Of a stretch of 64,000 nt of DNA, positions 1 through 64,000 are shown in pieces (position 1 is the stretch's first letter; the number at the start of each line of letters is the position of its first letter). The stretch is from NCBI GenBank assembly GCA_965216875.1, contig OZ244207.1, positions 544,001-608,000 on the forward strand. The letters are read 5' to 3'. Made by a program: the position numbers and the translations under genes. This DNA is from Rubripirellula sp. (lineage in GTDB: Bacteria > Planctomycetota > Planctomycetia > Pirellulales > Pirellulaceae). The notes beneath the pieces were generated by a model. The model had not been told where the DNA came from and made no database searches. It was given only the letters and a program-made list of their open reading frames with translations.

Positions 1-2173
1 CTTTCGAAACAAAAGCACCGGTGGCGGTTACATCTTTGACCCACACTCGTTGAAGATCGAACACTACCGCACGCCCGGTTACGGAAACCCTTGGTGCCTC
101 GTTTTCGATCGTTGGGGTAACGGCATCGTTGGTGACGGAACCAACGCTCGACAACACTGGCTCGTTCCGCTCGCCGGAAAGGAAGTCAGCTCGCGGCGCA
201 CGATGGAGCCTGTTTTTGACAACGAAAACATGCGGCCGGCCGTTGGCAACGAGTTTCTCTATTCGCGTCACTTGCCTGACGATGTTCAAGGTCAATTCAT
301 CTACGCATGTGTGATCAACATGCACGGACTGACTCGCTTCAATGTTCGCGACGAAGAAGCCGGCGCTGGTTTCGAAGGCGAACGCATCAAAAACTTGCTC
401 GATTCGACCGACATGATCTTCCGTCCGGTCGATCCCAAGATCGGCCCCGATGGTGCGGTTTGGTTTGGGGATTGGTGCAACGCATTGATCGGCCACATGC
501 AGTATTCGCAGCGTGACCCCAATCGCGACCATTCGCACGGTCGGATCTACCGCTTGGTGTATGAAAAGAAGGATCTGCTCGAAACGCTTACCCTTGATGA
601 CAAGTCGGTTCCTGAGTTGCTCGAACACCTCAGTTCGACCTACGAGCTTCGTACTCGGTACCGTATTCGTCGTGAGATTCGCGATCGCGAAAAATCGGAA
701 GTGTACGCCGCGGTCAAAAAGTGGATTGAAGGTGTTGACGACCCAATGCGCCTCTGCGAGGCGATGTGGATTCAGGAGAGTTTCCGTGATCTCGATGCGA
801 GCCTGCTCGACAAGATTCTGGATTCGGATGAATACCGCGCCCGGGCTGCGGCGATTCATACAATCACGAATGAACGCGACCGCGTGTCCGACTTCAAAGC
901 ACGCTTAAAGACCGCCATCAACGATTCGCACCCACGCGTTCGGCTCGAAGCGGCTCGTGGTGTTAGTTTCCTTGACGACCCCGAAGCGACCGCTTTGGCG
1001 CTCGCGATTGCGAATCATCCCACCGACTACTGGATTGACTACACGCTCGAGCACACGCTCCACGCCTTGAAAGGCCAATGGCAGGATGCGGACCTCGACA
1101 AACTGTTGGCCGGTTCCTCCGAGCGTGCAAAGACGTACCTCGAATTGCACAAGCGGATGACGGGCCCTGGCGGCGCGGCGGTCAAGCCTCTGAAGATCGC
1201 CGAGGACGTTGACCGTTCGAAAGCGGAACGATTGTCGGCCGTCCAGCAGTTGCTGCGTGTGCGTGGCGGTCGGGCTCATCGCGGAGCTCCCGTATTCAAA
1301 CAAGTCTGTTCGGCTTGCCACAAACTTGGCGATGTCGGCAAGGCGTTCGGTCCCGATTTGACAGGGGTCGCTGGGCGATTGAGCAAGGAAGAAATCGTGC
1401 GCAGCATCTTGCTGCCCAACGACAAAATTGCCAAAGGGTTCGAAACGGTCCAGATCTTGGACTTTGACGGCGAGACTCACCGTGGTTTCGTGATCAAAGA
1501 AGACGACGAAACGGTTTCGCTAGGCATTGCAAACGGCAAGCAAGTTGACATTGCAACGGACGACATCGAGGTGCGCCGTGACATGAAGGCCAGCTCGATG
1601 CCCGAAGGCTTGATGGCGCAGATTGCCCCGATCGAATTCCTTGATTTGATCGCGTTCCTTGAGCGTCAAAAAGAGATCACGATGCAGGTTCGACCTGACG
1701 GATGGATCACGGCACGCTCGACAAAGGAGCCAAAGCTTCGTGCGTTCAATGGCTTTGCCGAAATCTCGCGTGATGCTGACATCCAACTTGGTCCGACCAT
1801 GACGAACTCGTCATGGAACGATCGGGTTCATCTGTTGCTTACCGATGTCAAACCATCAGGTTTGGGATTTGTGTTCCATTCGGCCGACGGAGCGGAAGAG
1901 CCGGCGATTACGATTCGCTTGGCAAAGGAATCGGACATCCGACACATCTGGCTGCAGAATCGACTCGAGTCACAGTTCTTCTCGCGTGCAGAAGGACTGA
2001 CGATTTGGGTCAGCAATGATGGAAAGGATTTCAAGGAAGTTTGGCATGCCGAGAAACCGAAAGCCGAATGGACTGCCGATCTGCCCGCAGGCGTTCGAGC
2101 CAAGTACATTCGCATCGGACTCGTCGGACGCGGCATCTTCCACCTCAACCGAGTCGCCGTCTTCGGCGAGTAG
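1..2173 (+). CDS. PVC-type heme-binding CxxCH protein (dehydrogenase-like propeller, HEAT repeats, cytochrome c, C-terminal discoidin-like domain); 5'-truncated by window
   Basis: FRPVDPKIGPDGAVWFGDW propeller motif, HEAT-like HPRVRLEA, CSACH heme motif, GPDL and SSMPEGL. Confidence 0.85.
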   Translation, partial: FRNKSTGGGYIFDPHSLKIEHYRTPGYGNPWCLVFDRWGNGIVGDGTNARQHWLVPLAGKEVSSRRTMEPVFDNENMRPAVGNEFLYSRHLPDDVQGQFIYACVINMHGLTRFNVRDEEAGAGFEGERIKNLLDSTDMIFRPVDPKIGPDGAVWFGDWCNALIGHMQYSQRDPNRDHSHGRIYRLVYEKKDLLETLTLDDKSVPELLEHLSSTYELRTRYRIRREIRDREKSEVYAAVKKWIEGVDDPMRLCEAMWIQESFRDLDASLLDKILDSDEYRARAAAIHTITNERDRVSDFKARLKTAINDSHPRVRLEAARGVSFLDDPEATALALAIANHPTDYWIDYTLEHTLHALKGQWQDADLDKLLAGSSERAKTYLELHKRMTGPGGAAVKPLKIAEDVDRSKAERLSAVQQLLRVRGGRAHRGAPVFKQVCSACHKLGDVGKAFGPDLTGVAGRLSKEEIVRSILLPNDKIAKGFETVQILDFDGETHRGFVIKEDDETVSLGIANGKQVDIATDDIEVRRDMKASSMPEGLMAQIAPIEFLDLIAFLERQKEITMQVRPDGWITARSTKEPKLRAFNGFAEISRDADIQLGPTMTNSSWNDRVHLLLTDVKPSGLGFVFHSADGAEEPAITIRLAKESDIRHIWLQNRLESQFFSRAEGLTIWVSNDGKDFKEVWHAEKPKAEWTADLPAGVRAKYIRIGLVGRGIFHLNRVAVFGE

Positions 2174-2420
2174 ATTTCGGTTGGCCTTGATGCATCTCGC
2201 TACGCCCACGCTGGCGTAGCGAATGGGTCAGGCCGTCGCTGCGCTCGCCAGAGCGTGGGGGCAATGGAGGTCGCATTCCAACTTCTAGCGATGATCGCTT
2301 CGACCAGGGGGGGCGCCGAATGGCATCGCTCATTCACCCCCGGGTTGCGGAGACGGATAAGATTCGGCGCAATACTGGTCGAAATGAAAACAGCACACGA
2401 CCGACCCTGCCCGAAATCAA

Positions 2421-3026
2421 ATGCAAGAAGCCCTCACCACCTTTGTATTGCTTTGGACGGTAATCGATCCGATCGGAACGATCCCCGTTTTTCTTTCGGC
2501 AACTGCCGATCAAACGGCCGAAGAACGCCGGCGGACTGCGTACATTGCCGCGTTTGCCGCAGCCGGGATGTTGCTGTTTTTCATCGCCGTGGGCGAACCG
2601 CTGTTGTTGGCGATGGGCGTTCCGCTGCTCGCGTTTCAAATCGCGGGCGGGATCGTCCTGTTCCTATTTGCTTTGACAATGATCTTTGGCGAAAGCAAGC
2701 CGGAAGCCGAAACGAAGATGCTGCGCAGCGTCAGCGACACGGCGATCTTTCCGTTAGCGACCCCTTCGATCGCGTCACCCGGTGCAATGATGGCCGTCGT
2801 GTTGCTTACCGAAAACCAGACGCACACGCTGGTCGATCAAGCGTCGACCGCTGTGTTGACGTTGTTGGTGGTTGGATGCGCGCTGCTTCTGATGCTGACC
2901 GCAACAAAGGTATCGCGGTTCATCGGTCCTGGAATCGCTGGCGTCATTTCGCGAGTGATGGGTTTGATTCTCGCGTCGGTCGCCGCCACCAATGTCCTCG
3001 AAGGGGCAAAGGGATACTTCCAGTAG
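2421..3026 (+). CDS. MarC family inner-membrane protein
   Basis: VIDPIGTIPVF, FQIAGGIVLF, IFPLATPSIASPGAM, SRVMGLILA motifs. Confidence 0.9.
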   Translation: MQEALTTFVLLWTVIDPIGTIPVFLSATADQTAEERRRTAYIAAFAAAGMLLFFIAVGEPLLLAMGVPLLAFQIAGGIVLFLFALTMIFGESKPEAETKMLRSVSDTAIFPLATPSIASPGAMMAVVLLTENQTHTLVDQASTAVLTLLVVGCALLLMLTATKVSRFIGPGIAGVISRVMGLILASVAATNVLEGAKGYFQ

Positions 3027-3027
3027 G

Positions 3028-3396
3028 CTATGGCTTGCCGGTCGTCTGACACGACAGCTCAACGGTGTGTCCGTCAAAGTCTTTGACCACGGCACGTCGA
3101 CCCCAGGGCGAGTCCTTTGTGGGGGAAACGATCGTGGCGCCCTGCTCGGCAAGTTGAGCGACCAGCGAATCGACCTCCGCGACGGCAAAGCCCATTCGGA
3201 CACTTGTGGTCGCGCTTGCCGCGTCGCGTTGAGGATAGATCTCGAACACGAAACCGGTGCTCTCAGCCGCCAAATGCTCGGGGCCGGTTCCGTGACGGTG
3301 TCTTGAGAAAGTGAGCCCCAGTATTTCGTAAAACGTCTTCGCCCGATCCATGTCGGGCGAACGAATGACGATCAAGTTTACAGACGGAGTTTGCAT
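3028..3396 (-). CDS. VOC/glyoxalase family protein
   Basis: NLIVIRSPDMDRAKTFYEILG...DSPWGRRAVVKDFDGHTVEL; start set at ATG 3396. Confidence 0.85.
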   Translation of the reverse strand: MQTPSVNLIVIRSPDMDRAKTFYEILGLTFSRHRHGTGPEHLAAESTGFVFEIYPQRDAASATTSVRMGFAVAEVDSLVAQLAEQGATIVSPTKDSPWGRRAVVKDFDGHTVELSCQTTGKP

Positions 3397-3409
3397 GTTT
3401 TGCCAGACG

Positions 3410-3673
3410 TGAGCCGAACGCGATAGCGTCGGGCCCTCCGAGATGGATAACCGTGTAAGGCCCGAAGCTAGCGCGTTCGGCTCACAATAGCATCTCTCGT
3501 TACCCCGCTCCGCGTGGTAACGCACCTATTGGACGCTCCGCGTCCTTCACACTCCCGTAGCTACCTTCGCCAGAAGGTGGTGCCAGCAGCAGCCAGCTTT
3601 CCATAGTCACCACGCTCTGGCGAGCGTAGCTACCAATGGATGTTAGGGCCCGACGCTAGCGCGTTCGGCTCAC
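3410..3673. repeat. Cluster of REP/REPIN-like palindromes (two families)
   Basis: GTGAGCCGAACGCG..AGCGTCGGGCCC inverted copies; GTAGCTACCTTCGCCAGAAGGTGG / CCACGCTCTGGCGAGCGTAGCTAC pair at 3557-3633. Confidence 0.8.
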
Positions 3674-3690
3674 GAGAATATGACAACCCG

Positions 3691-5193
3691 CTACGGCGCT
3701 AGTGAGCTGAGGTCGAGGCTGTCATTCATTTCCTTTTGCAGCTTCTGCAATCCTGCGAACAGGTCTTTCAATACCGGTTTCATCCCGGCCTGATCCGCCA
3801 GATCCTTCATTTCTAACGGGTCATTCTTGATGTCGTAAAGCCGCAGCACGTTTGCATTCGGGTAGGCGATCAACTTGTATTGATCGGTTCGAATGGAGCG
3901 TTGCTTTTCGAGGTAGGCTCCGTAAATCGCCTTGTACGGACTCTTGCCACCTTCGAGGAGCGGCAGGACGCTGTTGAATTCAACGTGCTGAGGCTTGTCG
4001 ACTTTGGCCAGTTCCAACGAAGTGGGCATGATGTCCTGCAAGTAGACCGGCTCCGAAATCTTGCGTCCCGATTTCACGCCGGGACCGACAACGATGAACG
4101 GAACGCGGACGCTGTGGTCGTAGAGGTTTTGCTTGCCCAGCAAGCCATGTTGGCCGACGGCAAGACCGTGGTCAGCAGTGAAGAAGATCCAAGTGTTGTC
4201 GGCTTTTCCCGTCTTTTCCAATGCGTCGAGCATCCGACCGATCATCGTGTCCATGTGAGTGATGATGGCGTAGTACTCTTGTCGGTGAACCTTGACGGCA
4301 TGAGGAGTGCGAGGAAACGGCGCCAACTTTTCGTCACGCAGTTTCTTGCCGGCGCCGATCTCTTCGGCGTAAGGGTAAAGTGGCTGGAAGTTCTGGGGCA
4401 CTTGCACGTCGTCAACGGGATAGCGATTCACATACTCGGCCGGCGACTGCCGAGGATCATGGGGAGCGTTGAAGGCCAGGTACATGAAAAAGGGTTCGTT
4501 CCGCTCGCCAGCTTCGGCCATGAAGTCGTCGGTGTGATTGGCAACCACTTCGCTCCAGTGCGTGCCCCCTGCCCAGAACCCGCCAAACTTCGGATCCGAT
4601 GGTGACCAAGGATCGTTTCCGTCGGCAAGCGGTCGGTTGTAGCCCGCTTTGGTGTCTTTGGGCATGCCAGGACGAACATCACGAACAACATCGAACGATT
4701 TGTCCGCGCTCGCTCGGCAGTGCCACTTGCCCGTCATGTAGGTGCGGTAGCCCGCTCGCTTCATGATCTCGCCCCACCAACGCCCTTGCTGACGTTCCTG
4801 GTCCGACGTTGCATGGATTGCATTGGCGTTCCAAACGAACCGACCCGAGTTGAGCATCGTGCGACTAGCGACACAAACCGCTCCACTCCAGGAACCCATG
4901 TTGTAGGCATGGGTGAAAGTCGTGCCCCGTTTGGCGAGACGATCGAGGTTCGGCGTTTCCACCTCTTCATTGCCAAGTGCATTGATGGTGTCAAAGCATT
5001 GGTCGTCCGCAAAGATAAAGACGATGTTTGGACGTGTTTCCTCGGCCGACACTGTGGTTGTGAAAAGGATGGCGGCAAACGCAAGGCAAGCAAGCCGACC
5101 AAGAATCTGTACAGGACGCATGAGATGGAACATTGGGTAGATGTGGTGTGATTTCGAGTGTGCGAATAGTGATTGTCGCCTTTTGCTCCGCAA
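3691..5193 (-). CDS. Sulfatase (formylglycine-dependent); true start probably ~5121-5133
   Basis: PNIVFIFADD, CVASR, GKWH, ADHG...GKQNLY. Confidence 0.92.
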   Translation of the reverse strand: MRSKRRQSLFAHSKSHHIYPMFHLMRPVQILGRLACLAFAAILFTTTVSAEETRPNIVFIFADDQCFDTINALGNEEVETPNLDRLAKRGTTFTHAYNMGSWSGAVCVASRTMLNSGRFVWNANAIHATSDQERQQGRWWGEIMKRAGYRTYMTGKWHCRASADKSFDVVRDVRPGMPKDTKAGYNRPLADGNDPWSPSDPKFGGFWAGGTHWSEVVANHTDDFMAEAGERNEPFFMYLAFNAPHDPRQSPAEYVNRYPVDDVQVPQNFQPLYPYAEEIGAGKKLRDEKLAPFPRTPHAVKVHRQEYYAIITHMDTMIGRMLDALEKTGKADNTWIFFTADHGLAVGQHGLLGKQNLYDHSVRVPFIVVGPGVKSGRKISEPVYLQDIMPTSLELAKVDKPQHVEFNSVLPLLEGGKSPYKAIYGAYLEKQRSIRTDQYKLIAYPNANVLRLYDIKNDPLEMKDLADQAGMKPVLKDLFAGLQKLQKEMNDSLDLSSLAP

Positions 5194-5239
5194 AAGTTGC
5201 GTTCACGGACGCTACTTTCGCGGAGCGAAAGGCGACAAT
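5174..5239. repeat. REP-like palindromic element
   Basis: TGTCGCCTTTTGCTCCGCAAAAG...CTTTCGCGGAGCGAAAGGCGACA; second copy at ~47265-47328. Confidence 0.75.
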
Positions 5240-5373
5240 CAAGAAAACACAGCCCAGCGGCGGCCGCCGGTCGGCCCGATTCTAACTCAATCGAACACGC
5301 CATGCGTTGGAGATCGCTTGACGGTGGCACCCGCTTGTTCCGGAATCGGAATGCGTCTCCACGCGAAGCCGCT

Positions 5374-6066
5374 CTAGGAACGCGGCAGGTAGATATCGAC
5401 CAAATTGGGCCGAAAGACTCTGTATTTCACGCCGTGTCGCCAGAGCTTGAAGTAGGCTTCGAGAGGATCGTTCAGGCCACTTCGCTCGGCATAGATCGGC
5501 CACATCAGGTAGTCGCGTAGCATCGCGTCACAAGCAGTGAAGTAAAACGCTGGCCGCAATGCCTTGGCAAATCCAGCCTCGTCTTCGAGCTTGCTGACGA
5601 GCGCCGATCCATTGTTTTGAATCGCCAGCAGCAACTCGCTCTTTTCGGCGTCGTCTTTGGGATGCTTGGGAGCAGTGCCTTCGAGTACTCGGATCTCCGG
5701 AACGGGATCGAGTTGACTCGACAAGGTTTCATCGCCCACCTTATCCGAGATAGATCGTAATCCTGTCAGCCATTGGATTGCTGTCTGCTCGGCATCATCG
5801 GGATCAAGCTTGGGGGGATTGCGAACAACGAAGTAGGCATCGCGCCCACCTTGAGGGCGACGGTCTTCACCAGCGGCCGAAAAGAGCAGATCGAGACGCT
5901 CTTCGATCGCTTTCCCTTCCGGCACCGGATCGAGGATTCCCGGTATTTGTTTTCCGTCTGGACGAAACGCCTGGAAAATGCCAATCAGCGAATCGGAGTC
6001 GACCGCATCACCATCGCCGGTTCCCGCATGATGATGAACGTGGCGGATCAGGGCCTCAACAGACAT
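5374..6066 (-). CDS. Hypothetical protein
   Basis: 230 aa ORF with protein-like composition between two sulfatases; no motif recognised. Confidence 0.7.
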   Translation of the reverse strand: MSVEALIRHVHHHAGTGDGDAVDSDSLIGIFQAFRPDGKQIPGILDPVPEGKAIEERLDLLFSAAGEDRRPQGGRDAYFVVRNPPKLDPDDAEQTAIQWLTGLRSISDKVGDETLSSQLDPVPEIRVLEGTAPKHPKDDAEKSELLLAIQNNGSALVSKLEDEAGFAKALRPAFYFTACDAMLRDYLMWPIYAERSGLNDPLEAYFKLWRHGVKYRVFRPNLVDIYLPRS

Positions 6067-6161
6067 GGAAGCAATCGATTCAAAGCGTGGAAGTTGGCTT
6101 TCGTTTTCCCGGCAAACGCGGAATATACCGTGAACCGATCAAACGTGTCAGTCGTTAACAT

Positions 6162-7547
6162 TCACTGCACCCCCGAATACTCTTCGACGCCCATGCGTTT
6201 CTCCCAGGTCCTGAGTTCTTCGACCAAGGAGGTGACGATTTGGGGCTTATCCTTCGCGATGTCGTGTTGCTCGGCGCGGTCGCTGTCCATGTCGTAAAGA
6301 CTCACCTTGCCACTTCGGTACGCCAGCAACTTCCAATGATCCTTTCGCACCGAGACATAAAGATCTTCGTAGGCTCGGTAGGCAAAAAGCGGTTCGTTGC
6401 GAACGAGTTCACCGTTCGACTTCAGCGTCGGCAACAACGAGATTCCATCAAGTCGATCGAAATCCGATGGATCGCCTCCTGCAACTTCGACGAGTGTCGG
6501 AAAGAGGTCGGTGGTTTGCACGATGCTTGAATTCGTTTGGCCGCCATCGATCACATTTGGCCAGCGGACAATCAGGGGCACTCGAGAGCCCCCTTCACAC
6601 AGCGTGTCGGATCGTTTGCAACCGCGGTAGGGTGACCACTCAAACAAACTGCCCTGATCGGAAGTGAAGATGATCATGGTGTTCTCGGCAATCTTCTTGT
6701 CGGCGATTGCCTGAAGAATCCTGCCGACCGATTCGTCTACCGCCGCCACTTGCGCGGCATAGTCAGCACGTTTCCCTTCCAGGCCTGGTGTGCCAACCAC
6801 TCTCTCTTTGAGGTCCTTCCGGCCGATATTTGGGGAATGCACGTTGTAATACCAAAGCGAAATCATGAACGGCTGGTCTCGCCGATACTCTTTGATAAAT
6901 CGAACCGTTTCGTCCGTGAGTCGGTCGGTCAGGTATTCGTCTTTTGCGTCAGGAAAGACTTCACCGTGGGGCGAGAACGGTGGGTAGTAACTCTTGGGGT
7001 GCCCGAAGTTGCTGGTCCCAATTTGACGGTCGAACCCTTGATGGATCGGATGATACGGTTCATGTCCGAGGTGCCACTTGCCCACAAAGAGGTTGTAGTA
7101 ACCACGTTCCCGAAGCGCTTCGGCATAAGTGATGTGTTCGAGCGGAAGCCAATTGCGACATGGGAATTGTGCCGGATCGGTTTTCCACAAATTGAACTCC
7201 ACGTCCGTGCGACCGTATTGATCAAAATCTGGATGCTTGGGACCGGTCGGAATATGACGGACCATCTCTAGCCGAACAGGGTGCAAACCGGTTAGCAGTG
7301 TTGCTCGACTGGGACTGCACGTGGGGCTGGCAACGTAACACTGTTGAAAGTCCATTCCCTCGTCAGCGAGCTGGTCGATATTCGGCGTTTCGAATCGTTC
7401 AGGATCGCGATAGCCCAGATTGTTCCAGCCAAGATCGTCAACGAACAGAAGTACCACATTGGGTGGATCGCCAGCGCGAGCAAGTATTGGATCGCCAACA
7501 AAGAACGCCAGAAGCAGGAGTGAGGGGACAGATCGCGCGACCATCAT
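6162..7547 (-). CDS. Sulfatase
   Basis: Signal peptide, PNVVLLFVDDLG, CSPSR, GKWHLG. Confidence 0.93.
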   Translation of the reverse strand: MMVARSVPSLLLLAFFVGDPILARAGDPPNVVLLFVDDLGWNNLGYRDPERFETPNIDQLADEGMDFQQCYVASPTCSPSRATLLTGLHPVRLEMVRHIPTGPKHPDFDQYGRTDVEFNLWKTDPAQFPCRNWLPLEHITYAEALRERGYYNLFVGKWHLGHEPYHPIHQGFDRQIGTSNFGHPKSYYPPFSPHGEVFPDAKDEYLTDRLTDETVRFIKEYRRDQPFMISLWYYNVHSPNIGRKDLKERVVGTPGLEGKRADYAAQVAAVDESVGRILQAIADKKIAENTMIIFTSDQGSLFEWSPYRGCKRSDTLCEGGSRVPLIVRWPNVIDGGQTNSSIVQTTDLFPTLVEVAGGDPSDFDRLDGISLLPTLKSNGELVRNEPLFAYRAYEDLYVSVRKDHWKLLAYRSGKVSLYDMDSDRAEQHDIAKDKPQIVTSLVEELRTWEKRMGVEEYSGVQ

Positions 7548-8098
7548 GCGTGTCCTTTGTGCCTATTCCATTGGTGGAAGGTGCCGGGTGTCGAACGAAC
7601 CCGGGGTGTCTAACGTGCCGAGATTATGGGCGTCACAAACGTTTGACATGCTAAGGTCCGTTGATTCGCCCACGCGTCTTTATCTCGGGCGCGCAGGCAA
7701 CCTGCCGCTCCGACTTGGCCACGAAACCACCGAGGAGCATCGCACCGCACAAGATTTTTGGATTACTGCCTGGGGATCGTCCTCCGATTCGCCCTAAAAT
7801 GCGGCACGAAACCGGAGAAAAACTCAGCCGTGTTCCGATGTGTCGACTGACAAACACGGGGCGACGAATCTCGAGCAAAATGCTAAGATTCGGGCAAATC
7901 GTTGGTTCGGTTGGCGGCCGAATCGGCTCGCTAAGGCGGCTCACTCGAGCGACCCAGGCTGTCGCTTCCTTCCCGCTGAGTCCACCGAAGCTACGACCAC
8001 TTTGCAAACAGCAAAACTGAAAGAACCAGGTGAGTCGACGACGCAATCGATGCGTTTCGATTACGACCTGAGAACCTGCAAATCACCAATCACGTTGT

Positions 8099-10909
<2,811 letters not shown>

Positions 10910-10925
10910 CCAGCGATTCCTATCG

Positions 10926-11005
10926 TACGGTGTGTGCTTGCCCGCACCGCTGCAGACTATTTCCTTTGCGAAGTTGGATTTGGTGCGTGCAAGCACGCAC
11001 CCTAC
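10926..11005. repeat. REPIN-like inverted pair downstream of acnB (may also terminate transcription)
   Basis: GTACGGTGTGTGCTTGCCCGCACC ... GGTGCGTGCAAGCACGCACCCTAC followed by a T-run. Confidence 0.65.
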
Positions 11006-11192
11006 CTTTTTTGCTCGCGGGAATGCAGTTTCTCCTCTCTGGCCTGCCTGAATCCTGTTCGCGATTCCCACGGCGACGATCTCGGTTGCAGCCTCGCGCA
11101 ATTCCGTTTTTTTCGGGTTTGGTTGTTAACGCTTTTCGTTGTGGTTCGGCATACTTTGAGACAGGAAAAACTGCCTTGCGCCGGACGCATGA

Positions 11193-11717
11193 ATGGACGA
11201 AAAGCGAAAACGCGAAGAATTCACACAATGCTGGTTGGAAGCTGAACCTTCGGTTTCAGCTTATGTCTTTGCGTCCGTTTCCAGCGTTCACGATGCCGAG
11301 GACGTCACCCAGCGAATTGCCCAGGAGTTGGCGCGTCGATTCGATGAGTACGATGCCGGTCGCCCCTTCGTCGCATGGGCGCTTTGGATCGCAAAGTCGC
11401 GTGTGATCGACTTCTACCGCACGCAAGGACGCAGTCGGCTCGTTTTTTCGGACGAACTGCTTCTTCGACTTGCCGAGACGATTGCCGACCAGCAAGAAGG
11501 ACGAAGCGAACGGCGCGAAGCGCTCGAGGATTGTCTTGACGAGTTGCCAAAGAAGTCTCGCCGCTTGTTGGATCTTCGCTACGTCGATGACCTCTCCGCC
11601 GATCAGGTCGCTCGAGAAATCGCCTCGACCAGCGGATCCGTGCGTGTCCTGCTAACACGCATTCGAACGGCACTGGCCAACTGCGTTCAGCGTCGTCTCG
11701 AGATGGAGAATGCATGA
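11193..11717 (+). CDS. ECF sigma-70 factor
   Basis: DAEDVTQ, FVAWALWIA region 2; SRRLLDLRY...VRVLLTRIR region 4. Confidence 0.92.
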   Translation: MDEKRKREEFTQCWLEAEPSVSAYVFASVSSVHDAEDVTQRIAQELARRFDEYDAGRPFVAWALWIAKSRVIDFYRTQGRSRLVFSDELLLRLAETIADQQEGRSERREALEDCLDELPKKSRRLLDLRYVDDLSADQVAREIASTSGSVRVLLTRIRTALANCVQRRLEMENA

Positions 11718-13234
11718 TGGAAGTTCACGATGAACTTATTGACCGCATGCTCGAGGGTGATGTCTCGGAAGAAGAAGCAGCGGAATTCGAAACGTGGTTG
11801 GAAGATCCTGCCAATCTCCGCTACTTCGCTCGCCGAGCAGAGTTGCATGTCGACCTGCGACGTTCTTTGAACCGAAGGAATATCCAGGCGGTCGCGCTGG
11901 ATCGTTGTGGCGAATCAGAACAGTCGTCACCCCAATCGAGCACCGCGACCGTCGCAAGATTGCCTCGACATCGTGTCGCGATGCTTGTCGGTCTTGCGGT
12001 GGCGGCCAGTCTCTTGTTTGCCTTCCTTCCACGAGGCGGACAAGATGCCCTTCCATCAGCGATCATTGTAAAACGAGTCGATGCGTTGTTGACAAGAGAC
12101 GACCAGCTTTGGAACGCCGGAGAGCTATCGACGGGCCGTTATGAACTGAAGCGGGGGTTGATGAACTTGAGGTTTGGCGGGAACGTTTTGGTTTACGTCG
12201 AAGCGCCCGCGCGGTTCGATGCGGTCACCGACTCACGGGTCGTTTTGCACGCGGGCCGTCTGTCGGCCAAGGTGCCTCCCGAGGGTGTCGGGTTCACGGT
12301 CGAAACACCTGAGGCTGAAGTGGTTGACTTTGGCACCGAGTTTTCCGTTGATGTCGAATCGGGAGCCAGCGAGGTGCACGTCTTCGATGGACTCGTCCGC
12401 GTTCAGCCCAGGTCGTTGGCGGAGAAGGAAAGCAAAGCGGTTGATTTGAAAACGTCTCAGGCGGTTCGCATTGCGGAATCGGCAACCACACCGGTCGACA
12501 TCCCGATTGCACGCGACCGTTTCATACGCGACTTTGACGAACGGAAAGGCCAGTACCCTCGACTCGTTCGCAAGAAACAACCGCTCGCCTACTATCGAAT
12601 GCCCATTCGTGACCGAGGGCTCGTCTGTGAACCGCCCGATTACTCGGGTGTGGTTCTTACGGGAGAAGGTAACCGACCACCGCATGCGCGCGGTGTGCTT
12701 CGGGGCGGATCGCTTCGAGTCAAAGCCGACTCAGCGGGACGCGGCGGACGCGTCGATACGTCGGCGCAGCTGGAAACCGGGCAGATGACGCTTGTCGTGT
12801 TTGTTTACTTGGAAGAGCAATCGGCGTCTGACGCAATCGTCGCGACCAACCTCAGTCGTGCCCACGGCAATTTCGAATTGTCCGTGGATTCGGATGGATT
12901 GATTCGTGCAACCATTCGCGGCGCTGACGGTGAACTCACAACCGTTCGCGGCACCACTTCGCTGTCACCCAAGACATGGCTACACGTTGTCATGACCACC
13001 AATGGAAACTCGCTGGCTCTTTATGAGGATGGTCAAGCCGTGGCGTCCGCTCCCTGCGACTCTTTGGCCGACAGTTTGTCAAAGCAACCGACTTGGTTTG
13101 GAACTGATGGCAACTCCACGCATTTGTGGAATGGGCGGCTCGACGAAGTGGCGATATTCGATAGAGCATTGACGCAACAAGACGTCAGCGAACTGTTCCA
13201 AAACGCGAGTGATGAGATAGCCGGGCTACGGTAA
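11714..13234 (+). CDS. FecR-domain anti-sigma factor with C-terminal LamG-like domain
   Basis: Overlaps sigma stop; TM helix; GFTVETPEAEVVDFGTEFSV (FecR); WNGRLDEVAIFDRAL (LamG). Confidence 0.88.
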   Translation: MMEVHDELIDRMLEGDVSEEEAAEFETWLEDPANLRYFARRAELHVDLRRSLNRRNIQAVALDRCGESEQSSPQSSTATVARLPRHRVAMLVGLAVAASLLFAFLPRGGQDALPSAIIVKRVDALLTRDDQLWNAGELSTGRYELKRGLMNLRFGGNVLVYVEAPARFDAVTDSRVVLHAGRLSAKVPPEGVGFTVETPEAEVVDFGTEFSVDVESGASEVHVFDGLVRVQPRSLAEKESKAVDLKTSQAVRIAESATTPVDIPIARDRFIRDFDERKGQYPRLVRKKQPLAYYRMPIRDRGLVCEPPDYSGVVLTGEGNRPPHARGVLRGGSLRVKADSAGRGGRVDTSAQLETGQMTLVVFVYLEEQSASDAIVATNLSRAHGNFELSVDSDGLIRATIRGADGELTTVRGTTSLSPKTWLHVVMTTNGNSLALYEDGQAVASAPCDSLADSLSKQPTWFGTDGNSTHLWNGRLDEVAIFDRALTQQDVSELFQNASDEIAGLR

Positions 13235-13237
13235 CTC

Positions 13238-14854
13238 ATGTTCGCACCCCACCTCGATTCCCTCCCCATTCCCCACCTATCAAAGTGTCTCGCAATGACT
13301 CAAAGATTGTTCTCCTCTCTTCTGCTCGCCTTTCTGTGTCTGAACGTAATCGTTGCGACGGTTCGCGCTGAAGGTTCAAGGCCAAACGTGCTTTTCTTGG
13401 CCGTTGACGACATGAACGATTGGATTGGGTGTCTCGAAACGACGCCACACGCACTGACTCCCAATATCGATCGTTTGGCCGCGCGGGGAACCAACTTCAC
13501 CAACGGGCACACCGCCGGCGTGTTTTGTGCACCGAGTCGAGCGGCAATCTTTTCCGGTCAATATGCTTCGACAACCGGATGCTACAGCACGCCGAACTAT
13601 TTCGTTTCGCATCCCGAGATCGAGTCGCTGCAGACGAGCTTCAGCAAAGCCGGTTACACAACGCTGGGCGCGGGCAAGCTCTTTCACCATCCCGAGGGAG
13701 CGATCGATCAAAGAGGCTGGACCGAGTTCTTCCTCCGCAGCCAGATTCAGCGACAAACAGGTTGGCCAATGGATTCATGGAGTAGCGATACGCCTGTGCC
13801 GCAGCCTTTTCCTGCGAGCGTCTACAACAGAGGCCAGAAGTTCAAAGCAGGACTCTTCTTGGAGTGGGGCGCGATTCCCAACGAAAAAGAAGAAGAGATG
13901 GCCGACACGATTCGCGCCAACTGGGCGGCCAAACAATTGAAAAAGAAACACGACAAGCCATTCTTTTTGGCTTGCGGTTTGTACGCACCCCACTTTCCGA
14001 ATTACTGCCCGCAAAAGTATTTCGATCTTTACGATCCGGCTAAGATCGCGATGCCACCGATGCGCGATGATGACTTGGAAGACCTGCCCGCAAAGATTCG
14101 CCGACAACGAGAGAACCGCAAGCGCCTACATCACGAAAAACTTGTCAAGATGGAAGCGATGGACGACGCCATTCACGGCTACCTCGCGTGCATCAGCTAT
14201 GCCGACGCCATGTTGGGCCGGATTCTTGATGCGTTGGACGCAAGTCCCTATGCCGACAATACGATCGTGGTGTTGTGGAGTGATCACGGCTACCACCACG
14301 GTGAAAAAGGACAATGGGGAAAGCACACGCTCTGGGAGCGTACATCAAACGTGCCCTATATTTGGGCTGGGCCTGGCGTTGCGCGGAGTTCAAAGACGGA
14401 CGTGACGGCAAGCTTGATCGATATCTATCCAACTCTGGTCGAGATGTGCGGGCTCGAACAACCACACCAATCTCTTGAGGGCGTCTCACTCGCGTCGACG
14501 TTGAAGAATCCCTCCGCCGCAAAAGACCGAAACGTCTTTCTGCCATACATGTCACCCGGTGAGTACGCGATCATCAATCGCGACTGGCGGTACATCCGGT
14601 ACGGAGACGATGGCGAAGAGTTGTACAACCTGACCGAGGACCCACACGAGTGGACGAATGTCGTCGACCAACCCCAATACGCAAGTGTGATCGAAGAACT
14701 GAAGAAATCGGCACCGAGCCACTTCGCGCAGCCTGAAGTGAAACTGAACGCGCGACGTGATTTGGTGGTCGAAGGTGATTCCTTCCGTTGGGAAAAGGGC
14801 AAAGGGAACTACAAGCCTCGGCCCAAATTCCGCCCGTACACTTCCGCAAAATAG
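13238..14854 (+). CDS. Sulfatase (iduronate/choline sulfatase-like); start may be 13295
   Basis: [30 protein letters not shown]. Confidence 0.93.
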
Positions 14855-14947
14855 AACGGTTCCCGGCGCCGATACATTGGCCAGCAGGTTTTCTTGGGAC
14901 GATCCACGCTCACGCGAGCGTAGCGATGGCGATCACTCGCATTTTGC

Positions 14948-16459
14948 GTGCACAAACCACTGTTAGGATATCACTTGATGCAACGTATTCGATTAGCGAT
15001 TTCGTTCGTCGCTTTTGCGATCATCACACTCGCAACCTCGGCATCGGTCACCGCATCGGGGGACGACAAGCCGATGAATGTGTTGCTGTTGATCGTTGAT
15101 GATCTCAACACCTGGTTGCTCGAAGACCCCGTTCGCTACACGGGTAAAGTCGTTGCGCCGAACATCCAGCGATTGGCCAGCCAGGGTGTGGTATTTCACA
15201 ACGCCCAAACGGCGAGCCCGGTCTGTTCTCCATCCCGGACTGCGTTCCTTTCTGGAGTGGCACCCTGGAAATCAGGTGTTTCGCGGAACGGGGTCAAAGT
15301 TGGCGACAGTGCCATTCTGAAAAACGTACCGTCGCTTTTCAGAACGTTTCAGGACGAAGGTTACTGGATCGCAAAGTTTGGCAAAGTGTCGCACGGCTAC
15401 GACACGGGCGTCACGTTTGATGCTTCGATGAATCACAAACGGACGCCGCCGCCACCCGGTGCACCACTCAACGGGATCGCAAAGAGCGCAAGTGGTAAGG
15501 TGACCGAACGTGATTGGGGGCCCACTCACCTTGATGAAAATGAGATGAGTGACAAGCTCCTGGCTGATGCAACGATCGAAGCCATCGAGCAAGCCACTGA
15601 ACAGCCGAATGGTAAGCCGTTCTTCATTTCATGTGGGCTCTTTCATCCACACTACCCCTGGTACGTTCCGCAAAAGTACCTCGATCTCTACCCACTCGAC
15701 GAGATCGAGTTGCCAGCGATCAAGGCCGATGATCTCGACGACGTTCCAGCCTACGGTAAGAGACTCGTGAATCGAGGTTGGGATGAGAAGATTCATGCCA
15801 GTGGCATGATTCGCGAGGCGATTCGGGGATACCTAGCGAGCGTGTCGTTTGCCGACGCGCACATCGGGCGGATCCTCGAGGCTCTCGACAGGAGTTCGCA
15901 TCGTGAAAACACATTGGTCGTTCTGATCAGTGACCATGGCTTTCATCTTGGCGAGAAGCAGAACTGGACCAAGGCGACGCTTTGGGAAGAAGCGACTGAC
16001 AGCGTGATGATGTTTCGCGTTCCCGGCGTGACGCAACCCAATCAAGTGTGCGCACGCCCCGTGTCTCTACTCGACCTCTATCCGACACTTGTCGATTTGG
16101 TCGGCGCAGCAAAGCCCAGACACCTCGATGGACATTCGCTCCTGCCGCAGCTCAGGGACGTCTCGGCCCCACGGAGCCATCCTGCAATTACGGTCTACGA
16201 TGGGCACATGGCTGTGCGCACCGAGAACGAGCGGTTCATTCGCTACTGGGATGGCACCACCGAACTTTATGATCGAAAGAATGATCCGCACGAGTGGGTG
16301 AACCAAACAGACAATCCAGCGATGGCAAGCCTGAAAAAGATCCTTGCAAGTCATCTGCCCACCCCCGACGAAATCGTCACCCCACTCCCGAGCCGCCAAG
16401 CGGGCGCCATTAACTTTGCCCCGCGCACGCCGAAGCCAACCAAGTCCAAACACAAGTGA
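14948..16459 (+). CDS. Sulfatase; start probably ATG 14978
   Basis: NVLLLIVDDLN, CSPSR, SDHGFHLGEK. Confidence 0.93.
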   Translation: MHKPLLGYHLMQRIRLAISFVAFAIITLATSASVTASGDDKPMNVLLLIVDDLNTWLLEDPVRYTGKVVAPNIQRLASQGVVFHNAQTASPVCSPSRTAFLSGVAPWKSGVSRNGVKVGDSAILKNVPSLFRTFQDEGYWIAKFGKVSHGYDTGVTFDASMNHKRTPPPPGAPLNGIAKSASGKVTERDWGPTHLDENEMSDKLLADATIEAIEQATEQPNGKPFFISCGLFHPHYPWYVPQKYLDLYPLDEIELPAIKADDLDDVPAYGKRLVNRGWDEKIHASGMIREAIRGYLASVSFADAHIGRILEALDRSSHRENTLVVLISDHGFHLGEKQNWTKATLWEEATDSVMMFRVPGVTQPNQVCARPVSLLDLYPTLVDLVGAAKPRHLDGHSLLPQLRDVSAPRSHPAITVYDGHMAVRTENERFIRYWDGTTELYDRKNDPHEWVNQTDNPAMASLKKILASHLPTPDEIVTPLPSRQAGAINFAPRTPKPTKSKHK

Positions 16460-16506
16460 AAAGAGCCACGAGAATCTGACCGTGAAACCTTTGCGGCGTG
16501 TGCCGC

Positions 16507-17295
16507 TTAGAACTCACCTCTACAGATCGCAACCTGTGTGAACAATTCCTTTGCGTTCAGGAATGCTGCCTGTCTCGCTTGATCGCTATCGAGCCCAGCA
16601 CTTTTTGCAAAGGCTGCTGCCTGGTTTGGGCCGTTTGACTCAAGCGTTTCGAAATGATGTCGTAGCAGCGTGTAGGCTTCTTCGCCCGTTGTCGTTTCAG
16701 TGATCGGAGCCATCCGGGCGGCAAGTTCATTCAGGCTTTTGTGATGTTGGAGGACAAAGGCAATGTCGTAAGCGTCTTTGGCTTTGTTCCGGCGGTCGAG
16801 AGGAAACGATTTGATCAGAATGAACGCTTCGGGGCGAACGACCTTGATGGAAAGCGTTCGCGAATGTTCGCCGCTACGATCAACATCAATCTCAACGAGG
16901 TCGTGATGATTGTGTGCGAGGTCGAGTCCAGGAAGACTTTCAATCTTCAAGCCTCCGATTTCGAGACTGCGGACGCGTTTTCCTAAGTACTGCGGAGTGG
17001 TTAGCAGGTCGACAGCGACTTCAAGCTGAATGTCGGGAACCTGCCGCACATATTGCGTTGGTGTGTCACGTTCAGAGCGGTGAAAATGGTGGCGGCAAAG
17101 GTGTTGGTGTAGGTCAATGCCGCTTTGGATGCTTTCCGGCTGCAGGAATAAGTCAACGTCCAGCGAACCGACATGTTGCTTGTTGGGATAGAGCACTTCG
17201 GGGACCCAGCCACCGATGAGTACGAAGTCGCCACACTTTGTAAGTACTTCTGCCGCTTCGATAAGAACTTTGTAGACCGCTTCTTCTCGTCTCAT
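16507..17295 (-). CDS. AbiEii-like nucleotidyltransferase toxin (type IV TA)
   Basis: VLIGGW, GSLDVDL (polbeta-like DxD), ILIK, KDAYDI; overlaps upstream gene by 4 nt. Confidence 0.75.
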   Translation of the reverse strand: MRREEAVYKVLIEAAEVLTKCGDFVLIGGWVPEVLYPNKQHVGSLDVDLFLQPESIQSGIDLHQHLCRHHFHRSERDTPTQYVRQVPDIQLEVAVDLLTTPQYLGKRVRSLEIGGLKIESLPGLDLAHNHHDLVEIDVDRSGEHSRTLSIKVVRPEAFILIKSFPLDRRNKAKDAYDIAFVLQHHKSLNELAARMAPITETTTGEEAYTLLRHHFETLESNGPNQAAAFAKSAGLDSDQARQAAFLNAKELFTQVAICRGEF

Positions 17296-18380
17296 GATCG
17301 AATCCTTAGTTGATCGATCGCTTGACGAAAAGATTCGGCGAGGTGTTTTTCAAAGATCGCTTCAGCGGCTTCCTCGCCTCGCCCCGGCATCGCCATCAGG
17401 TCGAGATACGTTTGTAGTGGGGAAGTGGTCATGATTGGATCAGCCGACCTGCCTTGGAAGTGGCTTTCATCTTCCGGAATGAATAGCAGCAGGTTGGCGC
17501 CCGATTCGACGCGTTGCACGCCGCATGCATTGCGAAACTCATCAAGGGACTTGTCATGGAACGCTTCGGCCGAGACCAAAAACATTGCCGTTGTATATCG
17601 GACGACAGGTGCCAATCGCCAAGCAGCTGACAAGTGGGAAAGAGCATGTTCTAGGTTTTGTTCGGTAAACCATCCTGCAACTTCGTTTTCGACCTGCTCG
17701 AGATCACCACGTAGATAGAATCCGGCTTGGTGAGGAGTTGAACGACGGTAGTGCTGCACCCAATCATCCAGTAACTCTTTGGGACGCTTTAGGTAGAGAT
17801 GGTGGTCCGAGATCATCGCGTACCCTTCGTCGATCATCGCCTTTTTGATCCGTGACATCAGTCCTGGACTAACCCTGACAGCGTCATTGCGCGCCAACTC
17901 ATTTGACTGCCAGCCACGCGATGGTTCTTCCAGCATTGCACGGACGACTCGGCTTGACTTTGCCGAAAAGATGTTCAGGTTCCTGGACATCGTCTTGCCG
18001 TAGGGATTCGGTGTCCCTGTACGACTCATGAAGATGCCGTGGTTGGGAAAGACAAGTTTGCAGTTGCCCGCGAAGTCGATCCAGGAAACATTGTGCGCGG
18101 CAGCAATGTCAGCAGTACGCTCGGAAATGACGGCCGCATACAGCAAAGGCTCGACACCGAGTGAGTTGGCTTGGCGTTGCAGGTCCGCACAAACCGATTC
18201 TGCCACGGCAGGCGTGATTCGCTTGTAGGTCGCCGCCAAGATCGGGATTTCTGTCGTCTTTGGATTCGAGGCTTTGTACAGAGGCGGCTGCGAATCGGCG
18301 TCGTATTGCACGTCAAATTCGGCGATATTCGAGAGCACCTCTCGCAGAGTTTGCTCAAGTTTTGGTTCAGGGACGCTCAT
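17292..18380 (-). CDS. AbiEi-like (DUF2186-type) antitoxin / transcriptional regulator
   Basis: WIDFAGNC, IFSAKSSRVVRAML, wHTH-like segment, SGANL, TSPLQTYLDL...GRGEEAAE; start set at ATG 18380. Confidence 0.75.
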   Translation of the reverse strand: MSVPEPKLEQTLREVLSNIAEFDVQYDADSQPPLYKASNPKTTEIPILAATYKRITPAVAESVCADLQRQANSLGVEPLLYAAVISERTADIAAAHNVSWIDFAGNCKLVFPNHGIFMSRTGTPNPYGKTMSRNLNIFSAKSSRVVRAMLEEPSRGWQSNELARNDAVRVSPGLMSRIKKAMIDEGYAMISDHHLYLKRPKELLDDWVQHYRRSTPHQAGFYLRGDLEQVENEVAGWFTEQNLEHALSHLSAAWRLAPVVRYTTAMFLVSAEAFHDKSLDEFRNACGVQRVESGANLLLFIPEDESHFQGRSADPIMTTSPLQTYLDLMAMPGRGEEAAEAIFEKHLAESFRQAIDQLRIRS

Positions 18381-18383
18381 GGG

Positions 18384-18501
18384 TTTACCGTTATCCGTGC
18401 ATTTACTACGTAGTAAATATAGCTGATCCGGTAAATTTAGCCGCTCGAATTTACCAAAAAACCACAGTTTACTACGTAGTGAATTCTGCTCTAGCGGTAA
18501 A
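18384..18501. promoter_or_regulatory. Two tandem 52-bp dyad-symmetric operators upstream of the AbiE-like operon
   Basis: TTTACC...TTTACTACGTAGT(A/G)AA...GGTAAA centred at 18409/10 and 18475/76. Confidence 0.7.
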
Positions 18502-18557
18502 TATCGCTGCTTTTCCCTGTAAAACGATAGAAAAACTAACCGCCACGAGTCCACGCC

Positions 18558-19541
18558 TTGAACTCCTTCACTGACATCGTCGCCAACATCACGGGCGCCC
18601 AATCCATCGAGCTTGGTGAGACGATCCAGAGCCTGTGGAGCGGTTATGGGGTCATTCAGCGTGCGGAGCTTGGCGGCGTGACGCCTTCTCGTGTCGTCAT
18701 CAAACACATCGATCTCTCGCATGCTCGAGAGAATCGTCGTGGTTGGGGTGGCGACCTTTCACACCAGCGCAAGGTGCGATCGTATCAGGTTGAGAAGACT
18801 TTCTACGAATCGTTTTCGAATGCATGTCGCGCGAGATGCCGAGTTCCAGGATTCGTCGCCGCTCAGGAACTCGACGGCGAGAGCGGATGGGTGATCGTTC
18901 TCGAAGACTTGGACGCCGCCGGATTTGGTCAACGAAAGAGCAGCGTCGGTAGGCGGGACGTGAACGCGTGCCTTGATTGGCTTGCCAGTTTCCACGCCAC
19001 CTTCATGAACTATGCTGCAGAGGGTTTGTGGCCGGTCGGAACTTATTGGCATTTGGGAACGCGGCCCGATGAATTCGATGCGATGCCGGCCGGACCGCTC
19101 AAGCGGGCAGCCAAGACGATCGATGCCCGCTTAAACGCCGCTAAGTTTCAAACGCTCGTGCATGGTGATGCAAAGGTCGCCAACTTTTGCTTTTCTGACA
19201 CAGGCGAAGACGCGGTGGCAGCGGTCGACTTTCAATACGTCGGTCGCGGCTGCGGGATGAAAGATGTTGCCTACTTCATCAGTAGTTGCTTGAGTGAGGA
19301 CGAAGCCGCCGAGCAGCAACAGGAGTTACTGGCCTATTACTTTCGGCAGCTGCAAGCTGCTCTGTTGCCACTACGCATCGAGCTCGAATTCTCGGCACTC
19401 GAAACCGAATGGCGTGAGCTCTACCCCTATGCATGGGCTGACTTTTGCCGATTCCTCTCCGGCTGGTCGCCCGGCCACTGGAAACTTAACACGTACAGTG
19501 ACCAGATCACACAATCGCTGCTCGATCAGCTCGACGCCTAG
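18558..19541 (+). CDS. APH/choline-kinase-like phosphotransferase (DUF1679-like)
   Basis: [39 protein letters not shown]. Confidence 0.85.
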
Positions 19542-19696
19542 GTCCCGCGTCGTATGTACTTGTGTCATGCGAAGAATGACCAACGAATGCCCACATCGCG
19601 GATGTGCTTGTGTCATGCGGAGCATGACGTAGAGTTAAAAGGAGTGATTCCCGGTGGTGGTTGTCGCCATGTTCCCTCAACGTCTTGGAGCGCATT

Positions 19697-20278
19697 TTGG
19701 ATTCGACGTCGGCAACGCTATTGATGAGAGCCAGCCGGGGGGATGATGAGCAGTCTTGGCAGCGTCTTCACGACATTTACGCGCCATTGATTCGAGGGTG
19801 GTTGTCGCGCCAGGCTGTCGTCGGAAGTGATGCCGATGATCTGACTCAGGATGTCTTGGTGGTCGTTCTACGGAAACTGCCCACGTTTAAGCACAACGGT
19901 CGGCCCGGCGCGTTTCGACGTTGGCTGCGATTGATCGTCGTCAATTGCGTTCGCGATTCGATCAAACGCAAACGCTTTGCTGCGGACTCGCAGACCGGTA
20001 TCTCGGAACTTCTTCAGCAGCTTGAAGACGAGTCGAGTTAGATTAGCCAGCAGTGGGATCAGGAACATGACTTGGAGGTCGCCCGGCGCCTGCTCGCTCA
20101 AATCGAGTCCTCGTTCGACCCGCAAACGTGGGAAGCTTTCCAGCTTCTGACCCGCGAGGAGCTGTCGGCGCAGCAGGTTGCCGAGCAGTTGGACATGCCG
20201 ATTGCGAGCGTTTATCAGGCAAAATCCCGAGTTTTGGCAAAGCTTCGTGAGTCGGCTGGTGGGTTGATCGACGATTGA
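19697..20278 (+). pseudogene. ECF sigma factor interrupted by an in-frame TAG (20039-20041)
   Basis: Region 2 (DADDLTQDV, GAFRRWL) and region 4 (TWEAFQL, SVYQAKSRVL) are in the same frame on either side of one TAG. Confidence 0.8.
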
Positions 20279-20298
20279 CCTAAAAAGTTCTGTTTTTC

Positions 20299-21138
20299 GT
20301 GTCAACCGCGCCGCTTGAAACCAATGCGGTCCGAGTCGCAATCACCGACGCACTCGCACAAGCTTCTCTCCCGATCGCAACCGAGGCACAATTCTGGACG
20401 GAGGTGTCGGACGTGGTTGGACGCGTGATCGATTCACTCGAGATTTCCGAGCAGCAAGGAACCTCCGTTTGGGATGCTCACGAGCAGCTTGGGGCGCAGT
20501 GGGCGTCGCGTCTGGCACCGACCAACACCGTCGATGACGACGCGATCGCCTATCCGGCGGCAAGCGAGCCGATTCGCGGGTACCTGGTTGGGCTTGAAGA
20601 AGAGATTGCTCACGAAACAGGCTTGGACGCGCAAGTGGTCCGTGACGCGCTTAGCGACTCACTGGCGCAAGCCAACTTGCCAATTCGAGATGAAACGCAA
20701 TTTTGGAATGAGATGGCCGAGGTCGTGGGCACCACGATCGACGCGCTCCAGCTATCCGAAGTGCAAGGTGAATCGATTTGGAATGCACACGAGACGCTCG
20801 GTCATGAATTGTACGCCGCGGACTCGAGTCCACTCTCACCGCCAGAGAGTCCGACGGAGTTCGACGTCAACCAAGATGGGGTGATGACTGCGCTCGACGC
20901 ACTAGTCATCCTCAACCACCTGGGAGAGTCGGGCGGTTTCGACGAAGGCCAGTCGGTTGCCGATTTTGGAGCCCGCTTTGACGTCAACGGCGATGGAAAG
21001 GTATCGGCGCTAGATGTTTTGCACATCATCAACACGCTCGGCAGGACGGAACCGTCGAGTCCACAGAACGAGGCTCAAGTCGATTCGTTTTTTGAACTCA
21101 TCGGTAGCGATCAAGGGTGGGACGACGAAAGACCCTGA
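20299..21138 (+). CDS. Dockerin type I domain protein with a duplicated ~56 aa helical repeat
   Basis: DVNQDGVMTALDALVILN and DVNGDGKVSALDVLHIIN; internal repeat DAL...LPI..E.QFW.E...VVG..ID.L..SE.QG.S.W.AHE.LG. Confidence 0.75.
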   Translation: MSTAPLETNAVRVAITDALAQASLPIATEAQFWTEVSDVVGRVIDSLEISEQQGTSVWDAHEQLGAQWASRLAPTNTVDDDAIAYPAASEPIRGYLVGLEEEIAHETGLDAQVVRDALSDSLAQANLPIRDETQFWNEMAEVVGTTIDALQLSEVQGESIWNAHETLGHELYAADSSPLSPPESPTEFDVNQDGVMTALDALVILNHLGESGGFDEGQSVADFGARFDVNGDGKVSALDVLHIINTLGRTEPSSPQNEAQVDSFFELIGSDQGWDDERP

Positions 21139-21160
21139 GCCAGGTCCGAAACTGCCGTTT

Positions 21161-21215
21161 GTAGTGCCGTCTTGGGTCGGAATGCGTGAAGATTCCGGCT
21201 AAAGCTCGGTACTAC
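21161..21215. repeat. REPIN-like inverted pair
   Basis: GTAGTGCCGTCTTGGGTCGGAAT...ATTCCGGCTAAAGCTCGGTACTAC; related copy at 44665-44720. Confidence 0.65.
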
Positions 21216-21249
21216 AAACGGGGCACTGCAGACTACAATCAGCCGGACA

Positions 21250-23355
21250 ATGAGTTCTGATTCGAAGTTGTCCGACGCGCCGCCCGCAAGCCTGCCTTGG
21301 TATCGCAAACTGATCTATTCGATGATCGTGACGGCGGTCTTCTTTGTTCTGGTTGAAACGCTGCTTGCCGCCTTCGGAGTCGGTCGAGTGCTCGACACCG
21401 AAGACCCTTACGTCGGGTTCGACAAACGCATTCCATTAATGACTGTCGAGGTGGACGAGGAGGGCAATAAAGTCGTCCGAACCGCCGACAACAAAACGGT
21501 CTGGTTTAACTCTCAGTCATTTCCGCTGGAAAAAGGTGCGAGCACCAAACGCATCTTCTGTCTTGGCGGGTCTACGACCTATGGTCGACCATACAACGAT
21601 TTGACTTCGTTTTGCGGTTGGCTGCGCGAAATGTTGCCGGTGGCCGTCCCCGATACGGATTGGCAAGTGATCAATGCGGGCGGCATCAGCTATGCCAGTT
21701 ACCGAGTTGCGTCGGTGATGGAGGAGCTTGCGGAGTATGAGCCTGATCTGTTCATCGTTTACACGGGGCACAACGAATTCCTCGAGAGTCGAACCTACGC
21801 CGACATGATGGACGGCCAGGGCGGATGGGTCCGATCCGCAACGACGGCCCTGGGGCGAACAAGGACATGGTCGGCCATTCGCAAAATCGTCAAAACGAAA
21901 AGTCAGGCGGCAACACCCACCGATGTTTTGCCGGGCGAGGTTGATGAAATCATGAACCACACCGTTGGCCCGGCAGACTATGTCCGCGATGTTCAATGGC
22001 GCGGCAAGGTGGTCCATCATTTCGGCGTGAACCTGAACCGAATGGTCGCGATCGCCGACAAAGCCAATGCCAAATTGATTTTTGTGGTGCCGGCATCGAA
22101 TGAAAAGGATTGTTCCCCGTTCAAGAGCGTTTGGCGAGACGATCTAGGCGAGGCAGAGATCGCAAGGGCGGAGGCTCATTTGGATCGAGCGGCTGAGCTT
22201 TTGAATGAAGCAGCAATCGAGCCTGCGATGGAGGAACTTGAGGCGGTGCTTGGGATCGATCCCGATCATGCGTACGCCAATTATCAACTTGGACGTCTTC
22301 TCCTGGGCGCCGGCCGACATGTCGAAGCTCGTGCGCATCTTGATTCCGCGATCGACCAAGACATCTGTCCGCTTCGGGCGGTCGACGAGATCAAGGCTGC
22401 GATCTCGAAGGTTGCCGAGGAAAACGATGTTCCACTTCTCGATTTTGAATCGCTCCTCAAGCAGGCGGCCGTCATCGAGCGGGGGCATGACTTCTTGGGA
22501 GCGGAAGAGTTCCTCGATCACGTGCATCCGACGATCGAAGCGCATCAAGACTTGGCGAGAGCACTGGTGGACACGATGGTCGAGCAGCAGTTTTTGGACG
22601 ATTGCAGGCGTCTAAGCGAGAGTGCTGTCGCCAAAATCGACGACCATGTTCGATCGCAAATCGATCGCCATTCGCAAGGCGTCTCCCTTCGCAATCTCGC
22701 TAAAGTATTGCACTGGGCGGGCAAGTTCGAGGAAGCGGCGCCTCTCGCTGCTGATGCTCTCGAGCTCATCGAGGGTGATCTGGAAAGCCAGTTCGTGCTC
22801 GCGGATTCGCTGATCCAACTTGGAAGAGTCGACGAAGGGATGCGACGTTATGAATCGCTGTTTCGAGAAGGCGAATTCACGCGAGCCTATTTGCCGTTTG
22901 GCCAACTGCTGATCGAATACGGCGATCTGGAAAAGGCCGAGTCGTACTTGTCGATGGCGGTCGTTGTCGACAGAGATGCCAATCGCCGTGCCGCTGCGCA
23001 TGTCAGTTTGGCGGAGCTTTTCCTTGATCGGAACGATTATGAACAAGCTCGGGAATCACTGGAAATCGCCGAGCGAATTCGTCCGGGCAACGTCACCACG
23101 GGGATGATGCTTGCCGAAGCCCAGCAAGGCCTTGGCGAAGATGAAGCGGCAATGAATTCTCTCTACCACGTCCTCGAAACTGCGAACCCGACCAGACCGG
23201 ATGTGTCCGTCGTGCATTATCGCCTCGGATTGCTGCTGATGAAGTCGAAGGACTACGTTGCTGCAATCAACGAATTTGACAACGCCATCGCCGCCGACCC
23301 TAACAACGCTCAGGCCATCGCAAGCAAAACGATTGCGGAACGTCTTGCGGAGTGA
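21250..23355 (+). CDS. SGNH/GDSL hydrolase with TPR repeats
   Basis: TM anchor, CLGGSTTYG, INAGGISYAS, YTGHNEF, DHVHP, C-terminal TPRs. Confidence 0.85.
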   Translation: MSSDSKLSDAPPASLPWYRKLIYSMIVTAVFFVLVETLLAAFGVGRVLDTEDPYVGFDKRIPLMTVEVDEEGNKVVRTADNKTVWFNSQSFPLEKGASTKRIFCLGGSTTYGRPYNDLTSFCGWLREMLPVAVPDTDWQVINAGGISYASYRVASVMEELAEYEPDLFIVYTGHNEFLESRTYADMMDGQGGWVRSATTALGRTRTWSAIRKIVKTKSQAATPTDVLPGEVDEIMNHTVGPADYVRDVQWRGKVVHHFGVNLNRMVAIADKANAKLIFVVPASNEKDCSPFKSVWRDDLGEAEIARAEAHLDRAAELLNEAAIEPAMEELEAVLGIDPDHAYANYQLGRLLLGAGRHVEARAHLDSAIDQDICPLRAVDEIKAAISKVAEENDVPLLDFESLLKQAAVIERGHDFLGAEEFLDHVHPTIEAHQDLARALVDTMVEQQFLDDCRRLSESAVAKIDDHVRSQIDRHSQGVSLRNLAKVLHWAGKFEEAAPLAADALELIEGDLESQFVLADSLIQLGRVDEGMRRYESLFREGEFTRAYLPFGQLLIEYGDLEKAESYLSMAVVVDRDANRRAAAHVSLAELFLDRNDYEQARESLEIAERIRPGNVTTGMMLAEAQQGLGEDEAAMNSLYHVLETANPTRPDVSVVHYRLGLLLMKSKDYVAAINEFDNAIAADPNNAQAIASKTIAERLAE

Positions 23356-23519
23356 TCAATGAGTCCTCTTTTTGGGTCGAAACGGTTCGTCCCGGCAATC
23401 GACTTCCACCAGGCGGTCTTTGTGGGCGGCGAAACACGCGACTCGTTGACACCACTGCGGTGGTGGGCATGTCGACAAACACTACCAATTCATCTGCAGC
23501 GATTGACCAATAGCAAAGC

Positions 23520-24713
23520 ATGAGCAGTACGTCACCTTTTCGCGGTCACTGGCAACTCGATCAAGAGATCGACTTCCTAAATCACGGTTCGTTTGGTGCA
23601 ACACCAACAGTCGTGCTTGAACACCAACGTCAACAGCAAGACGCGCTCGAGAGCCAGCCGGTTCGGTTTCTCGCTCACGAACGGGAACTCGAGCCCAAAT
23701 TGGATCGGGTGCGTCAAGCCATTGGTGAACTTGTGAATGCCAGCTCTGGTGATCTCGTGTTTGTTCGCAATGCAACCGACGGAGTGAACGCAGTACTTCG
23801 TTCAATGCGACTGTCACAGGGTGACGAAATCGTGATCACGGATCACGGCTACAACGCCTGCAACAATGTCGCGCACTTTGTTGCCGAGAGAGCGGGGGCG
23901 ACCGTCAAAGTTGCGGAACTGCCGTTTCCAGTCGAATCGGACGAGCAAATCTTGCAGCAGATTCTCAATTCATTTTCTTCGCGAACCAAGGTTTTGCTGG
24001 TTGACCATGTCACCAGTGGCAGCGGGCTGGTGTTGCCAATCAAAAAGATCGTTGCCGCCGCGCATCAACAAGGCGTTCGTGTTCTTGTCGATGGAGCCCA
24101 TGCGCCGGGCATGGTCGACGTCGATCTCCAAGACCTTTGCGCCGAGTACTACACGGCCAACCATCACAAATGGTTGTGCGGCCCCAAGGTCTCGGCGTTC
24201 TTGTACGTGCGACCTGATTTGCAAGAAGAAGTGCGTCCCACGATCATCAGCCACGGGGCAAACACGTTGCGTCCAGGACGCGGGCGGTTTCATTCCGAAT
24301 TCGATTGGACCGGAACTCAAGATCCCACGCCGCTACTGGCCACGGTGCGTTCGCTCGAGTTCCTAAGAAGCTTGCGAGGTGGTTGGCAGGAACACCGCGC
24401 TGCTAATCGTCAGCTTGCGCTTGCGGCCCGGGACATCCTGATGGACAGCTTGCAGATTTCGAGGCCAGCACCCGACCACATGATTGGCAGTATGGCCAGT
24501 CTTCCTCTTCCTGCTGGCGACTCGCTGGAACCGGGAAAAGTCGATCCACTTCAAGTTTGTTTGTATCAGCAGCACCAGATTGAGGTGCCGGTTTTTCGGG
24601 TAACATGTGCCCAAACCCGTGTCGTTCGTGTGTCATGCCAAGCCTACAACAGTCTCGATCAATACCAGCGGCTTGCCGATGCCTTGAAGGCTGAGCGAGC
24701 GGTTGGATGTTGA
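23520..24713 (+). CDS. Class V PLP aminotransferase (isopenicillin N epimerase-like)
   Basis: LNHGSFGA, NATDGVN, LVDGAHAPG, ANHHKWLCGP. Confidence 0.9.
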   Translation: MSSTSPFRGHWQLDQEIDFLNHGSFGATPTVVLEHQRQQQDALESQPVRFLAHERELEPKLDRVRQAIGELVNASSGDLVFVRNATDGVNAVLRSMRLSQGDEIVITDHGYNACNNVAHFVAERAGATVKVAELPFPVESDEQILQQILNSFSSRTKVLLVDHVTSGSGLVLPIKKIVAAAHQQGVRVLVDGAHAPGMVDVDLQDLCAEYYTANHHKWLCGPKVSAFLYVRPDLQEEVRPTIISHGANTLRPGRGRFHSEFDWTGTQDPTPLLATVRSLEFLRSLRGGWQEHRAANRQLALAARDILMDSLQISRPAPDHMIGSMASLPLPAGDSLEPGKVDPLQVCLYQQHQIEVPVFRVTCAQTRVVRVSCQAYNSLDQYQRLADALKAERAVGC

Positions 24714-25091
24714 TCGCGCCATAGCGTGGTGGCGGTCGACGCGGTTTGCGATGGAGAAGTCTGCCCGCAGGAGGTTTCCGGCTCATTGCCCGGCAACCCG
24801 CTGAATAGAAACAAAAATGGCCAATGCCGTTCCACGTCTGCCCTCCCTGCATTGTACTTTATCTGTGCTGCGTCCTGCAGCACCAGAGTTACATGGTTCG
24901 GCATTGGCCTATTCCAAAGCAAGGCTGATGATCAGTCCGTTGTTCCTGCTGCCGTCCATGGCTTGGTAAGCTTCATCAAACTTGCCTCGGAATACCCACA
25001 TGTTAACGTTTCTCCAAATACGCAAAACCATCATAAACGTGCAAAGCAATGCGGGTTGCCGCGGTAGCCACGCGATCACGTTCGGAGTCGC

Positions 25092-26135
25092 TTGGTGTTA
25101 GGAATCTGCTTTGAGGAAGTGCGCAGTGTTGCACTTGCGCATGTCGATGATCCAACGATTGAGTCATCACGCGATGCGATCGTCAAGGTTGACCTAGCGG
25201 GACTTTGCGGAAGCGACCTGCATCCTTTCTTTGGACGTGAAGTTGGGATTGATGTTGGCACGGTGATGGGACACGAGTTCGTTGGGACGGTTGTCGAAAC
25301 CGGAAGTGACGTTCGCAAGGTTTGCCAAGGCGATCGCGTCTGCGCACCCTTCACAACGAATTGTGGCGAGTGCTTCTACTGTCGCGCAGGACTCACAGCG
25401 CGATGTGTGGAAGGTCAGTTGTTTGGCTGGCGACAACAGAGCGTGGGATTGCATGGCGGTCAGTCACAACTGGTTCGCGTCCCGCTTGCCGATGGGACGT
25501 TGTTGAAAATCCCCGACGCGGTTTCCAGTGAAGATGCCTTGTTGCTTGGAGACAACTTGAGCACCGGCGAATATGCCGCCGAACTTGCTGAGGTTTCACC
25601 TGGAAACACGTATGCCGTTGTTGGCTGTGGGACAGTAGGACTGTTGGCAGTGATGTCGTCGGTCGCGCGTGGCGCAAATGTGGTTGCGATTGATCCCAAT
25701 CCGTCACGCGCTGCACTGGCAACAAAGCTCGGCGCGCACGCTTTCACCGATGCGGACGAAGCCGCAGAAATAATTGCGTCGCAGACCGACGGGCGTGGGG
25801 CCGACGGCGTGATGGAGCTTGTAGGCCTTCCTGATGCTCAATCGCTCGCCTATCGCTTGCTTCGTCCGGGCGGAATTTTGTCGGTCATCGGGTGTCACTG
25901 TACCCCCAATTTTGCCTTCAGCCCGGCCGATGCTTACGACAAGAACTTGACCTACCGAACGGGGCGTTGCCCTGCTCGACATCAAATGAGCACGCTTGTC
26001 GATTCGCTTTCGCGGGGCCAACTTGACCTGTCCTGGTGCATCACTCATCAGTTCTCGATCGAGCAAGCGGTGGAAGCGTACGATACGTTCGCTTACGGAA
26101 AAGATGGCTGCATCAAGGCGGTTGTTCGTTTTTAG
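25092..26135 (+). CDS. Zinc-dependent alcohol dehydrogenase family protein
   Basis: CGSDLH, GHEFVG, CGECFYC...C, GCGTVG. Confidence 0.92.
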   Translation: MVLGICFEEVRSVALAHVDDPTIESSRDAIVKVDLAGLCGSDLHPFFGREVGIDVGTVMGHEFVGTVVETGSDVRKVCQGDRVCAPFTTNCGECFYCRAGLTARCVEGQLFGWRQQSVGLHGGQSQLVRVPLADGTLLKIPDAVSSEDALLLGDNLSTGEYAAELAEVSPGNTYAVVGCGTVGLLAVMSSVARGANVVAIDPNPSRAALATKLGAHAFTDADEAAEIIASQTDGRGADGVMELVGLPDAQSLAYRLLRPGGILSVIGCHCTPNFAFSPADAYDKNLTYRTGRCPARHQMSTLVDSLSRGQLDLSWCITHQFSIEQAVEAYDTFAYGKDGCIKAVVRF

Positions 26136-26215
26136 GTTCAACATTGCCAGCTCGCCGTCAGGTATCATGCGTGACGCCTTTTCCATCGCCATTGGTCATC
26201 GATTGAGGTCTCGCC

Positions 26216-27589
26216 GTGCTCTGCCTGCCTTCTTTGCGTTGCCTTCCGAAGCAACGTCTCGCTGTTTGGAACTTCGTCGTGATAGCCGCTTTGGGTGGCT
26301 TCGTTTCGTCTGTCGCCAACGCACAATCGCGTGAAGAGAAAGTACGCGAGGATCGAAAACGTGTCGTTGCCGATGGTTTTTGGATGTACAACGACATCTC
26401 CGGCGCGATGTCCAAAGCGAAAGCGAGCGGCAAGCCTGTCCTTGTCGTGTTGCGATGTATCCCTTGTGAAGAATGCGTCAAGCTTGATGATGACTTGGTC
26501 GACAAGGATCCCGTCATTCGCCCGCTGCTCGAGCAATACGTTTGTGTTCGACAGGTTTCGACCAACGGATTGGACCTCGACCTTTTTCAATACGACACAG
26601 ATCAATCGTTTGCTGTCTTCATGCTCAACGCCGACGGAACGATCTACGGTCGCTTCGGAACACGGTCGCATCAAACGGAGTGGTTTGGCGACGTCTCACT
26701 GAAGGGACTCGCAGCGAGTTTGAAAGGTGGCTTGGAATTGCACGCCAAGTACGATTCGGTGAAAGCGTCTCTGGCCGGCAAACGTGGCGAACCGCTCGAA
26801 TTCAAGTCGCCCGAGAAGTACCCCTCGCTTAAAGACAAGTTTACCGATGCCTTGAATTACAAAGGCAACGTGGTCAAGAGCTGCATTCATTGCCACCAGA
26901 TTGGCGACGCGCGCCGAGAGTATTACCTCGGTCAGGGCAAACCGATTCCCGACGACCTGTTCTTTCCTTACCCGCATCCCAAAGCGATCGGCTTGATCAT
27001 GGACGCCGACACCAAAGCGACTGTGAAGTCGGTTCGCAGCGGATCGATCGCCGAAACGGGAGGATTCCAGCCCGGCGACCAAATCGCGTCGCTCGATGGC
27101 CAGCCCATCCTATCGATCGCCGATGTCCAATGGGTGCTCAATGGCAAGAATCCCGAGGGTGATTCGGTAAAGGTTGTGATTTCTCGTGACGACGTTTTGG
27201 CCGACTTCGAGATTCGGTTGCCAAACGGTTGGCGACGTGCGGATGACATTTCATGGCGTGTTTCGACTTGGCCGTACCGTCGCATGGTGACTGGCGGCAT
27301 GCTGCTTGTCCCCGTCGACGACGAGCAGCGTCGCGAGCTGGGGCTGTCACAAACGGCAATGGCGCTGCGAGTGAAACACCTTGGGCAATACGGTGCCCAC
27401 GCAGCGGCCAAACGAGCTGGCTTCAAGAAAGAGGACGTGCTGGTTTCCTTTGACGGTCGCAGTGATCTGGAAAGCGAGCCAGCTTTGATGCACTACGCAT
27501 TGAGTAACCGAAAGCCCGGCCAACGAGTCGACGTGGTTGTGCGTCGTGGCCGCGAATCAAAAACGCTGCGGTTGCCGATTCAGAAATAG
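26216..27589 (+). CDS. Thioredoxin-like (Trx7)/PDZ domain protein
   Basis: [14 protein letters not shown], two PDZ-like segments. Confidence 0.8.
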
Positions 27590-27674
27590 CAGCAAGGCGT
27601 CCGAACCTTTTGCGTGTGGTCGATGTCCACTCATACGATTGGACATTTCATTTCGCGCAAAAGTGAGGGCCTGT

Positions 27675-27896
27675 TTGGCAAAGCAAGAAGAACCTTTCAT
27701 CGTCAGCGGCGTCGTGACCGACGCGTTGGCCAACGCACGATTTCAAGTGCAACTCGAAACAGGCGCCATCGTCTTGGCCCATCTCTCGGGCAACATTCGC
27801 CGCTTCCACATCAAAGTCGTTCCGGGCGACAACGTCGACGTCGAACTGTCACCCTATGACCTGGAACGTGGACGCATCGTCTATCGAAAACGTTAA
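27675..27896 (+). CDS. infA: Translation initiation factor IF-1
   Basis: TTG start; [13 protein letters not shown]...[38 protein letters not shown]. Confidence 0.93.
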
Positions 27897-27919
27897 GGCA
27901 AGGTCGTTGAATGTGCTGC

Positions 27920-28654
27920 TTAGGCTTGGGCCTGGATTGCCCGATGTTCGCGCCACATGATCCATGCCGTTAGTCCGACGGCAGCAAACGCGGCTTGGGG
28001 CGTCCAGCAAATGAAGATGCCCAGCAACACCTTGTCAAATTCGATGTCAAGGACGCTGCCAAGCGTAATGGCGACGGCGATCATCACAATGGTTGCCGGT
28101 GTAATGATGGCAACGCGCTGTTGCCAGGTGAGTCGCTTGGGCAAGTAGGCAAACAAGACCAATGCGAGTGGTCCAAAAAGGTAGATTCCCGCAAGGACTT
28201 CGACCCTCGGTGTGAAGGATCGTACCAGTGCAGCCGAGACTGCCGCGAGAACGGTGGTGATCAACAGGCCGCGCAGAGAGAATTGCAGTTTGACTTGCTG
28301 TTTTGATTGGCCGCGGAACCTCTCCATGATGCGATTCAGCTCGGGACGCTTCCAAATCGCCAACGCTCCGATTGCAAGTCCCGCTGCAATGCCGATCGCA
28401 ATGTTGGTCACAAAAGGACCGACCAACAAAGGGTGAGATCCATAACCGAAACCTTCTTCCCAAACCGTTAGCGGGAATCCGATCGCTTCATCGTTGGGCT
28501 CGCGGCTGCCCAGTAGACTGCCCCAACCGCTCGAGCGAAAGAAAAACGACAACGCATTGAGCGATCCAAGGATTAACGCCCCAACGACGACGCCGCGGAA
28601 CATCCAAGCGACCGCACTGTCGGGATCTCGCTTTTTTGACGCCATCGAAACCAC
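27920..28654 (-). CDS. Hypothetical membrane protein
   Basis: Several TM helices; LQFSLRGLLI motif common in planctomycete membrane proteins. Confidence 0.75.
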   Translation of the reverse strand: MVSMASKKRDPDSAVAWMFRGVVVGALILGSLNALSFFFRSSGWGSLLGSREPNDEAIGFPLTVWEEGFGYGSHPLLVGPFVTNIAIGIAAGLAIGALAIWKRPELNRIMERFRGQSKQQVKLQFSLRGLLITTVLAAVSAALVRSFTPRVEVLAGIYLFGPLALVLFAYLPKRLTWQQRVAIITPATIVMIAVAITLGSVLDIEFDKVLLGIFICWTPQAAFAAVGLTAWIMWREHRAIQAQA

Positions 28655-28989
28655 GCCCCAAGAAAAGAAAGAGGAGATGGTGGTTCTACGGTTTGTAACC
28701 AGAATGGTTCACTGCCGAGCAGTTGGTGTCTCCGTGCCATAGTGCTGTGGATTGCAACCTTGCTGCCACCAGAGCAACTTCTTACGCAGTTTGCCGGTGC
28801 CCGTGAGCCGTCAGGCCTCGGGCCCTTGCCGACGCGCAGCGAGCGTGAAGGCGATTAAGGCCCGGCCGCCTACGCGATCGCGGCTCAGTTGTGTGTGAAA
28901 TCCGTAGCCCTAGCCGGAGTCTTGCCCCATTCAGCCAAAGTGCGGGACCACGAACGGTGGTGATCGCCTATTCGTGCGAATAGGTCGGG

Positions 28990-30414
28990 CTATGCCAACA
29001 CGCCTTGCACGGGTGCGGCCGGTTCGACTCCGGTCAAACGCATGTCGAGGCCTTGGTATTTGTAGGCGAATCGTTGGTGGTCGATGCCCAATAGATGAAG
29101 CATCGTTGCATGCAGGTCGCGCACGTGCACGACATCTTCGCTTGCGTGGTATCCAAGCTCGTCGGTCGCACCATGGCTGTGCCCCGCTTTGACGCCGCCA
29201 CCAGCCATCCACATTGAGAATCCTTTGATGTGGTGGTCCCGTCCGGCGCCGCCCTTGCCTTGGAACATCGGCGTGCGCCCGAATTCACCACCCCAAATGA
29301 TCAGCGTATCCTTGAGCATGTCGCGTTGCTTAAGGTCTTGGATCAGCGCGTAGGTTGGCTTGTCGGTCAATCCACAGCAGACGTCCATGTATTGTTTGAG
29401 TCCGCCGTGATGATCCCACCCGCGATGGTAGAGATGAATGAAGCGGACACCACGTTCGGCAAGACGTCGTGCCAGCAAGCAGTTTGATGCGTACGAGCCA
29501 TCACCGGGCTTTGCACCATACATGTCAAGGATGTGTTGTGGCTCGTCCGAAACATCGGCCAATTCAGGAACGGACGCTTGCATGCGAAACGCCATTTCGT
29601 ACGTCGACAGGCGCGTGTCGATCTCGGGGTCACCTGTGGTGGATTGGCGATGTTGGTTCAGTTTTCCGATCGTGTCGATCAATCGGCGTTGTTGGTCTCG
29701 CGAAACACCGTGCGGCAGGTCGACGTAATTGACGGGGCTTCCGCTGCTATTGAACTCGACGCCCTGGTAACGGCTCGGCAAGAAACCGGCGCCCCATTGT
29801 CGCGAAGCGATCGGTTGCGGGTTGCGACCACCGACGCTGGTGAGCACCACAAAGCCGGGCAAGTTTTCGCTTTCACTTCCCAGGCCATAGGTGATCCACG
29901 ATCCCATCGAAGGTCGACCGCTGATGGCCGTGCCCGTGTTCATGAAGGTGTGTGCGGGATCGTGATTGATCTGTTCGGTCACCATCGACTTCACGATGCA
30001 CAGATCGTCGGCCATCTTTTGATGCCACGGCAAAAAATCGCTAATCGTCTGACCGCTTTGCCCATACTGGCCAAATTTGGTCAGCGGACCTTGGCACTTG
30101 AGTTGTTGGCCCTGCAGCTGGGCGATCGGTTGCCCTTTGGTGTACGACTCGGGCATCGGTTGGCCATCGAGCTTTTCCAAAGCCGGCTTGTAGTCAAACG
30201 TTTCGAGGTGTGACGGGCCGCCGGCCATACACAGGAAGATGACCCGTTTGACCTTTGGAGTGAGATGTGGCAACCCGTCGCGGCCAGGACGATTGGCATC
30301 GCTAAACGACGCACTCGACTCTTTTGCAAGAAGCGAGGCGAGGGCGGCGCTGCCGAGCCCGACACCCGTGCGAGACAGGAATGTACGACGATTTGCGTGA
30401 TCAAAATTTTGCAT
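28990..30414 (-). CDS. DUF1501 domain protein
   Basis: Tat-like NRRTFL, MAGGPSHLETFD, WDHH, WGGEFGRTP. Confidence 0.92.
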   Translation of the reverse strand: MQNFDHANRRTFLSRTGVGLGSAALASLLAKESSASFSDANRPGRDGLPHLTPKVKRVIFLCMAGGPSHLETFDYKPALEKLDGQPMPESYTKGQPIAQLQGQQLKCQGPLTKFGQYGQSGQTISDFLPWHQKMADDLCIVKSMVTEQINHDPAHTFMNTGTAISGRPSMGSWITYGLGSESENLPGFVVLTSVGGRNPQPIASRQWGAGFLPSRYQGVEFNSSGSPVNYVDLPHGVSRDQQRRLIDTIGKLNQHRQSTTGDPEIDTRLSTYEMAFRMQASVPELADVSDEPQHILDMYGAKPGDGSYASNCLLARRLAERGVRFIHLYHRGWDHHGGLKQYMDVCCGLTDKPTYALIQDLKQRDMLKDTLIIWGGEFGRTPMFQGKGGAGRDHHIKGFSMWMAGGGVKAGHSHGATDELGYHASEDVVHVRDLHATMLHLLGIDHQRFAYKYQGLDMRLTGVEPAAPVQGVLA

Positions 30415-30425
30415 GGCTATTGCGT

Positions 30426-32780
30426 TTAGTTCCGTGTCACGGTTTCGTACATGTTCAGCAGCGCCCGGCAAACGCTTGTCCAGGCGGCAAGTTCAATCGT
30501 TGCGTTTGGGTCATCGTCGACATCAATAGTTGATGATCGAGTGAGCTTGGTCGCTTCGTCAGTGTGCTCGCGATAGAAGCTTCGTTCTTTGGCAAGCAGC
30601 GTGGCAAGCGTTTCTCGTTCAACCGCATCGGGCGTTCGCGATGTTGCCTGCTGGAACAGATGCGAAAGCCGAGCGTCGTCATTGTGGTTTGCACTGGTCG
30701 AGGCCATCGCAATCGCGGCTTCGATCATCGTTGGGTCATTGAGCAGAACGAGTGCTTCGAGCGGCGTGTTGGACCGAGGTCGCTGGGCAGTGCACTCCTC
30801 GCGGCTTGGTGCGTCCATTGCTTTGAGCATTGGGTGCAGGAATTGACGTTGCCAGTGCACATAGACGCCGCGGCGCCATTGACGCTGGTCCGCGTGCGGT
30901 GCGTAAACACGTTTGGGAAAGTTCAGGTGTCGATAATAGCGAGCGGGTTGATATGGTTTGACGCTCGCCCCGCCCACTTCGCGAACAAGCAGACCGCTGA
31001 TGTCGATCGCGTTGTCACGCACCATTTCGGCGGGCATGCGAAACCGCGACTGTCGAGCAAACCATTGGTTTTCAGGGTCCGACTCAAGTTGCTGCTGCGG
31101 CGCAATCGACGATTGTTGATACGTTCTTGAAAGGACGAGCCGACGCAGCATGCGTTTGATGTCCCAGCCGCTATCGATAAAGTCGATGGCAAGTTGGTCG
31201 AGCAGTTCGGGATGCGTGGGCGGTTGGCCCTGGCCACCAAAATCAGCAAGTGACGTGGAGAGGCCGCGGCCGAAGGTCAAGTACCAAAGACGGTTCACAA
31301 AGACGCGAGCGGTCAATCCGCCGACGCCCTCTTCGGCATCAGTCAACCACTTGGCCAAGTCCATGCGATTTGCACGTCGGTCGAGCGGTGGAAGCCCTTT
31401 CATGAACGCCGGTACCGACGGCAGCATCACGGGGCCACTGTCATCAAGCCAATTGCCTCGCGGCAGGAATCGAATCTCACGCGGCTCGACCGGTTGGCTG
31501 ATCATCACCATCCGTTTTGATTTTTCAATACGGTCGCGTTCGGCTTTCCAGTCGCCAAGCTGATCTCGAATCGCTTGGTCATCCGCTTTCTTGAGTTCCG
31601 CCTCGGCATCGGCGATCTTCGCGTCGAGTGTTTCGGCGAGTTCGCGTTGCCATCGACTCAATACGGCGATTTCTGGAGGACGCTTGGTCGGCAACGCGTT
31701 GGTGCCAACTTTGAAGTGCTTTGCTTCGTCGATGTCTGCGAAAAAGGCAGCCATCGAATAAAAGTCTTCGGAAGTGTAGGGGTCGTACTTGTGGTCGTGG
31801 CATTGACTGCAACCGAGCGTTGCCCCCATCCAAACTTCCGAAAGGTTGCGAATCCGATCGGCCGAATAGATCGCAAGGTACTCTTTGGCTTGCACGCCAC
31901 CTTCATGCGACGTTTGCAGCAGTCGGTTGTAGCCGCTGGCGATCAGTTGATCCGTCGTCGCGTCATCGTGCAAATCACCAGCAAGTTGTTCGCGAGTGAA
32001 TTGATCCAGACGCATGTTGGCATTGAACGCATCGATCACATAGTCACGATAGGGCGACACGTTGTGGTCTTGGTCACCGTGATAGCCAACGGTGTCGGCG
32101 AACCGAACCAAATCCAACCAATAGATTGCCATCCGTTCGCCGTAGGCTGACGATGCAAGGAGTTGATCGACAATTCGACGATAGTTGCGTTGTGACGGGT
32201 CGTTCACGAAACGCTCAACCATGTCCTGGCTTGGCGGCAGGCCGGTCAGGTCGAAAGCGACACGTCGGATGAGCGTCACCGGGTCGGCATCATCGGCAGG
32301 TGAAAGACCCTCGCTGTCGATCGCACGCAGAATAAAATGATCGAGCGGATCACGTGGCCAAGTTGGATCGGCGACTTCAGGGATGGCGTGATGTTTTGGT
32401 TCCGCGTAGGCCCAGTAGGGTTCGTAGCGAGCGCCCTCGGATACCCAACGACGTAACAAACTGATTTGTTCTTCGGTAAGTTTCTTACCCGTGTGCGGGG
32501 GCGGCATGATCAGATCATGGTCGCTTGAAGTGATCCGTGCGATCACTTCACTTTCATCGACCTCGCCGGGAACAATCGCATATTCCTTGGCGTCCTCTTC
32601 GACGTCCAATCGCAGATCGGCTTCACGGTGAGACGGGTCGGGACCGTGGCAATAGAAACAGGCGTCGGAAAGGATCGGACGAATGTCTCGGTTGAACGAG
32701 AGTTCGTCTGCCTGAATGTTTTGAGTTGAGAGCGTGCACCACAGCAATGCGGTAGCAACTAGGAACAGGCGTTTCATCAA
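30426..32780 (-). CDS. PSD1/planctomycete cytochrome C (DUF1549/DUF1553) protein
   Basis: FNRDIRPILSDACFYCHGPD, CSQCHDHKYDP, PTHPELLD. Confidence 0.92.
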   Translation of the reverse strand: MMKRLFLVATALLWCTLSTQNIQADELSFNRDIRPILSDACFYCHGPDPSHREADLRLDVEEDAKEYAIVPGEVDESEVIARITSSDHDLIMPPPHTGKKLTEEQISLLRRWVSEGARYEPYWAYAEPKHHAIPEVADPTWPRDPLDHFILRAIDSEGLSPADDADPVTLIRRVAFDLTGLPPSQDMVERFVNDPSQRNYRRIVDQLLASSAYGERMAIYWLDLVRFADTVGYHGDQDHNVSPYRDYVIDAFNANMRLDQFTREQLAGDLHDDATTDQLIASGYNRLLQTSHEGGVQAKEYLAIYSADRIRNLSEVWMGATLGCSQCHDHKYDPYTSEDFYSMAAFFADIDEAKHFKVGTNALPTKRPPEIAVLSRWQRELAETLDAKIADAEAELKKADDQAIRDQLGDWKAERDRIEKSKRMVMISQPVEPREIRFLPRGNWLDDSGPVMLPSVPAFMKGLPPLDRRANRMDLAKWLTDAEEGVGGLTARVFVNRLWYLTFGRGLSTSLADFGGQGQPPTHPELLDQLAIDFIDSGWDIKRMLRRLVLSRTYQQSSIAPQQQLESDPENQWFARQSRFRMPAEMVRDNAIDISGLLVREVGGASVKPYQPARYYRHLNFPKRVYAPHADQRQWRRGVYVHWQRQFLHPMLKAMDAPSREECTAQRPRSNTPLEALVLLNDPTMIEAAIAMASTSANHNDDARLSHLFQQATSRTPDAVERETLATLLAKERSFYREHTDEATKLTRSSTIDVDDDPNATIELAAWTSVCRALLNMYETVTRN

Positions 32781-32870
32781 TCGTGACGATGGTTGGTTGG
32801 TGGCCAGGGACTCGTTAGCACTTTCGCAGCTGGGGCTTCGTGCGGCGCGCCGCCCGTTCGAGCAATCGGA

Positions 32871-34259
32871 TCAAGCAATCAGTTCTTCGATCGCTTTGCC
32901 CCCAAACTGGCTCAATTGTTTGAACCGCCCTGCATGGTAGTACGTCAGCTTATTGTCGTCCAAACCTAAAAGACGCAACAAGGTGACGTGAAAGTCTCGA
33001 ATGTGATGAACGTTTTCGACGGCCTTTTCGCCAATTTCGTCGGTTGCACCGATCGTATGCCCCGCGTTGCACCCCCCGCCAGCCATCCAAACGGTCATGG
33101 CGTCGGGGTTGTGGTCGCGTCCGTAGGCAACGCCGCCCGCCCGCACGCCGTTGTCGGGGGTGCGTCCAAATTCGCCCATCCACACGATCAGCGTCTCGTC
33201 CAGAAGGCCACGGCTGCGCAGATCCTTGATCAATGCAGCGATGGGGCGGTCGACGCGTGGGATCAACGCCCCATGAGCCTTTTCGATGTAGTCATGTGAA
33301 TCCCATGTGCTGGCGTAGAGCTGAACAAACCGTACACCTTTTTCGACAAGTTTGCGGGCGAGCAAACAGCGCCGCGCGAAATTGTCCGTCGGCTCGACGC
33401 CAACGCCATAGGCATCAAGCGTTTCCTTGGTTTCATCAGCGATGCTCAGCGTGTCGGGTACTTCCATTTGCATTCGAAACGCAAGTTCATAATTTTGCAT
33501 TCTCGCTGCCAGATCGTCGTGATCGGGGTGCCGCTGGGCATGTTGCCGGTTGAGTTGTTGAAGGAAGTCCAGGTTCTTGCGTTGATGTTCGCGCGTGATG
33601 CCTTTGGGTGGTTGAATGTCAAGGATCGGTGATCCTTTGGAACGCAGTGGTGTGCCTTGTAACGCGGTTGGCAAAAAGCCGTTTGACCAGTTTGCGGCGC
33701 CACCCTGTGGGTAGGCCAGTTCAGGCAGCACGATGAATCCGGGCAAGTCTTCGTTTTCGCTGCCGAGGCCATAGTTGACCCACGCGCCGATGGAGGGATC
33801 GCCCCCAAAACGATTCCCTGTATTGACGTGATAGTTGGCTGTCGGATGGTTGACCGATTCGACTTGGCAACCGCGATAAAAGCAAAGTTCGTCAGCAACG
33901 CCCGCGAGGTGTTCCCACAGGACGCACATGTCGGCACCACTTTCGCCCGCTTTGCGAAAATCGAAAGGGCTCTGTACGTAGTAACGACTACCGCTACTCA
34001 TCGCCGACTGTTTGTCACCAGAACGTTGGAACTTCTTGAGGTGCTGTCGTTTGAGTTCTGGCTTGGGATCAAAGGTGTCGATGTGCGACGGTCCACCTTC
34101 CATGTATAAGAAGATGCAGTGCTTGGCCTTCGCTTTCGGAAAGTGGGCAACCCGGGGCGCATGCTCGTCGGCAGCGGCCAGCATCGATGTGAATGCCGTC
34201 GCGCCCAAACTCGATCCAAGTCCGTACAAAAAGTCTCGGCGAAGCATCTCTTGGCCCAA
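32871..34259 (-). CDS. DUF1501 domain protein
   Basis: RRDFL, MEGGPSHIDTFDPKP, WDSH, GEFGRTP. Confidence 0.92.
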   Translation of the reverse strand: MGQEMLRRDFLYGLGSSLGATAFTSMLAAADEHAPRVAHFPKAKAKHCIFLYMEGGPSHIDTFDPKPELKRQHLKKFQRSGDKQSAMSSGSRYYVQSPFDFRKAGESGADMCVLWEHLAGVADELCFYRGCQVESVNHPTANYHVNTGNRFGGDPSIGAWVNYGLGSENEDLPGFIVLPELAYPQGGAANWSNGFLPTALQGTPLRSKGSPILDIQPPKGITREHQRKNLDFLQQLNRQHAQRHPDHDDLAARMQNYELAFRMQMEVPDTLSIADETKETLDAYGVGVEPTDNFARRCLLARKLVEKGVRFVQLYASTWDSHDYIEKAHGALIPRVDRPIAALIKDLRSRGLLDETLIVWMGEFGRTPDNGVRAGGVAYGRDHNPDAMTVWMAGGGCNAGHTIGATDEIGEKAVENVHHIRDFHVTLLRLLGLDDNKLTYYHAGRFKQLSQFGGKAIEELIA

Positions 34260-37064
34260 CTAGTAGATGTAGATGAATTCGTTGCTGTTCAAAATTGCCA
34301 AGCAGACATCGCCCAACGCGCGAGTCCGAGCGTCGACTTGATGAGCTTGTAGGTCGCTTTCGTAGTCCTCGTAGGCGACAAGGTGTTCGGTGAAGTCGAA
34401 TGGCTTTCCTGTGTTTTCGTCGATCGCTTCGCGAACAACGGTCGTCGGCGGCTCGTTCGGTGTCGGCTCGAGTCGTGTGTGGACATCGGTCATCGCATTC
34501 CAGTGCGCGAGCGTGGCCGAAACTTCGTCAGCGGTCGGTGCGCGTCCGAGTGTCACGGCAAAAAGCCGCTCAATCGCAGCGCTGTCGTCCTTGGTACTTT
34601 TCAAAACGCGGTCCGCGAGTGCGAGTGCGCGATCGCTCGTTTCTTGACCGTTCAGCAAAGTAAACACTTGCGGCGTGATATTCGATTGGTCACGCAGTTC
34701 ACATGACTTTTCGCTTCCGGGTTGATTGAATGTTTCCATAAAAGGCAGTCGATGACCACGCAAGTTGTGGATATAGATCGAACGCCGGTTGCGATCCGCA
34801 GGTTTGGGATTGGGGACGTAGCTCGGGGCAAAGGTGCCCATGATCATCCGCGGCTGTAGAGCGGCTTCGAGGTTCATGTCCGGGCGCACGGGGATGCCGC
34901 CGACGGTTCGATTCAGTTCCCCGGAGACGGTCAGCATTGCGTCCCGCAGTTCTTCCGCTTCAAGACGTCGCGGACGGAAGACCGCGTAGGAATCGCCCGT
35001 CGGGTCGGCTTGTTTGAGTGATTTGGGATCGGAGTGCTGTGTGCTACGACGATACGCATCACTGTTCATGATCGTGCGGTGCAGCTGTTTGATCGACCAA
35101 TCGTTGCGGACGAAGTCGACTGCTAGCCAATCGAGCAGTTCTGGGTGGGTTGGTTTCTTGCCAGTGGCACCAAAATTATTGGCGTTGCCGGCGATCCCCC
35201 GGCCGAAATGAAATCCCCAAATGCGGTTGACCAACACGCGCGCTGTGAGGGCGTTGTCGGGAGAGGTGATCCAGTTGGCCAACGCAGTGCGACGACCGTT
35301 GACCTTGTCGGTCAGCGTCACATCGAGCGCGCCGGGCACGGCTGAAATCACGCCGGGCTTGACTTTTTCACCCGGTGAAAACGGGTCGCCACCTGACAAG
35401 ATCGCCGTTTCTTCGAGTACACCGCGGCCCATCGGGTTGTCAGGCATCTTTGTTCGAGACGAGCCGGTCGAAGGTGTTTTCGTCTTGCCGTTGTAGACTG
35501 CCATCGCGATCGGTTTGTACCGATCGAACTCCCAATTGAAACGTCCCTGCCATTTACGACCGATTCGTTCGCGTCCGAATTCTTCGGGCAACTTGAACAT
35601 GCTTCCCACGGGCAAGTCATCTTTGTTCACACCCGCCTTGATCGCTTCGGCACGCGTCTTGTAGGGCATGTCGCGTTCTTTGAAATAGTCCTCTTCGTAT
35701 TGGCGACGTTTGGCTGTGAGTTTGTCGAGCATCGCTTTGGTGGAAGCTCGCTTCTTTTGGTGGTAACTCCGATCGTCCTTCATGCCTGAGAGGTTCTCGC
35801 CATCAATCCAAACGGTATCGACGTCGGCAAACTGAGTCGTCGCGAATGCGGCTTGAACCGCGTAGTAGTCTCGCGTCGGAATGGGATCAAACTTGTGGTC
35901 GTGGCATCGACAGCACTGCAACGCTTGTCCCAAAAAGACTTGGCCGACCGAATCGGTGATGTCGTCGAGAAAGAGTTGACGCGTGATTTTCGCGACGCTC
36001 ATTGATGTGTGTTCCCAAGGACCCATCCTCAGGAAACCGGTCGCAACCAAGAGTTCGGCACGTTGCTTTTCAGTGAGCTTCTTGTCGCCTTTGGCGATTT
36101 CGTCACCGGCAATCTGTTCGAGCGTGAACCTGTTGAAGGGTTTATCGTCATTGAAACTGCGAACCACATAGTCGCGATAACGCCATGCATTTGGACGTTC
36201 CCAGTCGTTCGCAAATCCCGCGCTGTCGCTGTAACGGACAACGTCAAGCCAATGCCTGGCCCATTGCTCGCCGTAATGCGGGCTTTCGAGCAAGCGGTCG
36301 ACGAGTGCCGCGAAGGCTTCTTTGTCGCTTCGGGGGTCAGCCACAAAGTTACGAATCTCTATGGGGGTGGGTGGCAAACCGATCAGATCGAATGTTGCGC
36401 GACGGATCAGCGTGATGCGATTGGCGGACGGCGCGGGCGTGACATCGACGCGTTGCATTCTCGCGTCGATAAACGCATCGACCGGATTGTCGTGGCTTGA
36501 CAGATCAACGTCGAACTCTTTTCGGATCGGTTGAAATGCCCACAGGTCTTCTGCTTTGTACTTGCGTCGTGTCCATGACTCGTCAAGCCCGCCGCTGGTC
36601 ATCACCGTGACGCCCTCGGCATAGTCGTCGTAGATCTTGGCAACGGTCGCAGCGTCGGGCCAAGCCGCGCCCGCGTTGATCCAATCACGCACTGCCCAGA
36701 TTTCTTCTTGCGTGAGCTTCTCGGCTTCTTTGGGCGGCATCTCATAGCCGGCTTCTTCGCGGCTGATCATTCCCATCAACAGGCTCGATTCGGCATCACC
36801 CGGTGTCACGACCGAATCGCCGTACGCGTCACCCCCTTCGAGCAATTTTGCACGCGATTCAATACTGAAGGCGCCCTCAAGCTCGTCCGCTTCACTGCTG
36901 TGGCAACCGAAGCACTTTTCTTTCAGGAGAGGTTGGACCTTGAGCGCAAAGAGCTTTTCACCAGCGGTCGGTTCGTCACCAACGACGATTTCGGGGGCCG
37001 CGAAGAAACAGACGCACAGGAGCGCAGCGGTGGATTGCCGAATCTTCCAATTCTTCAGCGGCAT
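34260..37064 (-). CDS. PSD1/planctomycete cytochrome C (DUF1549/DUF1553) protein
   Basis: CFGCH, YGEQWARHWLDVVRY, CCRCHDHKFDP, PTHPELLDWLA. Confidence 0.92.
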   Translation of the reverse strand: MPLKNWKIRQSTAALLCVCFFAAPEIVVGDEPTAGEKLFALKVQPLLKEKCFGCHSSEADELEGAFSIESRAKLLEGGDAYGDSVVTPGDAESSLLMGMISREEAGYEMPPKEAEKLTQEEIWAVRDWINAGAAWPDAATVAKIYDDYAEGVTVMTSGGLDESWTRRKYKAEDLWAFQPIRKEFDVDLSSHDNPVDAFIDARMQRVDVTPAPSANRITLIRRATFDLIGLPPTPIEIRNFVADPRSDKEAFAALVDRLLESPHYGEQWARHWLDVVRYSDSAGFANDWERPNAWRYRDYVVRSFNDDKPFNRFTLEQIAGDEIAKGDKKLTEKQRAELLVATGFLRMGPWEHTSMSVAKITRQLFLDDITDSVGQVFLGQALQCCRCHDHKFDPIPTRDYYAVQAAFATTQFADVDTVWIDGENLSGMKDDRSYHQKKRASTKAMLDKLTAKRRQYEEDYFKERDMPYKTRAEAIKAGVNKDDLPVGSMFKLPEEFGRERIGRKWQGRFNWEFDRYKPIAMAVYNGKTKTPSTGSSRTKMPDNPMGRGVLEETAILSGGDPFSPGEKVKPGVISAVPGALDVTLTDKVNGRRTALANWITSPDNALTARVLVNRIWGFHFGRGIAGNANNFGATGKKPTHPELLDWLAVDFVRNDWSIKQLHRTIMNSDAYRRSTQHSDPKSLKQADPTGDSYAVFRPRRLEAEELRDAMLTVSGELNRTVGGIPVRPDMNLEAALQPRMIMGTFAPSYVPNPKPADRNRRSIYIHNLRGHRLPFMETFNQPGSEKSCELRDQSNITPQVFTLLNGQETSDRALALADRVLKSTKDDSAAIERLFAVTLGRAPTADEVSATLAHWNAMTDVHTRLEPTPNEPPTTVVREAIDENTGKPFDFTEHLVAYEDYESDLQAHQVDARTRALGDVCLAILNSNEFIYIY

Positions 37065-37208
37065 GGTGGCGTGGCGGGCTTTGGAGGAGAGAAGTGGGCG
37101 GGATCAAAGTATCAACCCATTTTGATGGGTTTCGGCCCGCGAGGCCAGCAAATTGTGGGGAGGTTGAGGCTAATTGTGGGCGGAGTCGCGCGCACGTTCT
37201 TGTTCAAT

Positions 37209-37283
37209 GTAGCTACGCTCGCCAGAGCGTGGTGTGCTGGAAAGCGGTTAGCCATGCGTCCACCTTCTGGCGAAGGTAGCTAC
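37209..37283. repeat. REPIN (same family as 3557-3633)
   Basis: GTAGCTACGCTCGCCAGAGCGTGG...CCACCTTCTGGCGAAGGTAGCTAC. Confidence 0.8.
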
Positions 37284-37332
37284 GGCTTGGTAGCGACGGC
37301 TTGGTAGGCGGGTGTGTCATGCGGAGCATGAC

Positions 37333-38409
37333 CTACAACTCGAGATCCTCAACCTCTTGTCCGCCGGCGTCGCGGCGTAGCAACAGATAGCCTCCGCCAA
37401 CCATCGCCCAAAACAGAGTGATGACGATGATCCAAGGAAGCTGCATCACCATGCGATGACTTGTGTTCGCCATGCCGGCGCTCGCTCCGGACCAATAACA
37501 TGCTGTTGCAACGATCGATGCGGCAGCGTTGGCGACGCCGATCGCGAGCACTCCAATGATCATCATCAACACGACACCAACGACTACATAGAGCACCAGA
37601 TGGATCGGGCGACGCAAAAGGTACTCGTAGCCGCGACTGAGTGAATCGAGTGCATCGCACTCCTTTTCGATCCCAATCGCTGCCCAGCCGAGCGGCAATG
37701 CAAAGCTGGCTCCGAAAGCGAGCAAACCGCAAGGGATTGAGATCAACACAACGATGATCGCGCACAGAAACTCAAGGACTCGCACTCCATCGAAGATTTT
37801 AGAAACCAGTCCAAGGCCCCAAATCGAAGCGGCGATCAAGAGCACGCACGCCAGTGGGACTACCGCCGCAAGCAGGGCCTTGGGAAGCGATCGCAAACTG
37901 TGGATGAGCGTTGTCAGGAAACCTTGCAGAGGACGGCCAGCGGTGAGCAATGAACCCTGGCGCGAAACCGTTAGCGCGGTGGGCAGCCAAGTCAGCAGTG
38001 ACCAAAGGATCAACAGCATCGACTTCGCGTAACCTGGTCCCCGGTTGGCAGGCAAATTGCGAACGTCCACCACCGCGGTCGGCATCATCCGTTGCTCAAA
38101 ACTAGAGAGTGCCTCAAACAACGCGGTGGGTGACCTGAGTGTACCTTGCTCGAACACCGTTGCCCTGCCGGGGCCATGAAACGCAAAGAATGCTTTCTCA
38201 CCAAAGAGAAACGTGATGCCGAGCCACCAAATCAGAAAGGTGATTGCAACGAGAAACAACAGCGGTGGCGACGCGGCGGTTCGCAAAACTCGTACGAGGC
38301 GTAGCCAGGGAAAAAGATCCGTCCACTCACGCGCTCGGGCAACCATCCCGGTTTCGAGATCGTGGCCGTGGTGAAAGTCATTGTGAGAAGAATCGTCGGA
38401 CTGCATCAT
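37333..38409 (-). CDS. Hypothetical multi-pass membrane protein
   Basis: Hydrophobic helices; DALDSLSRGYEYL and YLLLRRD segments. Confidence 0.78.
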   Translation of the reverse strand: MMQSDDSSHNDFHHGHDLETGMVARAREWTDLFPWLRLVRVLRTAASPPLLFLVAITFLIWWLGITFLFGEKAFFAFHGPGRATVFEQGTLRSPTALFEALSSFEQRMMPTAVVDVRNLPANRGPGYAKSMLLILWSLLTWLPTALTVSRQGSLLTAGRPLQGFLTTLIHSLRSLPKALLAAVVPLACVLLIAASIWGLGLVSKIFDGVRVLEFLCAIIVVLISIPCGLLAFGASFALPLGWAAIGIEKECDALDSLSRGYEYLLRRPIHLVLYVVVGVVLMMIIGVLAIGVANAAASIVATACYWSGASAGMANTSHRMVMQLPWIIVITLFWAMVGGGYLLLRRDAGGQEVEDLEL

Positions 38410-38451
38410 GTTGCTCGTCGAGAATAGCCGCCAGTGGGATCAGACCCTTTT

Positions 38452-41007
38452 CTAACGGAAGACCACACGGTGCCAGCGGGCCGCATCCGTCATCGGCGGC
38501 GCCGCGATTCCACTGTCCGCTTTGCGAATGAGTGACTGAACGAACCAGCTTTGCCCGCGATGGATCGGAAGGTCGGTGACATCGCGGCGTAGAACGGCTG
38601 CTTCGATCGTGACGGTCTCGTCCGTTTCGCGAATTTGCAGGTACCACTCTGGATCCCAGGCGGTAAAACCGTCGATGCAATCGTGGGTGCGTTTGGCGCG
38701 AGAGAGCGAGAGTTGCATCGACGTCAGAAGATCGAGGTCGGTGTCGAGTTTGAGTTGCCAGCGGTCCACGGATCTTAAATCGTGATCTCGATTTCGTCGC
38801 GTCGGCTCGATCGTCGTCGTGTCTGTGCCAAAGTCGCTGGCTTTCAATTGCACGGCGACGTAAAGGTATTCGTCATCGTAGGACATCTGTAACGACCGAG
38901 ATTGGTTGGGGCGACGCAATGCCGTTTCCCAGCAGGCATCATCAAGGACGCCGTCAAGTCGCGGTGGTGATGATGTTTGGTGGGCGACGATGATGTCGGT
39001 CGAGTCGTTGCGAAGCAATGCACGCCAACTGGGAAGTTCACGAGATTCGATCAACCGTGCAATGTTCGCTGAACCGGTCCCGGTTTCTTGTAGTGGGCCT
39101 TCATCGCCACGATGCCTTGCCGCCTCGCGGGACACCAGGATCAACGGGTGAAACTCCCAGCTCAAATCAACCACGGCTCCAGTCTCTTTGCCCTTGGTCA
39201 GTTCGTATTGTTTGACTTCAGGCACGACGATCGGAGAAACGGCGCCGACTTGTTCCACTTCGATTTGGAAGGGCGAAACCGCAACCGATTGAGCACCGGA
39301 GTTGCTGATTCGGTTTTGGAGATGTTGACCGAGTGCCGAACGCAACATGTGCCATTCGGTGCTGTTTTGAACGGCGTCCAAACGCATCGCGGCCCATTTA
39401 CCCAATGAGTTCGCGGCAAACCTTTCGGCGATGACTTTCAATGCCGCTTGATGCAGCACCGCTGGCGTCAATGACAGTCGACGGTCCTGGGAACCTTCGA
39501 GTTCTGCGATTGAGAGCAGCACTGACCATGCAAGTCGGGGGCGATCTTCTTTTGCGGTTTGGTCCAGCATGGTTTCCAACGCGAGCGCAAAATCGGCTGC
39601 CGACTCGCTGCGGAGAAACAGTTGCTGGAGCAGCTTCGGGCGGCTCATCCGTCCCTGCACGACTTGCAACTGTCGCCGAGTGGCTTGGCGCGGTTCGGCC
39701 GTCAACTTCGCTCCCGCTGGAACTCGCAATCCGCTCGCAATCGATTCGCCTTGGATCCAAACACCCGTGGCGTCGTAAAGACGTTGGATGCCAATCGATT
39801 GAGGTGGCGTTTTTTCGGGGCACAAGAGCATCAAGGCGTCGTCCGACAGGTCACTCATCAGCACTCCACGTTTTGGCAAGATCGCGGCGCGATGAATCAT
39901 CGATTCACCACCGGAGTCAAACGAGTAGCTGAGCACACGTTGAACGCCCGATTGGATCGCAGCCTCTTGGAACGCGTTCTTTGTGGTCTCGCTGAGTTGA
40001 TCGTCAAGCAAAACGACAACTGGTTTTTGTAACGCTAACCAATCGGAAGGTGCTTGCGGGTCACGGCCAATGCGGTCGGCGCCTGCGCCACCGAGCATCA
40101 CCACGGCTTGGCGGACGAGGTCGAGAGGAACTTTGTCTTGGTCGCTGACCAAGACGCTCACACGGTTTCGGTGTTCGAACGCCTCGGCACCGACGAGTGG
40201 GAAAGCGATGCGATCTGCTGCGCTGGAAACCATCAATACGGCGCAATGTCGATCATTGCCTCGCCTTGTTTTCCAAGTGGTTCCGCGATCAGCGCTGTGC
40301 ACAATGACCCCGTGGTCGCCCACAGCCCACCAATTTTGCGGTTGGTCCAGCACGATCGCCGTGTCACGCAGGACCAACGACTTGCCGGTAGCGTCAACAA
40401 AGTCGCGCAGATCGTCGGGGAACGGATGTGTGATCGTCAACTGTTTGCGCGCCGGATCATGATTGCCTTGCCAAGCCGATCCCTTGCCCGCGGAGATAAA
40501 GTCGGACGCGAGCGCTGAATAAGAGAAATCACCAGTGGCCGAGAGTTCGTGTGGGCCGTCTCGGTGACTCTGCTTCCTGGTGGTGAACTTCTTGAGCATC
40601 GGCAGCTCTTGGTCACCTGCACGCTGCCAGGTTTCGCCAGCGTCCTCACTCTTGAGAACAACGCCGCGACTGATTTGCGTCACTCGATCGTAGCGTCCGC
40701 CAATCGCAAAGACTTTGTTGCGGTTCATGAAACGCACATCGAGCAAACGGCACGTTACACCGCTTGGCATCACTTTCCATGTCGCGCCGCCGTCGGTCGT
40801 TCGTACGATCGTGCCCCGATCACCGACCGCGATGCCTGTGTTCACATCAACGAATTCGACAGCATGCAACGAAGAGTCTTCGCGAAGCGATTTCGCATCG
40901 GCATAGGCTGGCAGCGGTTCGACGTGGTCGCCTGACGCCGGGTTGCCAGCGAGAATCAAAGCAAGGAACGCAACTGGAGCAATAACTAGACATCGATGTC
41001 GCTTCAT
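38452..41007 (-). CDS. YCF48/BNR-repeat secreted protein with C-terminal sugar-binding-like domain
   Basis: AVGDRGTIVRTTDGGATW, SEDAGETW, PPRLDGVLDDACW; start set at ATG 41007. Confidence 0.8.
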   Translation of the reverse strand: MKRHRCLVIAPVAFLALILAGNPASGDHVEPLPAYADAKSLREDSSLHAVEFVDVNTGIAVGDRGTIVRTTDGGATWKVMPSGVTCRLLDVRFMNRNKVFAIGGRYDRVTQISRGVVLKSEDAGETWQRAGDQELPMLKKFTTRKQSHRDGPHELSATGDFSYSALASDFISAGKGSAWQGNHDPARKQLTITHPFPDDLRDFVDATGKSLVLRDTAIVLDQPQNWWAVGDHGVIVHSADRGTTWKTRRGNDRHCAVLMVSSAADRIAFPLVGAEAFEHRNRVSVLVSDQDKVPLDLVRQAVVMLGGAGADRIGRDPQAPSDWLALQKPVVVLLDDQLSETTKNAFQEAAIQSGVQRVLSYSFDSGGESMIHRAAILPKRGVLMSDLSDDALMLLCPEKTPPQSIGIQRLYDATGVWIQGESIASGLRVPAGAKLTAEPRQATRRQLQVVQGRMSRPKLLQQLFLRSESAADFALALETMLDQTAKEDRPRLAWSVLLSIAELEGSQDRRLSLTPAVLHQAALKVIAERFAANSLGKWAAMRLDAVQNSTEWHMLRSALGQHLQNRISNSGAQSVAVSPFQIEVEQVGAVSPIVVPEVKQYELTKGKETGAVVDLSWEFHPLILVSREAARHRGDEGPLQETGTGSANIARLIESRELPSWRALLRNDSTDIIVAHQTSSPPRLDGVLDDACWETALRRPNQSRSLQMSYDDEYLYVAVQLKASDFGTDTTTIEPTRRNRDHDLRSVDRWQLKLDTDLDLLTSMQLSLSRAKRTHDCIDGFTAWDPEWYLQIRETDETVTIEAAVLRRDVTDLPIHRGQSWFVQSLIRKADSGIAAPPMTDAARWHRVVFR

Positions 41008-41393
41008 GAGATCCATCCTTTGGTGATCGCTGCACCTGCCATCAACGCGGCCCAGCCAACGATAAGATTTGCACCAACGTACAGCGTGGCACTTCCCCAG
41101 CGCGACGTCCCAGCAAGCATCGCCGATTCGGCCGCAAAGGTTGAAAAGGTCGTCAGACTGCCGAGGAAACCGACTCGAATCGCAAGCTTCGCTCGCTCTG
41201 ACAGGGCACCGTCGACGAGTGCGTATTCCCCGATCGCTCCAATCGCCAAGCAGCCGAGGATGTTGGCGATGGTTGTGCCCAGCATGGTGGATCCGCCCGG
41301 GATGGCGGCAGACCCCACTGTCAGCAAATAGCGGCATACCGACCCGACCGCACCACCCAATGCGACGACGGTCAGATTGAGCCAAGTTGACAT
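41004..41393 (-). CDS. crcB: Fluoride efflux channel Fluc/CrcB
   Basis: VALGGAVGSVCRY, GTTIANILGC, GFLGSLTTFSTF. Confidence 0.93.
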   Translation of the reverse strand: MSTWLNLTVVALGGAVGSVCRYLLTVGSAAIPGGSTMLGTTIANILGCLAIGAIGEYALVDGALSERAKLAIRVGFLGSLTTFSTFAAESAMLAGTSRWGSATLYVGANLIVGWAALMAGAAITKGWIS

Positions 41394-41803
41394 TCGGAGG
41401 CTTTTTGCGGTTGGACGAGAAAGAAGGGCGGAAAAAGCCGAAAACAGTCGTCCCACTTTTGCGAGCGTGACAGGACCTTTAGGCGGGAGATCGGGCCGTT
41501 AAGCCGGAAAAGCGGTACAAAGTCCGTACTCGGCACCCAAACGGGGGCGACTCCCGCTGGGAAGACCTGATTTAACCATTGCCTAAGTTTCGACGTGAAC
41601 TTACGTTAGCGAGTAGGTTCGAGGTTTCTTCCGCCCACGTAAATGTCAGTTTCTGGCGTGGACGCCTTATTTGTGGCCCCAAACTGCCCATCCGAACCTT
41701 TTTCCCCACAATTGCGTCCGTGGGGAATCACCATCGTTGCCGACTGGGCTCTCGCCCAACCCGGATTCTCCTTCCGTACCAGATTTCCACCCTTTCCAAG
41801 CAA

Positions 41804-43585
41804 ATGAGTACTGCGAAAGCTGCTTCGACCCCCACCGATACCCGTGCCATGACCGGAGCTGATGTTTTGGTCAAATCTTTGGTGGATCACGGCGTCGAGG
41901 TCCTTTTCGCATACCCCGGCGGCTGCAGCATGCCCATGCACCAGTCGCTAACGAAATATGGTGCGTCGCTGCGGACGATTTTGCCCCGCCACGAACAAGG
42001 TGGTGCGTTTGCCGCACAAGGCTACTCACGCAGTACCGGCAAAGTCGGTGTTGTGATGGCAACCAGTGGTCCCGGTGCGACCAATCTCGTGACCGCCATC
42101 GCCGACGCCAAGCTCGACAGCATTCCAATGGTTTGCATCACCGGCCAAGTTCCGACCAAAGCGATCGGAAGCGATGCGTTCCAAGAAACACCGATGGTCG
42201 AAGTTTGCCGCGGCATCACCAAGCATCATTACTTGGTCACCGATATCGCTGACCTGCCGCGCATCATGAAGGAAGCGTTCCACATCGCAGCCAGCGGCCG
42301 TCCTGGTCCTGTTTTGGTTGACATGCCGAAAGACGTTCAACTGAGCGACGTCGAAATCGACATGGACCCTGCAATGGACTTGCCCGGTTACGATCCAACA
42401 CCACCAGGTGTGCCTAGCGAAACGATTCGCCAAATCGCAGCCGCCATCAAACTTGCTCGTCGTCCGATCATCTATGCAGGTGGCGGTATCATCGCTGGCG
42501 ATGCGAGCGAAGAATTGCGTGAGCTCGCTCGCAAGACGGGGATTCCCGTGACGTCGACCGTGATGGGCCTTGGTGCTTATCCCGCAAGCGGCGATCTCTC
42601 GCTTGATATGTTGGGCATGCACGGTTCGGCCTATGCGAACTATGCCGTTCGAGATTGCGACCTGTTGATTGCACTGGGTGTTCGCTTTGACGATCGCGTG
42701 ACCGGCAAAGTTGAAGCGTTCGCAAAGGAAGCCAAGATCATCCACGTCGACATCGACGCTTCGGAACTGAACAAGAACAAGCAAGCACATATTCCTGTTC
42801 GCGGCGACGTCAAGCAAGTTTTGACCGCGCTCAACAAGGTGGTTCAAAAGCCAGAAATCGAAGAGTGGCAAAAGCACTGTGACGATTTGAAGTCGCAGTA
42901 CCCGTTCCACTATGACGATAACTTTGACGGCATCCTGCAACAGCACGCCATCAAGACCCTGAGCGACATCACCGCGGACATGGACACCTACATCACGGTT
43001 GGCGTTGGCCAACACCAGATGTGGGCCGCCCAGTTCTACAAGTTCAATCGTCCTCGTCGCTGGCACTCCAGCAGCGGACTCGGCACGATGGGCTTTGGTC
43101 TGCCTGCGGCAATGGGCGTTCAAGCTGCCCATCCAAACTCGCTGGTTGTCGACATCGATGGCGACGGCAGTTTCCAAATGAACATCCAAGAACTGGCAAC
43201 CTGCTTCTGTGAAGAGTTGCCCGTGAAGGTGCTTTTGTTGAACAACCAACACCTCGGGATGGTTGTTCAGTGGGAAGACCGTTTCATGGATCGCAACCGA
43301 GCTCACACCTACCTTGGCCCCATTCATCACGAGGAAGCCAAGGGACGCAGTGACGCCGATCGATTCACCTACGCCGACAAGCGATACCCCGACTTTGTGT
43401 CGATCGCAAAAGGCTACGGATGTGGTGCCGCAACGATCAAACGCAAGGGAGACCTTGAAGGTGCTCTGCGAGAAATGATCGAATACAAAGGCCCTTACCT
43501 GCTTGACGTTGAAGTGCCTTACCAAGAGCACGTGTTGCCGATGATTCCTGGCAACCACACTGTCGACGACATGATCCTAGAATAG
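41804..43585 (+). CDS. ilvB: Acetolactate synthase large subunit
   Basis: [37 protein letters not shown]. Confidence 0.95.
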
Positions 43586-43610
43586 GATCAAAGTCGCATT
43601 TATTCGGCGA

Positions 43611-44627
43611 TTGGCCGCTCGCTATGATGTCAGGAACAAGATTCCTGACGACGCGCGGATGAACCAGATGATGGGATTCCCTATACGGCCAATTGCGATC
43701 GCCACCCTGCTGGCCACCGTTTGCGCTGTTCCTTGCTTTGCGGACGAAGCCGATGAGGCTTCACTCAAGTCGACGGTCACCGAAACGAAGGCGGCTGACG
43801 CAAAGCCATCGAAGGCCGTCGTTGAGGTCACGGCCAAAAAGAACCAGCGGTTCAGCGATTCAGCCGGCAAAGCAGGTTTATGCGATATCTACTCTCCCGA
43901 TGGTGACGCTCCGCAGGGAGGGTTTCCCGTCGTGCTGGTTGTGCATGGCGGTGCATGGATCAGCGGCGACAAATGGACGCTCGAAGGATACTCGCGGCTA
44001 TTGGCAAGCCACGGGATCGTCGCGGTGACGATGAACTATCGACTCGCACCGGCGCACCCATTCCCGGCTCAGGCCGATGATGTGCGAGAGGCGTTGTTGT
44101 GGATCGTCGACCATGCGGGCGACCTGTCGGTCAATGTCGAAAAGCTGGGACTGTTTGGCTATTCGGCTGGCGGTCACTTATCAGCGCTGATCGCTGCGCT
44201 TGCCGACGAACCGGTCGAGATTCAGGCGGCCGCGAGCAATTGGAATGAAGAAGATGTACGCTGGGCGAAGCTGCCAGGTATCCGAGCGATTTGCGTGGGC
44301 GGACCGCCTTGCGATTTTCGCGAAGTGCCGATCGACAATCGAGCCTTTTCCTTTTTCCTTGGAGGATCACGACGCGAACGGCCTGACCTCTACGTCGCTG
44401 CATCGCCGACGGCGCACGTTTCGGCCGACGACCCCGTGACACAGATCATTCATGGTGAGACGGATGTGATGGTTCCAATCGCAGGCAGCCGCGCCTTCCA
44501 CGCGGCCCAACAAATGGCCGGAGTCGATACGCGGTTTAAGTTGATGCCAAAGCAAGGCCACATGGTGACCTTTCTGAATCCAAAAACGCGCCAAACCATG
44601 CTCGCGTTTTTCAAAGAAGTGCTCTAA
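43611..44627 (+). CDS. Alpha/beta hydrolase (esterase); true start probably ~43659-43671
   Basis: VHGGAW, GYSAGGHL, HGETDVMVP, GH. Confidence 0.88.
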   Translation: MAARYDVRNKIPDDARMNQMMGFPIRPIAIATLLATVCAVPCFADEADEASLKSTVTETKAADAKPSKAVVEVTAKKNQRFSDSAGKAGLCDIYSPDGDAPQGGFPVVLVVHGGAWISGDKWTLEGYSRLLASHGIVAVTMNYRLAPAHPFPAQADDVREALLWIVDHAGDLSVNVEKLGLFGYSAGGHLSALIAALADEPVEIQAAASNWNEEDVRWAKLPGIRAICVGGPPCDFREVPIDNRAFSFFLGGSRRERPDLYVAASPTAHVSADDPVTQIIHGETDVMVPIAGSRAFHAAQQMAGVDTRFKLMPKQGHMVTFLNPKTRQTMLAFFKEVL

Positions 44628-44664
44628 GCATTCCCTCTCCGAAGCGACGCTCGCCGGAGAGTTT

Positions 44665-44812
44665 GTAGTACCGAGCTTTAGCCGGAATCTTCCTGTCTCT
44701 TCCCCTAAAAACGGTACTGCGAACCCGTGAGCCGCACGCGCTAGCGTCGGGCCTCACAAGTAGGTCATGCTGTGCATGACACACGCGGGCTGTCATGCGG
44801 AGCATGACCTAC
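44665..44812. repeat. Cluster of three REP families
   Basis: GTAGTACCGAGCTTTAGCCGG; CGTGAGCCGCACGCGCTAGCGTCGGGCC; GTAGGTCATGCTGTGCATGAC...GTCATGCGGAGCATGACCTAC (related copies ~19560-19630 and ~37315-37335). Confidence 0.75.
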
Positions 44813-44993
44813 GGAAACACCGGCATTCCCCCACGTAGGCCGCATCAAGGAGCGACAGCGACGCAAATCCGGCATGGTTACTGAGAATCCCTTGTTGGCA
44901 ATGGGAGAAACCACTGTGGCGGAAGGCGTTGGTGGATTTGGTGAGCTAGACTCGACATGTCGCCCGGCTTTCTCGTTTGCTCGCAGGTCTCTC

Positions 44994-45566
44994 ATGAAGT
45001 GTTTGCTCGTTTGTTTGGTAGGGGTTGCGCTGTTTCTTAGCCCCGCCAACGCGGATGATTGGCATCCTGACGACGATACGTTTGATCCAAACATCACGTC
45101 CGTTGTGATCGGCGACCGCTCTTGGATCGGTGACCCTTCGCCGTTCTTGCACACGGGCACTCCACGAGTCGGTTACACCCACGTCAACGCGGTTGCATAC
45201 CAAGGGTTTGACCCGTCGGTTCAGATTTCATTGATGGTCCCGTTGGAGCCGGGTGAGAAGACTCCGCCTGCTGGCGGCATGATGATGCTGAACAAAGCTC
45301 AGGCATCGACACTGATCCAAGCGTTCGAAGCTGGTTTGAAAGCTGAGCCAAAGAACAAAGACCAGCGAATCAAAATCGAAACCGGCTTCAAAGAGGCTGA
45401 CTGGGCGTTGACGTTTGCTTCCGAAGATGGCCAACGTTTTCTTCAGCTCGAAAACAAGACCAAGGACAAAACGGACACTTACCGATTGACCCTCAATGCG
45501 ACAAAGAAACTGATCGGCGCGCTTCAGCACTCTTTGGAAAAGCTCGAAGCGAAAACCAAGCAGTAG
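44994..45566 (+). CDS. Hypothetical secreted protein
   Basis: Signal peptide MKCLLVCLVGVALFLSPANA. Confidence 0.72.
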   Translation: MKCLLVCLVGVALFLSPANADDWHPDDDTFDPNITSVVIGDRSWIGDPSPFLHTGTPRVGYTHVNAVAYQGFDPSVQISLMVPLEPGEKTPPAGGMMMLNKAQASTLIQAFEAGLKAEPKNKDQRIKIETGFKEADWALTFASEDGQRFLQLENKTKDKTDTYRLTLNATKKLIGALQHSLEKLEAKTKQ

Positions 45567-45745
45567 TTTCGATGCGCACAGCCGAACCGACGCGGCGTGC
45601 CGGTTCGTGAGTTTGTTGGCGGAATGCGATCCCCGGTGAGAAGGGACCTGAGGCGCGCTACGGGTGATGGCTGCCTTTTCACAGCCGCCAGCAGCACGCC
45701 TCGAGCCATTGACGTTGAAGTGTTCTCATTTCTGAGTTTCCAGCT

Positions 45746-46624
45746 TCACTCGTCGAACTTTAGACTTCCGTTGAGGTACAGTCGGGCGTTACCGTTCTGG
45801 GCGAGTTCACGAAGCGTTTCGAGTTCGGCCAGTCGCAGCAGGGCCGGGTGACCTTCCAGCGCCTCGGCTGCCTTGACGCGGAGAGCGTATGCTTGCGTTT
45901 CGGCTTCCGCCTTCGCTTGCGTCGCTTCTGCTTCGGCCTGCTCACGCAGTCGTCGTGCTTCGGCGTCCGCCTCAGCATCGCGCCGCGTGATTTCGGCTCG
46001 CGACTCCGCCTCGATCTGCTCGACTTCCGCTCGCGTTCGCGCTTCGACCAGTTGAGCCTGGCTGTGTCGCTCGGCTGCCAATACGCGGTTCATGATCTCC
46101 TGCAGGTTTCCTGGGAAGATCAAGTCCTTCACGTCGGCTCGCCGAATCGTCACGCCGTAGCTGCCAGCCGATTCCGTGACGTCCGAGAGGATATCTTCAC
46201 TCAGCCGGTTGCGGTTGGTCAGAATCTCCTCCAGCGTCATCGACGCCAGTGACCGTCGCGCGGCCAGCTGCACGTCGCTGTAAAGTCGGTCCTCGAAATT
46301 GTCGACCGTGTGGATCGCCGCCTTCGGGTCGGTCACGCGGAATTGAACGAGGATACTTACCCGAATCGCGACCTTGTCGGCCGTCAAGATTTCCTGCCCC
46401 TTAATCGTCAGCTCTCGCTCACGAACGTCGACCAGCATGCACTCGACGGTCGGCAGCTTCTTGAACCAACGCTTTCGCGGGGGAATCTTGTAGTGACCTG
46501 CTTCCAGGATTCTCGACAGCTTACCGTCTTCGTAGTACAAGCCGCGGTGAGTGTCCTTGATGATGAACTCGCGTCCTGCACCGGCAATCATAAGAGAAGG
46601 CATTGGGCTATCGACTTTGGGCAT
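45746..46624 (-). CDS. Slipin / SPFH (band 7) family protein
   Basis: VDVRERELTIKGQEILTADKVAIRV, DVKDLIFPG, PALLRLAELETL; start set at ATG 46624. Confidence 0.88.
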   Translation of the reverse strand: MPKVDSPMPSLMIAGAGREFIIKDTHRGLYYEDGKLSRILEAGHYKIPPRKRWFKKLPTVECMLVDVRERELTIKGQEILTADKVAIRVSILVQFRVTDPKAAIHTVDNFEDRLYSDVQLAARRSLASMTLEEILTNRNRLSEDILSDVTESAGSYGVTIRRADVKDLIFPGNLQEIMNRVLAAERHSQAQLVEARTRAEVEQIEAESRAEITRRDAEADAEARRLREQAEAEATQAKAEAETQAYALRVKAAEALEGHPALLRLAELETLRELAQNGNARLYLNGSLKFDE

Positions 46625-46752
46625 TGGGTACTCGGATGAATCGATCCTGTACTCGGTTGTGATGCAAGTTTGGTTGAGAGGATTTGTTCGCTTGAGTCTG
46701 GCGACCAAGCGTCTGAGGACCAAGCGTCTGAGGACCAAGTCTCGTGAACGGA

Positions 46753-46868
46753 GCCTCGGAGCGGAGCTGATCTGGAGTACGAGCTTTCAGATTTGGCAAG
46801 TCTGAGCGTTCATTCCGAAAGGTGAACGCAGCAACCATGTGGCCACTCGCTCCTAGCACCGCCGAGGC
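46753..46868 (-). ncRNA. Candidate ~116 nt structured RNA upstream of slipin
   Basis: Closing stem GCCUCGG/CCGAGGC, nested GGAG/CUCC and CGAGU/GCUCG helices, three internal hairpins. Confidence 0.45.
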
Positions 46869-47000
46869 ATTTTTGTTGATAGGCGTTTGGCTCTAGGCTT
46901 TAGGCTTTAGGCTTTAGGGAGAAGTTCGCAGGGTGAAGTGTGAAAAATCAGTGCGGGCGGTTTCTTTCACACTCCAAACTTCACCCTTCACAATTCAAAG

Positions 47001-47072
47001 TAGCTCGACCAGGATTCGAACCTGGAACACCTCGTTCGAAGCGAGACATGATGTCCGTTTCACCATCGAGCC
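47001..47072 (-). tRNA. tRNA-Arg(UCG)
   Basis: GGCTCGA/TCGAGCT acceptor, loop CTTCGAA, T-loop TTCGAAT. Confidence 0.85.
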
Positions 47073-47083
47073 GTGTTGCAGAG

Positions 47084-47170
47084 CGGAAGGCATGGGATTT
47101 GAACCCACATGACTCAGGAAGTCGCACGGTTTAGCAAACCGGCCCGGCAAGCCGTATCCGGCTACCTTCC
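47084..47170 (-). tRNA. tRNA-Ser(GCU)
   Basis: GGAAGGT/GCCTTCC, loop TTGCTAA, long variable arm, G73. Confidence 0.85.
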
Positions 47171-47180
47171 GAAACTTGAG

Positions 47181-47259
47181 TGGACCGCAAGGGAATCGAA
47201 CCCACAAACATGTAACGGAGGTTTGAGCTCCGCCGCTTTTCCGGTTTGCGTACCACGCC
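47181..47259 (-). pseudogene. Chimeric tRNA: 5' part Leu(CAA), 3' part from another tRNA
   Basis: Good D and anticodon arms (CGGAG CTCAAAC CTCCG), but 5' GGCGTGG does not pair with 3' GCGGTCC and the T-stem is mismatched. Confidence 0.65.
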
Positions 47260-47331
47260 GATCGTTGCCTTTCGCTCCGCGAAAGTAGCATTCAGTAACG
47301 TTGCTTTCGCGGAGCGAAAGACGACATTAAG

Positions 47332-47421
47332 CGTCCCCGATCGGATTTGAAGCGACAGGGACCTGCTTGGCTCTTGCGTAACAATGCCTGGCAAGCGAGC
47401 ACTCCGCTGCTCCACGAGAAC
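47332..47421 (-). pseudogene. Degenerate tRNA-Asp-like gene with disrupted anticodon/variable region
   Basis: Acceptor GTTCTCG/CGGGGAC-G and D arm intact; 13-nt anticodon loop, extra insert, broken T-stem. Confidence 0.6.
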
Positions 47422-47493
47422 TTTGGAAGTTTGAAGTTGGAAGGGGGAAGTGTGAAATTTCAAACTTCGAACTTCACCCTTTAAACTTCCGAG

Positions 47494-47567
47494 TAGCTCA
47501 GGTGGGACTCGAACCCACAGCATCTCTGGTTCTAAGCCAAAGTGGTCTACCAATTGCCTACCGAGCC
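47494..47567 (-). tRNA. tRNA-Leu(UAG), short variable loop
   Basis: GGCTCGG/CTGAGCT, loop CTTAGAA, GTGGG TTCGAGT CCCAC. Confidence 0.8.
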
Positions 47568-47584
47568 ATGTTGATTGAACGGAG

Positions 47585-47655
47585 TGGAGCGCCGGGGAAT
47601 CGAACCCCGATTTTCTGCGTGCAAAACAGATGTCTTCCCGTTGGACGAGCACCCC
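47585..47655 (-). tRNA. tRNA-Ala(UGC)
   Basis: GGGGTGC/GCGCTCC with G3:U70, loop TTTGCAC. Confidence 0.88.
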
Positions 47656-47744
47656 ATTTGAAGTTGGAAGTAAGAAGGGTGAAGTGTCAAAGAGGTTCGC
47701 GTTCCGTTTTCAACCTTTGCACTTCACCATTCAAACTTCTCAAG

Positions 47745-47835
47745 TGCCCAGGTCACGAGTCGAACCGGCAAACACTCGGACCCAGTATTCAAGGAATACT
47801 GGGCCGAGTCGCTCTGCCAGTTGGCGTAACTGGGC
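47745..47835 (-). pseudogene. tRNA-Leu-like gene with anticodon loop replaced by a 10-bp hairpin
   Basis: GCCCAG/CTGGGC-A acceptor and Leu-type D arm; CTCGG-[CCCAGTATTC CTT GAATACTGGG T]-CCGAG; T-stem mismatched. Confidence 0.65.
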
Positions 47836-47896
47836 GTCCGATGCTCACCGACCGATGCAAGTTTCTTGCACCGCCCGGCAAGCTGTTTTATAGCGA

Positions 47897-48163
47897 TCAT
47901 TTCAATCGCGGTTGGCTGTCGCCTGTTGCGTTGCGGTGATTGCGAATCGCTTTCCGATAGTCGGGAGTATCCGCGGCATCAACGACCTCATGGCCGACGC
48001 ACTCAACCACCCATCCATCAACCCAGCGATCGAGGTCGTCTTTCAGTTTCAGGACACGACCCAGCTTCGCAAACTGCTGAGGGATGTATGACGTTGTCTG
48101 CACCGAGCCACCGGCGACCGCACGTTTCATCGCACACTGCACGTATTTGACTTGTTTGGCCAT
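47897..48163 (-). CDS. Small hypothetical protein inside the tRNA array
   Basis: MAKQVKYVQCAMKR...TSYIPQQFAKLGRVLKLKD; GGAG RBS; co-oriented with tRNAs. Confidence 0.65.
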   Translation of the reverse strand: MAKQVKYVQCAMKRAVAGGSVQTTSYIPQQFAKLGRVLKLKDDLDRWVDGWVVECVGHEVVDAADTPDYRKAIRNHRNATGDSQPRLK

Positions 48164-48211
48164 CGTCATTCTCCAAGGTTGGCATGAAGCAGCGTCACCG
48201 TGACGCGTGAG

Positions 48212-48259
48212 TAGTCCTGGATGGAATCGAACCATCGTTTCCTGTTTGTAAGACAGGTG
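48212..48259 (-). pseudogene. 3' half of tRNA-Val(UAC)
   Basis: CCTGT CTTACAA ACAGG, GATGG TTCGATT CCATC, CAGGACT-A; D arm and 5' acceptor strand missing. Confidence 0.75.
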
Positions 48260-48262
48260 AAT

Positions 48263-48698
48263 GAAGTTTGAAGCGTGAAGTTCGAAGTTTGAAACGAAGT
48301 TCGGTAGATTGTTGGCATGAAAAGTGACTTGCCTGACCGGACATTTGCGTTTTCCGAGCGAATCGTGCGACTCTGTCTGGCACTGGAGGATGAAAGCGAT
48401 GTCGCTTCAACTCTGATGAGGCAATTGCTTCGGTCGGGTACATCTATCGGCGCGAATGTGGAGGAAGCTCAGGCAAGTGAAAGCAAGCGTGACTTCGTTC
48501 ACAAGTATTCGATTGCAGCTAAAGAGGCTCGCGAAACACATTACTGGCTGCGACTGCTAGCCAAGACCGAGGTCATTCCGCCATCTCGCCTTGAACCACT
48601 CACTGCTGAAGCCAACGAACTGGTCGCAATCCTGACGACAATCTGCAAGAAGAACCGGTGACAATCTTTCAAACTTCGAACTTCACCCTTCAAACATC
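48263..48698 (+). mobile_element. Heptamer inverted-repeat cassette carrying four-helix-bundle gene 1
   Basis: 32-bp IR 48263-48294 / 48667-48698 (30/32 match) around ORF 48317-48661. Confidence 0.6.
48317..48661 (+). CDS. Four-helix bundle protein (23S rRNA IVS protein/TIGR02436 family)
   Basis: DLPDRTFAF, QLLRSGTSIGANVEEA, SKRDFVHKYSIAAKEARETHYWLRLL. Confidence 0.92.
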   Translation: MKSDLPDRTFAFSERIVRLCLALEDESDVASTLMRQLLRSGTSIGANVEEAQASESKRDFVHKYSIAAKEARETHYWLRLLAKTEVIPPSRLEPLTAEANELVAILTTICKKNR

Positions 48699-48702
48699 CA
48701 AG

Positions 48703-48773
48703 CACGTCCCCAAGGATTTGAACCCTGACTTACTGGTTTGGAATCAGCAGTGCTACCGTTACACCAAGGACGC
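48703..48773 (-). tRNA. tRNA-Trp(CCA)
   Basis: GCGTCCT/GGGACGT-G, loop TTCCAAA, T-loop TTCAAAT. Confidence 0.8.
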
Positions 48774-48981
48774 GGGTAAAGTTTGAATTGAGAAGGGTGA
48801 AGTTAGAAGGCGAAGTATCTTCCGCTCATTTCACACTTCAAAATTCCTACGTCGAACTTCCAAGCGCCTCCCGTGTGGAAACGCTCCCAGAATAGGCTTT
48901 AGGTATTAGGTGATTAGACTCTAGGTAAAAGCTGCCTTCTTGCCTGCAGCCTAAACCGCTATGGTCTAAACACCTTCCAAG

Positions 48982-49026
48982 TGACGTGAGCGGGAATCGA
49001 ACCCGCGAACTCCTGGCTGAGAACCA
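48982..49026 (-). pseudogene. 3' half of tRNA-Glu(CUC)
   Basis: TGG TTCTCAG CCA, GCGGG TTCGATT CCCGC; 5' half replaced by a heptamer hairpin. Confidence 0.65.
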
Positions 49027-49131
49027 TAGTGAGACTTCAGGGATCAGGATTCAGACTTCAGAAGTGACCTATTGTCCGACCTGAAGCCTGAAGCCTGAAG
49101 CCTGAAGCCTGAAACCTGCAGCCTGAATCAG

Positions 49132-49203
49132 TACCGCATGGGAGTTTCGATCTCCCTCCTGCTGTTAGAAAGACAGCCGACCTAGCCAGTAGTCGAATGC
49201 GGC
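49132..49203 (-). tRNA. tRNA-Glu(UUC)
   Basis: GCCGCAT/ATGCGGT, GCTGT CTTTCTA ACAGC, atypical T-loop ATCGAAA. Confidence 0.75.
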
Positions 49204-49308
49204 GAAGAAAGGCTTTGGGCTCTAGACCATAGGAAAGACGATCAGGTTCGAGCTAGAGCCTAGAGCCTAGAGCCTAGAGCCTGAGGACTAAAGCCTGCGA
49301 AGCCGAAG

Positions 49309-49383
49309 CGCCGAGGACAGGAATCGAACCTGTGTTTGCCTGGTTCAGAGCCAGGTGCAACGACCAACAGTTGCCGCCTCGGT
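49309..49383 (-). tRNA. tRNA-Gln(CUG)
   Basis: CCGAGG/CCTCGG, CCTGG CTCTGAA CCAGG, ACAGG TTCGATT CCTGT. Confidence 0.8.
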
Positions 49384-49421
49384 GTACGGAAGTTTGAAGT
49401 CGGAAGTTCGAAGTTTGAAAG

Positions 49422-49493
49422 CACGGGTGGCAGGATTCGAACCTGCATACCACTGCTTCAAAGGCAGCTGGCTTACCGTTAGCCAACACCCGA
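49422..49493 (-). tRNA. tRNA-Gln(UUG)
   Basis: CGGGTG/CACCCG, loop CTTTGAA, GCAGG TTCGAAT CCTGC. Confidence 0.85.
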
Positions 49494-49548
49494 GTGTCTG
49501 CGTTGAACGTTTCAAACTTCTAGCTTCCCACTTCTAACTTCCGAAAGG

Positions 49549-49621
49549 CTCCGGCGGATGGGCTCGAACCATCAATCGTCTCCTTAACAGGGAGCCGCCC
49601 TACCGATTGGGCCACACCGGA
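49549..49621 (-). tRNA. tRNA-Asn(GUU)
   Basis: TCCGGTG/CGCCGGA-G, loop CTGTTAA. Confidence 0.87.
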
Positions 49622-49627
49622 GTATCA

Positions 49628-50048
49628 TCAGGCTTCAGGGATCAGGTTTCAGACTTCAGGATCTAGGGGCGAAGATGAGAGACTACAGAAAACTGCGTGC
49701 GTTCGAATTGGCGGATCAGCTTGCAATCGCTGTCTACAAGTGCACGTCATCTTTCCCGAAAGAGGAAATGTTCGGACTGACATCTCAACTTCGACGCGCC
49801 GCTGTCTCCGCACCATCCAACATCGTCGAAGGAAGTGCAAAGTCATCACAAGCTGACTATGTTCGATTCCTCGAAATCTCCTACGGCTCTGTTTGCGAGG
49901 TTGAATATCAGCTGTCACTCGCACAACGCCTGTCGTATCTCGATGAACAAACAGCAACGGAGGTGATCGGCGTCGCCAATGAAGCCGGACGAGTACTCAA
50001 CGGCCTTCTTCGCTCACTGAAGTCTGACTCCTGAAGCCTGAAGTCTGA
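49628..50048 (+). mobile_element. Heptamer inverted-repeat cassette carrying four-helix-bundle gene 2
   Basis: TCAGRCT-type IR 49628-49659 / 50017-50048 (27/32 match); right arm overlaps the gene's stop codon. Confidence 0.6.
49675..50034 (+). CDS. Four-helix bundle protein (23S rRNA IVS protein family)
   Basis: MRDYRKLRAF, FPKEEMFGLTSQLRRAAVSAPSNIVEG, FLEISYGSVCEVEYQL. Confidence 0.93.
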   Translation: MRDYRKLRAFELADQLAIAVYKCTSSFPKEEMFGLTSQLRRAAVSAPSNIVEGSAKSSQADYVRFLEISYGSVCEVEYQLSLAQRLSYLDEQTATEVIGVANEAGRVLNGLLRSLKSDS

Positions 50049-50051
50049 CCA

Positions 50052-50122
50052 AGCGCCCAGCGAGAATTGAACTCGCGTCTTCTGCATGGCAAGCAGATGG
50101 GTTACCACTACACCATGGGCGC
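50052..50122 (-). tRNA. tRNA-Gly(GCC)
   Basis: GCGCCCA/TGGGCGC-T, TCTGC TTGCCAT GCAGA. Confidence 0.88.
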
Positions 50123-50212
50123 AAAATGCATCACAACCAGATTGTCAAAGATCGGATCAGGCTTCAGGTCTCAGTCTTCAGACTTCAGTTTTCTTGCTGA
50201 AGTCTGACAAAG

Positions 50213-50283
50213 AGCACCGAGTCGGATTCGAACCGACGTCCCCTCGTTACGACGGAGGGATCTTCCCACTAGACGATCAGTGC
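50213..50283 (-). tRNA. tRNA-Thr(CGU)
   Basis: GCACTGA/TCGGTGC, loop GTCGTAA (31:39 mismatch), GTCGG TTCGAAT CCGAC. Confidence 0.72.
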
Positions 50284-50427
50284 TGGAGTCAGGTGTCAGG
50301 CTCCAGGCTCCAGGTTCCAGGTACTAGGCTTCAGGTTTGAGGTTTCTGTTCCTTGCTGAAGTCTGAAGTCTGAAGTCTGAAGTCTGAAGCCTGAAGCCTG
50401 AAGCCTGAAGCCTAAAGTCTGCCCAAG

Positions 50428-50500
50428 TGGGACCGGTGAGAATCGAACTCACATGAGTCGGTTTAAGAGACCGGTGCATTACCTTGTCTGCCACAATCCC
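50428..50500 (-). tRNA. tRNA-Lys(CUU)
   Basis: GGGATTG/CGGTCCC-A, loop CTCTTAA. Confidence 0.85.
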
Positions 50501-50531
50501 AAATTGTGTTTTTGTCGTTGATTCGTTTCAG

Positions 50532-50604
50532 TCGGCGTGGCGGGAATTGAACCCGCGACCGTCGCCTTATAAGGACGCCGCTCTCACCCCTGAGCTACAC
50601 GCCG
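50532..50604 (-). tRNA. tRNA-Ile(UAU)
   Basis: CGGCGTG/CACGCCG-A, canonical D arm, loop CTTATAA. Confidence 0.82.
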
Positions 50605-50616
50605 ATGTGTAGCAAG

Positions 50617-50637
50617 TGGGGCCGGAGAGATTCGAAC
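50617..50637 (-). pseudogene. Displaced 3' end of the split tRNA-Lys(UUU) (att junction)
   Basis: Minus strand GTTCGAATCTCTCCGGCCCCA completes the T-stem (GAGAG) and acceptor (GGGGTTG) of the 5' part at 62716-62773. Confidence 0.85.
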
Positions 50638-50676
50638 CTGTCTCGTTGCCAACGGAACTTCTCACTGACTCTGGAG

Positions 50677-50748
50677 TAGGATTGCAGGGACTCGAACCCC
50701 GACCCAACCGGTTAAAAGCCGGTGATGCTGCCGTAACACCTCAATCCC
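50677..50748 (-). tRNA. tRNA-Lys(UUU) carried by the element
   Basis: GGGATTG/CAATCCT-A, ACCGG CTTTTAA CCGGT, CGGGG TTCGAGT CCCTG. Confidence 0.85.
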
Positions 50749-50788
50749 AAATAAAAAACCCAGTGCCGTCGTGTGACACCGGGTTTTG
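50749..50788 (-). terminator. Intrinsic terminator-like hairpin immediately upstream of the element tRNA-Lys
   Basis: Minus strand AAAACCCGGTGTC-ACACGAC-GGCACTGGGTTTTTTATTT. Confidence 0.55.
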
Positions 50789-51086
50789 TTGTTTCCAGCA
50801 ACAAAACGCCAACGTCACCGACGAAGCGGATACCAATCCAATCCATTCGCACCGCAACTGCGGGCGAGCGAATCGCTATTCAGATTCTGTTGTGTCGATT
50901 GCATTGGTATTGACCGCTACTTCTCTCGGTTTAGTGATTTTCGTTTGTCGTCCAATCTCAGGCCGACGGAACAATAGACCAGCGAGCGAAAAGAAGGTTC
51001 GCGTCGCTGACAGGAATAGAGATGCTTGGGGCGATATGGTTATTTCACGGTTTTCTGAAAACCGGGCAAAGTCACTTGGTAGCTGC

Positions 51087-52061
51087 TCATTCAGCCTCAT
51101 CATTCGGATCGTAGTCCAGCGATTGGAGATTCATCCCTTCAAGCAATGGTCGCGGATACCAAGCAGCGATACCAAACGCGTTTCCGTCGGTGTCAAAGCA
51201 TCCAGGACCGCCTAGCTTGTAGCCTGACTCGAAGTCTGGGTCGGCTTCAAATCGGCTAAGTATCACCCCAAGAAAAAAAGGCATGTGGGGGACTTCCATG
51301 ATCCGAAGGTCGAATCGAAAACTAAACTCACCCTGAAACGGGAGTTCGCGTCGAAGGATGTAGTTGCCGTTTGTTGTCGTTGCCGACACCAACTCAGACA
51401 CGGGGAACATAAAGAATTCCAGATTGTATGCCGTTGACGTTGGCAACCCGGCATACAAGGGATGATGCCAGAGGTCACCGGGTCGAAACGTCTCAGCGTG
51501 TTTGCCTCCGCGTTCGACGAATTTATCAAGCCCTTGAAATATCAATCCGCAAAGCGGTCCAGAGGTGACGTTCACAGAAGTGGGGGCTTTCAGGCCAACA
51601 CCCCTTATTTGCTCAAGTTCCCGGTTGTACCCAGACACAATCGGTCGACCGGAACTCGAAAACTGAACAAAGCCGCCCATGTGAAGGCTTAGCTTGACCC
51701 GGTCGCTGACAGTAAAAGTGGCGGATTCGTGTAGCTTCTGTATCGACTGCTTCTGCGAATAGTCGTAGGGGATTCTTAGGACCAGTCCATCGGTTACCGG
51801 ATGATATGGGACAGACAAATGAAATCCGTCCCTCAAGAATCCGATACGCGCAATAAGCCGCTCACGACCGTCTTCGCCTTCAACGGCAACACGGTAGCCT
51901 TCCCCAATGTGCTTTCTCACTTTTCGAGAACTTTGACCGACCGCCTCTACAGCGCGGCGCAGGCGAGATTTGGATACTCCGATCGCACCCGCGTAATACT
52001 GCAAAAGCCAATCCTCATTGGGATCGATATTGTCTGGGATATCCGAAATGATCATGCGCAC
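51087..52061 (-). CDS. Hypothetical protein with N-terminal DUF3606-like domain
   Basis: IDPNEDWLLQYYAGAIGVSKSRLRRAVEAVG resembles DUF3606; the rest is unrecognised. Confidence 0.65.
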   Translation of the reverse strand: MRMIISDIPDNIDPNEDWLLQYYAGAIGVSKSRLRRAVEAVGQSSRKVRKHIGEGYRVAVEGEDGRERLIARIGFLRDGFHLSVPYHPVTDGLVLRIPYDYSQKQSIQKLHESATFTVSDRVKLSLHMGGFVQFSSSGRPIVSGYNRELEQIRGVGLKAPTSVNVTSGPLCGLIFQGLDKFVERGGKHAETFRPGDLWHHPLYAGLPTSTAYNLEFFMFPVSELVSATTTNGNYILRRELPFQGEFSFRFDLRIMEVPHMPFFLGVILSRFEADPDFESGYKLGGPGCFDTDGNAFGIAAWYPRPLLEGMNLQSLDYDPNDEAE

Positions 52062-52081
52062 GAACCAAATAACTCAGAGTA

Positions 52082-52672
52082 CTAGAGACCGACCATGCGA
52101 TTCCAGTCAGCAACATACATCTCGATCCGATGAAACTCACCAGGCAACAGCAGTCGGTTGTGAGCCATAAAGTTCCGGGCCTTTTCAAGCTCGTCAAATC
52201 GTTGCTTCAACCAATGCTGCGTCGGAATCAGGTCTGAGAAATCCTCCCAGTTGTTGAGGATGATGTCGGCAAGGTGTCCAAATTGCACGAATCCCAGAAC
52301 GTCACGCTTCTGGCCTTCGAGCCACGAGTTGGTGTTCGCGTCTTCCTGACGTGCTTCCGCAAACTCACGGATCTTCTTTGTCACCTTATTGTCCCACCAA
52401 TCATCTCCATACTGCTCTTGGAGGCGTTGCGTGATAAGGGATCGCACAGAATTCTCGAAGCAGTAGACCAAGGAATAGAGTCGTCCCATTTGTAACGCTT
52501 CATTGCGAAGGTCAATGCTAAAGGGATCCAGTGTTTCGTTGAGCAACGCGCGCTCGGATTCAGTCGTGTCGGCCCCAACACGGATGCCGGCAGATCGAAA
52601 GTGTTCCGCGTCCGCTTCGAACATCAGACCTCGAAACATCCAGTCCCTAACTTCCTTTCGTTCAATCTTCAA
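52082..52672 (-). CDS. Swt1-like HEPN domain protein (putative RNase)
   Basis: YCFENSVRSLI, YGDDWW, LEKARNFMAHN (Rx4H). Confidence 0.85.
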   Translation of the reverse strand: MKIERKEVRDWMFRGLMFEADAEHFRSAGIRVGADTTESERALLNETLDPFSIDLRNEALQMGRLYSLVYCFENSVRSLITQRLQEQYGDDWWDNKVTKKIREFAEARQEDANTNSWLEGQKRDVLGFVQFGHLADIILNNWEDFSDLIPTQHWLKQRFDELEKARNFMAHNRLLLPGEFHRIEMYVADWNRMVGL

Positions 52673-53297
52673 TTAAGTGCTCCTTCAGTGATTTAAAGAT
52701 GGCATTATAGACTTCGATATCTTTGGTAGGCGGAAGGTGTATTTCGATGTTGTATCGAAGTCCACCAAACGCCGGCATTTGAACTTGGCTTGTGTCCGCC
52801 TTTGCTTCCTTGTCTGGCGATTCCCCGCGGTCTTCAGTTCCTTGATTCTCATCACCCGTTGGTGCCCCATTTCGTCTTGCGGCATCAAGGTCTGCGAGGT
52901 CGAGCAAAGCAAAAAACGTTTTTGCTTGCTCTTTCGCGACCCTATCGGATGCGTTGTGAAATGACTTAAATTTTCCCTCAATCGAAGCGCGATCCGCTTC
53001 CGTAGGGTTCTCATTGACGTGGAACACCTCTTCGTACGCTTCGTGGAGTGCTTCTGCCATCACCTCACGTGATCGCGATTTGTCGCGGTAGTCATGGTAG
53101 CGCTGCGTTGGACTGCCATCGCCGGTCAAAAACCCGAGGTCCTTAAGCACAGGGATGATCCCCATGTCATTGCTGCTCTTGAAGCCAATCCCCTTGAGAT
53201 GTGCCTGGGAGAATTTCTCTGGCGCGGTACCCTCGATGATCTTTTGCATGATCGCGTGCAGGTTTTTGGTGCTGGTCATGTAGCGTGAAGTCAACAA
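52662..53297 (-). CDS. DUF5343-like protein
   Basis: PEKFSQAHLKGIGFKSSND, LGFLTGDGSPTQRY, C-terminal YNIEIHLPPTKDIEVYNAIFKSLKEHL; overlaps HEPN gene. Confidence 0.75.
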   Translation of the reverse strand: MLTSRYMTSTKNLHAIMQKIIEGTAPEKFSQAHLKGIGFKSSNDMGIIPVLKDLGFLTGDGSPTQRYHDYRDKSRSREVMAEALHEAYEEVFHVNENPTEADRASIEGKFKSFHNASDRVAKEQAKTFFALLDLADLDAARRNGAPTGDENQGTEDRGESPDKEAKADTSQVQMPAFGGLRYNIEIHLPPTKDIEVYNAIFKSLKEHLIED

Positions 53298-53576
53298 TTT
53301 GATCTCCCTTCTCGTTCTCGTGGTATGGAGGGATTGAATAACTATTCAGCGAGTACAGACCCAGTCTACATTTATCTGGTTCGCGCCCGCAATCGACCGC
53401 GTATGGCGGGAGATGGCCCGGATATCGACCACTCCCCGTCAATGGATTTAGAACGAGCGTCGATTCTAAATCGTCGGGTTAGGTAGCGGCGGCTGCCGTG
53501 ATGGATCGACGTTCGGCATTGGCTTTCTGCTGGGCGTCGATGCATCGGCCCATTCCCCAGCCGGAAAGCCATTCTG

Positions 53577-54953
53577 ATGATCGAAAACCCATTCTTGCGT
53601 GACATGGAATCCTATCTCTACACCGTAGGCTTTCCGCCGCCTGACTTCCTTGACTTCGCGGATGCGATGGTGCTGCCCAGAATCGACCTGCCTTTCAAGC
53701 AAGCCAGCAAGATCAAGGAAAAGCGATGGGAAGCGACCTGCTGCGCCCACAACCTGATCTACGCGGGGCTCGTCAATCGGACGGTTGCGGACTCCCGTGA
53801 TGGCAAAGGCAAATCACGAGCTCGCGTCTGGGACGCGATCATCAAGGCCGGATTCGCTGATAGATGTACTGGGAGCGAGCAATCCGGCAAAGTGACACGC
53901 TATTACCCTCGTGCCAAACTGCTGCGGCTTCGGAAGCAGTGGAAATTGGATTTGCTGATCGACCTTCAGCTAGAACGCAACACTGAACGTCCACACGATC
54001 CAACGAAGCAAGCGTTGGTCCTCCTGCATAGCAGCAAGGTCGATCCAGTCACAGGGCTGAAGTTGGACGAGTTGGATCAAAAGCAACCGCTGTCTTTTCA
54101 CGACTGGGCAAAGAACGAAGCCGGACCACGGGGGATGCAGAGCGGACTTGAGTACGTACAAGCGATGGAGGATCTGATCGAACGAATCAACCGATCCAAC
54201 CTGCGGCATTCCTGGCAGGCATTTCACGTCAATCCCATGAGCAGCAAGGAAACGGCATTTCAACCCAATTCATGTGTCAGACAGATTCACGTCGGTGAGA
54301 TGTTTCGGGGCACGCGACTCTACTCGTGGTCACTGCTGTCCGGCCAGAGCCTACCGAAAGAAGATCGCAAGCGAATGCTGATCGATGGCGAGCCGGTAGC
54401 CGAGTTTGACTATTCAGGTATGGCGACGCGGATGCTTTACCACCGAACACGTCTGAGAGGGCCCAAGGGCGACGTGTACAAGCCGGACGAATTGTTCCCA
54501 AGGTTTTACGCGTTCGAACCTAGCCCCGAAACGGCCGAGATCGTGCGTGAATTCGGGAAACGGGCCACGAACATCTGCTGGAACGTTTCCAGCCGAGCCA
54601 ATGCAAATTCGGCGATCAGCAAACTGATTACCGATCATCCCGATCGCGACCTGATCGAATCCGTTTTGAAATCGGAGGGGATGAAACGCACCGATGTCGT
54701 GACACGCATCCAAGCAGCCCATCCGAAACTGGCCGAGGATTTCTTTTCAGGAGTCGGAATCGAACTGATGACCGTTGACGGCAGCATTATGCTCCGCATT
54801 CTCGAAACGTTTGCCGACGCCGATAAGCCAGTGCTGGGCATTCACGATTCCATCGTGGTACGCGAATCAGACCGCAGGTTTGCCAGGCGAACGATGAAAG
54901 ACGCTTACCGCCGATTCATGCTTTTTGAGCCCGTGATCAAACGTGTCTATTAG
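53577..54953 (+). CDS. Stand-alone PolA-superfamily polymerase (TV-Pol-like)
   Basis: RLY...QSLPKEDRKRMLIDGEPVAEFDYS (motif A), LMTVDGSIM, VLGIHDSIVV (motif C); no exonuclease domains evident. Confidence 0.65.
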   Translation: MIENPFLRDMESYLYTVGFPPPDFLDFADAMVLPRIDLPFKQASKIKEKRWEATCCAHNLIYAGLVNRTVADSRDGKGKSRARVWDAIIKAGFADRCTGSEQSGKVTRYYPRAKLLRLRKQWKLDLLIDLQLERNTERPHDPTKQALVLLHSSKVDPVTGLKLDELDQKQPLSFHDWAKNEAGPRGMQSGLEYVQAMEDLIERINRSNLRHSWQAFHVNPMSSKETAFQPNSCVRQIHVGEMFRGTRLYSWSLLSGQSLPKEDRKRMLIDGEPVAEFDYSGMATRMLYHRTRLRGPKGDVYKPDELFPRFYAFEPSPETAEIVREFGKRATNICWNVSSRANANSAISKLITDHPDRDLIESVLKSEGMKRTDVVTRIQAAHPKLAEDFFSGVGIELMTVDGSIMLRILETFADADKPVLGIHDSIVVRESDRRFARRTMKDAYRRFMLFEPVIKRVY

Positions 54954-55472
54954 GGTCTTCGTAACTCGTTGCAAAAGCCCGAGTTACGAGTTTTTGGCGG
55001 GGTAATATAGGAATAGAAATCCCGAATAGAAAACCCAACCGCCCCCCGCCCCTCCCTCCGCCCTCCCCAAAGGAGGGCGGAAAGGGAGGAAGCGGAACGC
55101 GGAAACGGATGAATAAGAAACGAACCCAACGTTAGACGTGTTACGGTTGCACGGTAGACGTCATCAGCACGTGGCACGTCCTAGACGCTGTCGGAAGTCG
55201 TAGACCCAACGTCCTGCGTCGGTACGCCTTTTGGTGCCTTATTGGGCGTTCGTGCGTAAAAAAAGATGAACTTTTTTAAGTTGTGCCGCAGCAAGCGTTT
55301 GCGTCAACGCAATATGCGCAATTGACGCGTTTCTGAGCGCATCAACGTGTTTTTCTGGGCGCATAACTCAGGGTATCCAGCGATATAGATGTGCACGGGA
55401 TGATTCATCGTCGAATTGCCCATACACGAACTCGGATCGTGTAGAGCTCTACACGCTAAGACTGAGAGCATC

Positions 55473-56144
55473 ATGCCAAGGTATCGAACGCCCCATTGGA
55501 CCGACGGACGAATCGCGAAGCTGCATGGAAGTGCACTAACCAGACGGTTCGCCAATCTTGCCGAGGTCGCGAATAAGTACCACAGGATATGCGCTGAGAA
55601 TGAGCAGTCAGCTTTGGATTGCGCCAAAAAAGTAGGTGATGCTCTGACCGAGGCCAAGCGTCGGTGTGGTCATCGCAAGAAGTGGTCGAAGTGGCGCAGC
55701 GACAACTTCGCTGGATCAAAAGAGACTTCATGCCACTACATGCGAATCGCTCGTGAATGGAACAATCCCAAAATCCGCGAGGCGATGGCACGCGGTGAGA
55801 TCAAGAGTATCAACCAGTTTCTCGCGGTGCTTCGCAGAAAGGGAAATCCCAAATCGCAAACGACAGCGGAACAACGACACGTAATCAGGCTATTCACGAA
55901 ACTTGCCAAAGATCTGAACTGGGCCGACCAAAACCGTTTGGCAATGCATAGCACGGCCCAGGACGTAATGCCCAAATTGAGTGATTTTTTGCTAGAAGTA
56001 CTGAAGGGGTATCCAGTTCCACATCTGGTCGAGGTTTACCCAGGAGAGTACGAGATCAACTACTACGATGACGGCGATCAAGCTGAGGTGACCATGCCTC
56101 CTGGTATCAAACCACGCACCCAAAAAAGAGCCAAAAACCGGTAA
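55473..56144 (+). CDS. DUF3102-like phage/MGE DNA-binding protein
   Basis: ALDCAKKVGDALTEAKRRCGHRKKWSKW...SKETSCHYMRIA. Confidence 0.65.
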   Translation: MPRYRTPHWTDGRIAKLHGSALTRRFANLAEVANKYHRICAENEQSALDCAKKVGDALTEAKRRCGHRKKWSKWRSDNFAGSKETSCHYMRIAREWNNPKIREAMARGEIKSINQFLAVLRRKGNPKSQTTAEQRHVIRLFTKLAKDLNWADQNRLAMHSTAQDVMPKLSDFLLEVLKGYPVPHLVEVYPGEYEINYYDDGDQAEVTMPPGIKPRTQKRAKNR

Positions 56145-56208
56145 TGGCTAAGGCTACCTATCAGCCGGATTCCTTTTCCATGATTGGTCCTGTGTCTTGG
56201 AATGTGGA

Positions 56209-57279
56209 TCAGGAGTTCTGATAAACTGCACGGCCAACCTTCAGCACATCGCGGCGATAGTCGCGATCCCACCTTGAAAAGCGCTCCATAGTTCTTTCGT
56301 CTTGGTGTGCAGCGAGAACAAGAACAGCACACCAATGGTCGACATCACCCATCGCATGTTTATGTGAATCAGCGAACATCTCGAAAACTTCTTTTGCGCG
56401 AGGCACGGATTTTCTCAATACCGCGTCCAACTCGCCGAGGGTCGAGATTTCGGTTGCTTTGCACGCTGCAAGCAGATCTTCAGAGTCAGGCTGGGCTCTT
56501 GCCGCTTTGAGCTTACTCTTGGACACCGCGTCCATAACATCACGCACAATGCTCGCTTCTTCGCAGTACTGCTCGATCGAAATCGCGTTAATTTCAATCT
56601 TCAGTGTTTTGTCCGCCAACTGCTCGGACACTTCCTTAGCAAGTGATTCTTGCTGCGCCTTTAAGCTCGTAAACTCGTCGTCGGCTAACTCAAACAACCC
56701 TGCAAGTCTCATGAGACGTCGCCGAAACTTGGATGGAACGTCAGATTCGCGCTTGTATTGCAAATGATGGGAAATTGCCGCCCATGCGTGCTGAAGAACT
56801 GTCCTTACCTGAATTTCGCACACCAATCCCACGAACGCATCCCATTCTGGCAACTTCGCCCGAGCATCGTTGAGCGATACGACTAGGTGGACGGACAGAT
56901 ACCCAAACTGATCTGCATCCAATTCCGACGATTTATCAATGCTGCGTGCGTCATCAACCTCGAACTCGTTCCGCAGAATCTTGGTAACTTCATCTACGTC
57001 CTCTTGGTAGTACAGAATCACGCGAGCGCCTGCGAGGTCGGGCAACTCATCAAGCGGGTTCGTGTAGGATTTGCCGGGTCGCTGAATCTTTTCCGCAAAA
57101 CTCTCAATACTCTTTGCACGTGATTCAGTGGTGTGGTGCGGGATCGAGTGTTTCTTTATCAGTTGGAGAATCAGCAATTCGATGCGGCGAGCAAATTCTT
57201 GAATTCGAGGTTGCATCATGCCATAGTCGGCGACCAATTGATCATGATCCGTTGCATTTCTCCGGCGTTTTTTTCCCAT
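56209..57279 (-). CDS. RelA/SpoT-domain (small alarmone synthetase-like) protein
   Basis: SRAKSIESFAEK, DLAGARVI, GYLSVHLVV, EIQVRTVLQHAWAAISHHLQYK. Confidence 0.88.
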   Translation of the reverse strand: MGKKRRRNATDHDQLVADYGMMQPRIQEFARRIELLILQLIKKHSIPHHTTESRAKSIESFAEKIQRPGKSYTNPLDELPDLAGARVILYYQEDVDEVTKILRNEFEVDDARSIDKSSELDADQFGYLSVHLVVSLNDARAKLPEWDAFVGLVCEIQVRTVLQHAWAAISHHLQYKRESDVPSKFRRRLMRLAGLFELADDEFTSLKAQQESLAKEVSEQLADKTLKIEINAISIEQYCEEASIVRDVMDAVSKSKLKAARAQPDSEDLLAACKATEISTLGELDAVLRKSVPRAKEVFEMFADSHKHAMGDVDHWCAVLVLAAHQDERTMERFSRWDRDYRRDVLKVGRAVYQNS

Positions 57280-57698
57280 AGATCCTTTGCTCAACAAGAG
57301 ACTGCAGTTAGGCCCACGGCGGGGATACCAATACTTGTTCCGCTGATGGTCGTAATGTAACAGGGTGCGGCTATAGATGCGAAAGCGCTACGCTGGGGTA
57401 GGGATCGCAGTGGCTCAGTATCAGTATCCGGCAGCGGCACCGCATTCCGCACCGTGATTCACGGGGTCAGCGTCATCCGTGATCCGCTCACGACGATCTA
57501 TAGATGAAACTGGCCATCGGTTCGGAGCTGCGCTAGAAAACGGGTCCAGGTACGCGAGAGATATTCGCGGCCAACGGGAGCGACGCCTAACGCTTTGCCT
57601 TCCGTATTCGCCCGAAGCGTCGCATAGGAAATGCAAACGCCGTAGAGCGCGATTTAGAACGCCTACGCGACGTGTTCTCCAACGAAAGGAGCCAACCG

Positions 57699-58322
57699 AT
57701 GCCGAAACAGAAACCCGTTGCGATCTATGCCCGTGTCAGCTCGCAGAAGCAGGACACCGCCAGCCAGTTGCCGGACCTGAAACGCTGGGCCGATGCCCAA
57801 GACGCGGACGTGCTGTGGTTCGAGGACGAAGTTAGCGGCACGACGATGGACCGACCGCAATGGTCTGAGGTCGCCAAGCTGATTAGCGCTCGAAGGATCT
57901 CAGCCGTTGTTGTTTGGCGGTTGGATCGTCTTGGACGTAACGTCAGCGGGCTTTCCAGTTTGTTCGATGAGATGCGGGCCAAGGGCGTTGATCTGGTCAG
58001 CCTGAAAGACGGTCTGACGTTATCGACGCCAGCCGGACGATTGATGGCTAACGTCCTCGCCAGCGTTGCACAGTTTGAAACGGAGATCAGAGCCGAGCGC
58101 GTGTTGGCTGGTCAGGCGAAGGCGAAAGCGAACGGCAAGACGTGGGGCGGAAGCAAGCCAGGTGTGCGGAAGAAAGTAACGCAGGAACAGATCGATGCGA
58201 TTGAGATGCTGTACGACGAGGAGATGTCTACTGCCGCCATCGCACGAACGGTGAAGCTCGGACGAAACACCGTAGCCAGCGTTATTCGCGAGATTCGAGA
58301 AAACTCCCCTTTTCGTAAATGA
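57699..58322 (+). CDS. Small serine resolvase/invertase with C-terminal HTH
   Basis: IYARVSS, VWRLDRLGRN, TPAGRLMANVLASVAQFE. Confidence 0.92.
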   Translation: MPKQKPVAIYARVSSQKQDTASQLPDLKRWADAQDADVLWFEDEVSGTTMDRPQWSEVAKLISARRISAVVVWRLDRLGRNVSGLSSLFDEMRAKGVDLVSLKDGLTLSTPAGRLMANVLASVAQFETEIRAERVLAGQAKAKANGKTWGGSKPGVRKKVTQEQIDAIEMLYDEEMSTAAIARTVKLGRNTVASVIREIRENSPFRK

Positions 58323-58362
58323 ATGGTGGTTGGCGGCCTGATGCTTGTCATACGTTCCGCGT

Positions 58363-58737
58363 ATGACGAGAGCCAAGAGCCACCGAAACGAACTACCTTC
58401 CAAATACGAGCGGGGATTCCTGAAAGGACTGGACCGACGTACGCAAATCTACGCGCGGCTGACTGCGATACACGATGAAATCGTGGACGATCTGGGCGGC
58501 AAGGATGGGCTATCGCATACGAAGCTCGCATTGATCGAACGCTTCGTATTTCTTGAAGCCGTGATCCAGAAGATGGAACTGGACATGGCCAAGTCCAAGA
58601 CGCTCAATGGCGAGGAGCTTAATCGCTGGATCCAAGGCCTGAACTCAATGACGGGTCTGGCCAAAACGATCGGCTTGGAACGCCGCCAACGAGCGGTCAA
58701 CGTTCGCGACTACGCCAAGAAAAGGGCCGCGTCATGA
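58363..58737 (+). CDS. Putative terminase small subunit
   Basis: Small helical protein overlapping the TerL start (ATGA); call rests mainly on position. Confidence 0.5.
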   Translation: MTRAKSHRNELPSKYERGFLKGLDRRTQIYARLTAIHDEIVDDLGGKDGLSHTKLALIERFVFLEAVIQKMELDMAKSKTLNGEELNRWIQGLNSMTGLAKTIGLERRQRAVNVRDYAKKRAAS

Positions 58738-60137
58738 ATATCGTCCAAGCGATTAAGGATGAAAACCTGATCCAGCCTTTCTTGGGCGATGACTTGAGTT
58801 CTTGGCGTCCATGGGTATCGGCCCTCCGTGTGATGTATGGGTTGCCGTTGTCACGGTCCGATCGCATCCGAGCGAGGAAATGCACCGGACGCGATCCGGC
58901 AGGGATGCCGGCGGAGGGCTTTGATACTGCTCTTTTCCTGACCGGCAGACGTAGCGGCAAGTCGCGTATTGCATCGGTGATCGGTGCATACGAGGCGATC
59001 CTGGCGGGTCACGAGGATCGGCTGTCCAAGGGTGAACAAGGCGTCGTGGCGGTCTGCGCTCCAACGAAACACCAAGCCCAGATCGTGAAAAGCTATCTGC
59101 GTGCGGTGTTTGATTGCGGCTTCCTTCGCCACGAGGTGAGCAGCGATACCAGCGACGGGTTCAGCCTGAACAACGGCAACCGCATCACGATTCTCGCTGG
59201 CGACTGGCGAACGATTCGCGGGTTCACGTTGATCGCCGCCATCATCGATGAAGCTTGCTTTTTCGGATACGACGCAGAGTCAAAAGTCCGCAGTGATACG
59301 GAGCTCGTGCGGGCGATCAAACCGGCACTGGCAACGGTGGGCGGCAAGCTGATCTGTATCAGTAGCCCATACGCCAAGCAAGGCTATTGCTTCCAGCAGA
59401 CGAAGAAGCAGCACGGCAACGACAAAGGCAAAAACCTTGTCTGGTGGGCCCCATCGCAAACGATGAACCCCACGCTTCCGCAAAAGGCAATCGATGACGC
59501 CTTGGCGGAGGATTACGCAGCGGCACGTTCTGAGTATTTCGCCGAATTCCGTGATGACGTGGCCGCGTACATTTCCCGCGAAGTCGTGGAACGGTTGGTC
59601 GTGTCAGGTCGCACGCGACTATTGCCCAGACCAGATACGCGTTACTTCGCTTTCGCTGATATGAGCGGTGGGCGTGGTGACGCATCCGTGTTGGCGATTG
59701 CCCATCGCGAGGACGGCAAGATTGTCCTCGATTCCATCGTTGAATTCAAACCGCCATTTAACCCGATCGACGTGATTGAAACGTTCTGCGACGAGCTTCG
59801 GCGTTACCGATGCGGCAGGGTGATGGGCGACAACTACGCGGCTGAATTCGTCTGCCGGACCTTCAATGGTTTCGGCGTGCGCTACATCAAATGCGAGAAG
59901 CCCAAAAGCGTCCTGTACGCCGAGCTTCTGCCTCACTTATGCGCCGACGGTCTGAGTCTTCTGGATCACCCTCCGATACTAGATCAGATAGCCGGTTTAG
60001 AACGCCGTACACGAAGCGGAGGGCGTGACATTATCGACCACCGACCGGGAGCCCATGACGACGTTGCCAACGCGGTAGCGGGCGTGGTCGTGGCGGCCAC
60101 CAAACGCGGTCGCAAATTCGGAGCCATTTGCAATTAG
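58734..60137 (+). CDS. Terminase large subunit-like protein
   Basis: Walker A GRRSGKS, Walker B AIIDE, ISSP, nuclease DMSGGRGD and HDDVANA. Confidence 0.82.
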   Translation: MNIVQAIKDENLIQPFLGDDLSSWRPWVSALRVMYGLPLSRSDRIRARKCTGRDPAGMPAEGFDTALFLTGRRSGKSRIASVIGAYEAILAGHEDRLSKGEQGVVAVCAPTKHQAQIVKSYLRAVFDCGFLRHEVSSDTSDGFSLNNGNRITILAGDWRTIRGFTLIAAIIDEACFFGYDAESKVRSDTELVRAIKPALATVGGKLICISSPYAKQGYCFQQTKKQHGNDKGKNLVWWAPSQTMNPTLPQKAIDDALAEDYAAARSEYFAEFRDDVAAYISREVVERLVVSGRTRLLPRPDTRYFAFADMSGGRGDASVLAIAHREDGKIVLDSIVEFKPPFNPIDVIETFCDELRRYRCGRVMGDNYAAEFVCRTFNGFGVRYIKCEKPKSVLYAELLPHLCADGLSLLDHPPILDQIAGLERRTRSGGRDIIDHRPGAHDDVANAVAGVVVAATKRGRKFGAICN

Positions 60138-60146
60138 GAGCATGGA

Positions 60147-60659
60147 ATGAACGACAACGAGTTTCGCCGACAGAAGCTTGCCGATTACGAAGCGAGGCAC
60201 AGCAAGCCGGATCATCCGCCCCTGCTCGTCGGTGGCTGGGTGTATTACCCGGATGGAGCCGCACGTGAAAAGAATCCTTGGGCTGGTGCTTGGTGTGAGC
60301 CTGATCCTGATCCGCTAAGTCGAGCGAAAACGATTTTGTTCTATCACGAGAAGCGGTTGGAGTTCGCGGTTACGGAATTCCAGTATCTCAAGAGCAGCCT
60401 GAAAGCTCAGGCCAAGTCCGAATACCTGGGCCGTCCCTGTCCGCCGAATAGCCTGGTTCAACGCGAAGGCATGCGGAAGCTCAAAGACATGAAAAGCAGT
60501 ATCGAGGTCCTTCAACGGCGATTTGAAAAGGCCGAGCAGGAGCTGAAAGAGATCGAAGACAACCACCCATCGTCGAGACGGCATCAACAGCGACGTGATG
60601 CCGAACACCGACAGACTGCCGAGGAGTTCGTCGCTGAAATCAACGACATCGAGATTTGA
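60147..60659 (+). CDS. Hypothetical coiled-coil protein
   Basis: AGGAG upstream; follows TerL in an operon. Confidence 0.65.
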   Translation: MNDNEFRRQKLADYEARHSKPDHPPLLVGGWVYYPDGAAREKNPWAGAWCEPDPDPLSRAKTILFYHEKRLEFAVTEFQYLKSSLKAQAKSEYLGRPCPPNSLVQREGMRKLKDMKSSIEVLQRRFEKAEQELKEIEDNHPSSRRHQQRRDAEHRQTAEEFVAEINDIEI

Positions 60660-61092
60660 AAGGATCGATCCAATGACGTACGTACGCAACGTTAGACAAT
60701 CGCCGAAACCTTTGGAGCGCCCACCGGCTTTGTTTATTGATGAGACCATCTGTGGACCCCGTGCTTCAGGTCGGGAACTGTCTCGCCCATCGCTTCAGTC
60801 GGGACGGCAAGCGACCGGGAGTATCGGGATCGCCATGAATCAGCTTTCGCCTCCCGCGAGGCTTCCCAGTGCCCCGAGGTTTTTCAGTTAGATGCGATCA
60901 CGGCTGCGCATTCGGGGGTGTCCTCTGTGGTTCGTCTCATCTACCCGGAAGTGCCACGCCGCGAGGTGTGCGCTAGCGTAGCCGTAGGGCGGCAAGGTTG
61001 GAGCTTGATCACTCCGATCGGACCAACTAACTGCACGACGGTTGGTCAGCCGCCCTTTTCTCTCCCTGTGTCGTGCGAAAGGTCGTGCAACT

Positions 61093-62739
61093 ATGTCCAA
61101 GAAGCGCAAACGCCTTATCAAGGCTGTTGCTTACCTCCGTCGCTCTACCACAGACCAAGAGGCGAGCCTCGACGAGCAACGTGCAACCATCATCGCCTAC
61201 GCCAAAGCGAACGGATACAGAATCATCCGTTGGTACGAAGACGACGGCATAAGCGGCGATGATACGGAAAAGCGTGTCGGTTTCCTTCGCATGATCGACG
61301 ATGCCACGTCTGGCGAATTCAAATTCATTCTGTGCTGGGACCAGGATCGCTTTGGGCGGTTCGACAGTTTAGAAGCCGGTTACTACATCACACCAATCCG
61401 AAACGCCGGAGTTCAACTGGTAACGGTGAACGAAGGGCCGATTGACTGGAACAACTTTGCCGACCGTTTGACCTACAGCATCAAACAGGAAGGCAAACAC
61501 CAGTTCCTCCGCGACCTATCACGCAATGTCCTGCGAGGGCAAAGCGAGGCGGCGAAGCAAGGAAGTTGGATCGGAAGCCCGCCGTACGGTTATCTCCTAG
61601 AGGGCAACTGCAAGAACAAACGACTGGTCGTTGACGAGCCCAGAATGGCGATCGTGCGACGGTTGTTCAAAGAATACGTAGACGATGGACGTTCGCTTTC
61701 AGAGATTGCCAAACGCCTCACGGACGAAGGCGAGCCAACGCCTAAAGGTAAAAGGCAATGGCGTGGTGACACCGTGAGATTCCTTTTGGCGAATCCGGCC
61801 TACATCGGCACGTTCCGGTACAACACTGCCGGGAGCTCCAAGTACCACAGTTTCAGGCGTGGAGCAATTGCACAAGGCGGTTACCGAGGACGCAAGCCAG
61901 TAGAGGATTGGGTCGTGATTCCGAATCACCACCCAGCCGAGATCGACAAGGACGCCTTCGATCGTGCTCAAGCGATGATCGCAAAGAACCGAAACGGGCA
62001 GACCAATTATCCAGCAGGCGACAATCCGTACATCTTCAGCGGCGTGTTGCGTTGTGGTCGATGCGGTGCGTTGATGATTGGCGACGATGGGAACCGCTAT
62101 CGATGCGGCAATCGTCGAGCGAAGAAACGGTGTTTGGGAACGGTCGTGCGTGAGGACCATCTGCTGGAACATCTGACGCGTACGCTCAACAAGCATTTGA
62201 TCGACGATGATCCTGAAATGCTGGCCGCTGAATGGTCTGCCGATAGATGGGAACTGCGGCCAGAGGATGTCCCAAAGACGTTCGAGCGAATGCGTCGAAT
62301 CATGAAAGGAAACGACGGCAGGGATTTCGCGAGGGACGCGAAGCGACTGCGGGCCAAGATTGCAAAGATTGATACACAGCTCGCAAAGCTGCGTCGCAAC
62401 ATCGGGTACGTCGATGATCCGGCAACCATTACCGTCATCTCAGAGGAGATTGAGAAGCACGAAGAAGAACGCGGTACATTGCAGCGGCAGATCGAATCGC
62501 AGCCAACGGAGATCAACGTCAACTACGCGGTGCTGGACCTGATCGGGGACATGATGCACCTGCATTCCGGCAACAAGGCCGTAGTGCGTCGCGTGGTCCG
62601 AGAGGTCGATCGGATCACCGTTCACACGCATCGACGCGGAAAGGGGAATGGCACGCGACACCGCCTCAAGTCGATAGAAATCACGTGGCTAGGAGTGGGG
62701 CCGACTGCGAGTAAGTCGAACTCTCGCCGAACGGATTAA
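61093..62739 (+). CDS. Large serine recombinase (integrase)
   Basis: AYLRRST catalytic Ser, DRFGR, recombinase domain (PPYGY, NPAYIG), zinc ribbon CGRCG...C...C, coiled coil; C-terminus crosses the att core. Confidence 0.93.
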   Translation: MSKKRKRLIKAVAYLRRSTTDQEASLDEQRATIIAYAKANGYRIIRWYEDDGISGDDTEKRVGFLRMIDDATSGEFKFILCWDQDRFGRFDSLEAGYYITPIRNAGVQLVTVNEGPIDWNNFADRLTYSIKQEGKHQFLRDLSRNVLRGQSEAAKQGSWIGSPPYGYLLEGNCKNKRLVVDEPRMAIVRRLFKEYVDDGRSLSEIAKRLTDEGEPTPKGKRQWRGDTVRFLLANPAYIGTFRYNTAGSSKYHSFRRGAIAQGGYRGRKPVEDWVVIPNHHPAEIDKDAFDRAQAMIAKNRNGQTNYPAGDNPYIFSGVLRCGRCGALMIGDDGNRYRCGNRRAKKRCLGTVVREDHLLEHLTRTLNKHLIDDDPEMLAAEWSADRWELRPEDVPKTFERMRRIMKGNDGRDFARDAKRLRAKIAKIDTQLAKLRRNIGYVDDPATITVISEEIEKHEEERGTLQRQIESQPTEINVNYAVLDLIGDMMHLHSGNKAVVRRVVREVDRITVHTHRRGKGNGTRHRLKSIEITWLGVGPTASKSNSRRTD

Positions 62740-62773
62740 AAGTCCGTCATGCTGCCAGTTACACCACAACCCC
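62696..62773 (-). pseudogene. 5' part of host tRNA-Lys(UUU) fused to an element-derived 3' end
   Basis: GGGGTTG...ACGGA CTTTTAA TCCGT...GAGAG TTCGACT, then TACTCGCAGT CGGCCCC-A. Confidence 0.8.
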
Positions 62774-62881
62774 AAAGTAGGCTTTAGGTATGAGGCGTTT
62801 AGAATTTAGGCATGACAGCTGGACGCTTCGCATCGTTTCTCTCCTTTCAAACTTCACTCTTCCAGCTTCAAACTTCCGCAG

Positions 62882-62953
62882 TGGTAGCCCTGGGAATTGA
62901 ACTCAGCGCGACTCGGTTATCAGCCGAGTTTGGGCAACCAGCCCTCGACTACC
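62882..62953 (-). tRNA. tRNA-Ile(GAU)
   Basis: GGTAGTC/GGCTACC-A, CTCGG CTGATAA CCGAG; atypical D arm. Confidence 0.75.
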
Positions 62954-63064
62954 GTTTGTCAGGCGTCAGGAATCAGGCCTCCGACTTCAGGAGAACTTCC
63001 TGAATCCTGAATCCTGAATCCTGAATCCTGACGCCTGACGCCTGAAGTCTGACTCCTGCATTAG

Positions 63065-63137
63065 TCGGGTGTGTCGGAATCGAACCGCTCTCCATCGTCC
63101 CAAACGAAGTGTGCACAACCATTACACTTCACGCCCG
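63065..63137 (-). tRNA. tRNA-Pro(UGG), partly degenerate
   Basis: CGGG../..CCCG-A, loop TTTGGGA; mismatches in T and acceptor stems. Confidence 0.6.
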
Positions 63138-63186
63138 ATCGTCGACTTCTGACGCCTGATACCTGAAGCCTGAAGTCTGTATAAAT

Positions 63187-63822
63187 GAGTCGGCTTTAGC
63201 GCAAGCTCTATTCCGACTCGGTGATGGCCCTCGAATCAACGCCATTGGCTCCTCGAGGTCTGCACACGCGCGTGTTAAACGCTTCATCACCTTCACCCCT
63301 GTCGTTGATGTCTCCATCGCCCAACAGCAGGCAGTAGTGCAACGAGTCTTCTGGGTTAGGTCCCGAGCCTCCCGTCGGAGACTCGCACCTCGCTCGATCA
63401 GCTTTCTACGTCGGGACGTAGTCCACTGATCCCCTTTCGGGCAGCTCGACCACCTTTCGGCGACCGATGTAGGCACTTCGACTCTGTTACACGTATGACT
63501 TGCTGCCACCTCCCGAAGGAGTCGGCAACTTCCCGAACACTTTATGTGTCATTCAACCCTGACAAGGTTGCGACTGGAACGTTCCACGATAGCCATACAA
63601 ATCCGTGGTCTTTCAGGCAGCACTCCGCTGGTGGGCCAGCGACTCACGCCCTCAGTTACTTGACAGCTTCCAGTACCCACGCGGTTACCTACCGGCTTCA
63701 TCGCCAAGGCTACGACGGATGAACGCCGCTCCTAGGTCAGCCTTTCGTTTATCTCTCTTGCGAGAGCCGGCCACCCGTTCCAGGGCAAACCGGTTTTACG
63801 TCCGAACGACATCACGGACCTA
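63187..63822 (-). ncRNA. Large ornate structured ncRNA, possibly GOLLD-like
   Basis: No credible ORF; many minus-strand stems capped by GAAA, GCAA, GAGA and UUCG tetraloops; long-range closing helices. Confidence 0.7.
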
Positions 63823-63940
63823 TGATTTTAGAAGTGGGAAGCTAGAGGTATGAAAACCTCGCTCGCCCAACTTCAATTGTTCTGTCAATGCATTTTCCTG
63901 CTTTCAAACTTCACCCTTCACTCTTCGAACTTCCGAAAGG

Positions 63941-64000
63941 TGGGCCAGGAGGAACTCGAATCCCCGTCTGCGGTGCTTCAAACCGCCGCTAAACCATCTC
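63941..64000 (-). tRNA. tRNA-Phe(GAA), 5' end outside window
   Basis: GCGGT TTGAAGC ACCGC; 3' CTGGCCC-A. Confidence 0.75.

What the first reader, a model, noticed from the sequence alone, without database searches (positions are those of the whole stretch)
48263..50048. Four-helix-bundle genes each wrapped in their own heptamer inverted repeats, with empty copies of the same hairpins across the array
Seen: gene 1 is bracketed by 32-bp GAAGTTN-type IRs (30/32) and the divergent gene 2 by TCAGRCT-type IRs (27/32). Both genes are antisense to the tRNAs. The same two families, plus a third (TAGGCTT) with no gene in this window, recur as gene-less hairpins between tRNAs. Known: this family includes 23S rRNA IVS proteins and is structurally related to the RNA-binding DGR protein Avd; its function is unknown. 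Inference: a protein/cognate-repeat selfish or RNA-processing system analogous to RAYT/REP, with full and MITE-like empty forms.
Basis: partly seen in the sequence, partly recalled or inferred. Interest (0 to 1): 0.85.

Follow-up and report, generated by a model that had tools for sequence, protein, structure and literature searches.

The report
Hairpin-wrapped four-helix-bundle genes in tRNA arrays
Two small genes of the "23S rRNA intervening-sequence protein" family each sit in the loop of a hairpin made of 7-base repeats, wedged between tRNA genes beside gene-less copies of the same hairpins, which gives a testable lead on a large protein family of unknown function.

Summary
Gene 1 (48317-48661) and gene 2 (49675-50034) are PF05635/TIGR02436 four-helix-bundle genes. 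Each is closed by inverted heptamer arrays (30/32 and 27/32) and lies antisense to the tRNAs, with 11 gene-less hairpins nearby. The genome's third and last copy sits in a sister tRNA array, wrapped in a fourth heptamer type.

The wrapping is a family property, not a tRNA property. 74 of 111 relatives from more than 10 phyla have it, against 2 of 600 control ORFs. Arms run 4-5 units and share a core T-C-A-G-K-N-G. Arms and gene are present or absent as one unit.

Such arrays are almost confined to genomes that carry the gene: 43/79 against 0/71. Heptamers diverge with the protein. Strict gene-to-repeat matching fails in two of five genomes.

Best reading: IVS-type cassettes and their gene-less derivatives, tolerated in RNA operons, with a pentameric protein that probably reads the repeats. 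Binding, cleavage and mobility are untested. The general link was not found in six literature searches. Earlier agents of this scan reported the same cassette kind on other DNA many times.

The parts
48263..48294 (.). Cassette 1, left arm: 4-5 units of GAAGTTN type
   Evidence: I5 (30/32 with the right arm); pairs with the right arm in the MFE and centroid fold
48317..48661 (+). Gene 1, four-helix-bundle protein, 114 aa
   Evidence: PF05635 E 3.2e-21; TIGR02436 E 8.2e-27; keeps the Q..R...S...N..E motif
48667..48698 (.). Cassette 1, right arm; ends 3 nt before tRNA-Trp (48702-48773)
48211..48257 (-). Truncated tRNA-Val(tac): the 3' two-thirds only; the 5' 26 nt are replaced by cassette 1
   Evidence: 45/47 identical to the first 47 nt (+ strand text) of the 73-nt Val(tac) of array 2
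49628..49659 (.). Cassette 2, left arm: 5 units of TCAGRNT type; starts 6 nt after tRNA-Asn (49547-49621)
   Evidence: I13 (27/32); pairs in the MFE and centroid fold
49675..50034 (+). Gene 2, four-helix-bundle protein, 119 aa
   Evidence: PF05635 E 6.7e-34; TIGR02436 E 4.1e-33; orthologue at the same Asn|Gly(gcc) site in G006 and in L031
50017..50048 (.). Cassette 2, right arm; overlaps the last 6 codons and ends 3 nt before tRNA-Gly (50052-50122)
46916..46987 (.). Gene-less hairpin, GAAGTTN type (arms 46916-46937 / 46966-46987, 18/22); preceded by a direct TAGGCTT x5.6 array at 46880-46918
47425..47490 (.). Gene-less hairpin, GAAGTTN type, no loop; right arm 94-97% to the cassette 1 arms
   Evidence: I17
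47667..47739 (.). Gene-less hairpin, GAAGTTN type (17/20)
48779..48975 (.). Two degenerate hairpins: 48779-48794/48830-48845 (81%) and 48908-48924/48959-48975 (82%, TAGGCTT-like)
49036..49113 (.). Gene-less hairpin, TCAGRCT type (22/26); left arm 96% over 27 nt to the cassette 2 left arm
49210..49282 (.). Gene-less hairpin, CTAGAGC type (19/24)
   Evidence: I21
49387..49543 (.). GAAGTTN-type arm pair (34 nt, 88%) that encloses tRNA-Gln(ttg) 49421-49493
   Evidence: I6
50157..50207 (.). Gene-less hairpin, TCAGRCT type (core 11/11, loop 8)
50297..50421 (.). Gene-less hairpin, TCAGRCT type (50-nt arms, 70%); relatives have an 11-12-nt spacer here
   Evidence: I1
62959..63045 (.). Gene-less hairpin, TCAGRCT type (27/34), in the third small tRNA array

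Best explanation
Each gene is the cargo of an 'intervening-sequence-type' stem-loop cassette. A PF05635 four-helix-bundle gene sits in the loop, closed by two inverted arrays of 4-5 heptamers that share the core T-C-A-G-K-N-G.

SHOWN:
- This architecture belongs to the protein family across phyla.
- The cassette is gained or lost as a unit.
- Gene-less hairpins built from copies of the same arms sit beside the cassettes.
- All three gene copies of this genome, and most of its hairpins, lie in spacers of redundant tRNA arrays on an island with phage and recombinase genes.
- Arrays of this kind occur almost only in genomes that have the gene.

INFERRED mechanism:
(i) The arms pair in the tRNA precursor, and in any transcript that crosses them, into a stem of about 32 bp. 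RNase III cuts this stem as it cuts 23S rRNA IVS stems. An insertion therefore does not block maturation of the flanking tRNAs, and rRNA or tRNA spacers are safe landing sites.
(ii) The protein is a pentamer in solved relatives. It binds the stem with roughly one protomer per heptamer and reads the nearly invariant A-G.
(iii) That binding helps arrays to spread or persist, so gene-less hairpins depend in trans on a resident gene. This dependence resembles REP/RAYT but is not strictly type-matched.
For: Family-wide wrapping:
- 20 of 31 genes in the same order are wrapped.
- 53 of 79 across phyla are wrapped.
- Pooled, 74 of 111 are wrapped, against 2 of 600 control ORFs.
- Among the 74, the best period is 7 in 56, 8 in 4 and none in 14. 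The median arm is 31 nt, which is 4-5 units.

Shared core and periodic constraint:
- The shared core carries 4.57 bits against 2.99 +/- 0.09 in shuffles.
- The motif's G4 is mismatched between arms in 1.1% of cells, against 17-18% at positions 6-7.

Gain or loss as a unit:
- The cassette 3 site is empty in G002, with flanks that align to within 3 nt of the arms.
- The hairpin at the Thr|Lys site is absent in relatives.
- Arm copies occur at other sites.

Co-occurrence with the gene:
- At 4 or more hits: 43 of 79 gene-positive genomes against 0 of 71 gene-negative genomes.
- At 2 or more hits: 50 of 79 against 3 of 71.
- Within mixed taxonomic families, the gene-positive mean is higher in 9, lower in 1 and tied in 3.

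Other support:
- The stems close in the MFE and centroid folds of the tRNA-sense RNA (z -3.8 and -3.0).
- An RNase III gene is present.
- The Coxiella IVS has a 28-bp stem of terminal repeats with tandem heptamers before the ORF, and RNase III cuts at the first repeat (PMC4990558, passages).
- 2GSC and 2RLD each hold 5 chains of one sequence.
- All five Avd protomers contact one RNA stem-loop with the same residues (bioRxiv 10.1101/2023.10.23.563531, passages).
Against: - Mismatches between arms show no RNA-strand signature: 60 G:U-type against 70 A:C-type.
- The genes are antisense to the tRNAs, so the tRNA precursor cannot be their mRNA. No sigma-70-like promoter was found.
- 37 of 111 family members lack the arms.
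- The dominant gene-less families of G020 (CAGGGAG) and G071 (CAGTGRG) match no resident gene's flanks.
- Two fragmented assemblies have arrays but no gene: G007 with 140 hits and G018 with 21.
- Some gene-rich genomes have no arrays of this core: G105 and G168, with 18 matches each and 0 hits.
- No target-site duplication was seen.
- There are no expression or cleavage data for this organism.
- Genomes within a group are kin, so the p-values overstate the support.
Confidence: 0.6

Rival explanations
1. Host-owned spacer structures. The heptamer hairpins are native processing or terminator elements of the tRNA arrays. The four-helix-bundle genes merely landed in or beside them, with no functional tie between protein and repeat.
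For: - Hairpins occur without genes at 11 places in the window.
- One arm pair encloses a tRNA like an rRNA processing stem (I6).
- Two hairpins lie next to terminators elsewhere in the genome.
- Dominant array families in G020 and G071 have no matching gene.
Against: - The same wrapping surrounds the gene in 74 of 111 cases, and only 5 of the 110 foreign loci scanned lie in tRNA arrays.
- Arms come and go together with the gene.
- The compact sister array has 5-25-nt spacers and manages without hairpins.
- Arrays are almost absent from genomes without the gene.
Confidence: 0.12
2. True RAYT/REP analogue at the DNA level. Each protein is the strictly cognate mobilising enzyme of its own heptamer type. 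It acts on hairpins in single-stranded DNA and creates MITE-like empty copies.
For: - In this genome all three gene types have gene-less hairpins with near-identical arms.
- Arrays far outnumber genes: G071 has 203 hits for 2 genes and G183 has 231 for 6.
- The dominant families of G183 and G052 match the flanks of a resident gene.
- The genes lie co-directional with replication while the tRNAs are head-on.
Against: - The protein is a 114-119-aa helical bundle with no nuclease or recombinase domain.
- There is no target-site duplication.
- Strict matching fails in G020 and G071.
- TAGGCTT and CTAGAGC hairpins have no exactly matching gene here.
Confidence: 0.15
3. Slippage plus palindrome formation only. 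Heptamer arrays arise by polymerase slippage, as was proposed for bacterial heptamer repeats, and are mirrored by template switching. The gene association is hitch-hiking.
For: - Copy number varies widely, from 3 to 13 units, with direct arrays up to 26 units.
- Mismatches are half transitions with no strand bias.
- The slippage idea is quoted in PMC4692102 (passages).
Against: - A conserved A-G core across phyla and position-specific constraint are not expected from slippage.
- Irregular unit order is copied between sites.
- There is strong co-occurrence with the gene.
Confidence: 0.08
4. Retroelement by-product. The Avd-like protein works with a reverse transcriptase in trans, and the arrays are made by reiterated copying of a short template.
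For: - The family is homologous to DGR Avd (phrog_3206, E 2.6e-9; NF033474, E 7.7e-7).
- The 5' arm is G-rich on both strands in 59 of 72 cassettes with non-zero skew.
Against: - The genome holds one RT gene, 4 Mb away.
- There is no RT, template repeat or variable repeat near any cassette.
Confidence: 0.04

Closest known systems
ORF-bearing intervening sequences (IVS) of 23S rRNA, e.g. Coxiella burnetii helix 45 with the S23p ORF (PMC4990558; passages read)
   Same: - The ORF belongs to the same protein family.
- It sits in the loop of a stem made by terminal inverted repeats (28 bp there, 32 bp here).
- There are tandem heptamers at the 5' side of the ORF. GACAGAT fits the core found here.
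- The host locus is a stable-RNA operon.
   Different: - The location here is tRNA-tRNA spacers, not 23S rRNA.
- The ORF is antisense to the host RNA.
- Gene-less hairpin copies accompany the cassettes.
- RNase III cleavage is shown there and only inferred here.
- That paper does not describe the repeats as a family-wide rule.
REP sequences and their RAYT transposases (recalled knowledge; no paper read here)
   Same: - A gene is flanked by inverted copies of a short repeat that is also dispersed without the gene.
- Repeats far outnumber genes.
- Repeats are absent where the gene is absent.
   Different: - The protein is a small helical bundle, not an HUH/Y1 transposase.
- The repeat is a tandem array of 7-mers, not a single imperfect palindrome.
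- Type matching is loose.
- No transposition chemistry is evident.
Unexplained bacterial heptamer repeats: Xanthomonas GGGAATC (70-75 convergent pairs) and Nostoc GGGGAYT (PMC4692102; passages); Geobacter metallireducens paired hepta/octanucleotide 'global regulator sites' (PMC2700814; passages and Table S4 rows)
   Same: - Intergenic tandem 7-mers.
- They often occur as inverted pairs on opposite strands.
- Copy number is variable.
- Read in the same register, the units resemble the core found here (TCGGGAA; the reverse complement of MTYCTGA is TCAGRAK).
   Different: - Those papers name no protein partner. They propose G-quadruplexes or IHF/HU binding instead.
- I did not test whether PF05635 genes of those genomes carry these repeats.
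Avd of diversity-generating retroelements and its RNA stem-loop (bioRxiv 10.1101/2023.10.23.563531, passages; PMC6182149, passages)
   Same: - It is a homologous four-helix-bundle pentamer.
- All five protomers contact one RNA stem-loop with the same residues.
   Different: - There is no reverse transcriptase, template repeat or variable repeat here.
- The Avd stem is 11 bp, and no heptamer periodicity is described for it in the passages read.
tRNA array units (PMC4758250; start of abstract only)
   Same: Array 2 of this genome has 31 tRNAs in 4.6 kb and meets the published definition of at least 20 tRNA genes at 2 or more per kb. The arrays duplicate the 51 dispersed tRNA genes and lie on an island with recombinases and a terminase.
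   Different: Cassettes and heptamer hairpins in array spacers are not mentioned in what I saw of that paper.

Membership tests
PF05635 / TIGR02436 four-helix-bundle protein (23S rRNA IVS protein) | Profile match above the curated cut-off | tested here: met
   Gene 1 scores 76 bits and gene 2 scores 116.8 bits against the 33.8-bit cut-off. TIGR02436 gives 93.6 and 113.9 bits against a 24-bit cut-off.
PF05635 / TIGR02436 four-helix-bundle protein (23S rRNA IVS protein) | Conserved motif G/QxxRxxxSxxxNxxE (PMC3936711, passage) | tested here: met
   Q38, R41, S45, N49 and E52 are invariant in 15 sequences, including both window genes.
PF05635 / TIGR02436 four-helix-bundle protein (23S rRNA IVS protein) | Pentamer of four-helix bundles | not tested
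   Only relatives are known: 2GSC and 2RLD have 5 chains each, and the Xcc0516 paper title is in a reference list.
ORF-bearing 23S rRNA intervening sequence | Inserted in a 23S rRNA helix | tested here: not met
   All three copies lie between tRNA genes.
ORF-bearing 23S rRNA intervening sequence | Terminal inverted repeats form a stem that encloses the ORF | tested here: met
ORF-bearing 23S rRNA intervening sequence | Excised from the host RNA by RNase III | not testable with these tools
   An RNase III gene is present. Only contigs were available for the RNA runs.
ORF-bearing 23S rRNA intervening sequence | ORF in the sense of the host RNA | tested here: not met
   The genes are on the + strand and the tRNAs on the - strand.
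REP/RAYT system | Gene encodes an HUH/Y1 (IS200/IS605-like) transposase | tested here: not met
   Only PF05635 and weak bAvd/VWA_CoxE hits were found.
REP/RAYT system | Gene flanked by inverted copies of a repeat that is also dispersed without the gene | tested here: met
REP/RAYT system | Each gene clade is tied to its own repeat type | tested here: inconclusive
   It holds in G000, G183 and G052, and fails for the dominant families of G020 and G071. The Mantel r is -0.36.
MITE (non-autonomous transposon) | Terminal inverted repeats plus a target-site duplication | tested here: not met
   Inverted arms are present, but no duplication is seen at the filled/empty junction.
Diversity-generating retroelement (Avd role) | Adjacent reverse transcriptase and template/variable repeats | tested here: not met
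   The single RT lies at C1:4677460, 4 Mb away. The neighbours are tRNAs.
tRNA array unit | At least 20 tRNA genes at 2 or more per kb | tested here: met
   Array 2 has 31 tRNAs in 4623 nt. Array 1, the one in the window, has 14 in 3749 nt. It is dense enough but has fewer than 20 genes.

The most novel reading that the evidence does not exclude
PF05635 pentamers are the missing protein partner of the over-represented bacterial heptamer repeats. One protomer reads one 7-nt unit through the invariant A-G. Binding lets hairpin arrays spread and persist as a two-component selfish system. One mechanism would then explain 23S rRNA intervening sequences, the Xanthomonas, Nostoc and Geobacter heptamer repeats, and the hairpins that fill these tRNA arrays.
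Probability: 0.35. Interest if true: 0.9.

Novelty: new variant of a known kind. Interest (0 to 1): 0.72.

Why it matters
PF05635/TIGR02436 is a very large family with two crystal structures and no known function. It was found in 80 of 151 sampled genomes of this phylum alone. Bacterial heptamer repeats and rRNA intervening sequences are old, separate puzzles.

The data here tie the three together and give concrete predictions:
- a pentamer that binds a stem of 4-5 heptamers;
- an invariant A-G contact;
- dependence of the arrays on the gene.

The tRNA-array setting adds natural filled and empty sites within one genome. It also shows that the cassettes can displace tRNA genes: Val(tac) is truncated here, and Pro(cgg) is missing where gene 2 sits. 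If the protein reads a programmable 7-nt word, it could also be of use as a tool.

Tried and rejected
- Expression and processing. The RNA runs found hold only small shares of the stretch and are kept as contigs. Laying X1, X2, X12 and X15 showed no starts, ends or strands. The RNA contigs come from relatives, and parts without cover say nothing.
- Rfam at E 0.01 or better over 44000-64000 gave only tRNAs.
- The sigma-70 promoter scan found 1 site against 2.0 expected, and none upstream of either gene.
- A protein search of gene 2 against 50,697 phage records found no match at E 1e-5 or better.
- RNA-strand test. G:U-type mismatches numbered 60 against 70 A:C-type, so there is no asymmetry.
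- Three-frame stop idea. A stop trinucleotide lies in the 3'-arm unit in 24 of 56 cassettes against 13.2 +/- 2.9 expected. This follows from the TCA core and holds for under half, so I dropped it as a mechanism.
- Retroelement idea. There is one RT gene and it is distant.
- Geobacter Table S4 shows the paired sites between ordinary genes and does not name the family. I did not check that genome itself.
- Residue-by-base covariation was not attempted. With 56 pairs the power is too low, and an earlier claim of that kind in this scan partly fell.
- Structure prediction and complex prediction were not run.
Full report
THE OBSERVATION

Window 46.8-50.8 kb is a dense array of 14 tRNA genes, all on the - strand. 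Two + strand ORFs lie inside it: 48317-48661 (114 aa) and 49675-50034 (119 aa). Both match PF05635 (E 3.2e-21 and 6.7e-34) and TIGR02436 'four helix bundle protein'. They share only 20% identity but keep the family's Q..R...S...N..E motif.

Each ORF is bracketed by a 32-nt inverted repeat made of tandem 7-mers, 30/32 and 27/32 complementary (I5 and I13). The arms fill the tRNA-tRNA spacer to within 3-6 nt of the mature tRNA ends. The right arm of cassette 2 encodes the last six codons of gene 2. On the tRNA-sense RNA the arms close the structure in both the MFE and centroid folds (z -3.8 and -3.0).

Random ORFs of this genome almost never have such flanks. A score of 13 or more occurred in 0 of 300 and 2 of 300 ORFs, and none had period 7.

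Eleven further inverted repeats of the same heptamer kinds, without a gene, sit in the spacers of the window.

THE GENOME

The genome is one 8.26-Mb contig. The closest named record is a Pirellulaceae MAG (L031).

It has 99 tRNA genes. 51 are dispersed and 48 lie in three arrays at 591-633 kb, all on the - strand. The array in the window is a co-linear, decayed paralogue of a compact 31-tRNA array. That compact array has mostly 5-25-nt spacers.

GC skew puts the origin near 6.22 Mb and the terminus near 2.10 Mb. The arrays are therefore head-on to replication, and the four-helix-bundle genes are co-directional with it.

Between the arrays lie HEPN_Swt1, DUF5343 and RelA_SpoT genes, a resolvase, a large terminase subunit (phrog_2, E 3.6e-24) and a large serine recombinase that abuts tRNA-Lys. 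This looks like a mobile-element island.

The genome holds only three PF05635 genes. The third, at C1:629035, also lies in a tRNA array and antisense to it. It is wrapped by a GTTAGCN-type inverted array. All three thus lie in the roughly 9.7 kb of array DNA.

THE WRAPPING IS A PROPERTY OF THE GENE FAMILY

I applied one test to every gene: the best ungapped inverted repeat between about 160 nt upstream and about 140 nt downstream.
- In 40 relatives of the same order, 20 of 31 analysable genes scored 13 or more. One further gene was too near a contig end, and two of the 20 are the window's own.
- In 80 loci from genome contigs, 53 of 79 scored 13 or more and one had too short a flank. These loci span Planctomycetota, Hydrogenedentota, Nitrospirota, Desulfobacterota, Acidobacteriota, Verrucomicrobiota, Chloroflexota, Firmicutes, Bacteroidota, Omnitrophota and Gammaproteobacteria.
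- Pooled, with slightly wider windows, 74 of 111 scored 13 or more.

Only 5 of the 110 foreign loci scanned lie in tRNA arrays.

Among the 74, the best period is 7 in 56, 8 in 4 and unclear in 14. The median arm is 31 nt (IQR 25-35), which is 4 units in 24 cases and 5 units in 20. The arm ends a median of 42 nt before the protein match, and the second arm starts a median of 10 nt after the stop codon.

A SHARED CORE

The 56 consensus heptamers look different at first sight. Put into a common register they share T-C-A-G-K-N-G: A3 in 48 of 56, G4 in 54 of 56 and K5 in 53 of 56. The total information is 4.57 bits, against 2.99 +/- 0.09 for shuffled units.

The constraint is periodic inside each stem. 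Arm-to-arm mismatches fall on G4 in 1.1% of cells and on positions 6-7 in 17-18% (chi-square p 5e-10).

The 5' arm is G-rich in 59 cassettes and C-rich in 13. Because the arms are inverted, this holds on both strands. I have no explanation for it.

The Coxiella IVS repeat GACAGAT fits the core (PMC4990558). So do the Geobacter 'class 3' unit and the Xanthomonas GGGAATC unit (PMC2700814 and PMC4692102).

UNITS OF GAIN AND LOSS

A same-genus genome (G002) has the orthologous spacer of cassette 3 without arms or gene. The flanks align up to 3 nt from the left arm and exactly to the end of the right arm. 14 nt stand in place of about 480, and there is no duplication.

Gene 2's site, Asn|Gly(gcc), is filled in G006 and in L031. 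In G016 it holds 44 nt. In the compact arrays of G000 and G002 it holds tRNA-Pro(cgg).

Cassette 1 replaces the 5' 26 nt of tRNA-Val(tac) and the 17-23-nt Val-Trp spacer.

Gene-less hairpins are also insertions. The 143-nt Thr|Lys hairpin corresponds to 12 nt in G002 and to 11 nt in environmental contigs.

Arms at different sites share their irregular unit order at 91-97% identity. They are therefore copies of one another, not independent slippage products.

TESTING THE GENE-REPEAT PARTNERSHIP

(a) Co-occurrence. A strict pattern of four YAGK cores at period 7 hits only true arrays in this genome: 6 clusters and no others.
- In 150 genomes of the phylum that are at least 90% complete, 4 or more hits occur in 43 of 79 genomes with the gene and in 0 of 71 without it.
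- At 2 or more hits the figures are 50 of 79 and 3 of 71.
- In the 13 taxonomic families that hold both kinds of genome, the gene-positive mean is higher in 9, lower in 1 and tied in 3.
- In the 41-genome sample of near relatives, 24 of 27 gene-positive genomes and 3 of 14 gene-negative genomes have 2 or more hits. The exceptions are G007 (140 hits, 430 contigs), G018 (21 hits, 780 contigs) and G005 (4 hits).
- Hits far exceed what the genes' own flanks can supply: G071 has 203 hits for 2 genes.
- Genomes in a group are kin, so these p-values overstate the support.

(b) Co-divergence. The heptamer distance is 0.8 of 7 at 70% or more protein identity, 2.4 at 55-70%, and 3.8 below 45% (Mantel r -0.36, p 0.0005). 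Inheritance as a unit would give this without any recognition.

(c) Strict matching.
- In this genome each of the three gene types has gene-less hairpins with near-identical arms.
- In G183 and G052 the dominant family matches a resident gene's flanks (1 of 3 and 2 of 10 genes examined).
- In G020 and G071 it matches none.

The dependence therefore looks real, but strict cognacy does not.

ORIENTATION

In protein-coding surroundings the cassette gene is co-oriented with both neighbours in 47 of 71 loci and opposed to both in 6. At the nine distinct tRNA-array sites I found, it is antisense at 8 and sense at 1. These sites all come from related arrays of one bacterial family, so the contrast is suggestive only.

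HOW IT MAY WORK

Shown in the literature (passages read):
- IVS stems are cut by RNase III, and in Coxiella the cut is at the first heptamer.
- Relatives are pentamers.
- In the DGR particle all five Avd protomers grip one RNA stem-loop with the same residues.

Inferred here: the 4-5-unit stem is the binding site of a pentamer that reads the A-G of each unit, RNase III cutting makes insertions harmless in stable-RNA operons, and arrays need the protein to spread or persist.

Against an RNA-only role, arm mismatches show no G:U bias (60 against 70). No expression data exist for this organism.

WHAT IS IN PRINT

I made six searches of the held library. They found the Coxiella heptamers, the Xanthomonas and Nostoc repeats and the Geobacter paired sites. 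No paper among them links heptamer arrays to this protein family as a rule. Subscription journals are mostly not covered.

Earlier agents of this scan reported the same cassette kind on other DNA many times: 567 notes hold the search words. One of those notes, which claimed base-by-base reading, was later marked as partly fallen. I reached the pattern before looking and treat those notes as agreement, not as evidence.

VERDICT

I class it as a new variant of a known kind: an IVS-type cassette outside rRNA, with a gene-less hairpin population.

Noticed in passing
window 48211-48257 (-): This is a remnant of tRNA-Val(tac), 45/47 identical to the sister array's copy. Its 5' third is replaced by cassette 1. 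The decayed array also lacks Pro(cgg), Gly(tcc), Glu(ctc), Asp, His and others that the compact array has.
   Followed up: yes
window 47897-48169 (-): A 90-aa ORF lies inside the array on the tRNA strand. It has no Pfam or NCBIfam hit and only a weak phrog_25356 match (E 3.5e-4). A contig in an RNA library of a relative covers it with 30 differences in 342 nt (record 23).
   Followed up: partly
window 47261-47328: A palindrome of about 66 nt (38-nt arms, 76%) belongs to a separate dispersed repeat family. It gave 111 BLAST pieces across the genome, roughly 55 copies counted on both strands.
   Followed up: partly
window 51087-62739: The island between the arrays carries a DUF3606-headed protein, HEPN_Swt1, DUF5343, a RelA_SpoT-domain protein, a resolvase, a large terminase subunit and a large serine recombinase that overlaps the start of tRNA-Lys (62699-62772). 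tRNA-targeting defence-like genes thus lie next to spare tRNAs.
   Followed up: partly
G000:C1:591000-632638: All 48 array tRNAs are on the lagging strand by GC skew (origin near 6.22 Mb, terminus near 2.10 Mb). This is unusual for tRNA genes and fits a recent foreign origin.
   Followed up: partly
window 63180-63830: About 650 nt between a weak tRNA (63066-63136, 32.8 bits) and a repeat arm has no ORF of 150 aa or more and no Rfam match. It is unique in the genome.
   Followed up: no
G000:C1:3566809-3566985 and 5685459-5685585: Two long CAGGCTT/CCTGAAG hairpins lie outside the island. They have up to 11 perfect units, and each sits in an intergenic region beside a terminator-like hairpin.
   Followed up: partly
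L125:2894-2970 and 3425-3498 (G000 array 2): By eye, the sequences on either side of cassette 3 look like tRNA genes with CAT anticodon loops that ARAGORN did not call. They are conserved in G002.
   Followed up: no
L123:6109-6237 (G006): A direct array of about 14 CTTTAGC units has no inverted partner and sits between tRNA-Pro and tRNA-Ala. In G020 a run of 26 CAGGGAG units is also one-sided.
   Followed up: no
56 cassettes: The 5' arm is G-rich on both strands in 59 of 72 cassettes with non-zero skew. The 3'-arm unit carries a stop trinucleotide in 24 of 56, against 13.2 expected. Neither has an explanation.
   Followed up: partly

Follow-up and report, generated by a model that had tools for sequence, protein, structure and literature searches.

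A large serine recombinase element splits a tRNA-Lys(UUU) gene within a supernumerary tRNA array of Rubripirellula sp.

Large serine recombinases (LSRs) are known from prophages and islands such as phiC31, Bxb1, A118 and the SCCmec Ccr type. They catalyse integration between attP and attB, and excision requires a directionality factor. In the current model of their attachment sites, the distal (zinc-ribbon) motif of attP is displaced outwards by about 5 bp relative to that of attB. PICI and their relatives are phage satellites with an integrase, packaging genes and a variable defence region, and with no recognisable virion genes. Serine recombinases were summarised as targeting protein-coding genes and tyrosine integrases as targeting tRNAs in PMC7168690. 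Tycheposons of Prochlorococcus were outlined as a set of 937, of which 27 have a large serine recombinase in place of the tyrosine recombinase (bioRxiv 10.1101/2020.12.28.424599). L-arrays are defined as at least 20 tRNA genes at a density of at least 2 per kb, and Planctomycetes are listed among the phyla having them (PMC4758250). The mobile-type genes linked to L-arrays in that account were homing endonucleases only. No published account of an LSR targeting tRNA arrays was found in a literature search.

The window, that is the whole stretch of 64,000 nucleotides analysed from Rubripirellula sp. (GCA_965216875.1 OZ244207.1:544001-608000), contains an integrative element of 12,084 bp (window 50636-62717) flanked on either side by one half of a tRNA-Lys(UUU) gene. 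The element is present as a single copy in the genome studied (G000). The features of its ends, in window positions, are as follows.

62773 to 62716, minus strand: 5' part of the split tRNA-Lys(UUU), from the acceptor as far as the T-stem, with a 95% match to the copy in array B
50617 to 50637, minus strand: 3' remnant of the split tRNA-Lys(UUU), T-loop to discriminator; it forms the left junction's host arm and matches exactly the corresponding 3' end in the intact array-B copy
50634 to 50635, no strand: predicted crossover dinucleotide GA at the left junction, equivalent to U55-C56 when read on the tRNA strand and central in each of the five junction pairs
62718 to 62719, no strand: predicted GA crossover dinucleotide of the right junction, from junction comparison
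50636 to 50665, no strand: predicted right half of attP, forming the element arm at the left junction and symmetric with the opposite element arm at 15 of 30 positions
62688 to 62717, no strand: predicted left half of attP, forming the element arm at the right junction, within the LSR 3' end, from junction comparison
61042 to 62739, plus strand: LSR of 565 aa, from domains and alignment; the ORF continues past the right junction, where the complement of the tRNA anticodon loop supplies its stop TAA
50676 to 50748 (ARAGORN) or 50677 to 50748 (Rfam), minus strand: intact element-borne tRNA-Lys(UUU), 51.4 bits to RF00005, 40 nt inside the left junction
50755 to 50787, minus strand: terminator-like hairpin, 6 nt upstream of the carried tRNA and with a similar counterpart in G259

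The sequence TCGAAC was common to both junctions (62716-62721 and 50632-50637). Joining the halves by script at the central GA gave a canonical 74-nt tRNA-Lys(ttt) in ARAGORN, identical at 70 of 73 positions to the intact copy in array B (genome coordinates 632195-632268), 25 kb away. ARAGORN also called a tRNA-Lys at the right-junction chimera (62699-62772). The acceptor and T stems of this chimera were mispaired and its score of 24.8 bits was under the 29-bit gathering score of Rfam RF00005. The junctions had only TCGAAC in common, with no directly repeated 3' part of the tRNA from which an intact gene could be regenerated. No match to the phage-integrase family of tyrosine recombinases was found among the 14 ORFs scanned.

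The preliminary description of this DNA had placed a tRNA-Lys(UUU) split around a shared TCGAAC core here, and its coordinates were exact to the base. Its further claims, that a serine-integrase element had cut the gene in the T-loop without restoring it and that a second, intact tRNA-Lys(UUU) lay about 40 bp inside the opposite end, agreed with the Resolvase, Recombinase and Zn_ribbon_recom domains of the 565-aa ORF, with the mispaired chimera and with the calls of both ARAGORN and Rfam. It had also suggested a search for the uninterrupted site in relatives. In relatives, Ile(tat) and Lys(ttt) adjoined without interruption, with one Lys(ttt) per locus, at 6 of the 11 fetched array loci and in three more arrays. 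As relatives lacking the element have one Lys(UUU) there, the whole tRNA-Lys(UUU) is a property of the element and not of the locus.

The LSR had a resolvase domain (PF00239, E 3.2e-25), with a Recombinase domain (PF07508, E 3.4e-23) and a zinc ribbon (PF13408, E 3.4e-9) both C-terminal to this catalytic domain. Residues Y31, R33 and S35 of the catalytic region were invariant in all five aligned clade members. Against NCBIfam the LSR gave weak matches to XisF and CcrA/B/C, all under their cut-offs. Both ends were known for five elements (G000, G030, G259, G341 and G345). The two junctions of the G341 element had GA as their sole identity, and the crossover was therefore placed at U55-C56. The arms of the predicted attP were symmetric at 15-20 of 30 positions in all five elements, compared to 3-9 of 30 for the host arms. 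Near the centre, host and element arms agreed at 35 of 80 positions at zero shift compared to 17-24 of 80 at shifts of +1 to +5. An outward shift of the distal motifs by 5 bp was clear only in G000 (10/14 and 7/14) and was weak over all ten arms (48 of 140 compared to 27-47 of 140 at other shifts). Judged from the junctions, the element would have a 2-bp crossover, no target-site duplication and an imperfectly palindromic attP, as is characteristic of LSR integration.

ARAGORN predicted 99 tRNA genes genome-wide, comprising 17 at 591000-608012 (array A), 31 at 628016-632638 (array B) and 51 scattered genes (genome coordinates). The split gene is one of the 48 called in the two supernumerary arrays. 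The parts of array A on either side of the element are as follows, in window positions.

47000 to 50604, minus strand: downstream part, 13 ARAGORN genes from Arg(tcg) to Ile(tat) (ARAGORN, Rfam)
62881 to 64000, minus strand: upstream part, with Ile(gat), a tRNA of 32.8 bits at 63066-63136 and Phe(gaa), which runs past the window end (ARAGORN, Rfam)

Array B has 31 genes in 4.6 kb and is an L-array by the published definition. In array A, approximately 5 kb long without the element, ARAGORN called 17 genes, counting both the carried gene and the chimera, so that by ARAGORN alone it has fewer than 20. Array B is supernumerary to the scattered set, which on reading of the ARAGORN list covers all 20 amino acids and includes a Lys(ttt) at 4944104. 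Two other Lys(UUU) genes are thus kept by G000, this scattered gene and the intact array copy at 632195.

LSR matches at E<=1e-90 were found in 8 of 401 family genomes. Six matches were full length (46-49% identity by search, 43-47% in the tree alignment) and in all six the LSR 3' end abutted the 5' part of an array tRNA. The five homologous elements in other genera all lie in the T-loop of an array tRNA. The target was Lys(UUU) in G000, G259 and G371, Gly(GCC) in G030, Trp(CCA) in G341 and Lys(CUU) in G345. This sample is six elements, one per genus, so that statistics on targets and cargo are thin, and the related genomes are not independent. At three more distant LSR loci (L061-L063) no tRNA was found within the fetched stretch. 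In an order-wide search tRNAs were present at only one of 14 scanned LSR loci, and that locus was a clade member. The LSR was not found in two genomes of the same genus, and a blastn comparison with the 20-kb array region of G002 gave no match to the element body. LSR ORFs were intact in all six elements; the stops flagged by the search in G030 and G259 fall upstream of the start.

The remaining genes of the element in G000, in window positions, are as follows.

51087 to 52061, minus strand: DUF3606-domain protein, cargo, from domain search
52082 to 52672, minus strand: Swt1-like HEPN protein matching PDC-M34B (E 1.1e-69), candidate defence
52662 to 53297, minus strand: DUF5343 protein matching PDC-M34A (E 3.2e-76), candidate defence
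53577 to 54953, plus strand: 458-aa protein matching phrog_4756, with a 46% identical homolog in the G030 element
55416 to 56144, plus strand: DUF3102 protein, from domain search, with homologs in the G030 and G341 elements
56209 to 57297, minus strand: RelA/SpoT-type small alarmone-synthetase-like protein matching PDC-S33, candidate defence
57672 to 58322, plus strand: small serine recombinase (invertase/resolvase with HTH), from domains and homology, core, in 6 of 6 elements
58345 to 58737, plus strand: 130-aa terminase small-subunit-like (TerS-like) protein, core; a lead only, from an Atlas match of 0.90 to a Terminase_4/Terminase_6 cluster
58734 to 60137, plus strand: terminase large-subunit-like (TerL-like) protein, core, phrog_2 E 3.6e-24, 49-61% identical in 6 of 6 elements
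60147 to 60659, plus strand: conserved 170-aa protein, core, from homology

The core shared by all six elements comprised the invertase, the TerS-like, TerL-like and 170-aa proteins and the LSR. The TerL-like motifs GRRSGKS (Walker A), DE and HDD were invariant. Cargo varied, with an MmeI-like restriction-modification (RM) gene in G259, putAbiC in G341 and a Toprim/AAA_25 protein only in G345. Among the 11 ORFs scanned in the G000 copy, none was recognised as a gene for capsid, portal, tail, lysis or replication functions. A directionality factor was not identified either.

A carried tRNA was present in three of the five elements with a known left end. The carried anticodon and target were UUU and Lys(UUU) in G000, CUU and Lys(UUU) in G259, and UUU and Gly(GCC) in G030. 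None was found at E<=0.1 in G341 and G345. All three carriers have the tRNA in the same orientation as the array, at a distance of 40-66 nt from the junction. The cloverleaf was preserved, with compensatory change in 10 of 22 pairs among seven related genes. The carried tRNAs grouped with type-2 array Lys(CUU) genes, to which they were closer than to the split Lys(UUU). The search for a promoter-like site of the carried tRNA was negative. In the LSR tree the G000 and G259 elements, which target Lys(UUU), were basal.

The preliminary description proposed the carried tRNA as compensation for the loss of the split gene, and suggested checking whether homologous integrases carry a tRNA matching their target. 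They do not do so consistently, as the tRNA is mismatched in G030 and G259 and absent in G341 and G345. Compensation was consequently not upheld as a rule, given also the redundant Lys(UUU) genes, and the carried tRNA-Lys does not look like a purpose-built replacement. As an ancestral trait it is possible, from the LSR tree and the co-orientation. The tree would fit an ancestral element that had Lys(UUU) as its target and a tRNA-Lys among its cargo, which leaves room for the replacement idea. With four Lys tRNAs among the six targets, a link between Lys target and Lys cargo may exist.

The stronger claim, that the carried tRNA-Lys(UUU) is a functional substitute for the destroyed gene, a serine-integrase counterpart of 3'-end duplication by which the array keeps its full Lys set, is unlikely. 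The anticodons of the carried and split tRNAs agree in G000, but the G030 element sits in Gly(GCC) and carries Lys(UUU) beside an intact array Lys(UUU). The G259 element sits in Lys(UUU) and carries Lys(CUU), which should not read AAA under standard wobble rules; one short query found no second array-type Lys(UUU) in that genome. The orientation and position of the gene in the three carriers and its structural constraint would suit a working tRNA, while the terminator-like hairpin immediately upstream, the lack of a recognised promoter-like site and the affinity to array Lys(CUU) argue against it. The basal position of G000 and G259 makes an ancestor with a Lys(UUU) target and Lys cargo parsimonious; two elements have no carried tRNA, and G000 has two other Lys(UUU) genes. 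It is also doubtful that an array-specialised, terminase-bearing and defence-carrying lineage hops between tRNA species via the near-universal U55-C56 and ancestrally brought an array-type tRNA-Lys as a patch for the gene it destroyed. If true, the ancestral patch would be a new solution to a problem for which tyrosine integrases rely on duplication of the tRNA 3' end.

The carried tRNA-Lys could instead serve the element as a spare or nuclease-resistant tRNA against anticodon nucleases of the host or of phages, or against its own HEPN or RelA/SpoT-type cargo. Anticodon nucleases known to attack tRNA-Lys include PrrC and PARIS, rescuing tRNA-Lys genes are carried by some phages, and the 3' ends of tRNAs can be modified by toxic small alarmone synthetases. 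The Swt1-like HEPN and RelA/SpoT-type proteins match candidate defence models, and between the carried tRNA and the scattered Lys(UUU) there are differences throughout, D-arm and anticodon stem included. This role is nonetheless improbable. The tRNA also occurs with other cargo, the MmeI-like RM in G259 and, in G030, genes without a homolog of the G000 HEPN or RelA/SpoT genes, and so is not tied to these. The AAA fraction of Lys codons is 0.44 in the element, equal to the 0.45 of the host. It is likewise improbable that the element is a fixed, immobile remnant of a degraded prophage and its tRNA-Lys functionless array DNA trapped by a past rearrangement. The unrecognised virion, lysis and replication genes and the sparse family (6 of 401 genomes, one per genus) would fit such a remnant. 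The intact LSR ORFs, the invariant TerL-like motifs at 49-61% identity and the compensatory changes in the carried tRNA do not. Homologous elements at four tRNA species require repeated site-specific insertion and, together with the absence of the LSR from two genomes of the same genus and of the element body from the G002 array region, suggest that the element may be mobile at present.

The reading preferred here, which is probable, is that of an LSR element in a redundant array tRNA, belonging to a family that changes target and carrying a tRNA-Lys unmatched to that target. The LSR would have inserted the element into tRNA-Lys(UUU) of the supernumerary array by strand exchange at GA, U55-C56 of the T-loop. 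Since a serine recombinase needs only 2-bp identity, no tRNA end would be duplicated and the target gene would be destroyed. The host would tolerate this loss because the array tRNAs are redundant with the scattered set and the second array. The family, found here in six genera of one planctomycete family, has a common core and variable candidate anti-phage defence cargo, and its LSRs would have been retargeted among array tRNAs with the conserved T-loop as the common site centre. The carried tRNA-Lys may be a structurally constrained gene inherited with part of the lineage, related to the type-2 array Lys(CUU). What is new is the use of redundant tRNA arrays as landing sites by LSR integrative elements.

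In gene content the elements resemble PICI and other phage satellites, being of approximately 10-12 kb with an integrase, packaging-like genes and a variable defence region and lacking recognised virion genes. Unlike PICI, they have both a TerS-like and a TerL-like gene, and no replication/primase module was recognised in the G000 copy. On the TerL-like match and the TerS lead they are possibly phage satellites. With tyrosine-integrase islands and prophages they have in common the tRNA gene as landing site and the accessory or defence cargo, but they differ in having no tyrosine integrase and no restoring 3'-end duplication, and in a predicted 2-bp crossover inside the T-loop. Tycheposons, as outlined in their description, are likewise tRNA-associated, some being PICI-like with a packaging gene and some having small serine recombinases. 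In that description partial tRNAs flank them and a full-length tRNA adjoins, so that the site is regenerated, which sets the present element apart, and their sites are seven island-associated single tRNA genes rather than genes inside arrays (bioRxiv 10.1101/2020.12.28.424599). The Resolvase-Recombinase-Zn-ribbon layout, the imperfectly palindromic element-side site around 2 bp and the target split without duplication are those of LSR prophages and islands. Unlike in these, the target is the T-loop of array tRNA genes, shifted among four tRNA species. The arrays resemble L-arrays, as these were characterised, in being dense, co-oriented and supernumerary and in adding isodecoder redundancy (PMC4758250). 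Unlike the L-arrays of that account, those here host a dedicated family of LSR elements.

The window contains 16 tRNA genes as predicted by ARAGORN, which lie between 47000 and 62953, every one on the minus strand. The preliminary description had placed a tRNA-Lys(UUU) in two pieces at the ends of an integrative element, with a second, intact tRNA-Lys(UUU) inside the element. All three were located in the window as follows:

62773..62716, minus strand: 5' part of the split tRNA-Lys(UUU)
50637..50617, minus strand: 3' part of the split tRNA-Lys(UUU)
50676-50748: carried tRNA-Lys(ttt), 51.4 bits (Rfam)

Both pieces agreed with the coordinates of that description and the intact tRNA-Lys(ttt) lies 40 nt inside the left junction. 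The TCGAAC core was present at both junctions (62716-62721 and 50632-50637). Joining the pieces by script at the central GA gave a canonical 74-nt tRNA-Lys(ttt). The rejoined tRNA matched 70 of the 73 positions of another, unbroken tRNA-Lys(ttt) at 632195-632268 in the same genome, 25 kb downstream, and two of the three differences lie on opposite strands of the anticodon stem. The split tRNA is real and well above chance. At the right junction the tRNA 5' part and the integrase 3' end form a chimera (62699-62772) which ARAGORN called as tRNA-Lys(ttt). Its acceptor and T stems are mispaired and it scored 24.8 bits compared to the Rfam tRNA gathering score of 29, so the split gene is broken and not restored. 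This chimera could inflate tRNA counts in automatic annotation.

The element is 12,084 bp from GA to GA and is single-copy in the Rubripirellula sp. genome (G000). The 565-aa ORF at the right end has Resolvase, Recombinase and Zn_ribbon_recom domains and is therefore a large serine recombinase (LSR), which bears out the serine-integrase nature first proposed for the element. The LSR frame crosses the right junction and its stop codon, TAA, is the complement of the tRNA anticodon loop. Upstream of the LSR are a 170-aa protein and then a terminase large-subunit-like (TerL-like) protein, which matched phrog_2 (E 3.6e-24) and in which the GRRSGKS, DE, and HDD motifs are invariant. Next are a 130-aa protein, at most a lead for a terminase small subunit (TerS-like), and a small serine invertase. 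Cargo genes fill the left half and encode a RelA/SpoT-type protein (PDC-S33 model), DUF3102 and DUF3606 proteins, and a 458-aa protein of unassigned function. A further cargo pair, DUF5343 and Swt1-like HEPN, matched PDC-M34A/B with E values of about 1e-70. The LSR was not found in the two same-genus genomes, and a blastn comparison with the 20-kb array region of G002, a relative, gave no match to the element body.

The G000 genome is a single contig of 8.26 Mb, of which the window covers 544001-608000, with 99 tRNA genes predicted by ARAGORN. Two supernumerary tRNA arrays were present at these contig positions:

591000-608012: array A, 17 tRNA genes, holds the element
628016-632638: array B, 31 tRNA genes

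The remaining 51 tRNA genes are scattered and cover all 20 amino acids, as read by eye from the list. For lysine, the scattered set includes Lys(ttt) at 4944104 and Lys(ctt) at 3751896. In the arrays the D-stem of the Lys genes is unusual, containing two G-U pairs, and these genes differ along their whole length from the scattered ones. Long supernumerary arrays are known, and Planctomycetes are among the phyla having them according to PMC8421152. The array flanks are ordinary planctomycete chromosomal genes. A prophage origin for the whole region was rejected, as the flanks and inter-array stretch hold DUF1501, PSCyt/PSD1, TPP enzyme, SelO, and ECF sigma/FecR genes. The inter-array stretch also holds a McrBC-like pair, an MrcB_N/AAA_5 protein and a DUF2357/PD-(D/E)XK protein, at G000 620740-626309 (fetched locus L069, 12740-18309).

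The array order Lys(ctt), Ile(tat), Lys(ttt), Ile(gat)/Pro ... Phe is common in the family. Window 50400-50640 was matched in 21 of 36 same-family genomes. Of 11 fetched loci, 6 have an intact Lys(ttt) directly after Ile(tat) and no second Lys(ttt), and three further intact arrays were found in relatives. As these arrays have a single, uninterrupted Lys(ttt), contiguous sites without the element exist and the additional Lys(UUU) of the G000 locus is the element's own. The findings named in the preliminary description as evidence against its reading, namely both Lys(UUU) genes at this locus in relatives or the lack of an empty site, were not seen in the relatives.

Other features of the arrays were observed. 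The tRNA-Ile with a UAU anticodon (window 50531-50604, 64.9 bits) lies beside Lys genes in many relatives and was also present in loci L010-L013, L015, L016, L018, and L020. Array B has Met(cat) at the matching position. The array tRNA-Lys(UUU) position of L010 (genome G016, ~1690-1780) is occupied by a Lys-like gene without an ARAGORN call, its anticodon region replaced by a ~33-nt insert; an insertion footprint, an intron or decay are possible. Tandem heptamers (CCTGAAT/CCTGACG) were seen at window ~62990-63050 and in array spacers (e.g., 48660-48700). Spacer repeats of the CTTCAAACTTC-type recur between array tRNAs, also in the array of G341. In several relatives the genome has two or three paralogous arrays (L188 and L190 in G345, L187 in G371, L192 in G002), some of them with over 20 tRNA genes within 3 kb. 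Elsewhere in G000 ARAGORN called a CUA-anticodon tRNA labelled Pyl (3282034-3282109) and a tRNA whose anticodon, tttc, has four bases (3442059-3442132).

LSR matches at E<=1e-90 were found in 8 of 401 family genomes, and the clade has six full-length members. Their identity to the G000 query was 46-49% by search and 43-47% by alignment; clade LSRs aligned to each other with 46-60% identity. Each of the six has the 3' end of its LSR directly next to a tRNA 5' part, in an array on the other strand. Three more distant LSR loci, including a 42% paralog in G000, had no tRNA within the fetched stretch.

Interrupted and carried tRNAs of the six full-length clade members
G000: interrupted Lys(UUU); carried Lys(UUU)
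G259: interrupted Lys(UUU); carried Lys(CUU)
G371: interrupted Lys(UUU); left end off contig
G030: interrupted Gly(GCC); carried Lys(UUU)
G341: interrupted Trp(CCA); carried, none found
G345: interrupted Lys(CUU); carried, none found

The family has switched among tRNA species. The integrase ORF crosses the right junction in 6/6 elements (window 62716-62739; ~3190-3215 in L022; ~3130-3160 in L058). For the three Lys(UUU) targets the TAA comes from the complement of the anticodon loop, so the C-terminal tail of the integrase would differ between integrated and excised forms. Both ends were located for five elements, with lengths of 10.0-12.1 kb. The left end of the G371 element was not found on its cut contig and the matches were intact arrays elsewhere. 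The invertase, TerS-like, TerL-like, 170-aa protein, and LSR genes form a core common to all six. The variable cargo includes an MmeI-like restriction-modification gene (G259), putAbiC (G341), and a Toprim/AAA_25 protein with a Mutator-family transposase (G345). This transposase gene (L066, 12640-13857) adjoins a split invertase gene and looks like an insertion sequence inside the element.

A second sampling around G030 added no clade member in 60 genomes, and the LSR search in genome contigs gave three loci, none informative. In viral contigs 35 loci were matched (best identity 37-43%) with no tRNA beside the LSR in any; four contained a tRNA, always far from the match. Among the best 80 loci of 445 TerL relatives in metagenome contigs no clade-type LSR was found (tblastn identity at most 30%). 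A similar element was observed between two parts of a tRNA array in the metagenome contig L087 (1592-13454). This element has an invertase, a TerL-like gene (59% identity) and a DUF3102 protein, and its 541-aa serine recombinase is a different one. Arrays may also be used by other recombinase lineages.

The two junctions of the G341 element have only GA in common, which places the crossover at this dinucleotide, corresponding to U55-C56 on the tRNA strand. GA was central in each of the five junction pairs. On the element side the inferred sites are imperfectly palindromic, with 15-20 of 30 positions symmetric compared to 3-9 of 30 for the host sites, which are not palindromes. Host and element sites were alike beside the centre, with 35 of 80 positions matching at zero shift. 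In the published LSR model the distal motifs are shifted +5 bp outward in attP relative to attB. This shift was clear in G000 and weak overall.

A carried tRNA was present in three of the five elements with a known left end, and none was found at E<=0.1 in G341 and G345. The three carried tRNAs share 69-89% identity and in all carriers have the orientation of the array. They group with array tRNA-Lys(CUU) genes of a second type (G018, G371, G345), the very type interrupted by the G345 element. Seven such genes, when aligned, retained the cloverleaf, with 10 of 22 pairs showing compensatory changes, indicating that the carried gene is under tRNA-like constraint. In G000 a terminator-like hairpin precedes the carried tRNA by 6 nt and a similar one was found in G259. 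A promoter scan around the carried tRNA gave no promoter-like sites. Codon usage was rejected as an explanation for the carried gene, the element having an AAA fraction of 0.44 compared to 0.45 for the host.

The preliminary description stands in its structural part, while its proposal that the carried tRNA-Lys compensates for the split gene finds no support as a general rule, given the mismatches between target and cargo and the two elements without a tRNA. Replacement of the split gene is unlikely to be the role of the carried tRNA. In favour of replacement, Lys tRNAs are four of the six targets, and the carried gene is well placed and oriented for co-expression with the array. The two elements of G000 and G259, both targeting Lys(UUU), are also basal in the LSR tree, which makes an ancestor that targeted Lys(UUU) and carried a tRNA-Lys parsimonious, in a tree whose root rests on G465, G090, and the G000 paralog since the outgroup rows G573 and G234 were mis-extracted (287 and 267 aa). 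However, target and cargo differ in amino acid in G030 and in anticodon in G259, and G341 and G345 carry no tRNA at all. G000 itself has two other Lys(UUU) genes, and extra Lys decoding is not called for by its codon usage. A role in resisting attack on tRNA-Lys appears improbable; it draws on the HEPN and RelA/SpoT cargo, particular to the G000 copy, and on general biological background. Whatever role the carried tRNA-Lys may have, the broken tRNA is apparently tolerable because targets are chosen in redundant arrays.

The family-level pattern is more interesting than compensation: serine-integrase, terminase-bearing elements carrying candidate defence genes land in the T-loops of redundant array tRNAs. 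The supernumerary arrays thereby gain a tangible role, that of landing pads for mobile defence cargo. The related integrases, whose ~40-bp tRNA targets are akin without being the same, form a natural series for the study of specificity change. The junction chimera is a warning for annotation as it can be called as a tRNA. The element is probably still mobile.

Tyrosine integrases are known to use tRNA genes and to repair their target, and serine integrases to interrupt protein-coding genes. This serine-integrase clade uses tRNA T-loops and leaves the gene broken, in contrast to the target-repairing tyrosine integrases. By domain architecture and junction anatomy the element is of the large serine recombinase type and works like a serine-integrase prophage or island. 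It differs from a tRNA-restoring island in lacking both a tyrosine integrase and a 3' repeat, and its target gene is not regenerated. PMC7168690 likewise describes serine recombinases at protein-coding genes and tyrosine integrases at tRNAs. No serine recombinase targeting tRNA T-loops or tRNA arrays was found in the literature searched, most subscription journals being outside its scope. The element resembles phage satellites in size, packaging genes and defence cargo, but differs in having no recognised helper phage, replication module or virion gene; a satellite lifestyle is plausible. Among described elements at tRNA genes that in some cases have a large serine recombinase, the tycheposons are the nearest, 27 of 937 of them having one according to the preprint (bioRxiv 10.1101/2020.12.28.424599). 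Tycheposons are described there with partial tRNA repeats at single tRNA genes, whereas the family found here resides in arrays.

Follow-up and report, generated by a model that had tools for sequence, protein, structure and literature searches.

In the window, by which we mean the whole 64,000-nucleotide stretch of DNA analysed, we located an island of 12,084 bp (50638-62721) by comparison with empty sites; its genes and boundary features are given in Table 1. The insertion point is the T-loop of a tRNA-Lys(UUU) gene and a TCGAAC core is common to both junctions. Window positions 50637 and 62722 are contiguous at empty sites, which were found in two other genomes and also in a paralogous array of the host genome; in that array (L023) and in G402 (L024) the sequence reads ...GGAGAGATTCGAAC and then directly TCTCGCCGAACGG..., and BLAST of the flanks was concordant with these boundaries. 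The two intact att junctions proposed in a preliminary description of this locus are thus real, and the extent given there, 53577 to 62739, has to be corrected, as the element starts at about 50632/50638 and a quarter of it had been missed, namely a tRNA-Lys(UUU) gene (50676-50748) and three minus-strand genes (51087-53297). The five plus-strand genes it named are present at the coordinates given (Pfam, PHROGs, AF2/Foldseek), the small terminase subunit (TerS) by fold and position, while a minus-strand RelA/SpoT-like gene within the same range (56209-57297) had been omitted.

Table 1. Genes and boundary features of the tRNA-Lys island, in window coordinates
Feature	Position	Strand	Evidence
Target tRNA-Lys(UUU), displaced 3' end (chromosomal arm of attL)	50616..50637	-	core TCGAAC 50632-50637
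Element-borne complete tRNA-Lys(UUU)	50676..50748	-	ARAGORN; Rfam tRNA 51.4 bits; inside empty-site boundaries
324-aa protein, N-terminal DUF3606, cargo	51087..52061	-	Pfam DUF3606 2.3e-10; phrog_10779
Swt1-like HEPN protein, candidate defence PDC-M34B	52082..52672	-	HEPN_Swt1 1.1e-10; PADLOC PDC-M34B 1.1e-69
DUF5343 protein, candidate defence PDC-M34A	52662..53297	-	Pfam DUF5343 1.2e-43; PADLOC PDC-M34A 3.2e-76
TV-Pol-type minimal family-A polymerase	53577..54953	+	phrog_4756 1.2e-36; AF2 and fold matches
DUF3102 protein	55416..56144	+	Pfam DUF3102 E 2.8e-5, 24.8 bits against cut-off 24.4; phrog_15609
RelA/SpoT-like nucleotidyltransferase, 362 aa	56209..57297	-	RelA_SpoT 5.5e-20; phrog_9640 6e-77; PADLOC PDC-S33 2.5e-19
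Small serine recombinase (resolvase/invertase type)	57672..58322	+	Pfam Resolvase 5.4e-42 and HTH_7; phrog_125
o130, candidate small terminase subunit	58345..58737	+	fold and position
TerL, ATPase and nuclease	58734..60137	+	Terminase_6N 2.6e-5; phrog_2 3.6e-24, residues 68-458
o170, conserved small protein, C-terminal coiled coil	60147..60659	+	homologue after TerL in relatives
Large serine recombinase (LSR, integrase)	61042..62739	+	Pfam Resolvase 3.2e-25, Recombinase 3.4e-23, Zn_ribbon_recom 3.4e-9
Hybrid attR tRNA-Lys(UUU)	62699..62772	-	ARAGORN; core TCGAAC 62716-62721

The hybrid tRNA-Lys at attR is chromosomal in its 5' two-thirds and element-derived at its 3' end; its Rfam score of 24.8 bits falls short of the gathering score (29) and base pairs in the T-arm and acceptor are broken, whereas an intact tRNA-Lys paralogue reaches 59.6 bits. 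The element-borne tRNA-Lys shares 90% identity with its counterpart at the left end of a related element in L027. Judged from sequence, the insertion damages its target tRNA-Lys and the island's own copy is the spare which replaces it. The reading frame of the LSR also crosses position 62721, its last five codons and stop being chromosomal tRNA DNA past the junction; its R33 and S35 are invariant across 29 LSRs.

The small resolvase gene sits immediately upstream of the packaging genes, and the stop of o130 overlaps the start of TerL by 4 nt. No sequence-family match was obtained for o130 in Pfam or PHROGs. Its AF2 model (pLDDT 90.6) found as its best match among 48,161 PDB chains, and as the sole one with Z of at least 8, the HK97 small terminase 8pop_A (Z 8.6, rmsd 2.5, 85 aa), a helical fold match that lies within the chance range for helical proteins, and on this model we regard o130 as a candidate HK97-like TerS. 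In TerL, the Walker A residues G71-R72-R73-x-G75-K76 together with E173, D309, D366 and D442-D443 were invariant in 43/43 full-length relatives, so far as an alignment can tell leaving both the ATPase and the nuclease motifs intact. Phage TerLs are only 25-26% identical to the window TerL, which is the sole terminase detected in the 8.26-Mb host genome. A homologue of o170 lies after TerL in 33/33 loci having both TerL and LSR calls. At E<=0.001 its family numbers 1,574 representatives; among the 150 matches listed, all are stand-alone proteins of 147-254 aa; no consistent match was seen in Pfam, PHROG, PADLOC or Atlas, and nothing marks o170 as a structural protein, a possibility raised in the preliminary description. 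An excisionase or directionality factor was not identified in the island, nor was a pac or cos site, and no notable repeats were seen there.

The polymerase ORF had no match in Pfam. Its AF2 model (pLDDT 94.4) was placed by Foldseek with probability 1.00 and E of about 1e-6, the best 50 matches all being PolA, and by VIA at Z 11-13 to Pol I and T7 RNAP over about 240 residues; an N-terminal domain of about 125 aa is followed by thumb, palm and fingers. Homologues (n=58) are mainly planctomycete, and D278, D299, R324, K328 and D424 are invariant across 36 sequences. The earlier assignment of this protein to the TV-Pol type is borne out by its fold; its place as a standing part of the module is not, since it occurs in only 8/48 loci and is therefore accessory, outside the conserved core. 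It is nevertheless tightly linked to the element family: of four Pol-positive genomes among 401 sampled, three also have the TerL. Neither a helicase nor a replication initiator was detected in the island.

Two candidate defence systems are predicted in the island, PDC-M34 (HEPN and DUF5343) and the RelA/SpoT-like single gene PDC-S33. A single relative of the DUF3606 protein was detected, in L039. The DUF3102 protein, possibly DNA binding, has homologues in 6/48 loci, five of them adjacent or fused to a TGT-like gene. In relatives, Pfam recognised TIR, MmeI, Mrr, OLD/AAA_21, HNH and methylase genes; the cargo of the family is swappable and often of defence type.

The core of resolvase, TerS, TerL, o170, in part of the loci a protease-like gene, and LSR recurs in 47 other loci. 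TerL alignment found 45 of these in genome contigs and two in G156, and 48 loci including the window were clustered, of which 47 have TerL, 34 the LSR and 30 the resolvase. Across these 48 loci TerL, LSR, resolvase, Pol and DUF3102 lie on one strand in a fixed order. A prohead-protease-like gene occurs in 23/33 loci with TerL and LSR; it encodes about 190 aa, and o170 about 160 aa. In six relatives the two halves of a split yjbQ mark the ends of elements of 9.6-12.5 kb, and L035, L055 and L065 carry an extra intact yjbQ copy. The window TerL is 53-63% identical to its relatives, whereas the LSR is only 17-21% identical, except in L027 and L034 (46-47%), which occupy the same tRNA-Lys position as the window element; this contrast suggests module swapping between elements. 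A cultured carrier, Pirellula staleyi DSM 6068, has a TerL of 62% identity. The same TerL clade is also found on tyrosine-integrase backbones, some with primase-helicase, which are PICI-like. The family is large and mainly in Planctomycetota. It is apparently undescribed, as had been supposed, no description of it having been found in the literature searched. Only one of 2.9 million IMG/VR contigs encodes a relative (37% identity), with otherwise no trace in virus collections, and 0/13 whole contigs were circular.

None of the 11 island ORFs matched a capsid, portal, tail, primase-helicase or lysis family (Pfam, PHROGs, PADLOC), in agreement with the absence of these genes noted earlier. Furthermore, there was no capsid, portal, tail or lysis match among 134 ORFs of 19 related loci (Pfam) or, with PHROGs, among 100 ORFs of 34 loci that were 230 aa or longer, and no capsid or portal match among 88 further neighbour proteins. 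Altogether 322 neighbour proteins of 47 related loci gave zero capsid or portal matches, and the homologous loci are not full prophages; had they been, the preliminary description would have taken the island for a deletion remnant. Searches of the host genome gave no match to Phage_capsid, Phage_portal, SPP1_portal or TerL_ATPase and no second Terminase_6N, so that any helper would come from outside. Conjugation or relaxase genes were found neither in the island nor in relatives (Pfam), and the suggestion that this might be an ICE is therefore without support. The earlier view of the locus is supported in that the integrative element is intact, bounded and capsid-less and has a packaging ATPase/nuclease of its own, with TerS/TerL and a TV-Pol-type polymerase.

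We infer that the element may be a phage satellite which brings its own terminase and travels in the capsids of other phages, the most likely reading, to which we give an even chance. The LSR would have integrated it at the T-loop of the tRNA-Lys(UUU) gene, its own tRNA-Lys making up for the damage; while in the chromosome it would benefit the host by bringing in swappable anti-phage genes (PDC-M34, RelA/SpoT-like). Infection by a helper phage would lead to excision, followed by replication, for which this member may use its TV-Pol-type polymerase in priming or extension. The element's own TerS-TerL holoenzyme, perhaps assisted by o170, would then recognise element DNA, cut it and pump it into helper procapsids, probably in concatemeric form, since a usual head holds far more than 12 kb. 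In the next cell the resolvase adjoining TerS would act on the concatemer as Cre acts in P1, releasing monomer circles for integration by the LSR.

On the other hand, the island may be a defence island in which TerS/TerL is an anti-phage weapon that competes for or cuts invader DNA or jams procapsids, moving rarely by LSR excision and generalised transduction or transformation and with no directed self-packaging. Defence genes do dominate the cargo in the window and its relatives, known satellites interfere with helper packaging (as reported in PMC11417361), neither a pac site nor a helper was found, and IMG/VR contains almost no trace of the family. We consider this unlikely, as it leaves unexplained the constant company of integrases and resolvases in bounded 9.6-12.5-kb elements and the presence of TerL on tyrosine-integrase backbones, some with primase-helicase, and full nuclease and ATPase sets in 43/43 sequences are as expected for a working motor; interference and self-packaging are, moreover, compatible with each other. 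Spread without capsids, by vesicles, transformation or mobilisation, with TerS/TerL cutting concatemers to unit length and resolvases maintaining monomers, appears to us quite unlikely. Capsid genes were found neither in the element nor in the host genome, up to three serine recombinases occur in the element, and tycheposons, also tRNA-targeting cargo elements, are reported to be enriched in vesicles (10.1101/2020.12.28.424599). Against such spread, the prohead-protease-like gene in 23/33 relatives points to capsid contact and conjugation and relaxase genes were not seen. In addition, terminases to our knowledge work on portal-bearing procapsids only.

A complete small virus with capsid proteins too divergent to be recognised is very unlikely. 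It could draw on several unannotated ORFs (o170, DUF3606, DUF3102 and many cargo ORFs in relatives) and on the fact that about 87% of PHROG families are without known function (PHROG tool text), but the conserved genes are only resolvases, TerS, TerL, o170, the protease-like gene and LSR, all of them too short for a portal or an HK97-fold capsid protein, and the remaining genes vary from locus to locus. We judge it extremely improbable that the island is a decayed prophage which lost its structural genes, even though terminase genes, an integrase and a tRNA target are as in prophages; the same short architecture with intact ORFs recurs in 47 other loci from several phyla, junctions are precise at 9.6-12.5 kb, and, with bounded relatives, invariant TerL catalytic residues and no capsid or portal match in any related locus, it is not a remnant.

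Compared with known systems, the phage satellite that we favour resembles PICIs/SaPIs, P4-like elements, PLE, PICMI and VEIMEs in being a small (about 10-15 kb) site-specific island without capsid, tail or lysis matches, and PICIs and other satellites in joining defence cargo to a packaging-specificity gene (TerS); the tyrosine-integrase relatives of the same TerL clade, some with primase-helicase, add to the likeness with PICIs. It differs from them in its complete terminase (TerL and TerS), in its LSR integrase with one or two extra small resolvases, in having no recognised AlpA- or Stl-type regulator or pri-rep gene, and in its host phylum, Planctomycetota, for which no paper treating phage satellites was found in the literature searched. 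PLEs and some VEIMEs also employ serine recombinases, as described in PMC9618062, and of the satellite families that PMC10085698 models, only cfPICIs are described there as having TerL among their core genes. cfPICIs likewise encode both TerS and TerL, and some relatives of the window element share with them a prohead-protease-like gene; however, the capsid, portal and head-tail connector genes which cfPICIs encode according to PMC10085698 were not found in the window element or in the scanned relatives.

With SCC/SCCmec-type elements and the TV-Pol 'replicative transposons' (Iyer et al. 2008; Rice 2023) the window element has in common that an LSR and a minimal family-A (TV-Pol/CcPol-type) polymerase occur together on a chromosomal cassette which carries cargo. 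Earlier work had noted both the linkage of TV-Pol to genes of the resolvase family and its occurrence in planctomycetes (Rhodopirellula, Gemmata; PMC2579912, PMC10061031). A helicase and an OB-fold partner (MP) were not found here (Pfam, PHROGs), the window polymerase retains an N-terminal domain, unlike CcPol, and the window element has a terminase module, the word 'terminase' being absent from the main text of PMC2579912. The serine-integrase elements that split yjbQ share the TerS-TerL-o170-LSR core and, in L035, L055 and L065, likewise come with a spare of the gene they break, a yjbQ copy in place of tRNA-Lys; the window element differs in that its spare is a tRNA gene, its LSR is of another clade (17-21% identity) which targets the tRNA-Lys T-loop, and it adds TV-Pol.

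Positions 46500-64000 were compared with 21 genomes, namely the complete 8.26-Mb genome to which the window belongs (G000) and 20 relatives. The flanks of a tRNA array were matched in relatives, and the interior of the island was unmatched in them except for 37 nt in one (G402). Two relatives, G402 and a second one (G406), have the two flanks side by side, as does a paralogous tRNA array of G000 itself, 24 kb downstream. At the empty sites of the paralogue and of G402 we read ...GGAGAGATTCGAAC then directly TCTCGCCGAACGG..., and the more divergent sequence of G406 shows this intact tRNA arrangement too. Since the first part of the empty site ends at 50637 and the second part starts at 62722, the island is an insertion of 12,084 bp into the T-loop of a gene for tRNA-Lys(UUU). 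The preliminary description had given its extent as 53577..62739; the genes and att junctions that it placed there hold good, whereas the extent does not, the element being larger and starting after 50637. The attL and attR sites have only TCGAAC in common, differ on either side of it and reconstitute the empty site exactly, and such sites, with nothing but a short core in common, are what a serine integrase would be expected to leave. The frame of the large serine recombinase (LSR) crosses the right junction, its final five codons and stop being chromosomal DNA; because the gene finishes there, the integrase gene contains the attP core within its 3' end. The integrated LSR has a tail of 5 residues, and the excised circle would give 13 different residues from the left end.

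Insertion has damaged the target. The hybrid tRNA at attR, in which both the T-arm and the acceptor stem are mispaired, scored 24.8 bits against Rfam's gathering threshold of 29, while the intact paralogous tRNA-Lys scored 59.6 bits and a second tRNA-Lys(UUU), lying entirely within the island at its left end, scored 51.4 bits. From these three scores, and from the position of the left copy inside the island, we conclude that the element breaks a tRNA and supplies a spare. A simple att duplication was rejected as the origin of the two copies, since the stretches containing them are only about 70% identical on alignment and the left copy is wholly inside the element. A like-designed element was found in a Pirellulaceae MAG (locus L027), where the element end AGTAAGTCGAAC adjoins the 5' part of tRNA-Lys(UUU), the displaced 3' tRNA fragment stands on the left side and the element's own tRNA-Lys is 90% identical to that of the window; another related locus, L034, has a right junction like that of L027 and the window.

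The surrounding chromosome is planctomycete in character: the 20 large ORFs scanned to the left of 47 kb include many that match sulfatases, PSCyt1/PSCyt2/PSD1 or DUF1501. ARAGORN called a 14-gene tRNA array to the left of the island's genes and two tRNAs at its right end. The latter include a tRNA-Ile(GAT), perhaps a degenerate or atypical one, without any Rfam tRNA match in a scan of 62600-63100 at E<=1. Between the tRNA genes lie tandem heptamers (CTGAAGC/CTGAAGT-like and their complements), and the entire array has a duplicate about 24 kb downstream (L023) in which gene order is kept. Amid housekeeping genes far to the left, a 476-aa ORF carries an AbiEi antitoxin-like domain (2.2e-9).

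Coordinates of the features discussed (window positions unless a locus or genome is named)
Feature	Position	Strand	Remark
AbiEi-like ORF	17292-18722	-	476 aa
Tandem heptamers	46880-50430 and 62770-63190		between tRNA genes
14-gene tRNA array	47000-50748		ARAGORN
TCGAAC, left and right junction	50632-50637 and 62716-62721
Island	50638-62721		12,084 bp
tRNA-Lys(UUU), two copies	50676-50748 and 62699-62772		ARAGORN
Polymerase (Pol458)	53577-54953	+	458 aa
o130	58345-58737	+	candidate small terminase
TerL	58734-60137	+	predicted large terminase
o170	60147-60659	+	conserved small protein
LSR	61042-62739	+	large serine recombinase, by sequence criteria
Junction core plus LSR tail, integrated	62716-62739		5 residues
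Two tRNAs	62699-62953		ARAGORN
tRNA-Ile(GAT)	62881-62953		ARAGORN
Duplicate tRNA array (L023)	G000:C1:627000-634000
TGT/DpdA-like genes	L049:6535-8079, L060:4642-5652, L064:6546-7475		two further loci
Insertion sequence	L012:14332-15512		within cargo

From left to right the island carries the tRNA-Lys, a DUF3606 protein, a HEPN+DUF5343 pair, the polymerase, DUF3102, a RelA/SpoT-like gene, a small resolvase, o130, TerL, o170 and LSR, and fold and profile matches bore out the genes that the preliminary description had named, the small terminase at the level of a candidate. The HEPN+DUF5343 pair corresponds to the PADLOC candidate system PDC-M34 (1e-69 and 3e-76), and the RelA/SpoT-like gene, on the minus strand, to PDC-S33 (2.5e-19, PADLOC) and phrog_9640 (6e-77). 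No island ORF matched capsid, portal, tail, lysis, helicase or conjugation families in Pfam, PHROGs or PADLOC, so that the earlier picture of a capsid-less module stands. Repeats, iterons and a pac-like array were sought in the island, where only short two-copy matches were seen. The Resolvase, Recombinase and zinc-ribbon domains of LSR all match in Pfam and R33 and S35 do not vary across 29 sequences, as would be expected of a phage-type large serine recombinase.

TerL matched phrog_2 (3.6e-24) over residues 68-458 and has 25-26% identity to TerLs annotated in phages. Residues G71-K76, E173, D309, D366 and D442-D443 are invariant in all 43 full-length relatives; we take G71-K76 to be the Walker A motif and D309, D366 and D442-D443 to be the nuclease-domain aspartates, and E173 likewise to be a TerL motif residue. 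The protein is thus predicted to have the N-terminal Walker A/B ATPase and the C-terminal RNase-H-like nuclease of a large terminase. Immediately upstream, and overlapping the TerL start by 4 nt, lies o130, whose model (pLDDT 90.6) had the HK97 small terminase as its top match among 48,161 chains (Z 8.6, rmsd 2.5, 85 residues) and as its sole match with Z>=8. For o130 there was no Foldseek match at E<=0.001 and no sequence-family match in Pfam or PHROGs, and Pfam on all 27 family members gave scattered single matches only. This fold match, weak for a helical protein, is suggestive of a candidate small terminase. PDB sequence searches with the TerL and o130 alignments yielded nothing meaningful. 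The o170 family has 1,574 representatives, and all 150 among the matches listed are short, stand-alone proteins; with ESM Atlas scores of at most 0.78 and scattered single Pfam matches over all 26 family members, it has no known relative in those searches. Rctr16k (KX853514), a viral record of 16.7 kb whose terminase is 26% identical, was set aside as an incomplete phage genome that includes a tail gene.

The 458-aa polymerase has 58 homologues, mostly planctomycete and every one unnamed. In an alignment of 36 of them D278, D299, R324, K328 and D424 are invariant, D424 within an H-D-S motif, and the strands bearing D278 and D424 fall inside residues 125-458, the PolA-aligning part of the AF2 model (pLDDT 94.4). 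The best 50 Foldseek matches of this model were family-A DNA polymerases only (prob 1.00), and VIA gave Z of 11-13 over ~240 aa aligned within ~125-458 (rmsd ~4), with T7 and mitochondrial RNA polymerases among the matches; a PDB sequence search gave nothing meaningful. The model is thus a PolA polymerase-domain fold without exonuclease domains, in a protein of only 458 aa. The fingers motif, a conserved Asp plus RxxxK as defined in the accessible part of PMC2579912, is represented by the invariant D299, R324 and K328. As regards the hairpin arginine and the two-helix antiparallel thumb, R264 is invariant in the 36 homologues and the AF2 model has a long helix at 174-209, both in the protein's own numbering. 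In sequence and model, therefore, the protein appears to fit the TV-Pol definition of Iyer et al. 2008 (PMC2579912), a paper that, in the portion accessible to us, already lists Rhodopirellula and Gemmata members and notes linkage with resolvase-family genes, and in whose main text the word 'terminase' does not occur. The polymerase is accessory, though tied to this element family: it is present in 8 of 48 related loci, and in a 401-genome sample of the phylum it was found in four genomes, three of them with TerL too; in one genome (G016) the polymerase and TerL genes are 2.2 kb apart on one contig.

These 48 loci comprise the window, 45 loci from a TerL alignment search of a contig collection and two copies in one genome (G156). 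Most of the 45 are from Planctomycetota, the rest from Verrucomicrobiota (Nibricoccus, Lacunisphaera), an Odoribacter MAG, a Spirochaetales MAG and Aminicenantes. TerL itself forms at least 2,765 clusters at E<=1e-10, the closest among the matches listed being 64% identical. ORF clustering over the 48 loci showed a fixed, co-directional order: a left resolvase of ~240 aa, variable cargo, a resolvase of ~200 aa, o130, TerL, o170, a protease-like protein of ~190 aa and LSR. When forward ORFs only were counted, o170 lay between TerL and LSR in 33 of 33 loci, and 23 of them had the protease-like gene there as well, with matches at 1e-6 to 1e-9 to phrog_530/2229/12864 ('head maturation protease'); the window is without it. 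Cargo varies by locus and is often of defence type (TIR, MmeI, Mrr, OLD/AAA_21, HNH, methylases). Split yjbQ halves bound six relatives at 9.6-12.5 kb, and an extra intact yjbQ is present in L035, L055 and L065. The window TerL is 53-63% identical to its relatives, while LSR is 17-21% identical to most of its counterparts and 46-47% to those of L027 and L034, with which it has the tRNA-Lys target in common. Members of the TerL clade are found alongside tyrosine integrases as well (L044, L048, L050, L051, L053, L062, L066, L068-L070), and primase or helicase genes are present in L050, L066 and L068-L070; o170 is retained in L068. In five loci a TGT/DpdA-like (queuine tRNA-ribosyltransferase-like) gene lies beside or is fused to DUF3102 (phrog_887, 1e-34 to 1e-36), a pair that might form a module for DNA modification. 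Of the two elements in G156, one (L012) has an insertion sequence (HTH_Tnp_1 plus rve transposase) within its cargo region.

We argue that the island is best read as a terminase-bearing, capsid-less, putative satellite-like element with defence cargo, which repairs its own target. At the sensitivity of Pfam and PHROGs it has no virion genes of its own, the generic mark of a satellite. The preliminary description had allowed that homologous loci might be full prophages, which would make the island a deletion remnant. Pfam on 134 ORFs from 19 loci and PHROGs on 100 ORFs (230 aa or longer) from 34 loci gave no match to any capsid, portal, tail or lysis family. PHROGs on 88 proteins gave as structural-type matches only a tape-measure-like protein (L050), a 122-aa tail-protein-like one (L069) and a lysin domain (L066) preceding an integrase gene, all in tyrosine-integrase loci. 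With the scanned relatives devoid of capsid and portal matches, and several relatives bounded at 9.6-12.5 kb, we rejected the decayed-prophage reading. Against the satellite reading, however, stand a helper phage that is not known, a host genome with neither a second terminase nor a match to three capsid/portal families, a single distant relative in IMG/VR, no circular contig among 13 whole contigs inspected for terminal overlaps, and an island in which we identified neither a directionality factor nor a pac site nor a replication initiator.

Known element types differ from the island as follows. PICIs have a tyrosine integrase, AlpA/Stl-type regulators and a pri-rep module, whereas the island has a serine recombinase, and neither such regulators nor a primase-replicase were matched among its 11 ORFs (Pfam, PHROGs). 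The cfPICIs encode their own capsid, portal, protease and connectors along with TerS/TerL; capsid, portal and connector were unmatched in the island and the scanned relatives. In SCC-type elements the LSR operon is preceded by a helicase operon with CcPol-MP, related CcPol, OB-fold partner and helicase genes lying beside LSR genes according to the part of PMC10061031 available; the island shares LSR and a family-A polymerase with them, but no helicase or OB-fold partner was found in it (Pfam, PHROGs). Among the satellite families modelled in PMC10085698, TerL is a named core gene only for cfPICIs, as far as its accessible text goes. Marine VEIMEs have small-subunit terminase homologues, the large terminase being a presumed helper gene in the excerpts available (PMC10085698; PMC9618062; 10.1101/2020.12.28.424599; PMC12822802), and a figure legend states that 8% of VEIMEs encode terminases, subunit unstated (PMC12822802). 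No description of capsid-less elements with both TerS and TerL turned up in searches of the literature outside subscription journals, and no paper joining 'planctomycet' and 'phage satellite' was found. We propose tentatively, and with somewhat less than even confidence in the whole, a new class of phage satellite that would replace the helper's entire packaging motor, not just its specificity subunit. Its own TerS-TerL holoenzyme together with o170, and often a prohead-protease-like protein, would load element concatemers into stolen procapsids; the Cre-like small resolvase would recircularise the DNA; and exchangeable serine or tyrosine integrases would insert it into essential-type targets, the loss being offset by a spare (tRNA-Lys here, yjbQ in relatives).

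To our knowledge, hardly any phage or mobile element of Planctomycetota has been characterised. Here a family with at least 2,765 TerL clusters retains what looks from sequence like a working terminase, without shell genes. If these elements are satellites, the phage-hijacking repertoire gains a 'bring your own motor' strategy and the movement of defence systems across these phyla would be explained; should the full proposal be true, defence genes in Planctomycetota and neighbouring phyla would be exchanged mainly through them. The spare-target trick, with an own tRNA-Lys or yjbQ, would make essential-type genes usable as landing sites for serine integrases, and the serine integrases of the family, with their defined att sites, may interest genome engineers. 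The satellite idea is testable because cultured carriers exist, namely Pirellula staleyi DSM 6068 and Novipirellula sp. SH528. Among the 15 public runs listed, X1-X4, the strain's own raw reads, contain the locus, and no RNA run does. Finally, 42% of the 31-mers sampled from positions 53577-62739 are present in a public run (X5) labelled as a different organism, which suggests a near-identical partial copy of the element elsewhere.

Follow-up and report, generated by a model that had tools for sequence, protein, structure and literature searches.

Insertion of large DNA relies mainly on serine integrases, most of whose known natural targets are protein-coding genes; the well-studied large serine recombinases (LSRs) insert into protein-coding genes or repeats. 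Phage-type LSRs (Listeria A118/LI, SPbeta, phiC31, and Bxb1) share the domain order resolvase, recombinase, and Zn ribbon plus coiled coil, and they act on short att sites with imperfect dyad symmetry. For LI integrase, published analysis places the motif bound by the zinc-ribbon domain (ZD) at positions 16-24 in attP and 11-19 in attB, the 5-bp displacement between attP and attB that is published there for large serine integrases (PMC3783163). A crossover inside the integrase ORF that changes the 3′ end of the gene has been described for two systems. In Mx8 (IntP/IntX), attP lies within the int coding sequence, which acquires a new 3′ end upon integration (review, PMC6070905), and in SSV-type fuselloviruses the attachment site lies within int and integration splits the gene (PMC4383910). 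Both Mx8 and SSV use tyrosine recombinases whose attP and attB share long identity, and the tRNA is regenerated. Islander-type islands, which also use a tyrosine integrase, lie between part of a tRNA gene and a displaced fragment of it, with int at the island edge.

We analyzed a 64,000-nucleotide stretch of DNA from Rubripirellula sp. (contig OZ244207.1, positions 544,001 to 608,000; hereafter the window), in which positions 62690-62739 are probably the attR of a 12.1-kb island placed by its own LSR, and in which the overlap between integrase codons and tRNA-like sequence probably reflects recognition of att-site DNA. The enzyme has the domain order of the phage-type LSRs, and its att sites are likewise short (6 bp of identity) and imperfectly symmetric, with a distal motif that, as for LI integrase, is 5 bp further out in attP than in attB. 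Unlike in the phage-type systems, the target is the T-loop of a tRNA gene, the left half of attP is part of the integrase's coding sequence, and a modeled (AF2) C-terminal two-strand module follows the coiled coil. As in Mx8 and SSV, the crossover lies inside the integrase ORF, but this enzyme belongs to the serine recombinases, integration leaves the tRNA unrestored, and the exchange is limited to a short tail predicted to be disordered. As in Islander-type islands, the element sits between part of a tRNA gene and a displaced fragment with int at its edge; in contrast to them, it has only 6 bp of identity and no restoring copy of the tRNA end, leaves the gene broken, and carries a complete spare tRNA gene. 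In the open-access literature, we found no published tRNA-targeting serine integrase; some may appear among supplementary tables accompanying TIGER/Islander and Durrant et al.

A split tRNA-Lys gene and the serine recombinase at the island edge

The island measures 12,084 bp from central GA to central GA (window about 50636-62719), and it splits a tRNA-Lys(UUU) gene of a tRNA array at the T-loop. On the host side of attL (50615..50635, minus strand) lies the displaced 3′ fragment of this gene, which is the left half-site of attB and comprises the 3′ half of the T-loop, the T-stem, the acceptor 3′ strand, the discriminator, and 2 trailer nt. On the host side of attR (62718..62773, minus strand) lies the 5′ part of the gene, the right half-site of attB. 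When the two sides were joined by script (50615-50635 to 62720-62773), the rebuilt attB folded as a canonical tRNA-Lys(UUU) cloverleaf. Uninterrupted tRNA-Lys(UUU) genes are found in a second array of the same genome (L004:1502-1575) and in a same-genus genome from which an integrase match is absent (L099:1485-1558). Both copies are identical to the rebuilt attB in the left arm (the host side of attL), the core, and the first 13 nt of the right arm, and a few substitutions, located in the anticodon and D arms, distinguish them from the target. The split tRNA was absent from an Rfam scan of the whole uncut region; once the sequence ended at the crossover, it matched positions 1-54 of 71 of the Rfam tRNA model (33.3 bits, E 5.2e-06, 3′-truncated). 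These data show that the insertion is real and fix its boundaries to within 6 bp. The stretch is present in full in four sequencing runs (assembled contigs), and no RNA run is listed as containing it. A scan of viral contigs with the integrase returned no relative and thus gave no sign of a phage or free circular form.

In addition to int, the island (50636..62719) carries a tRNA gene, candidate defence genes, a terminase-large-subunit-like gene, and a small serine invertase. The int gene (61093..62739, plus strand) encodes 548 residues from an ATG at 61093; its ORF (61042-62739, plus strand) is open from a TTG at 61042, which gives 565 residues. Its final six codons (62722-62739) are host tRNA DNA read in antisense. 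Pfam searches of the protein detected Resolvase (PF00239, E 3.2e-25, residues 28-176), Recombinase (PF07508, E 3.4e-23), and Zn_ribbon_recom (PF13408, E 3.4e-09). Residues R16 and S18 (548-residue numbering) are invariant across 39 homologues, in a resolvase-type catalytic domain with its catalytic serine, as are C321, C324, C338, and C347. The best solved relative is SPbeta integrase (E 2.8e-17), with similarity to solved LSRs ending at the Zn ribbon. The AF2 model (mean pLDDT 84) places long paired helices (394-502) after the Zn ribbon and ahead of the C-terminal strands. The enzyme thus belongs to the large serine recombinases and not to the tyrosine integrases. A second, small serine recombinase (57672-58322) was rejected as the integrating enzyme, being of the invertase/resolvase type and far from the junctions.

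Attachment sites and a motif displaced by 5 bp

The only identity common to attL and attR is the 6-bp block TCGAAC (50632-50637 and 62716-62721). When the junctions of four elements were read by eye, their identity blocks intersected in GAA. With GA as the center (50634-50635 in the attL copy), a shorter motif, AGTNGG, occupies matching positions in both attP arms of three related elements (G029, G045, and G054) and, by manual count, of a fourth (L032). From this symmetry, the crossover is most likely at GA, tRNA positions 55-56, and half-site positions below are counted outward with GA as position 1. The rebuilt attP has the dyad CGAG-N4-TCGAAC-N4-CTCG.

An exact 10-nt repeat, AGTGGGGCCG, is present at 50615-50624 and 62694-62703, separated from TCGAAC by 7 nt at attL and by 12 nt at attR. 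It occupies positions 25-16 of the attP left arm and 20-11 of the attB left arm; an exact direct match of at least 10 nt between the two 92-nt junction windows arose in 11 of 2000 shuffles. The left half-site of attP, which is the element side of attR (62693..62718, positions 26-1), lies within int codons G551-S559 (565-residue numbering). Its right half-site, the element side of attL (50636..50660), contains CCAACGGA (50649-50656), which is 5 bp further out than CGAACGGA in the right arm of attB (62728-62735). The two right arms match at seven of eight positions (15-22 in attP, 10-17 in attB), the best result among shifts 0-8 and one reached in 13 of 5000 shuffles. Left-arm offsets of 5 bp were also found in G045 and G054. 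At this shift, the right arms of attB and attP in G029, G045, and G054 gave only two or three matches, so the 5-bp rule is clean only in left arms and in both arms of the window's own element. Whole-arm identity across shifts gave no information, because displacement affects the outer part of the half-site and leaves the inner part in place. Given this geometry, AGTGGGGCCG is best read as the predicted recognition motif of the zinc-ribbon domain.

We propose that the LSR of the island, acting with a crossover at GA, inserts it at the T-loop of a tRNA-Lys(UUU) gene that is supernumerary and belongs to an array. In this Planctomycetota LSR clade, an attP left half-site of ∼26 bp would start right after the last folded β-strand of the integrase, and the int ORF would continue across it, encoding a disordered tail. 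The integrated ORF would therefore end in host DNA and, where tRNA-Lys is the target, the stop codon would be a TAA antisense to U35-U36-A37. The zinc-ribbon domain would read the 10-nt motif, which would be needed in the left arms of both attP and attB, and the additional 5 bp in attP would be the means by which LSRs distinguish the two sites. Because of this offset, the attP of an LSR could not be an exact copy of a tRNA 3′ end, and the target tRNA would therefore be destroyed rather than regenerated. Two further intact copies in the genome, together with the tRNA-Lys(UUU) that the island carries, may buffer the loss, a putative compensating role for the cargo gene.

Consequences for the integrase gene and its C terminus

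The integrated int gene ends ...SKSN SRRTD, with a TAA at 62737-62739 that, by manual reading, is the complement of U35-U36-A37 in the tRNA-Lys(UUU) anticodon loop. Reading across the rebuilt junction, from the element side of attR into that of attL, the circular form would end ...SKS NLSRCQRNFSLTLE*, its TAG at 50677-50679 falling antisense to the 3′ end of the cargo tRNA. Integration replaces all residues after Ser-559 (565-residue numbering), so that the forms differ in 6 (integrated) or 14 (circular) terminal residues. An earlier note on this DNA had placed the crossover inside the integrase ORF and had described the rewritten C terminus, both of its ends, the attP dyad, and the 10-nt repeat with 5 extra nt. 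All of these statements about the sequence check out, and the interpretation that the note built on them is partly supported.

Its first inference was that the two C termini could control stability or directionality. Taken further as a functional switch, NLSRCQRNFSLTLE and NSRRTD would give the integrase different stability, activity, or directionality, and the prophage would be locked in or its re-integration limited. Five close int homologues (46-49% identity) all have ORFs that read through the T-loop core, and hence across the crossover, into the tRNA, as apparently do dozens of database homologues; in addition, a review describes for Mx8 an attP within int and, after integration, a new 3′ end that comes with modified specificity of the altered protein (PMC6070905). 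Against a functional role, the exchanged residues lie in the last 14 (535-548 of 548, window 62695-62739), for which pLDDT is <50 and disorder is predicted; the final β-strand of the AF2 model ends at W532 of 548, and no conserved structural element is lost. Conservation of the tails in homologues had been named beforehand as a test of this idea, and the swapped tails are not conserved. The circular-form tails of five elements (14, 20, 19, 33, and 26 residues) are mutually unrelated except where residues are dictated by the attP-right motif, and in the integrated form the tail is set by the antisense strand of the targeted tRNA. These comparisons weaken the proposal of tail control over stability or directionality, and a functional switch, which we consider unlikely, is unsupported. 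The change of C terminus is real, yet from sequence and model it is most likely a passive by-product of the compact layout; neutrality of the tail is to be read as provisional, because disorder is compatible with a role as a signal for degradation or interaction.

A second alternative places control at the level of RNA: integrated int would lose its 3′ end and terminator and would be silenced by convergent transcription of the array, whereas on the circle it would meet only the cargo tRNA gene. Consistent with this, int (plus strand) is convergent with a minus-strand tRNA array on its 3′ side, and all five close homologues adjoin minus-strand tRNA arrays in the same orientation. On the circle, int would run into the cargo tRNA in antisense and then into a terminator-like hairpin (50755..50787, minus strand) between the minus-strand island genes and the cargo tRNA; this hairpin comes from a pattern scan that called it as a minus-strand terminator only, and its action on the plus strand is a guess. 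However, no sigma-70-like site was found in 50550-51150, and the orientation follows automatically from the place of attP and so by itself is no argument for selection. We regard silencing of this kind as distinctly unlikely.

Repair of the target by mimicry, in which int codons supply a new acceptor 3′ strand and the hybrid tRNA-Lys at attR folds and is charged, is very improbable. In its favor, the motif of this single element is complementary to the acceptor 5′ strand, and ARAGORN calls a tRNA-Lys there (62699-62772). Against it, the called fold is poor: its acceptor stem is shifted and contains a G.G mismatch, and its T-stem is paired at four of five positions (three Watson-Crick, one G-U). 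Unless the sequence was cut at the crossover, no Rfam tRNA match was obtained at E ≤ 0.1, and the island already supplies a complete tRNA-Lys(UUU). The note's suggestion that the hybrid may partly fold thus fares poorly.

The distribution of the motif speaks against the mimicry claim as well. Of 10 related elements, 7 carry AGTNGG at positions 25-20 of the left attP arm, and the targets of these seven span five anticodons; two others have one-mismatch variants, and one, L013 (Trp target), lacks the motif. Targets across the 10 elements are tRNA-Lys (UUU and CUU), tRNA-Arg (ACG), tRNA-Val (CAC), tRNA-Gly (GCC), and tRNA-Trp (CCA). The motif is thus kept where target acceptor stems differ, and in L032, by manual reading, it is unable to pair with the target acceptor strand. 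Four of five elements also have AGTNGG at 25-20 of the attP right arm, which lies outside int and never adjoins an acceptor strand. For the Trp-targeting element (G049, L013), attL was not found within 40 kb upstream, and the G086 contig is too short to reach attL. Because the motif holds its position whatever tRNA is targeted, and also in the arm outside int, it does not represent tRNA repair; what the note took for a copy of the tRNA 3′ end corresponds to the 5-bp ZD displacement (25-16 versus 20-11). Recognition of att-site DNA alone can explain such an overlap of codons, att site, and tRNA-like sequence, which is a caution for similar cases.

tRNA arrays, related elements, and implications

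The search was broadened to LSRs in genome contigs (70 loci). ARAGORN called a tRNA beside the ORF end in only six of these (L028, L029, L030, L032, L033, and L096); three loci (L049, L075, and L076) form a separate tRNA-Pro group, and L035 and L040 were recognized as tRNA insertions only from reading their junctions. A paralogue in the same genome (L002) and four other distant matches had no tRNA nearby. Since few of the 70 loci adjoin a tRNA, the habit is a trait of a subclade and not of all Planctomycetota LSRs. Among full-length database homologues, 37 of 109 end ...VG......N plus 5 residues. From their protein ends, we read these 37 as the tRNA-Lys read-through type, because members with such ends and known DNA sit in tRNA-Lys genes.

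The intact tRNA-Lys(UUU) of the island (50676..50748, minus strand; ARAGORN; Rfam tRNA, 51.4 bits) lies between the two halves of the split gene, 38 nt from the TCGAAC core of attL. ARAGORN calls four tRNA-Lys(UUU) genes genome-wide: this one, the hybrid, one in the second array, and one that is dispersed. The cargo tRNA module has 86% mean column identity with that of G045. Cargo and target anticodons agree in only three of six elements (G000, L032, and L040); the cargo tRNA of G045 has the amino acid of its target and another anticodon, that of G029 is a different tRNA from its target, and G054 is without a cargo tRNA. Array tRNAs and cargo tRNAs have an unusual D-arm in common. By manual count, AGTAGG lies at positions 20-15 from the T-loop GA in the cargo tRNA of the window.

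A tRNA array unit has been defined by Tran et al. (2016, PMC4758250) as at least 20 tRNA genes at a density of at least 2 per kb. The second array of this genome, with 31 tRNAs in 4.6 kb, falls within that definition; for the array that bears the island, ARAGORN calls within the window number 14 ahead of the insertion and at least 3 beyond it. We found no published report of tRNA arrays in Planctomycetes in the open-access literature. A speculative and rather doubtful extension is that, for Planctomycetota elements with serine integrases, tRNA arrays act as landing pads and the spare target is carried as a portable attB. Under it, the 5-bp offset would forbid regeneration of the target tRNA, and elements would therefore carry a whole spare copy; because the cargo copy has attB-like geometry, it could itself be such a portable attB. 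If so, repeated insertion and decay of elements would add, break, and reshuffle array tRNAs.

The att-site reading itself has several implications. The 5-bp offset in several natural elements supports the model derived from LI integrase, shows a route to predicting attP and attB from sequence, and suggests why the targeted tRNA gene is left broken by these elements, which bring a spare gene rather than a 3′ fragment. To our knowledge, few genetic tools exist for Planctomycetota, and an enzyme with well-defined att sites that are present in many members of this phylum could be a ready-made integration vector. The target range of serine integrases would be broadened by a clade of enzymes whose recognition site is the conserved part of tRNA genes formed by T-loop and acceptor region.

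A serine integrase island inserted in a tRNA-Lys(UUU) gene

The window is part of one 8.26-Mb contig, and its integrase ORF (565 codons, 61042-62739, + strand) lies at the end of a stretch of protein genes between tRNA genes. The gene call begins at an ATG at 61093 and predicts a product of 548 amino acids with Pfam matches to Resolvase (E 3.2e-25), Recombinase (E 3.4e-23), and Zn_ribbon_recom (E 3.4e-09). Among 39 aligned homologues, R16, S18, and four cysteines never vary, and the closest relative with a solved structure is the SPbeta integrase. The product is a large serine recombinase (LSR). The earlier note left the kind of integrase unnamed, and the reading of the whole attachment (att) arrangement depends on the enzyme family. 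A second LSR in this genome (G000, C1:5641595-5642956, locus L002) is 42% identical over residues 24-501; no tRNA gene was found within its 4.4-kb locus.

On the minus strand, 14 tRNAs are called between 47000 and 50748, the final one (50676-50748) inside the island, and further tRNA genes run from 62699 up to the window end, with ordinary protein genes in between. When 50612-50635 and 62720-62775 were joined by a script, a canonical 74-nt tRNA-Lys(UUU) was obtained, in which 7 bp form the acceptor stem, 5 bp form the T stem, and the loop reads TTCGAAT. With the sequence cut at the crossover, the Rfam tRNA model matched 62718-62773 as a 3′-truncated tRNA (model positions 1-54, 33.3 bits, E 5.2e-06). 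An intact counterpart belongs to a second tRNA array at a distance of 25 kb, where the genes follow one another in identical order (Lys CUU, Met/Ile, Lys UUU, Ile-like); its Lys UUU gene agrees in the left arm, the core, and the initial 13 nt of the right arm and departs by a few substitutions, which lie in the anticodon and D arms. A same-genus genome that had no integrase match has a comparable unsplit copy. The insertion is genuine, with sharply defined boundaries, and the island measures 12,084 bp between its central GAs.

The observation that the att site lies inside the integrase gene is confirmed. The integrated ORF ends ...SKSN SRRTD with TAA at 62737-62739, the core TCGAAC is present at 62716-62721 and 50632-50637, and AGTGGGGCCG occurs at both 62694-62703 and 50615-50624. 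In the circular form, where the element side of attR continues into that of attL, the ORF ends ...SKS NLSRCQRNFSLTLE* (TAG 50677-50679), and the dyad described for the reconstructed attP is found there. In 2000 shuffles, the two 92-nt junction windows shared a direct match of at least 10 nt 11 times. The topology proposed earlier, a crossover inside the ORF that changes the C terminus on integration, is therefore borne out. The suggestion that the hybrid tRNA left at attR may partly fold fared worse: ARAGORN calls a tRNA-Lys at 62699-62772 with a shifted acceptor stem, a G.G mismatch, and 4 of 5 T-stem pairs (3 Watson-Crick, 1 G-U), and Rfam gave no match there at E ≤ 0.1 with the flanks present, so that this is not a proper tRNA.

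Phage-type serine integrases share both the enzyme and the site geometry seen here. In SSV (PMC4383910) and Mx8 (PMC6070905), both tyrosine recombinase systems, attP is known to lie inside int. No published tRNA-targeting serine integrase was found in the open-access literature, and a word search of the main text of Durrant et al. 2022 gave no occurrence of tRNA.

Half-site geometry and the repeated motif

An LSR att site has a central 2-bp crossover, and the inner part of each half-site is read by the recombinase domain and the outer part by the zinc-ribbon domain (ZD). Rutherford et al. 2013 (PMC3783163) put the ZD motif at positions 16-24 of attP and 11-19 of attB half-sites, and thus 5 bp nearer the center in attB. 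We took GA (62718-62719 and 50634-50635) as the center because the blocks of identity between attL and attR in four elements, as read from their junctions, intersect in GAA, and because the positions of AGTNGG in both attP arms then coincide in the related elements G029, G045, G054, and L032 (the last counted by hand).

With this center, AGTGGGGCCG occupies positions 25-16 of attP-left and 20-11 of attB-left, and the 7 nt adjoining the core are alike without any shift (GAGTAAG and GAGAGAT). On the right side, CCAACGGA (attP 15-22) matches CGAACGGA (attB 10-17), no other shift between 0 and 8 gives a better match, and 13 of 5000 shuffles reached this level; a weak point is that the right arms of other elements show only 2-3 matches at shift 5. 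The attP motif thus lies 5 bp farther out than the attB motif, so that the "5 extra nt" of the earlier note, a spacing that is present, is explained as the offset expected for an LSR.

Related elements bear on the idea that these codons mimic the tRNA 3′ end. A search of 151 same-family genomes (E ≤ 1e-60) matched 10, G000 included, of which 5 have a full-length integrase homologue (46-49% identical). Minus-strand tRNA arrays adjoin all five close homologues versus none of five more distant LSR loci, and in each of the five the ORF runs through the T-loop core into the 5′ part of the tRNA. By the anticodons read from sequence, two of the targets are Lys UUU and the others Lys CUU, Gly GCC, and Trp CCA; public genomes, when scanned, added four members, two in Lys CUU and one each in Arg ACG and Val CAC. 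AGTNGG stands at attP-left 25-20 in 7 of 10 elements and with one mismatch (TGTGGG, AGTCGC) in 2, and nothing resembling it was found in the attP-left of the tenth, L013. It also stands at 25-20 of attP-right in 4 of the 5 elements with a mapped attL, in an arm that is outside int and never next to an acceptor strand. Acceptor stems differ among targets, and by our reading the L032 motif is unable to pair with its target acceptor strand. Positions 20-15 of attB-left, comprising two trailer nucleotides, the discriminator, and the end of the acceptor stem, read AGTGGG, AGTGAG, AGCAGG, and AGAGCG in four mapped hosts. Since the same motif recurs across differing targets and outside int, the repeat is best understood as a recognition motif rather than mimicry, and the sequence comparisons mark the perfect 10-mer of the window as the clearest case of what appears to be a general protein-DNA recognition pattern.

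In a distant LSR group (33-40% identity; L049:1921-2020, L075:6549-6648, and L076 at about 3400-3503), the ORFs end ...SR(G/D)(G/E)(G/R)I* and run into an intact tRNA-Pro(GGG), overlapping its 3′ end, and the DNA upstream has GTAAGTCGG, like the inner attP motif of the window's clade. Crossover in this group may occur at the 3′ end of the tRNA without disrupting the gene.

A clade-wide change of the integrase C terminus

The switch of C terminus is real and a property of the clade. Among the 120 database homologues listed, 37 of the 109 that are full length end in ...VG......N plus 5 residues, typically NPHxxG (41 regex matches, less 4 without the VG...N context). Our reading is that in all 37 the ORF runs on into tRNA-Lys, since the members with that ending whose DNA is known sit in tRNA-Lys, with TAA opposite U35-U36-A37. 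Other recurrent endings form smaller groups, and one, ..NLLNRVS, was traced to tRNA-Arg(ACG) in locus L035.

In the AF2 model (mean pLDDT 84.4 with the 39-sequence alignment), the last strand stops at W532, and residues 535-548, encoded by 62695-62739, have pLDDT below 50. The predicted disorder therefore begins where attP-left begins. The circular-form tails of five elements have 14, 20, 19, 33, and 26 residues; all that four of them have in common is a two-residue stretch, [N/Y/H]-F, for which by our reading the attP-right motif codes. In the integrated form the tails have 6-24 residues and follow the antisense strand of the tRNA that was hit. Because the tail is predicted to be disordered, circular tails are dissimilar, and integrated tails are dictated by the target, we argue that the protein difference is probably incidental. 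The earlier note named a lack of tail conservation in homologues among the results that would count against a function in stability or directionality; the tails are not conserved, and such a function is unsupported, although a degradation signal in the tail is still conceivable. Its interpretation is partly supported, in topology and not in mimicry or tail function.

Island cargo and the spare tRNA

Candidate anti-phage defense genes lie on the island at 52082-53297 (-) and 56209-57297 (-). A DUF5343 and Swt1-like HEPN pair matches PADLOC PDC-M34A/B (E 3e-76 and 1e-69), and a RelA/SpoT-domain protein matches PDC-S33 (E 2.5e-19). A small serine invertase/resolvase (57672-58322, +; PHROG DNA invertase, 5e-52) is followed by a terminase-large-subunit-like gene (58734-60137, +; phrog_2, 3.6e-24), and no further virion genes were recognized on the island, which may be a phage-satellite-like or decayed element. 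A sequencing run labeled as another organism contains 34% of sampled words of 60500-63000, so a close relative of the element or of the array may be present elsewhere.

An intact tRNA-Lys(UUU) (50676-50748, -) is part of the island and lies 38 nt away from the attL core TCGAAC. Of the 99 tRNAs that ARAGORN calls in G000, 6 form a small cluster, 48 stand singly or in groups of two or three, and the others make up two arrays; four are tRNA-Lys(UUU): cargo, hybrid, second-array, and a dispersed copy. By our reading the D-arm is canonical in the dispersed copy, and an unusual D-arm is common to the array and cargo copies. The supernumerary arrays lie at C1:591000-594748 plus 606699 onward and at 628016-632638 (31 genes in 4.6 kb). 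Most array tRNAs of the window have Rfam scores of 31-60 bits, and Rfam gives no match for two of the ARAGORN calls. Several of the spacers that separate array tRNA genes (50300-50420, 62990-63050, 63140-63180) are filled by tandem 7-nt repeats of, for example, CCTGAAG and CCTGAAT types. None of the seven ARAGORN tRNA-Lys calls of G000 encodes CCA; after the discriminator A comes CT(T), except in the cargo and hybrid copies, which have CTC there, and this trailer is part of the integrase attB-left motif. The cargo gene itself has, within 50672-50700, AGTAGG at 20-15 from its own T-loop GA by our count, resembling attB-left, and could be a secondary landing site.

Cargo and target anticodons are equal in G000 (Lys UUU), L032 (Lys CUU), and L040 (Val CAC); G045 has target Lys UUU and cargo Lys CUU, G029 has target Gly GCC and cargo Lys UUU, and the G054 element is without a cargo tRNA. 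The cargo modules of G000 and G045 have 86% mean column identity, whereas their integrases are only about 47% identical. An attP half-site offset by 5 bp from attB would be unable to double as an exact copy of a tRNA 3′ end, and we infer that this would be why these elements break their target gene and many bring a spare.
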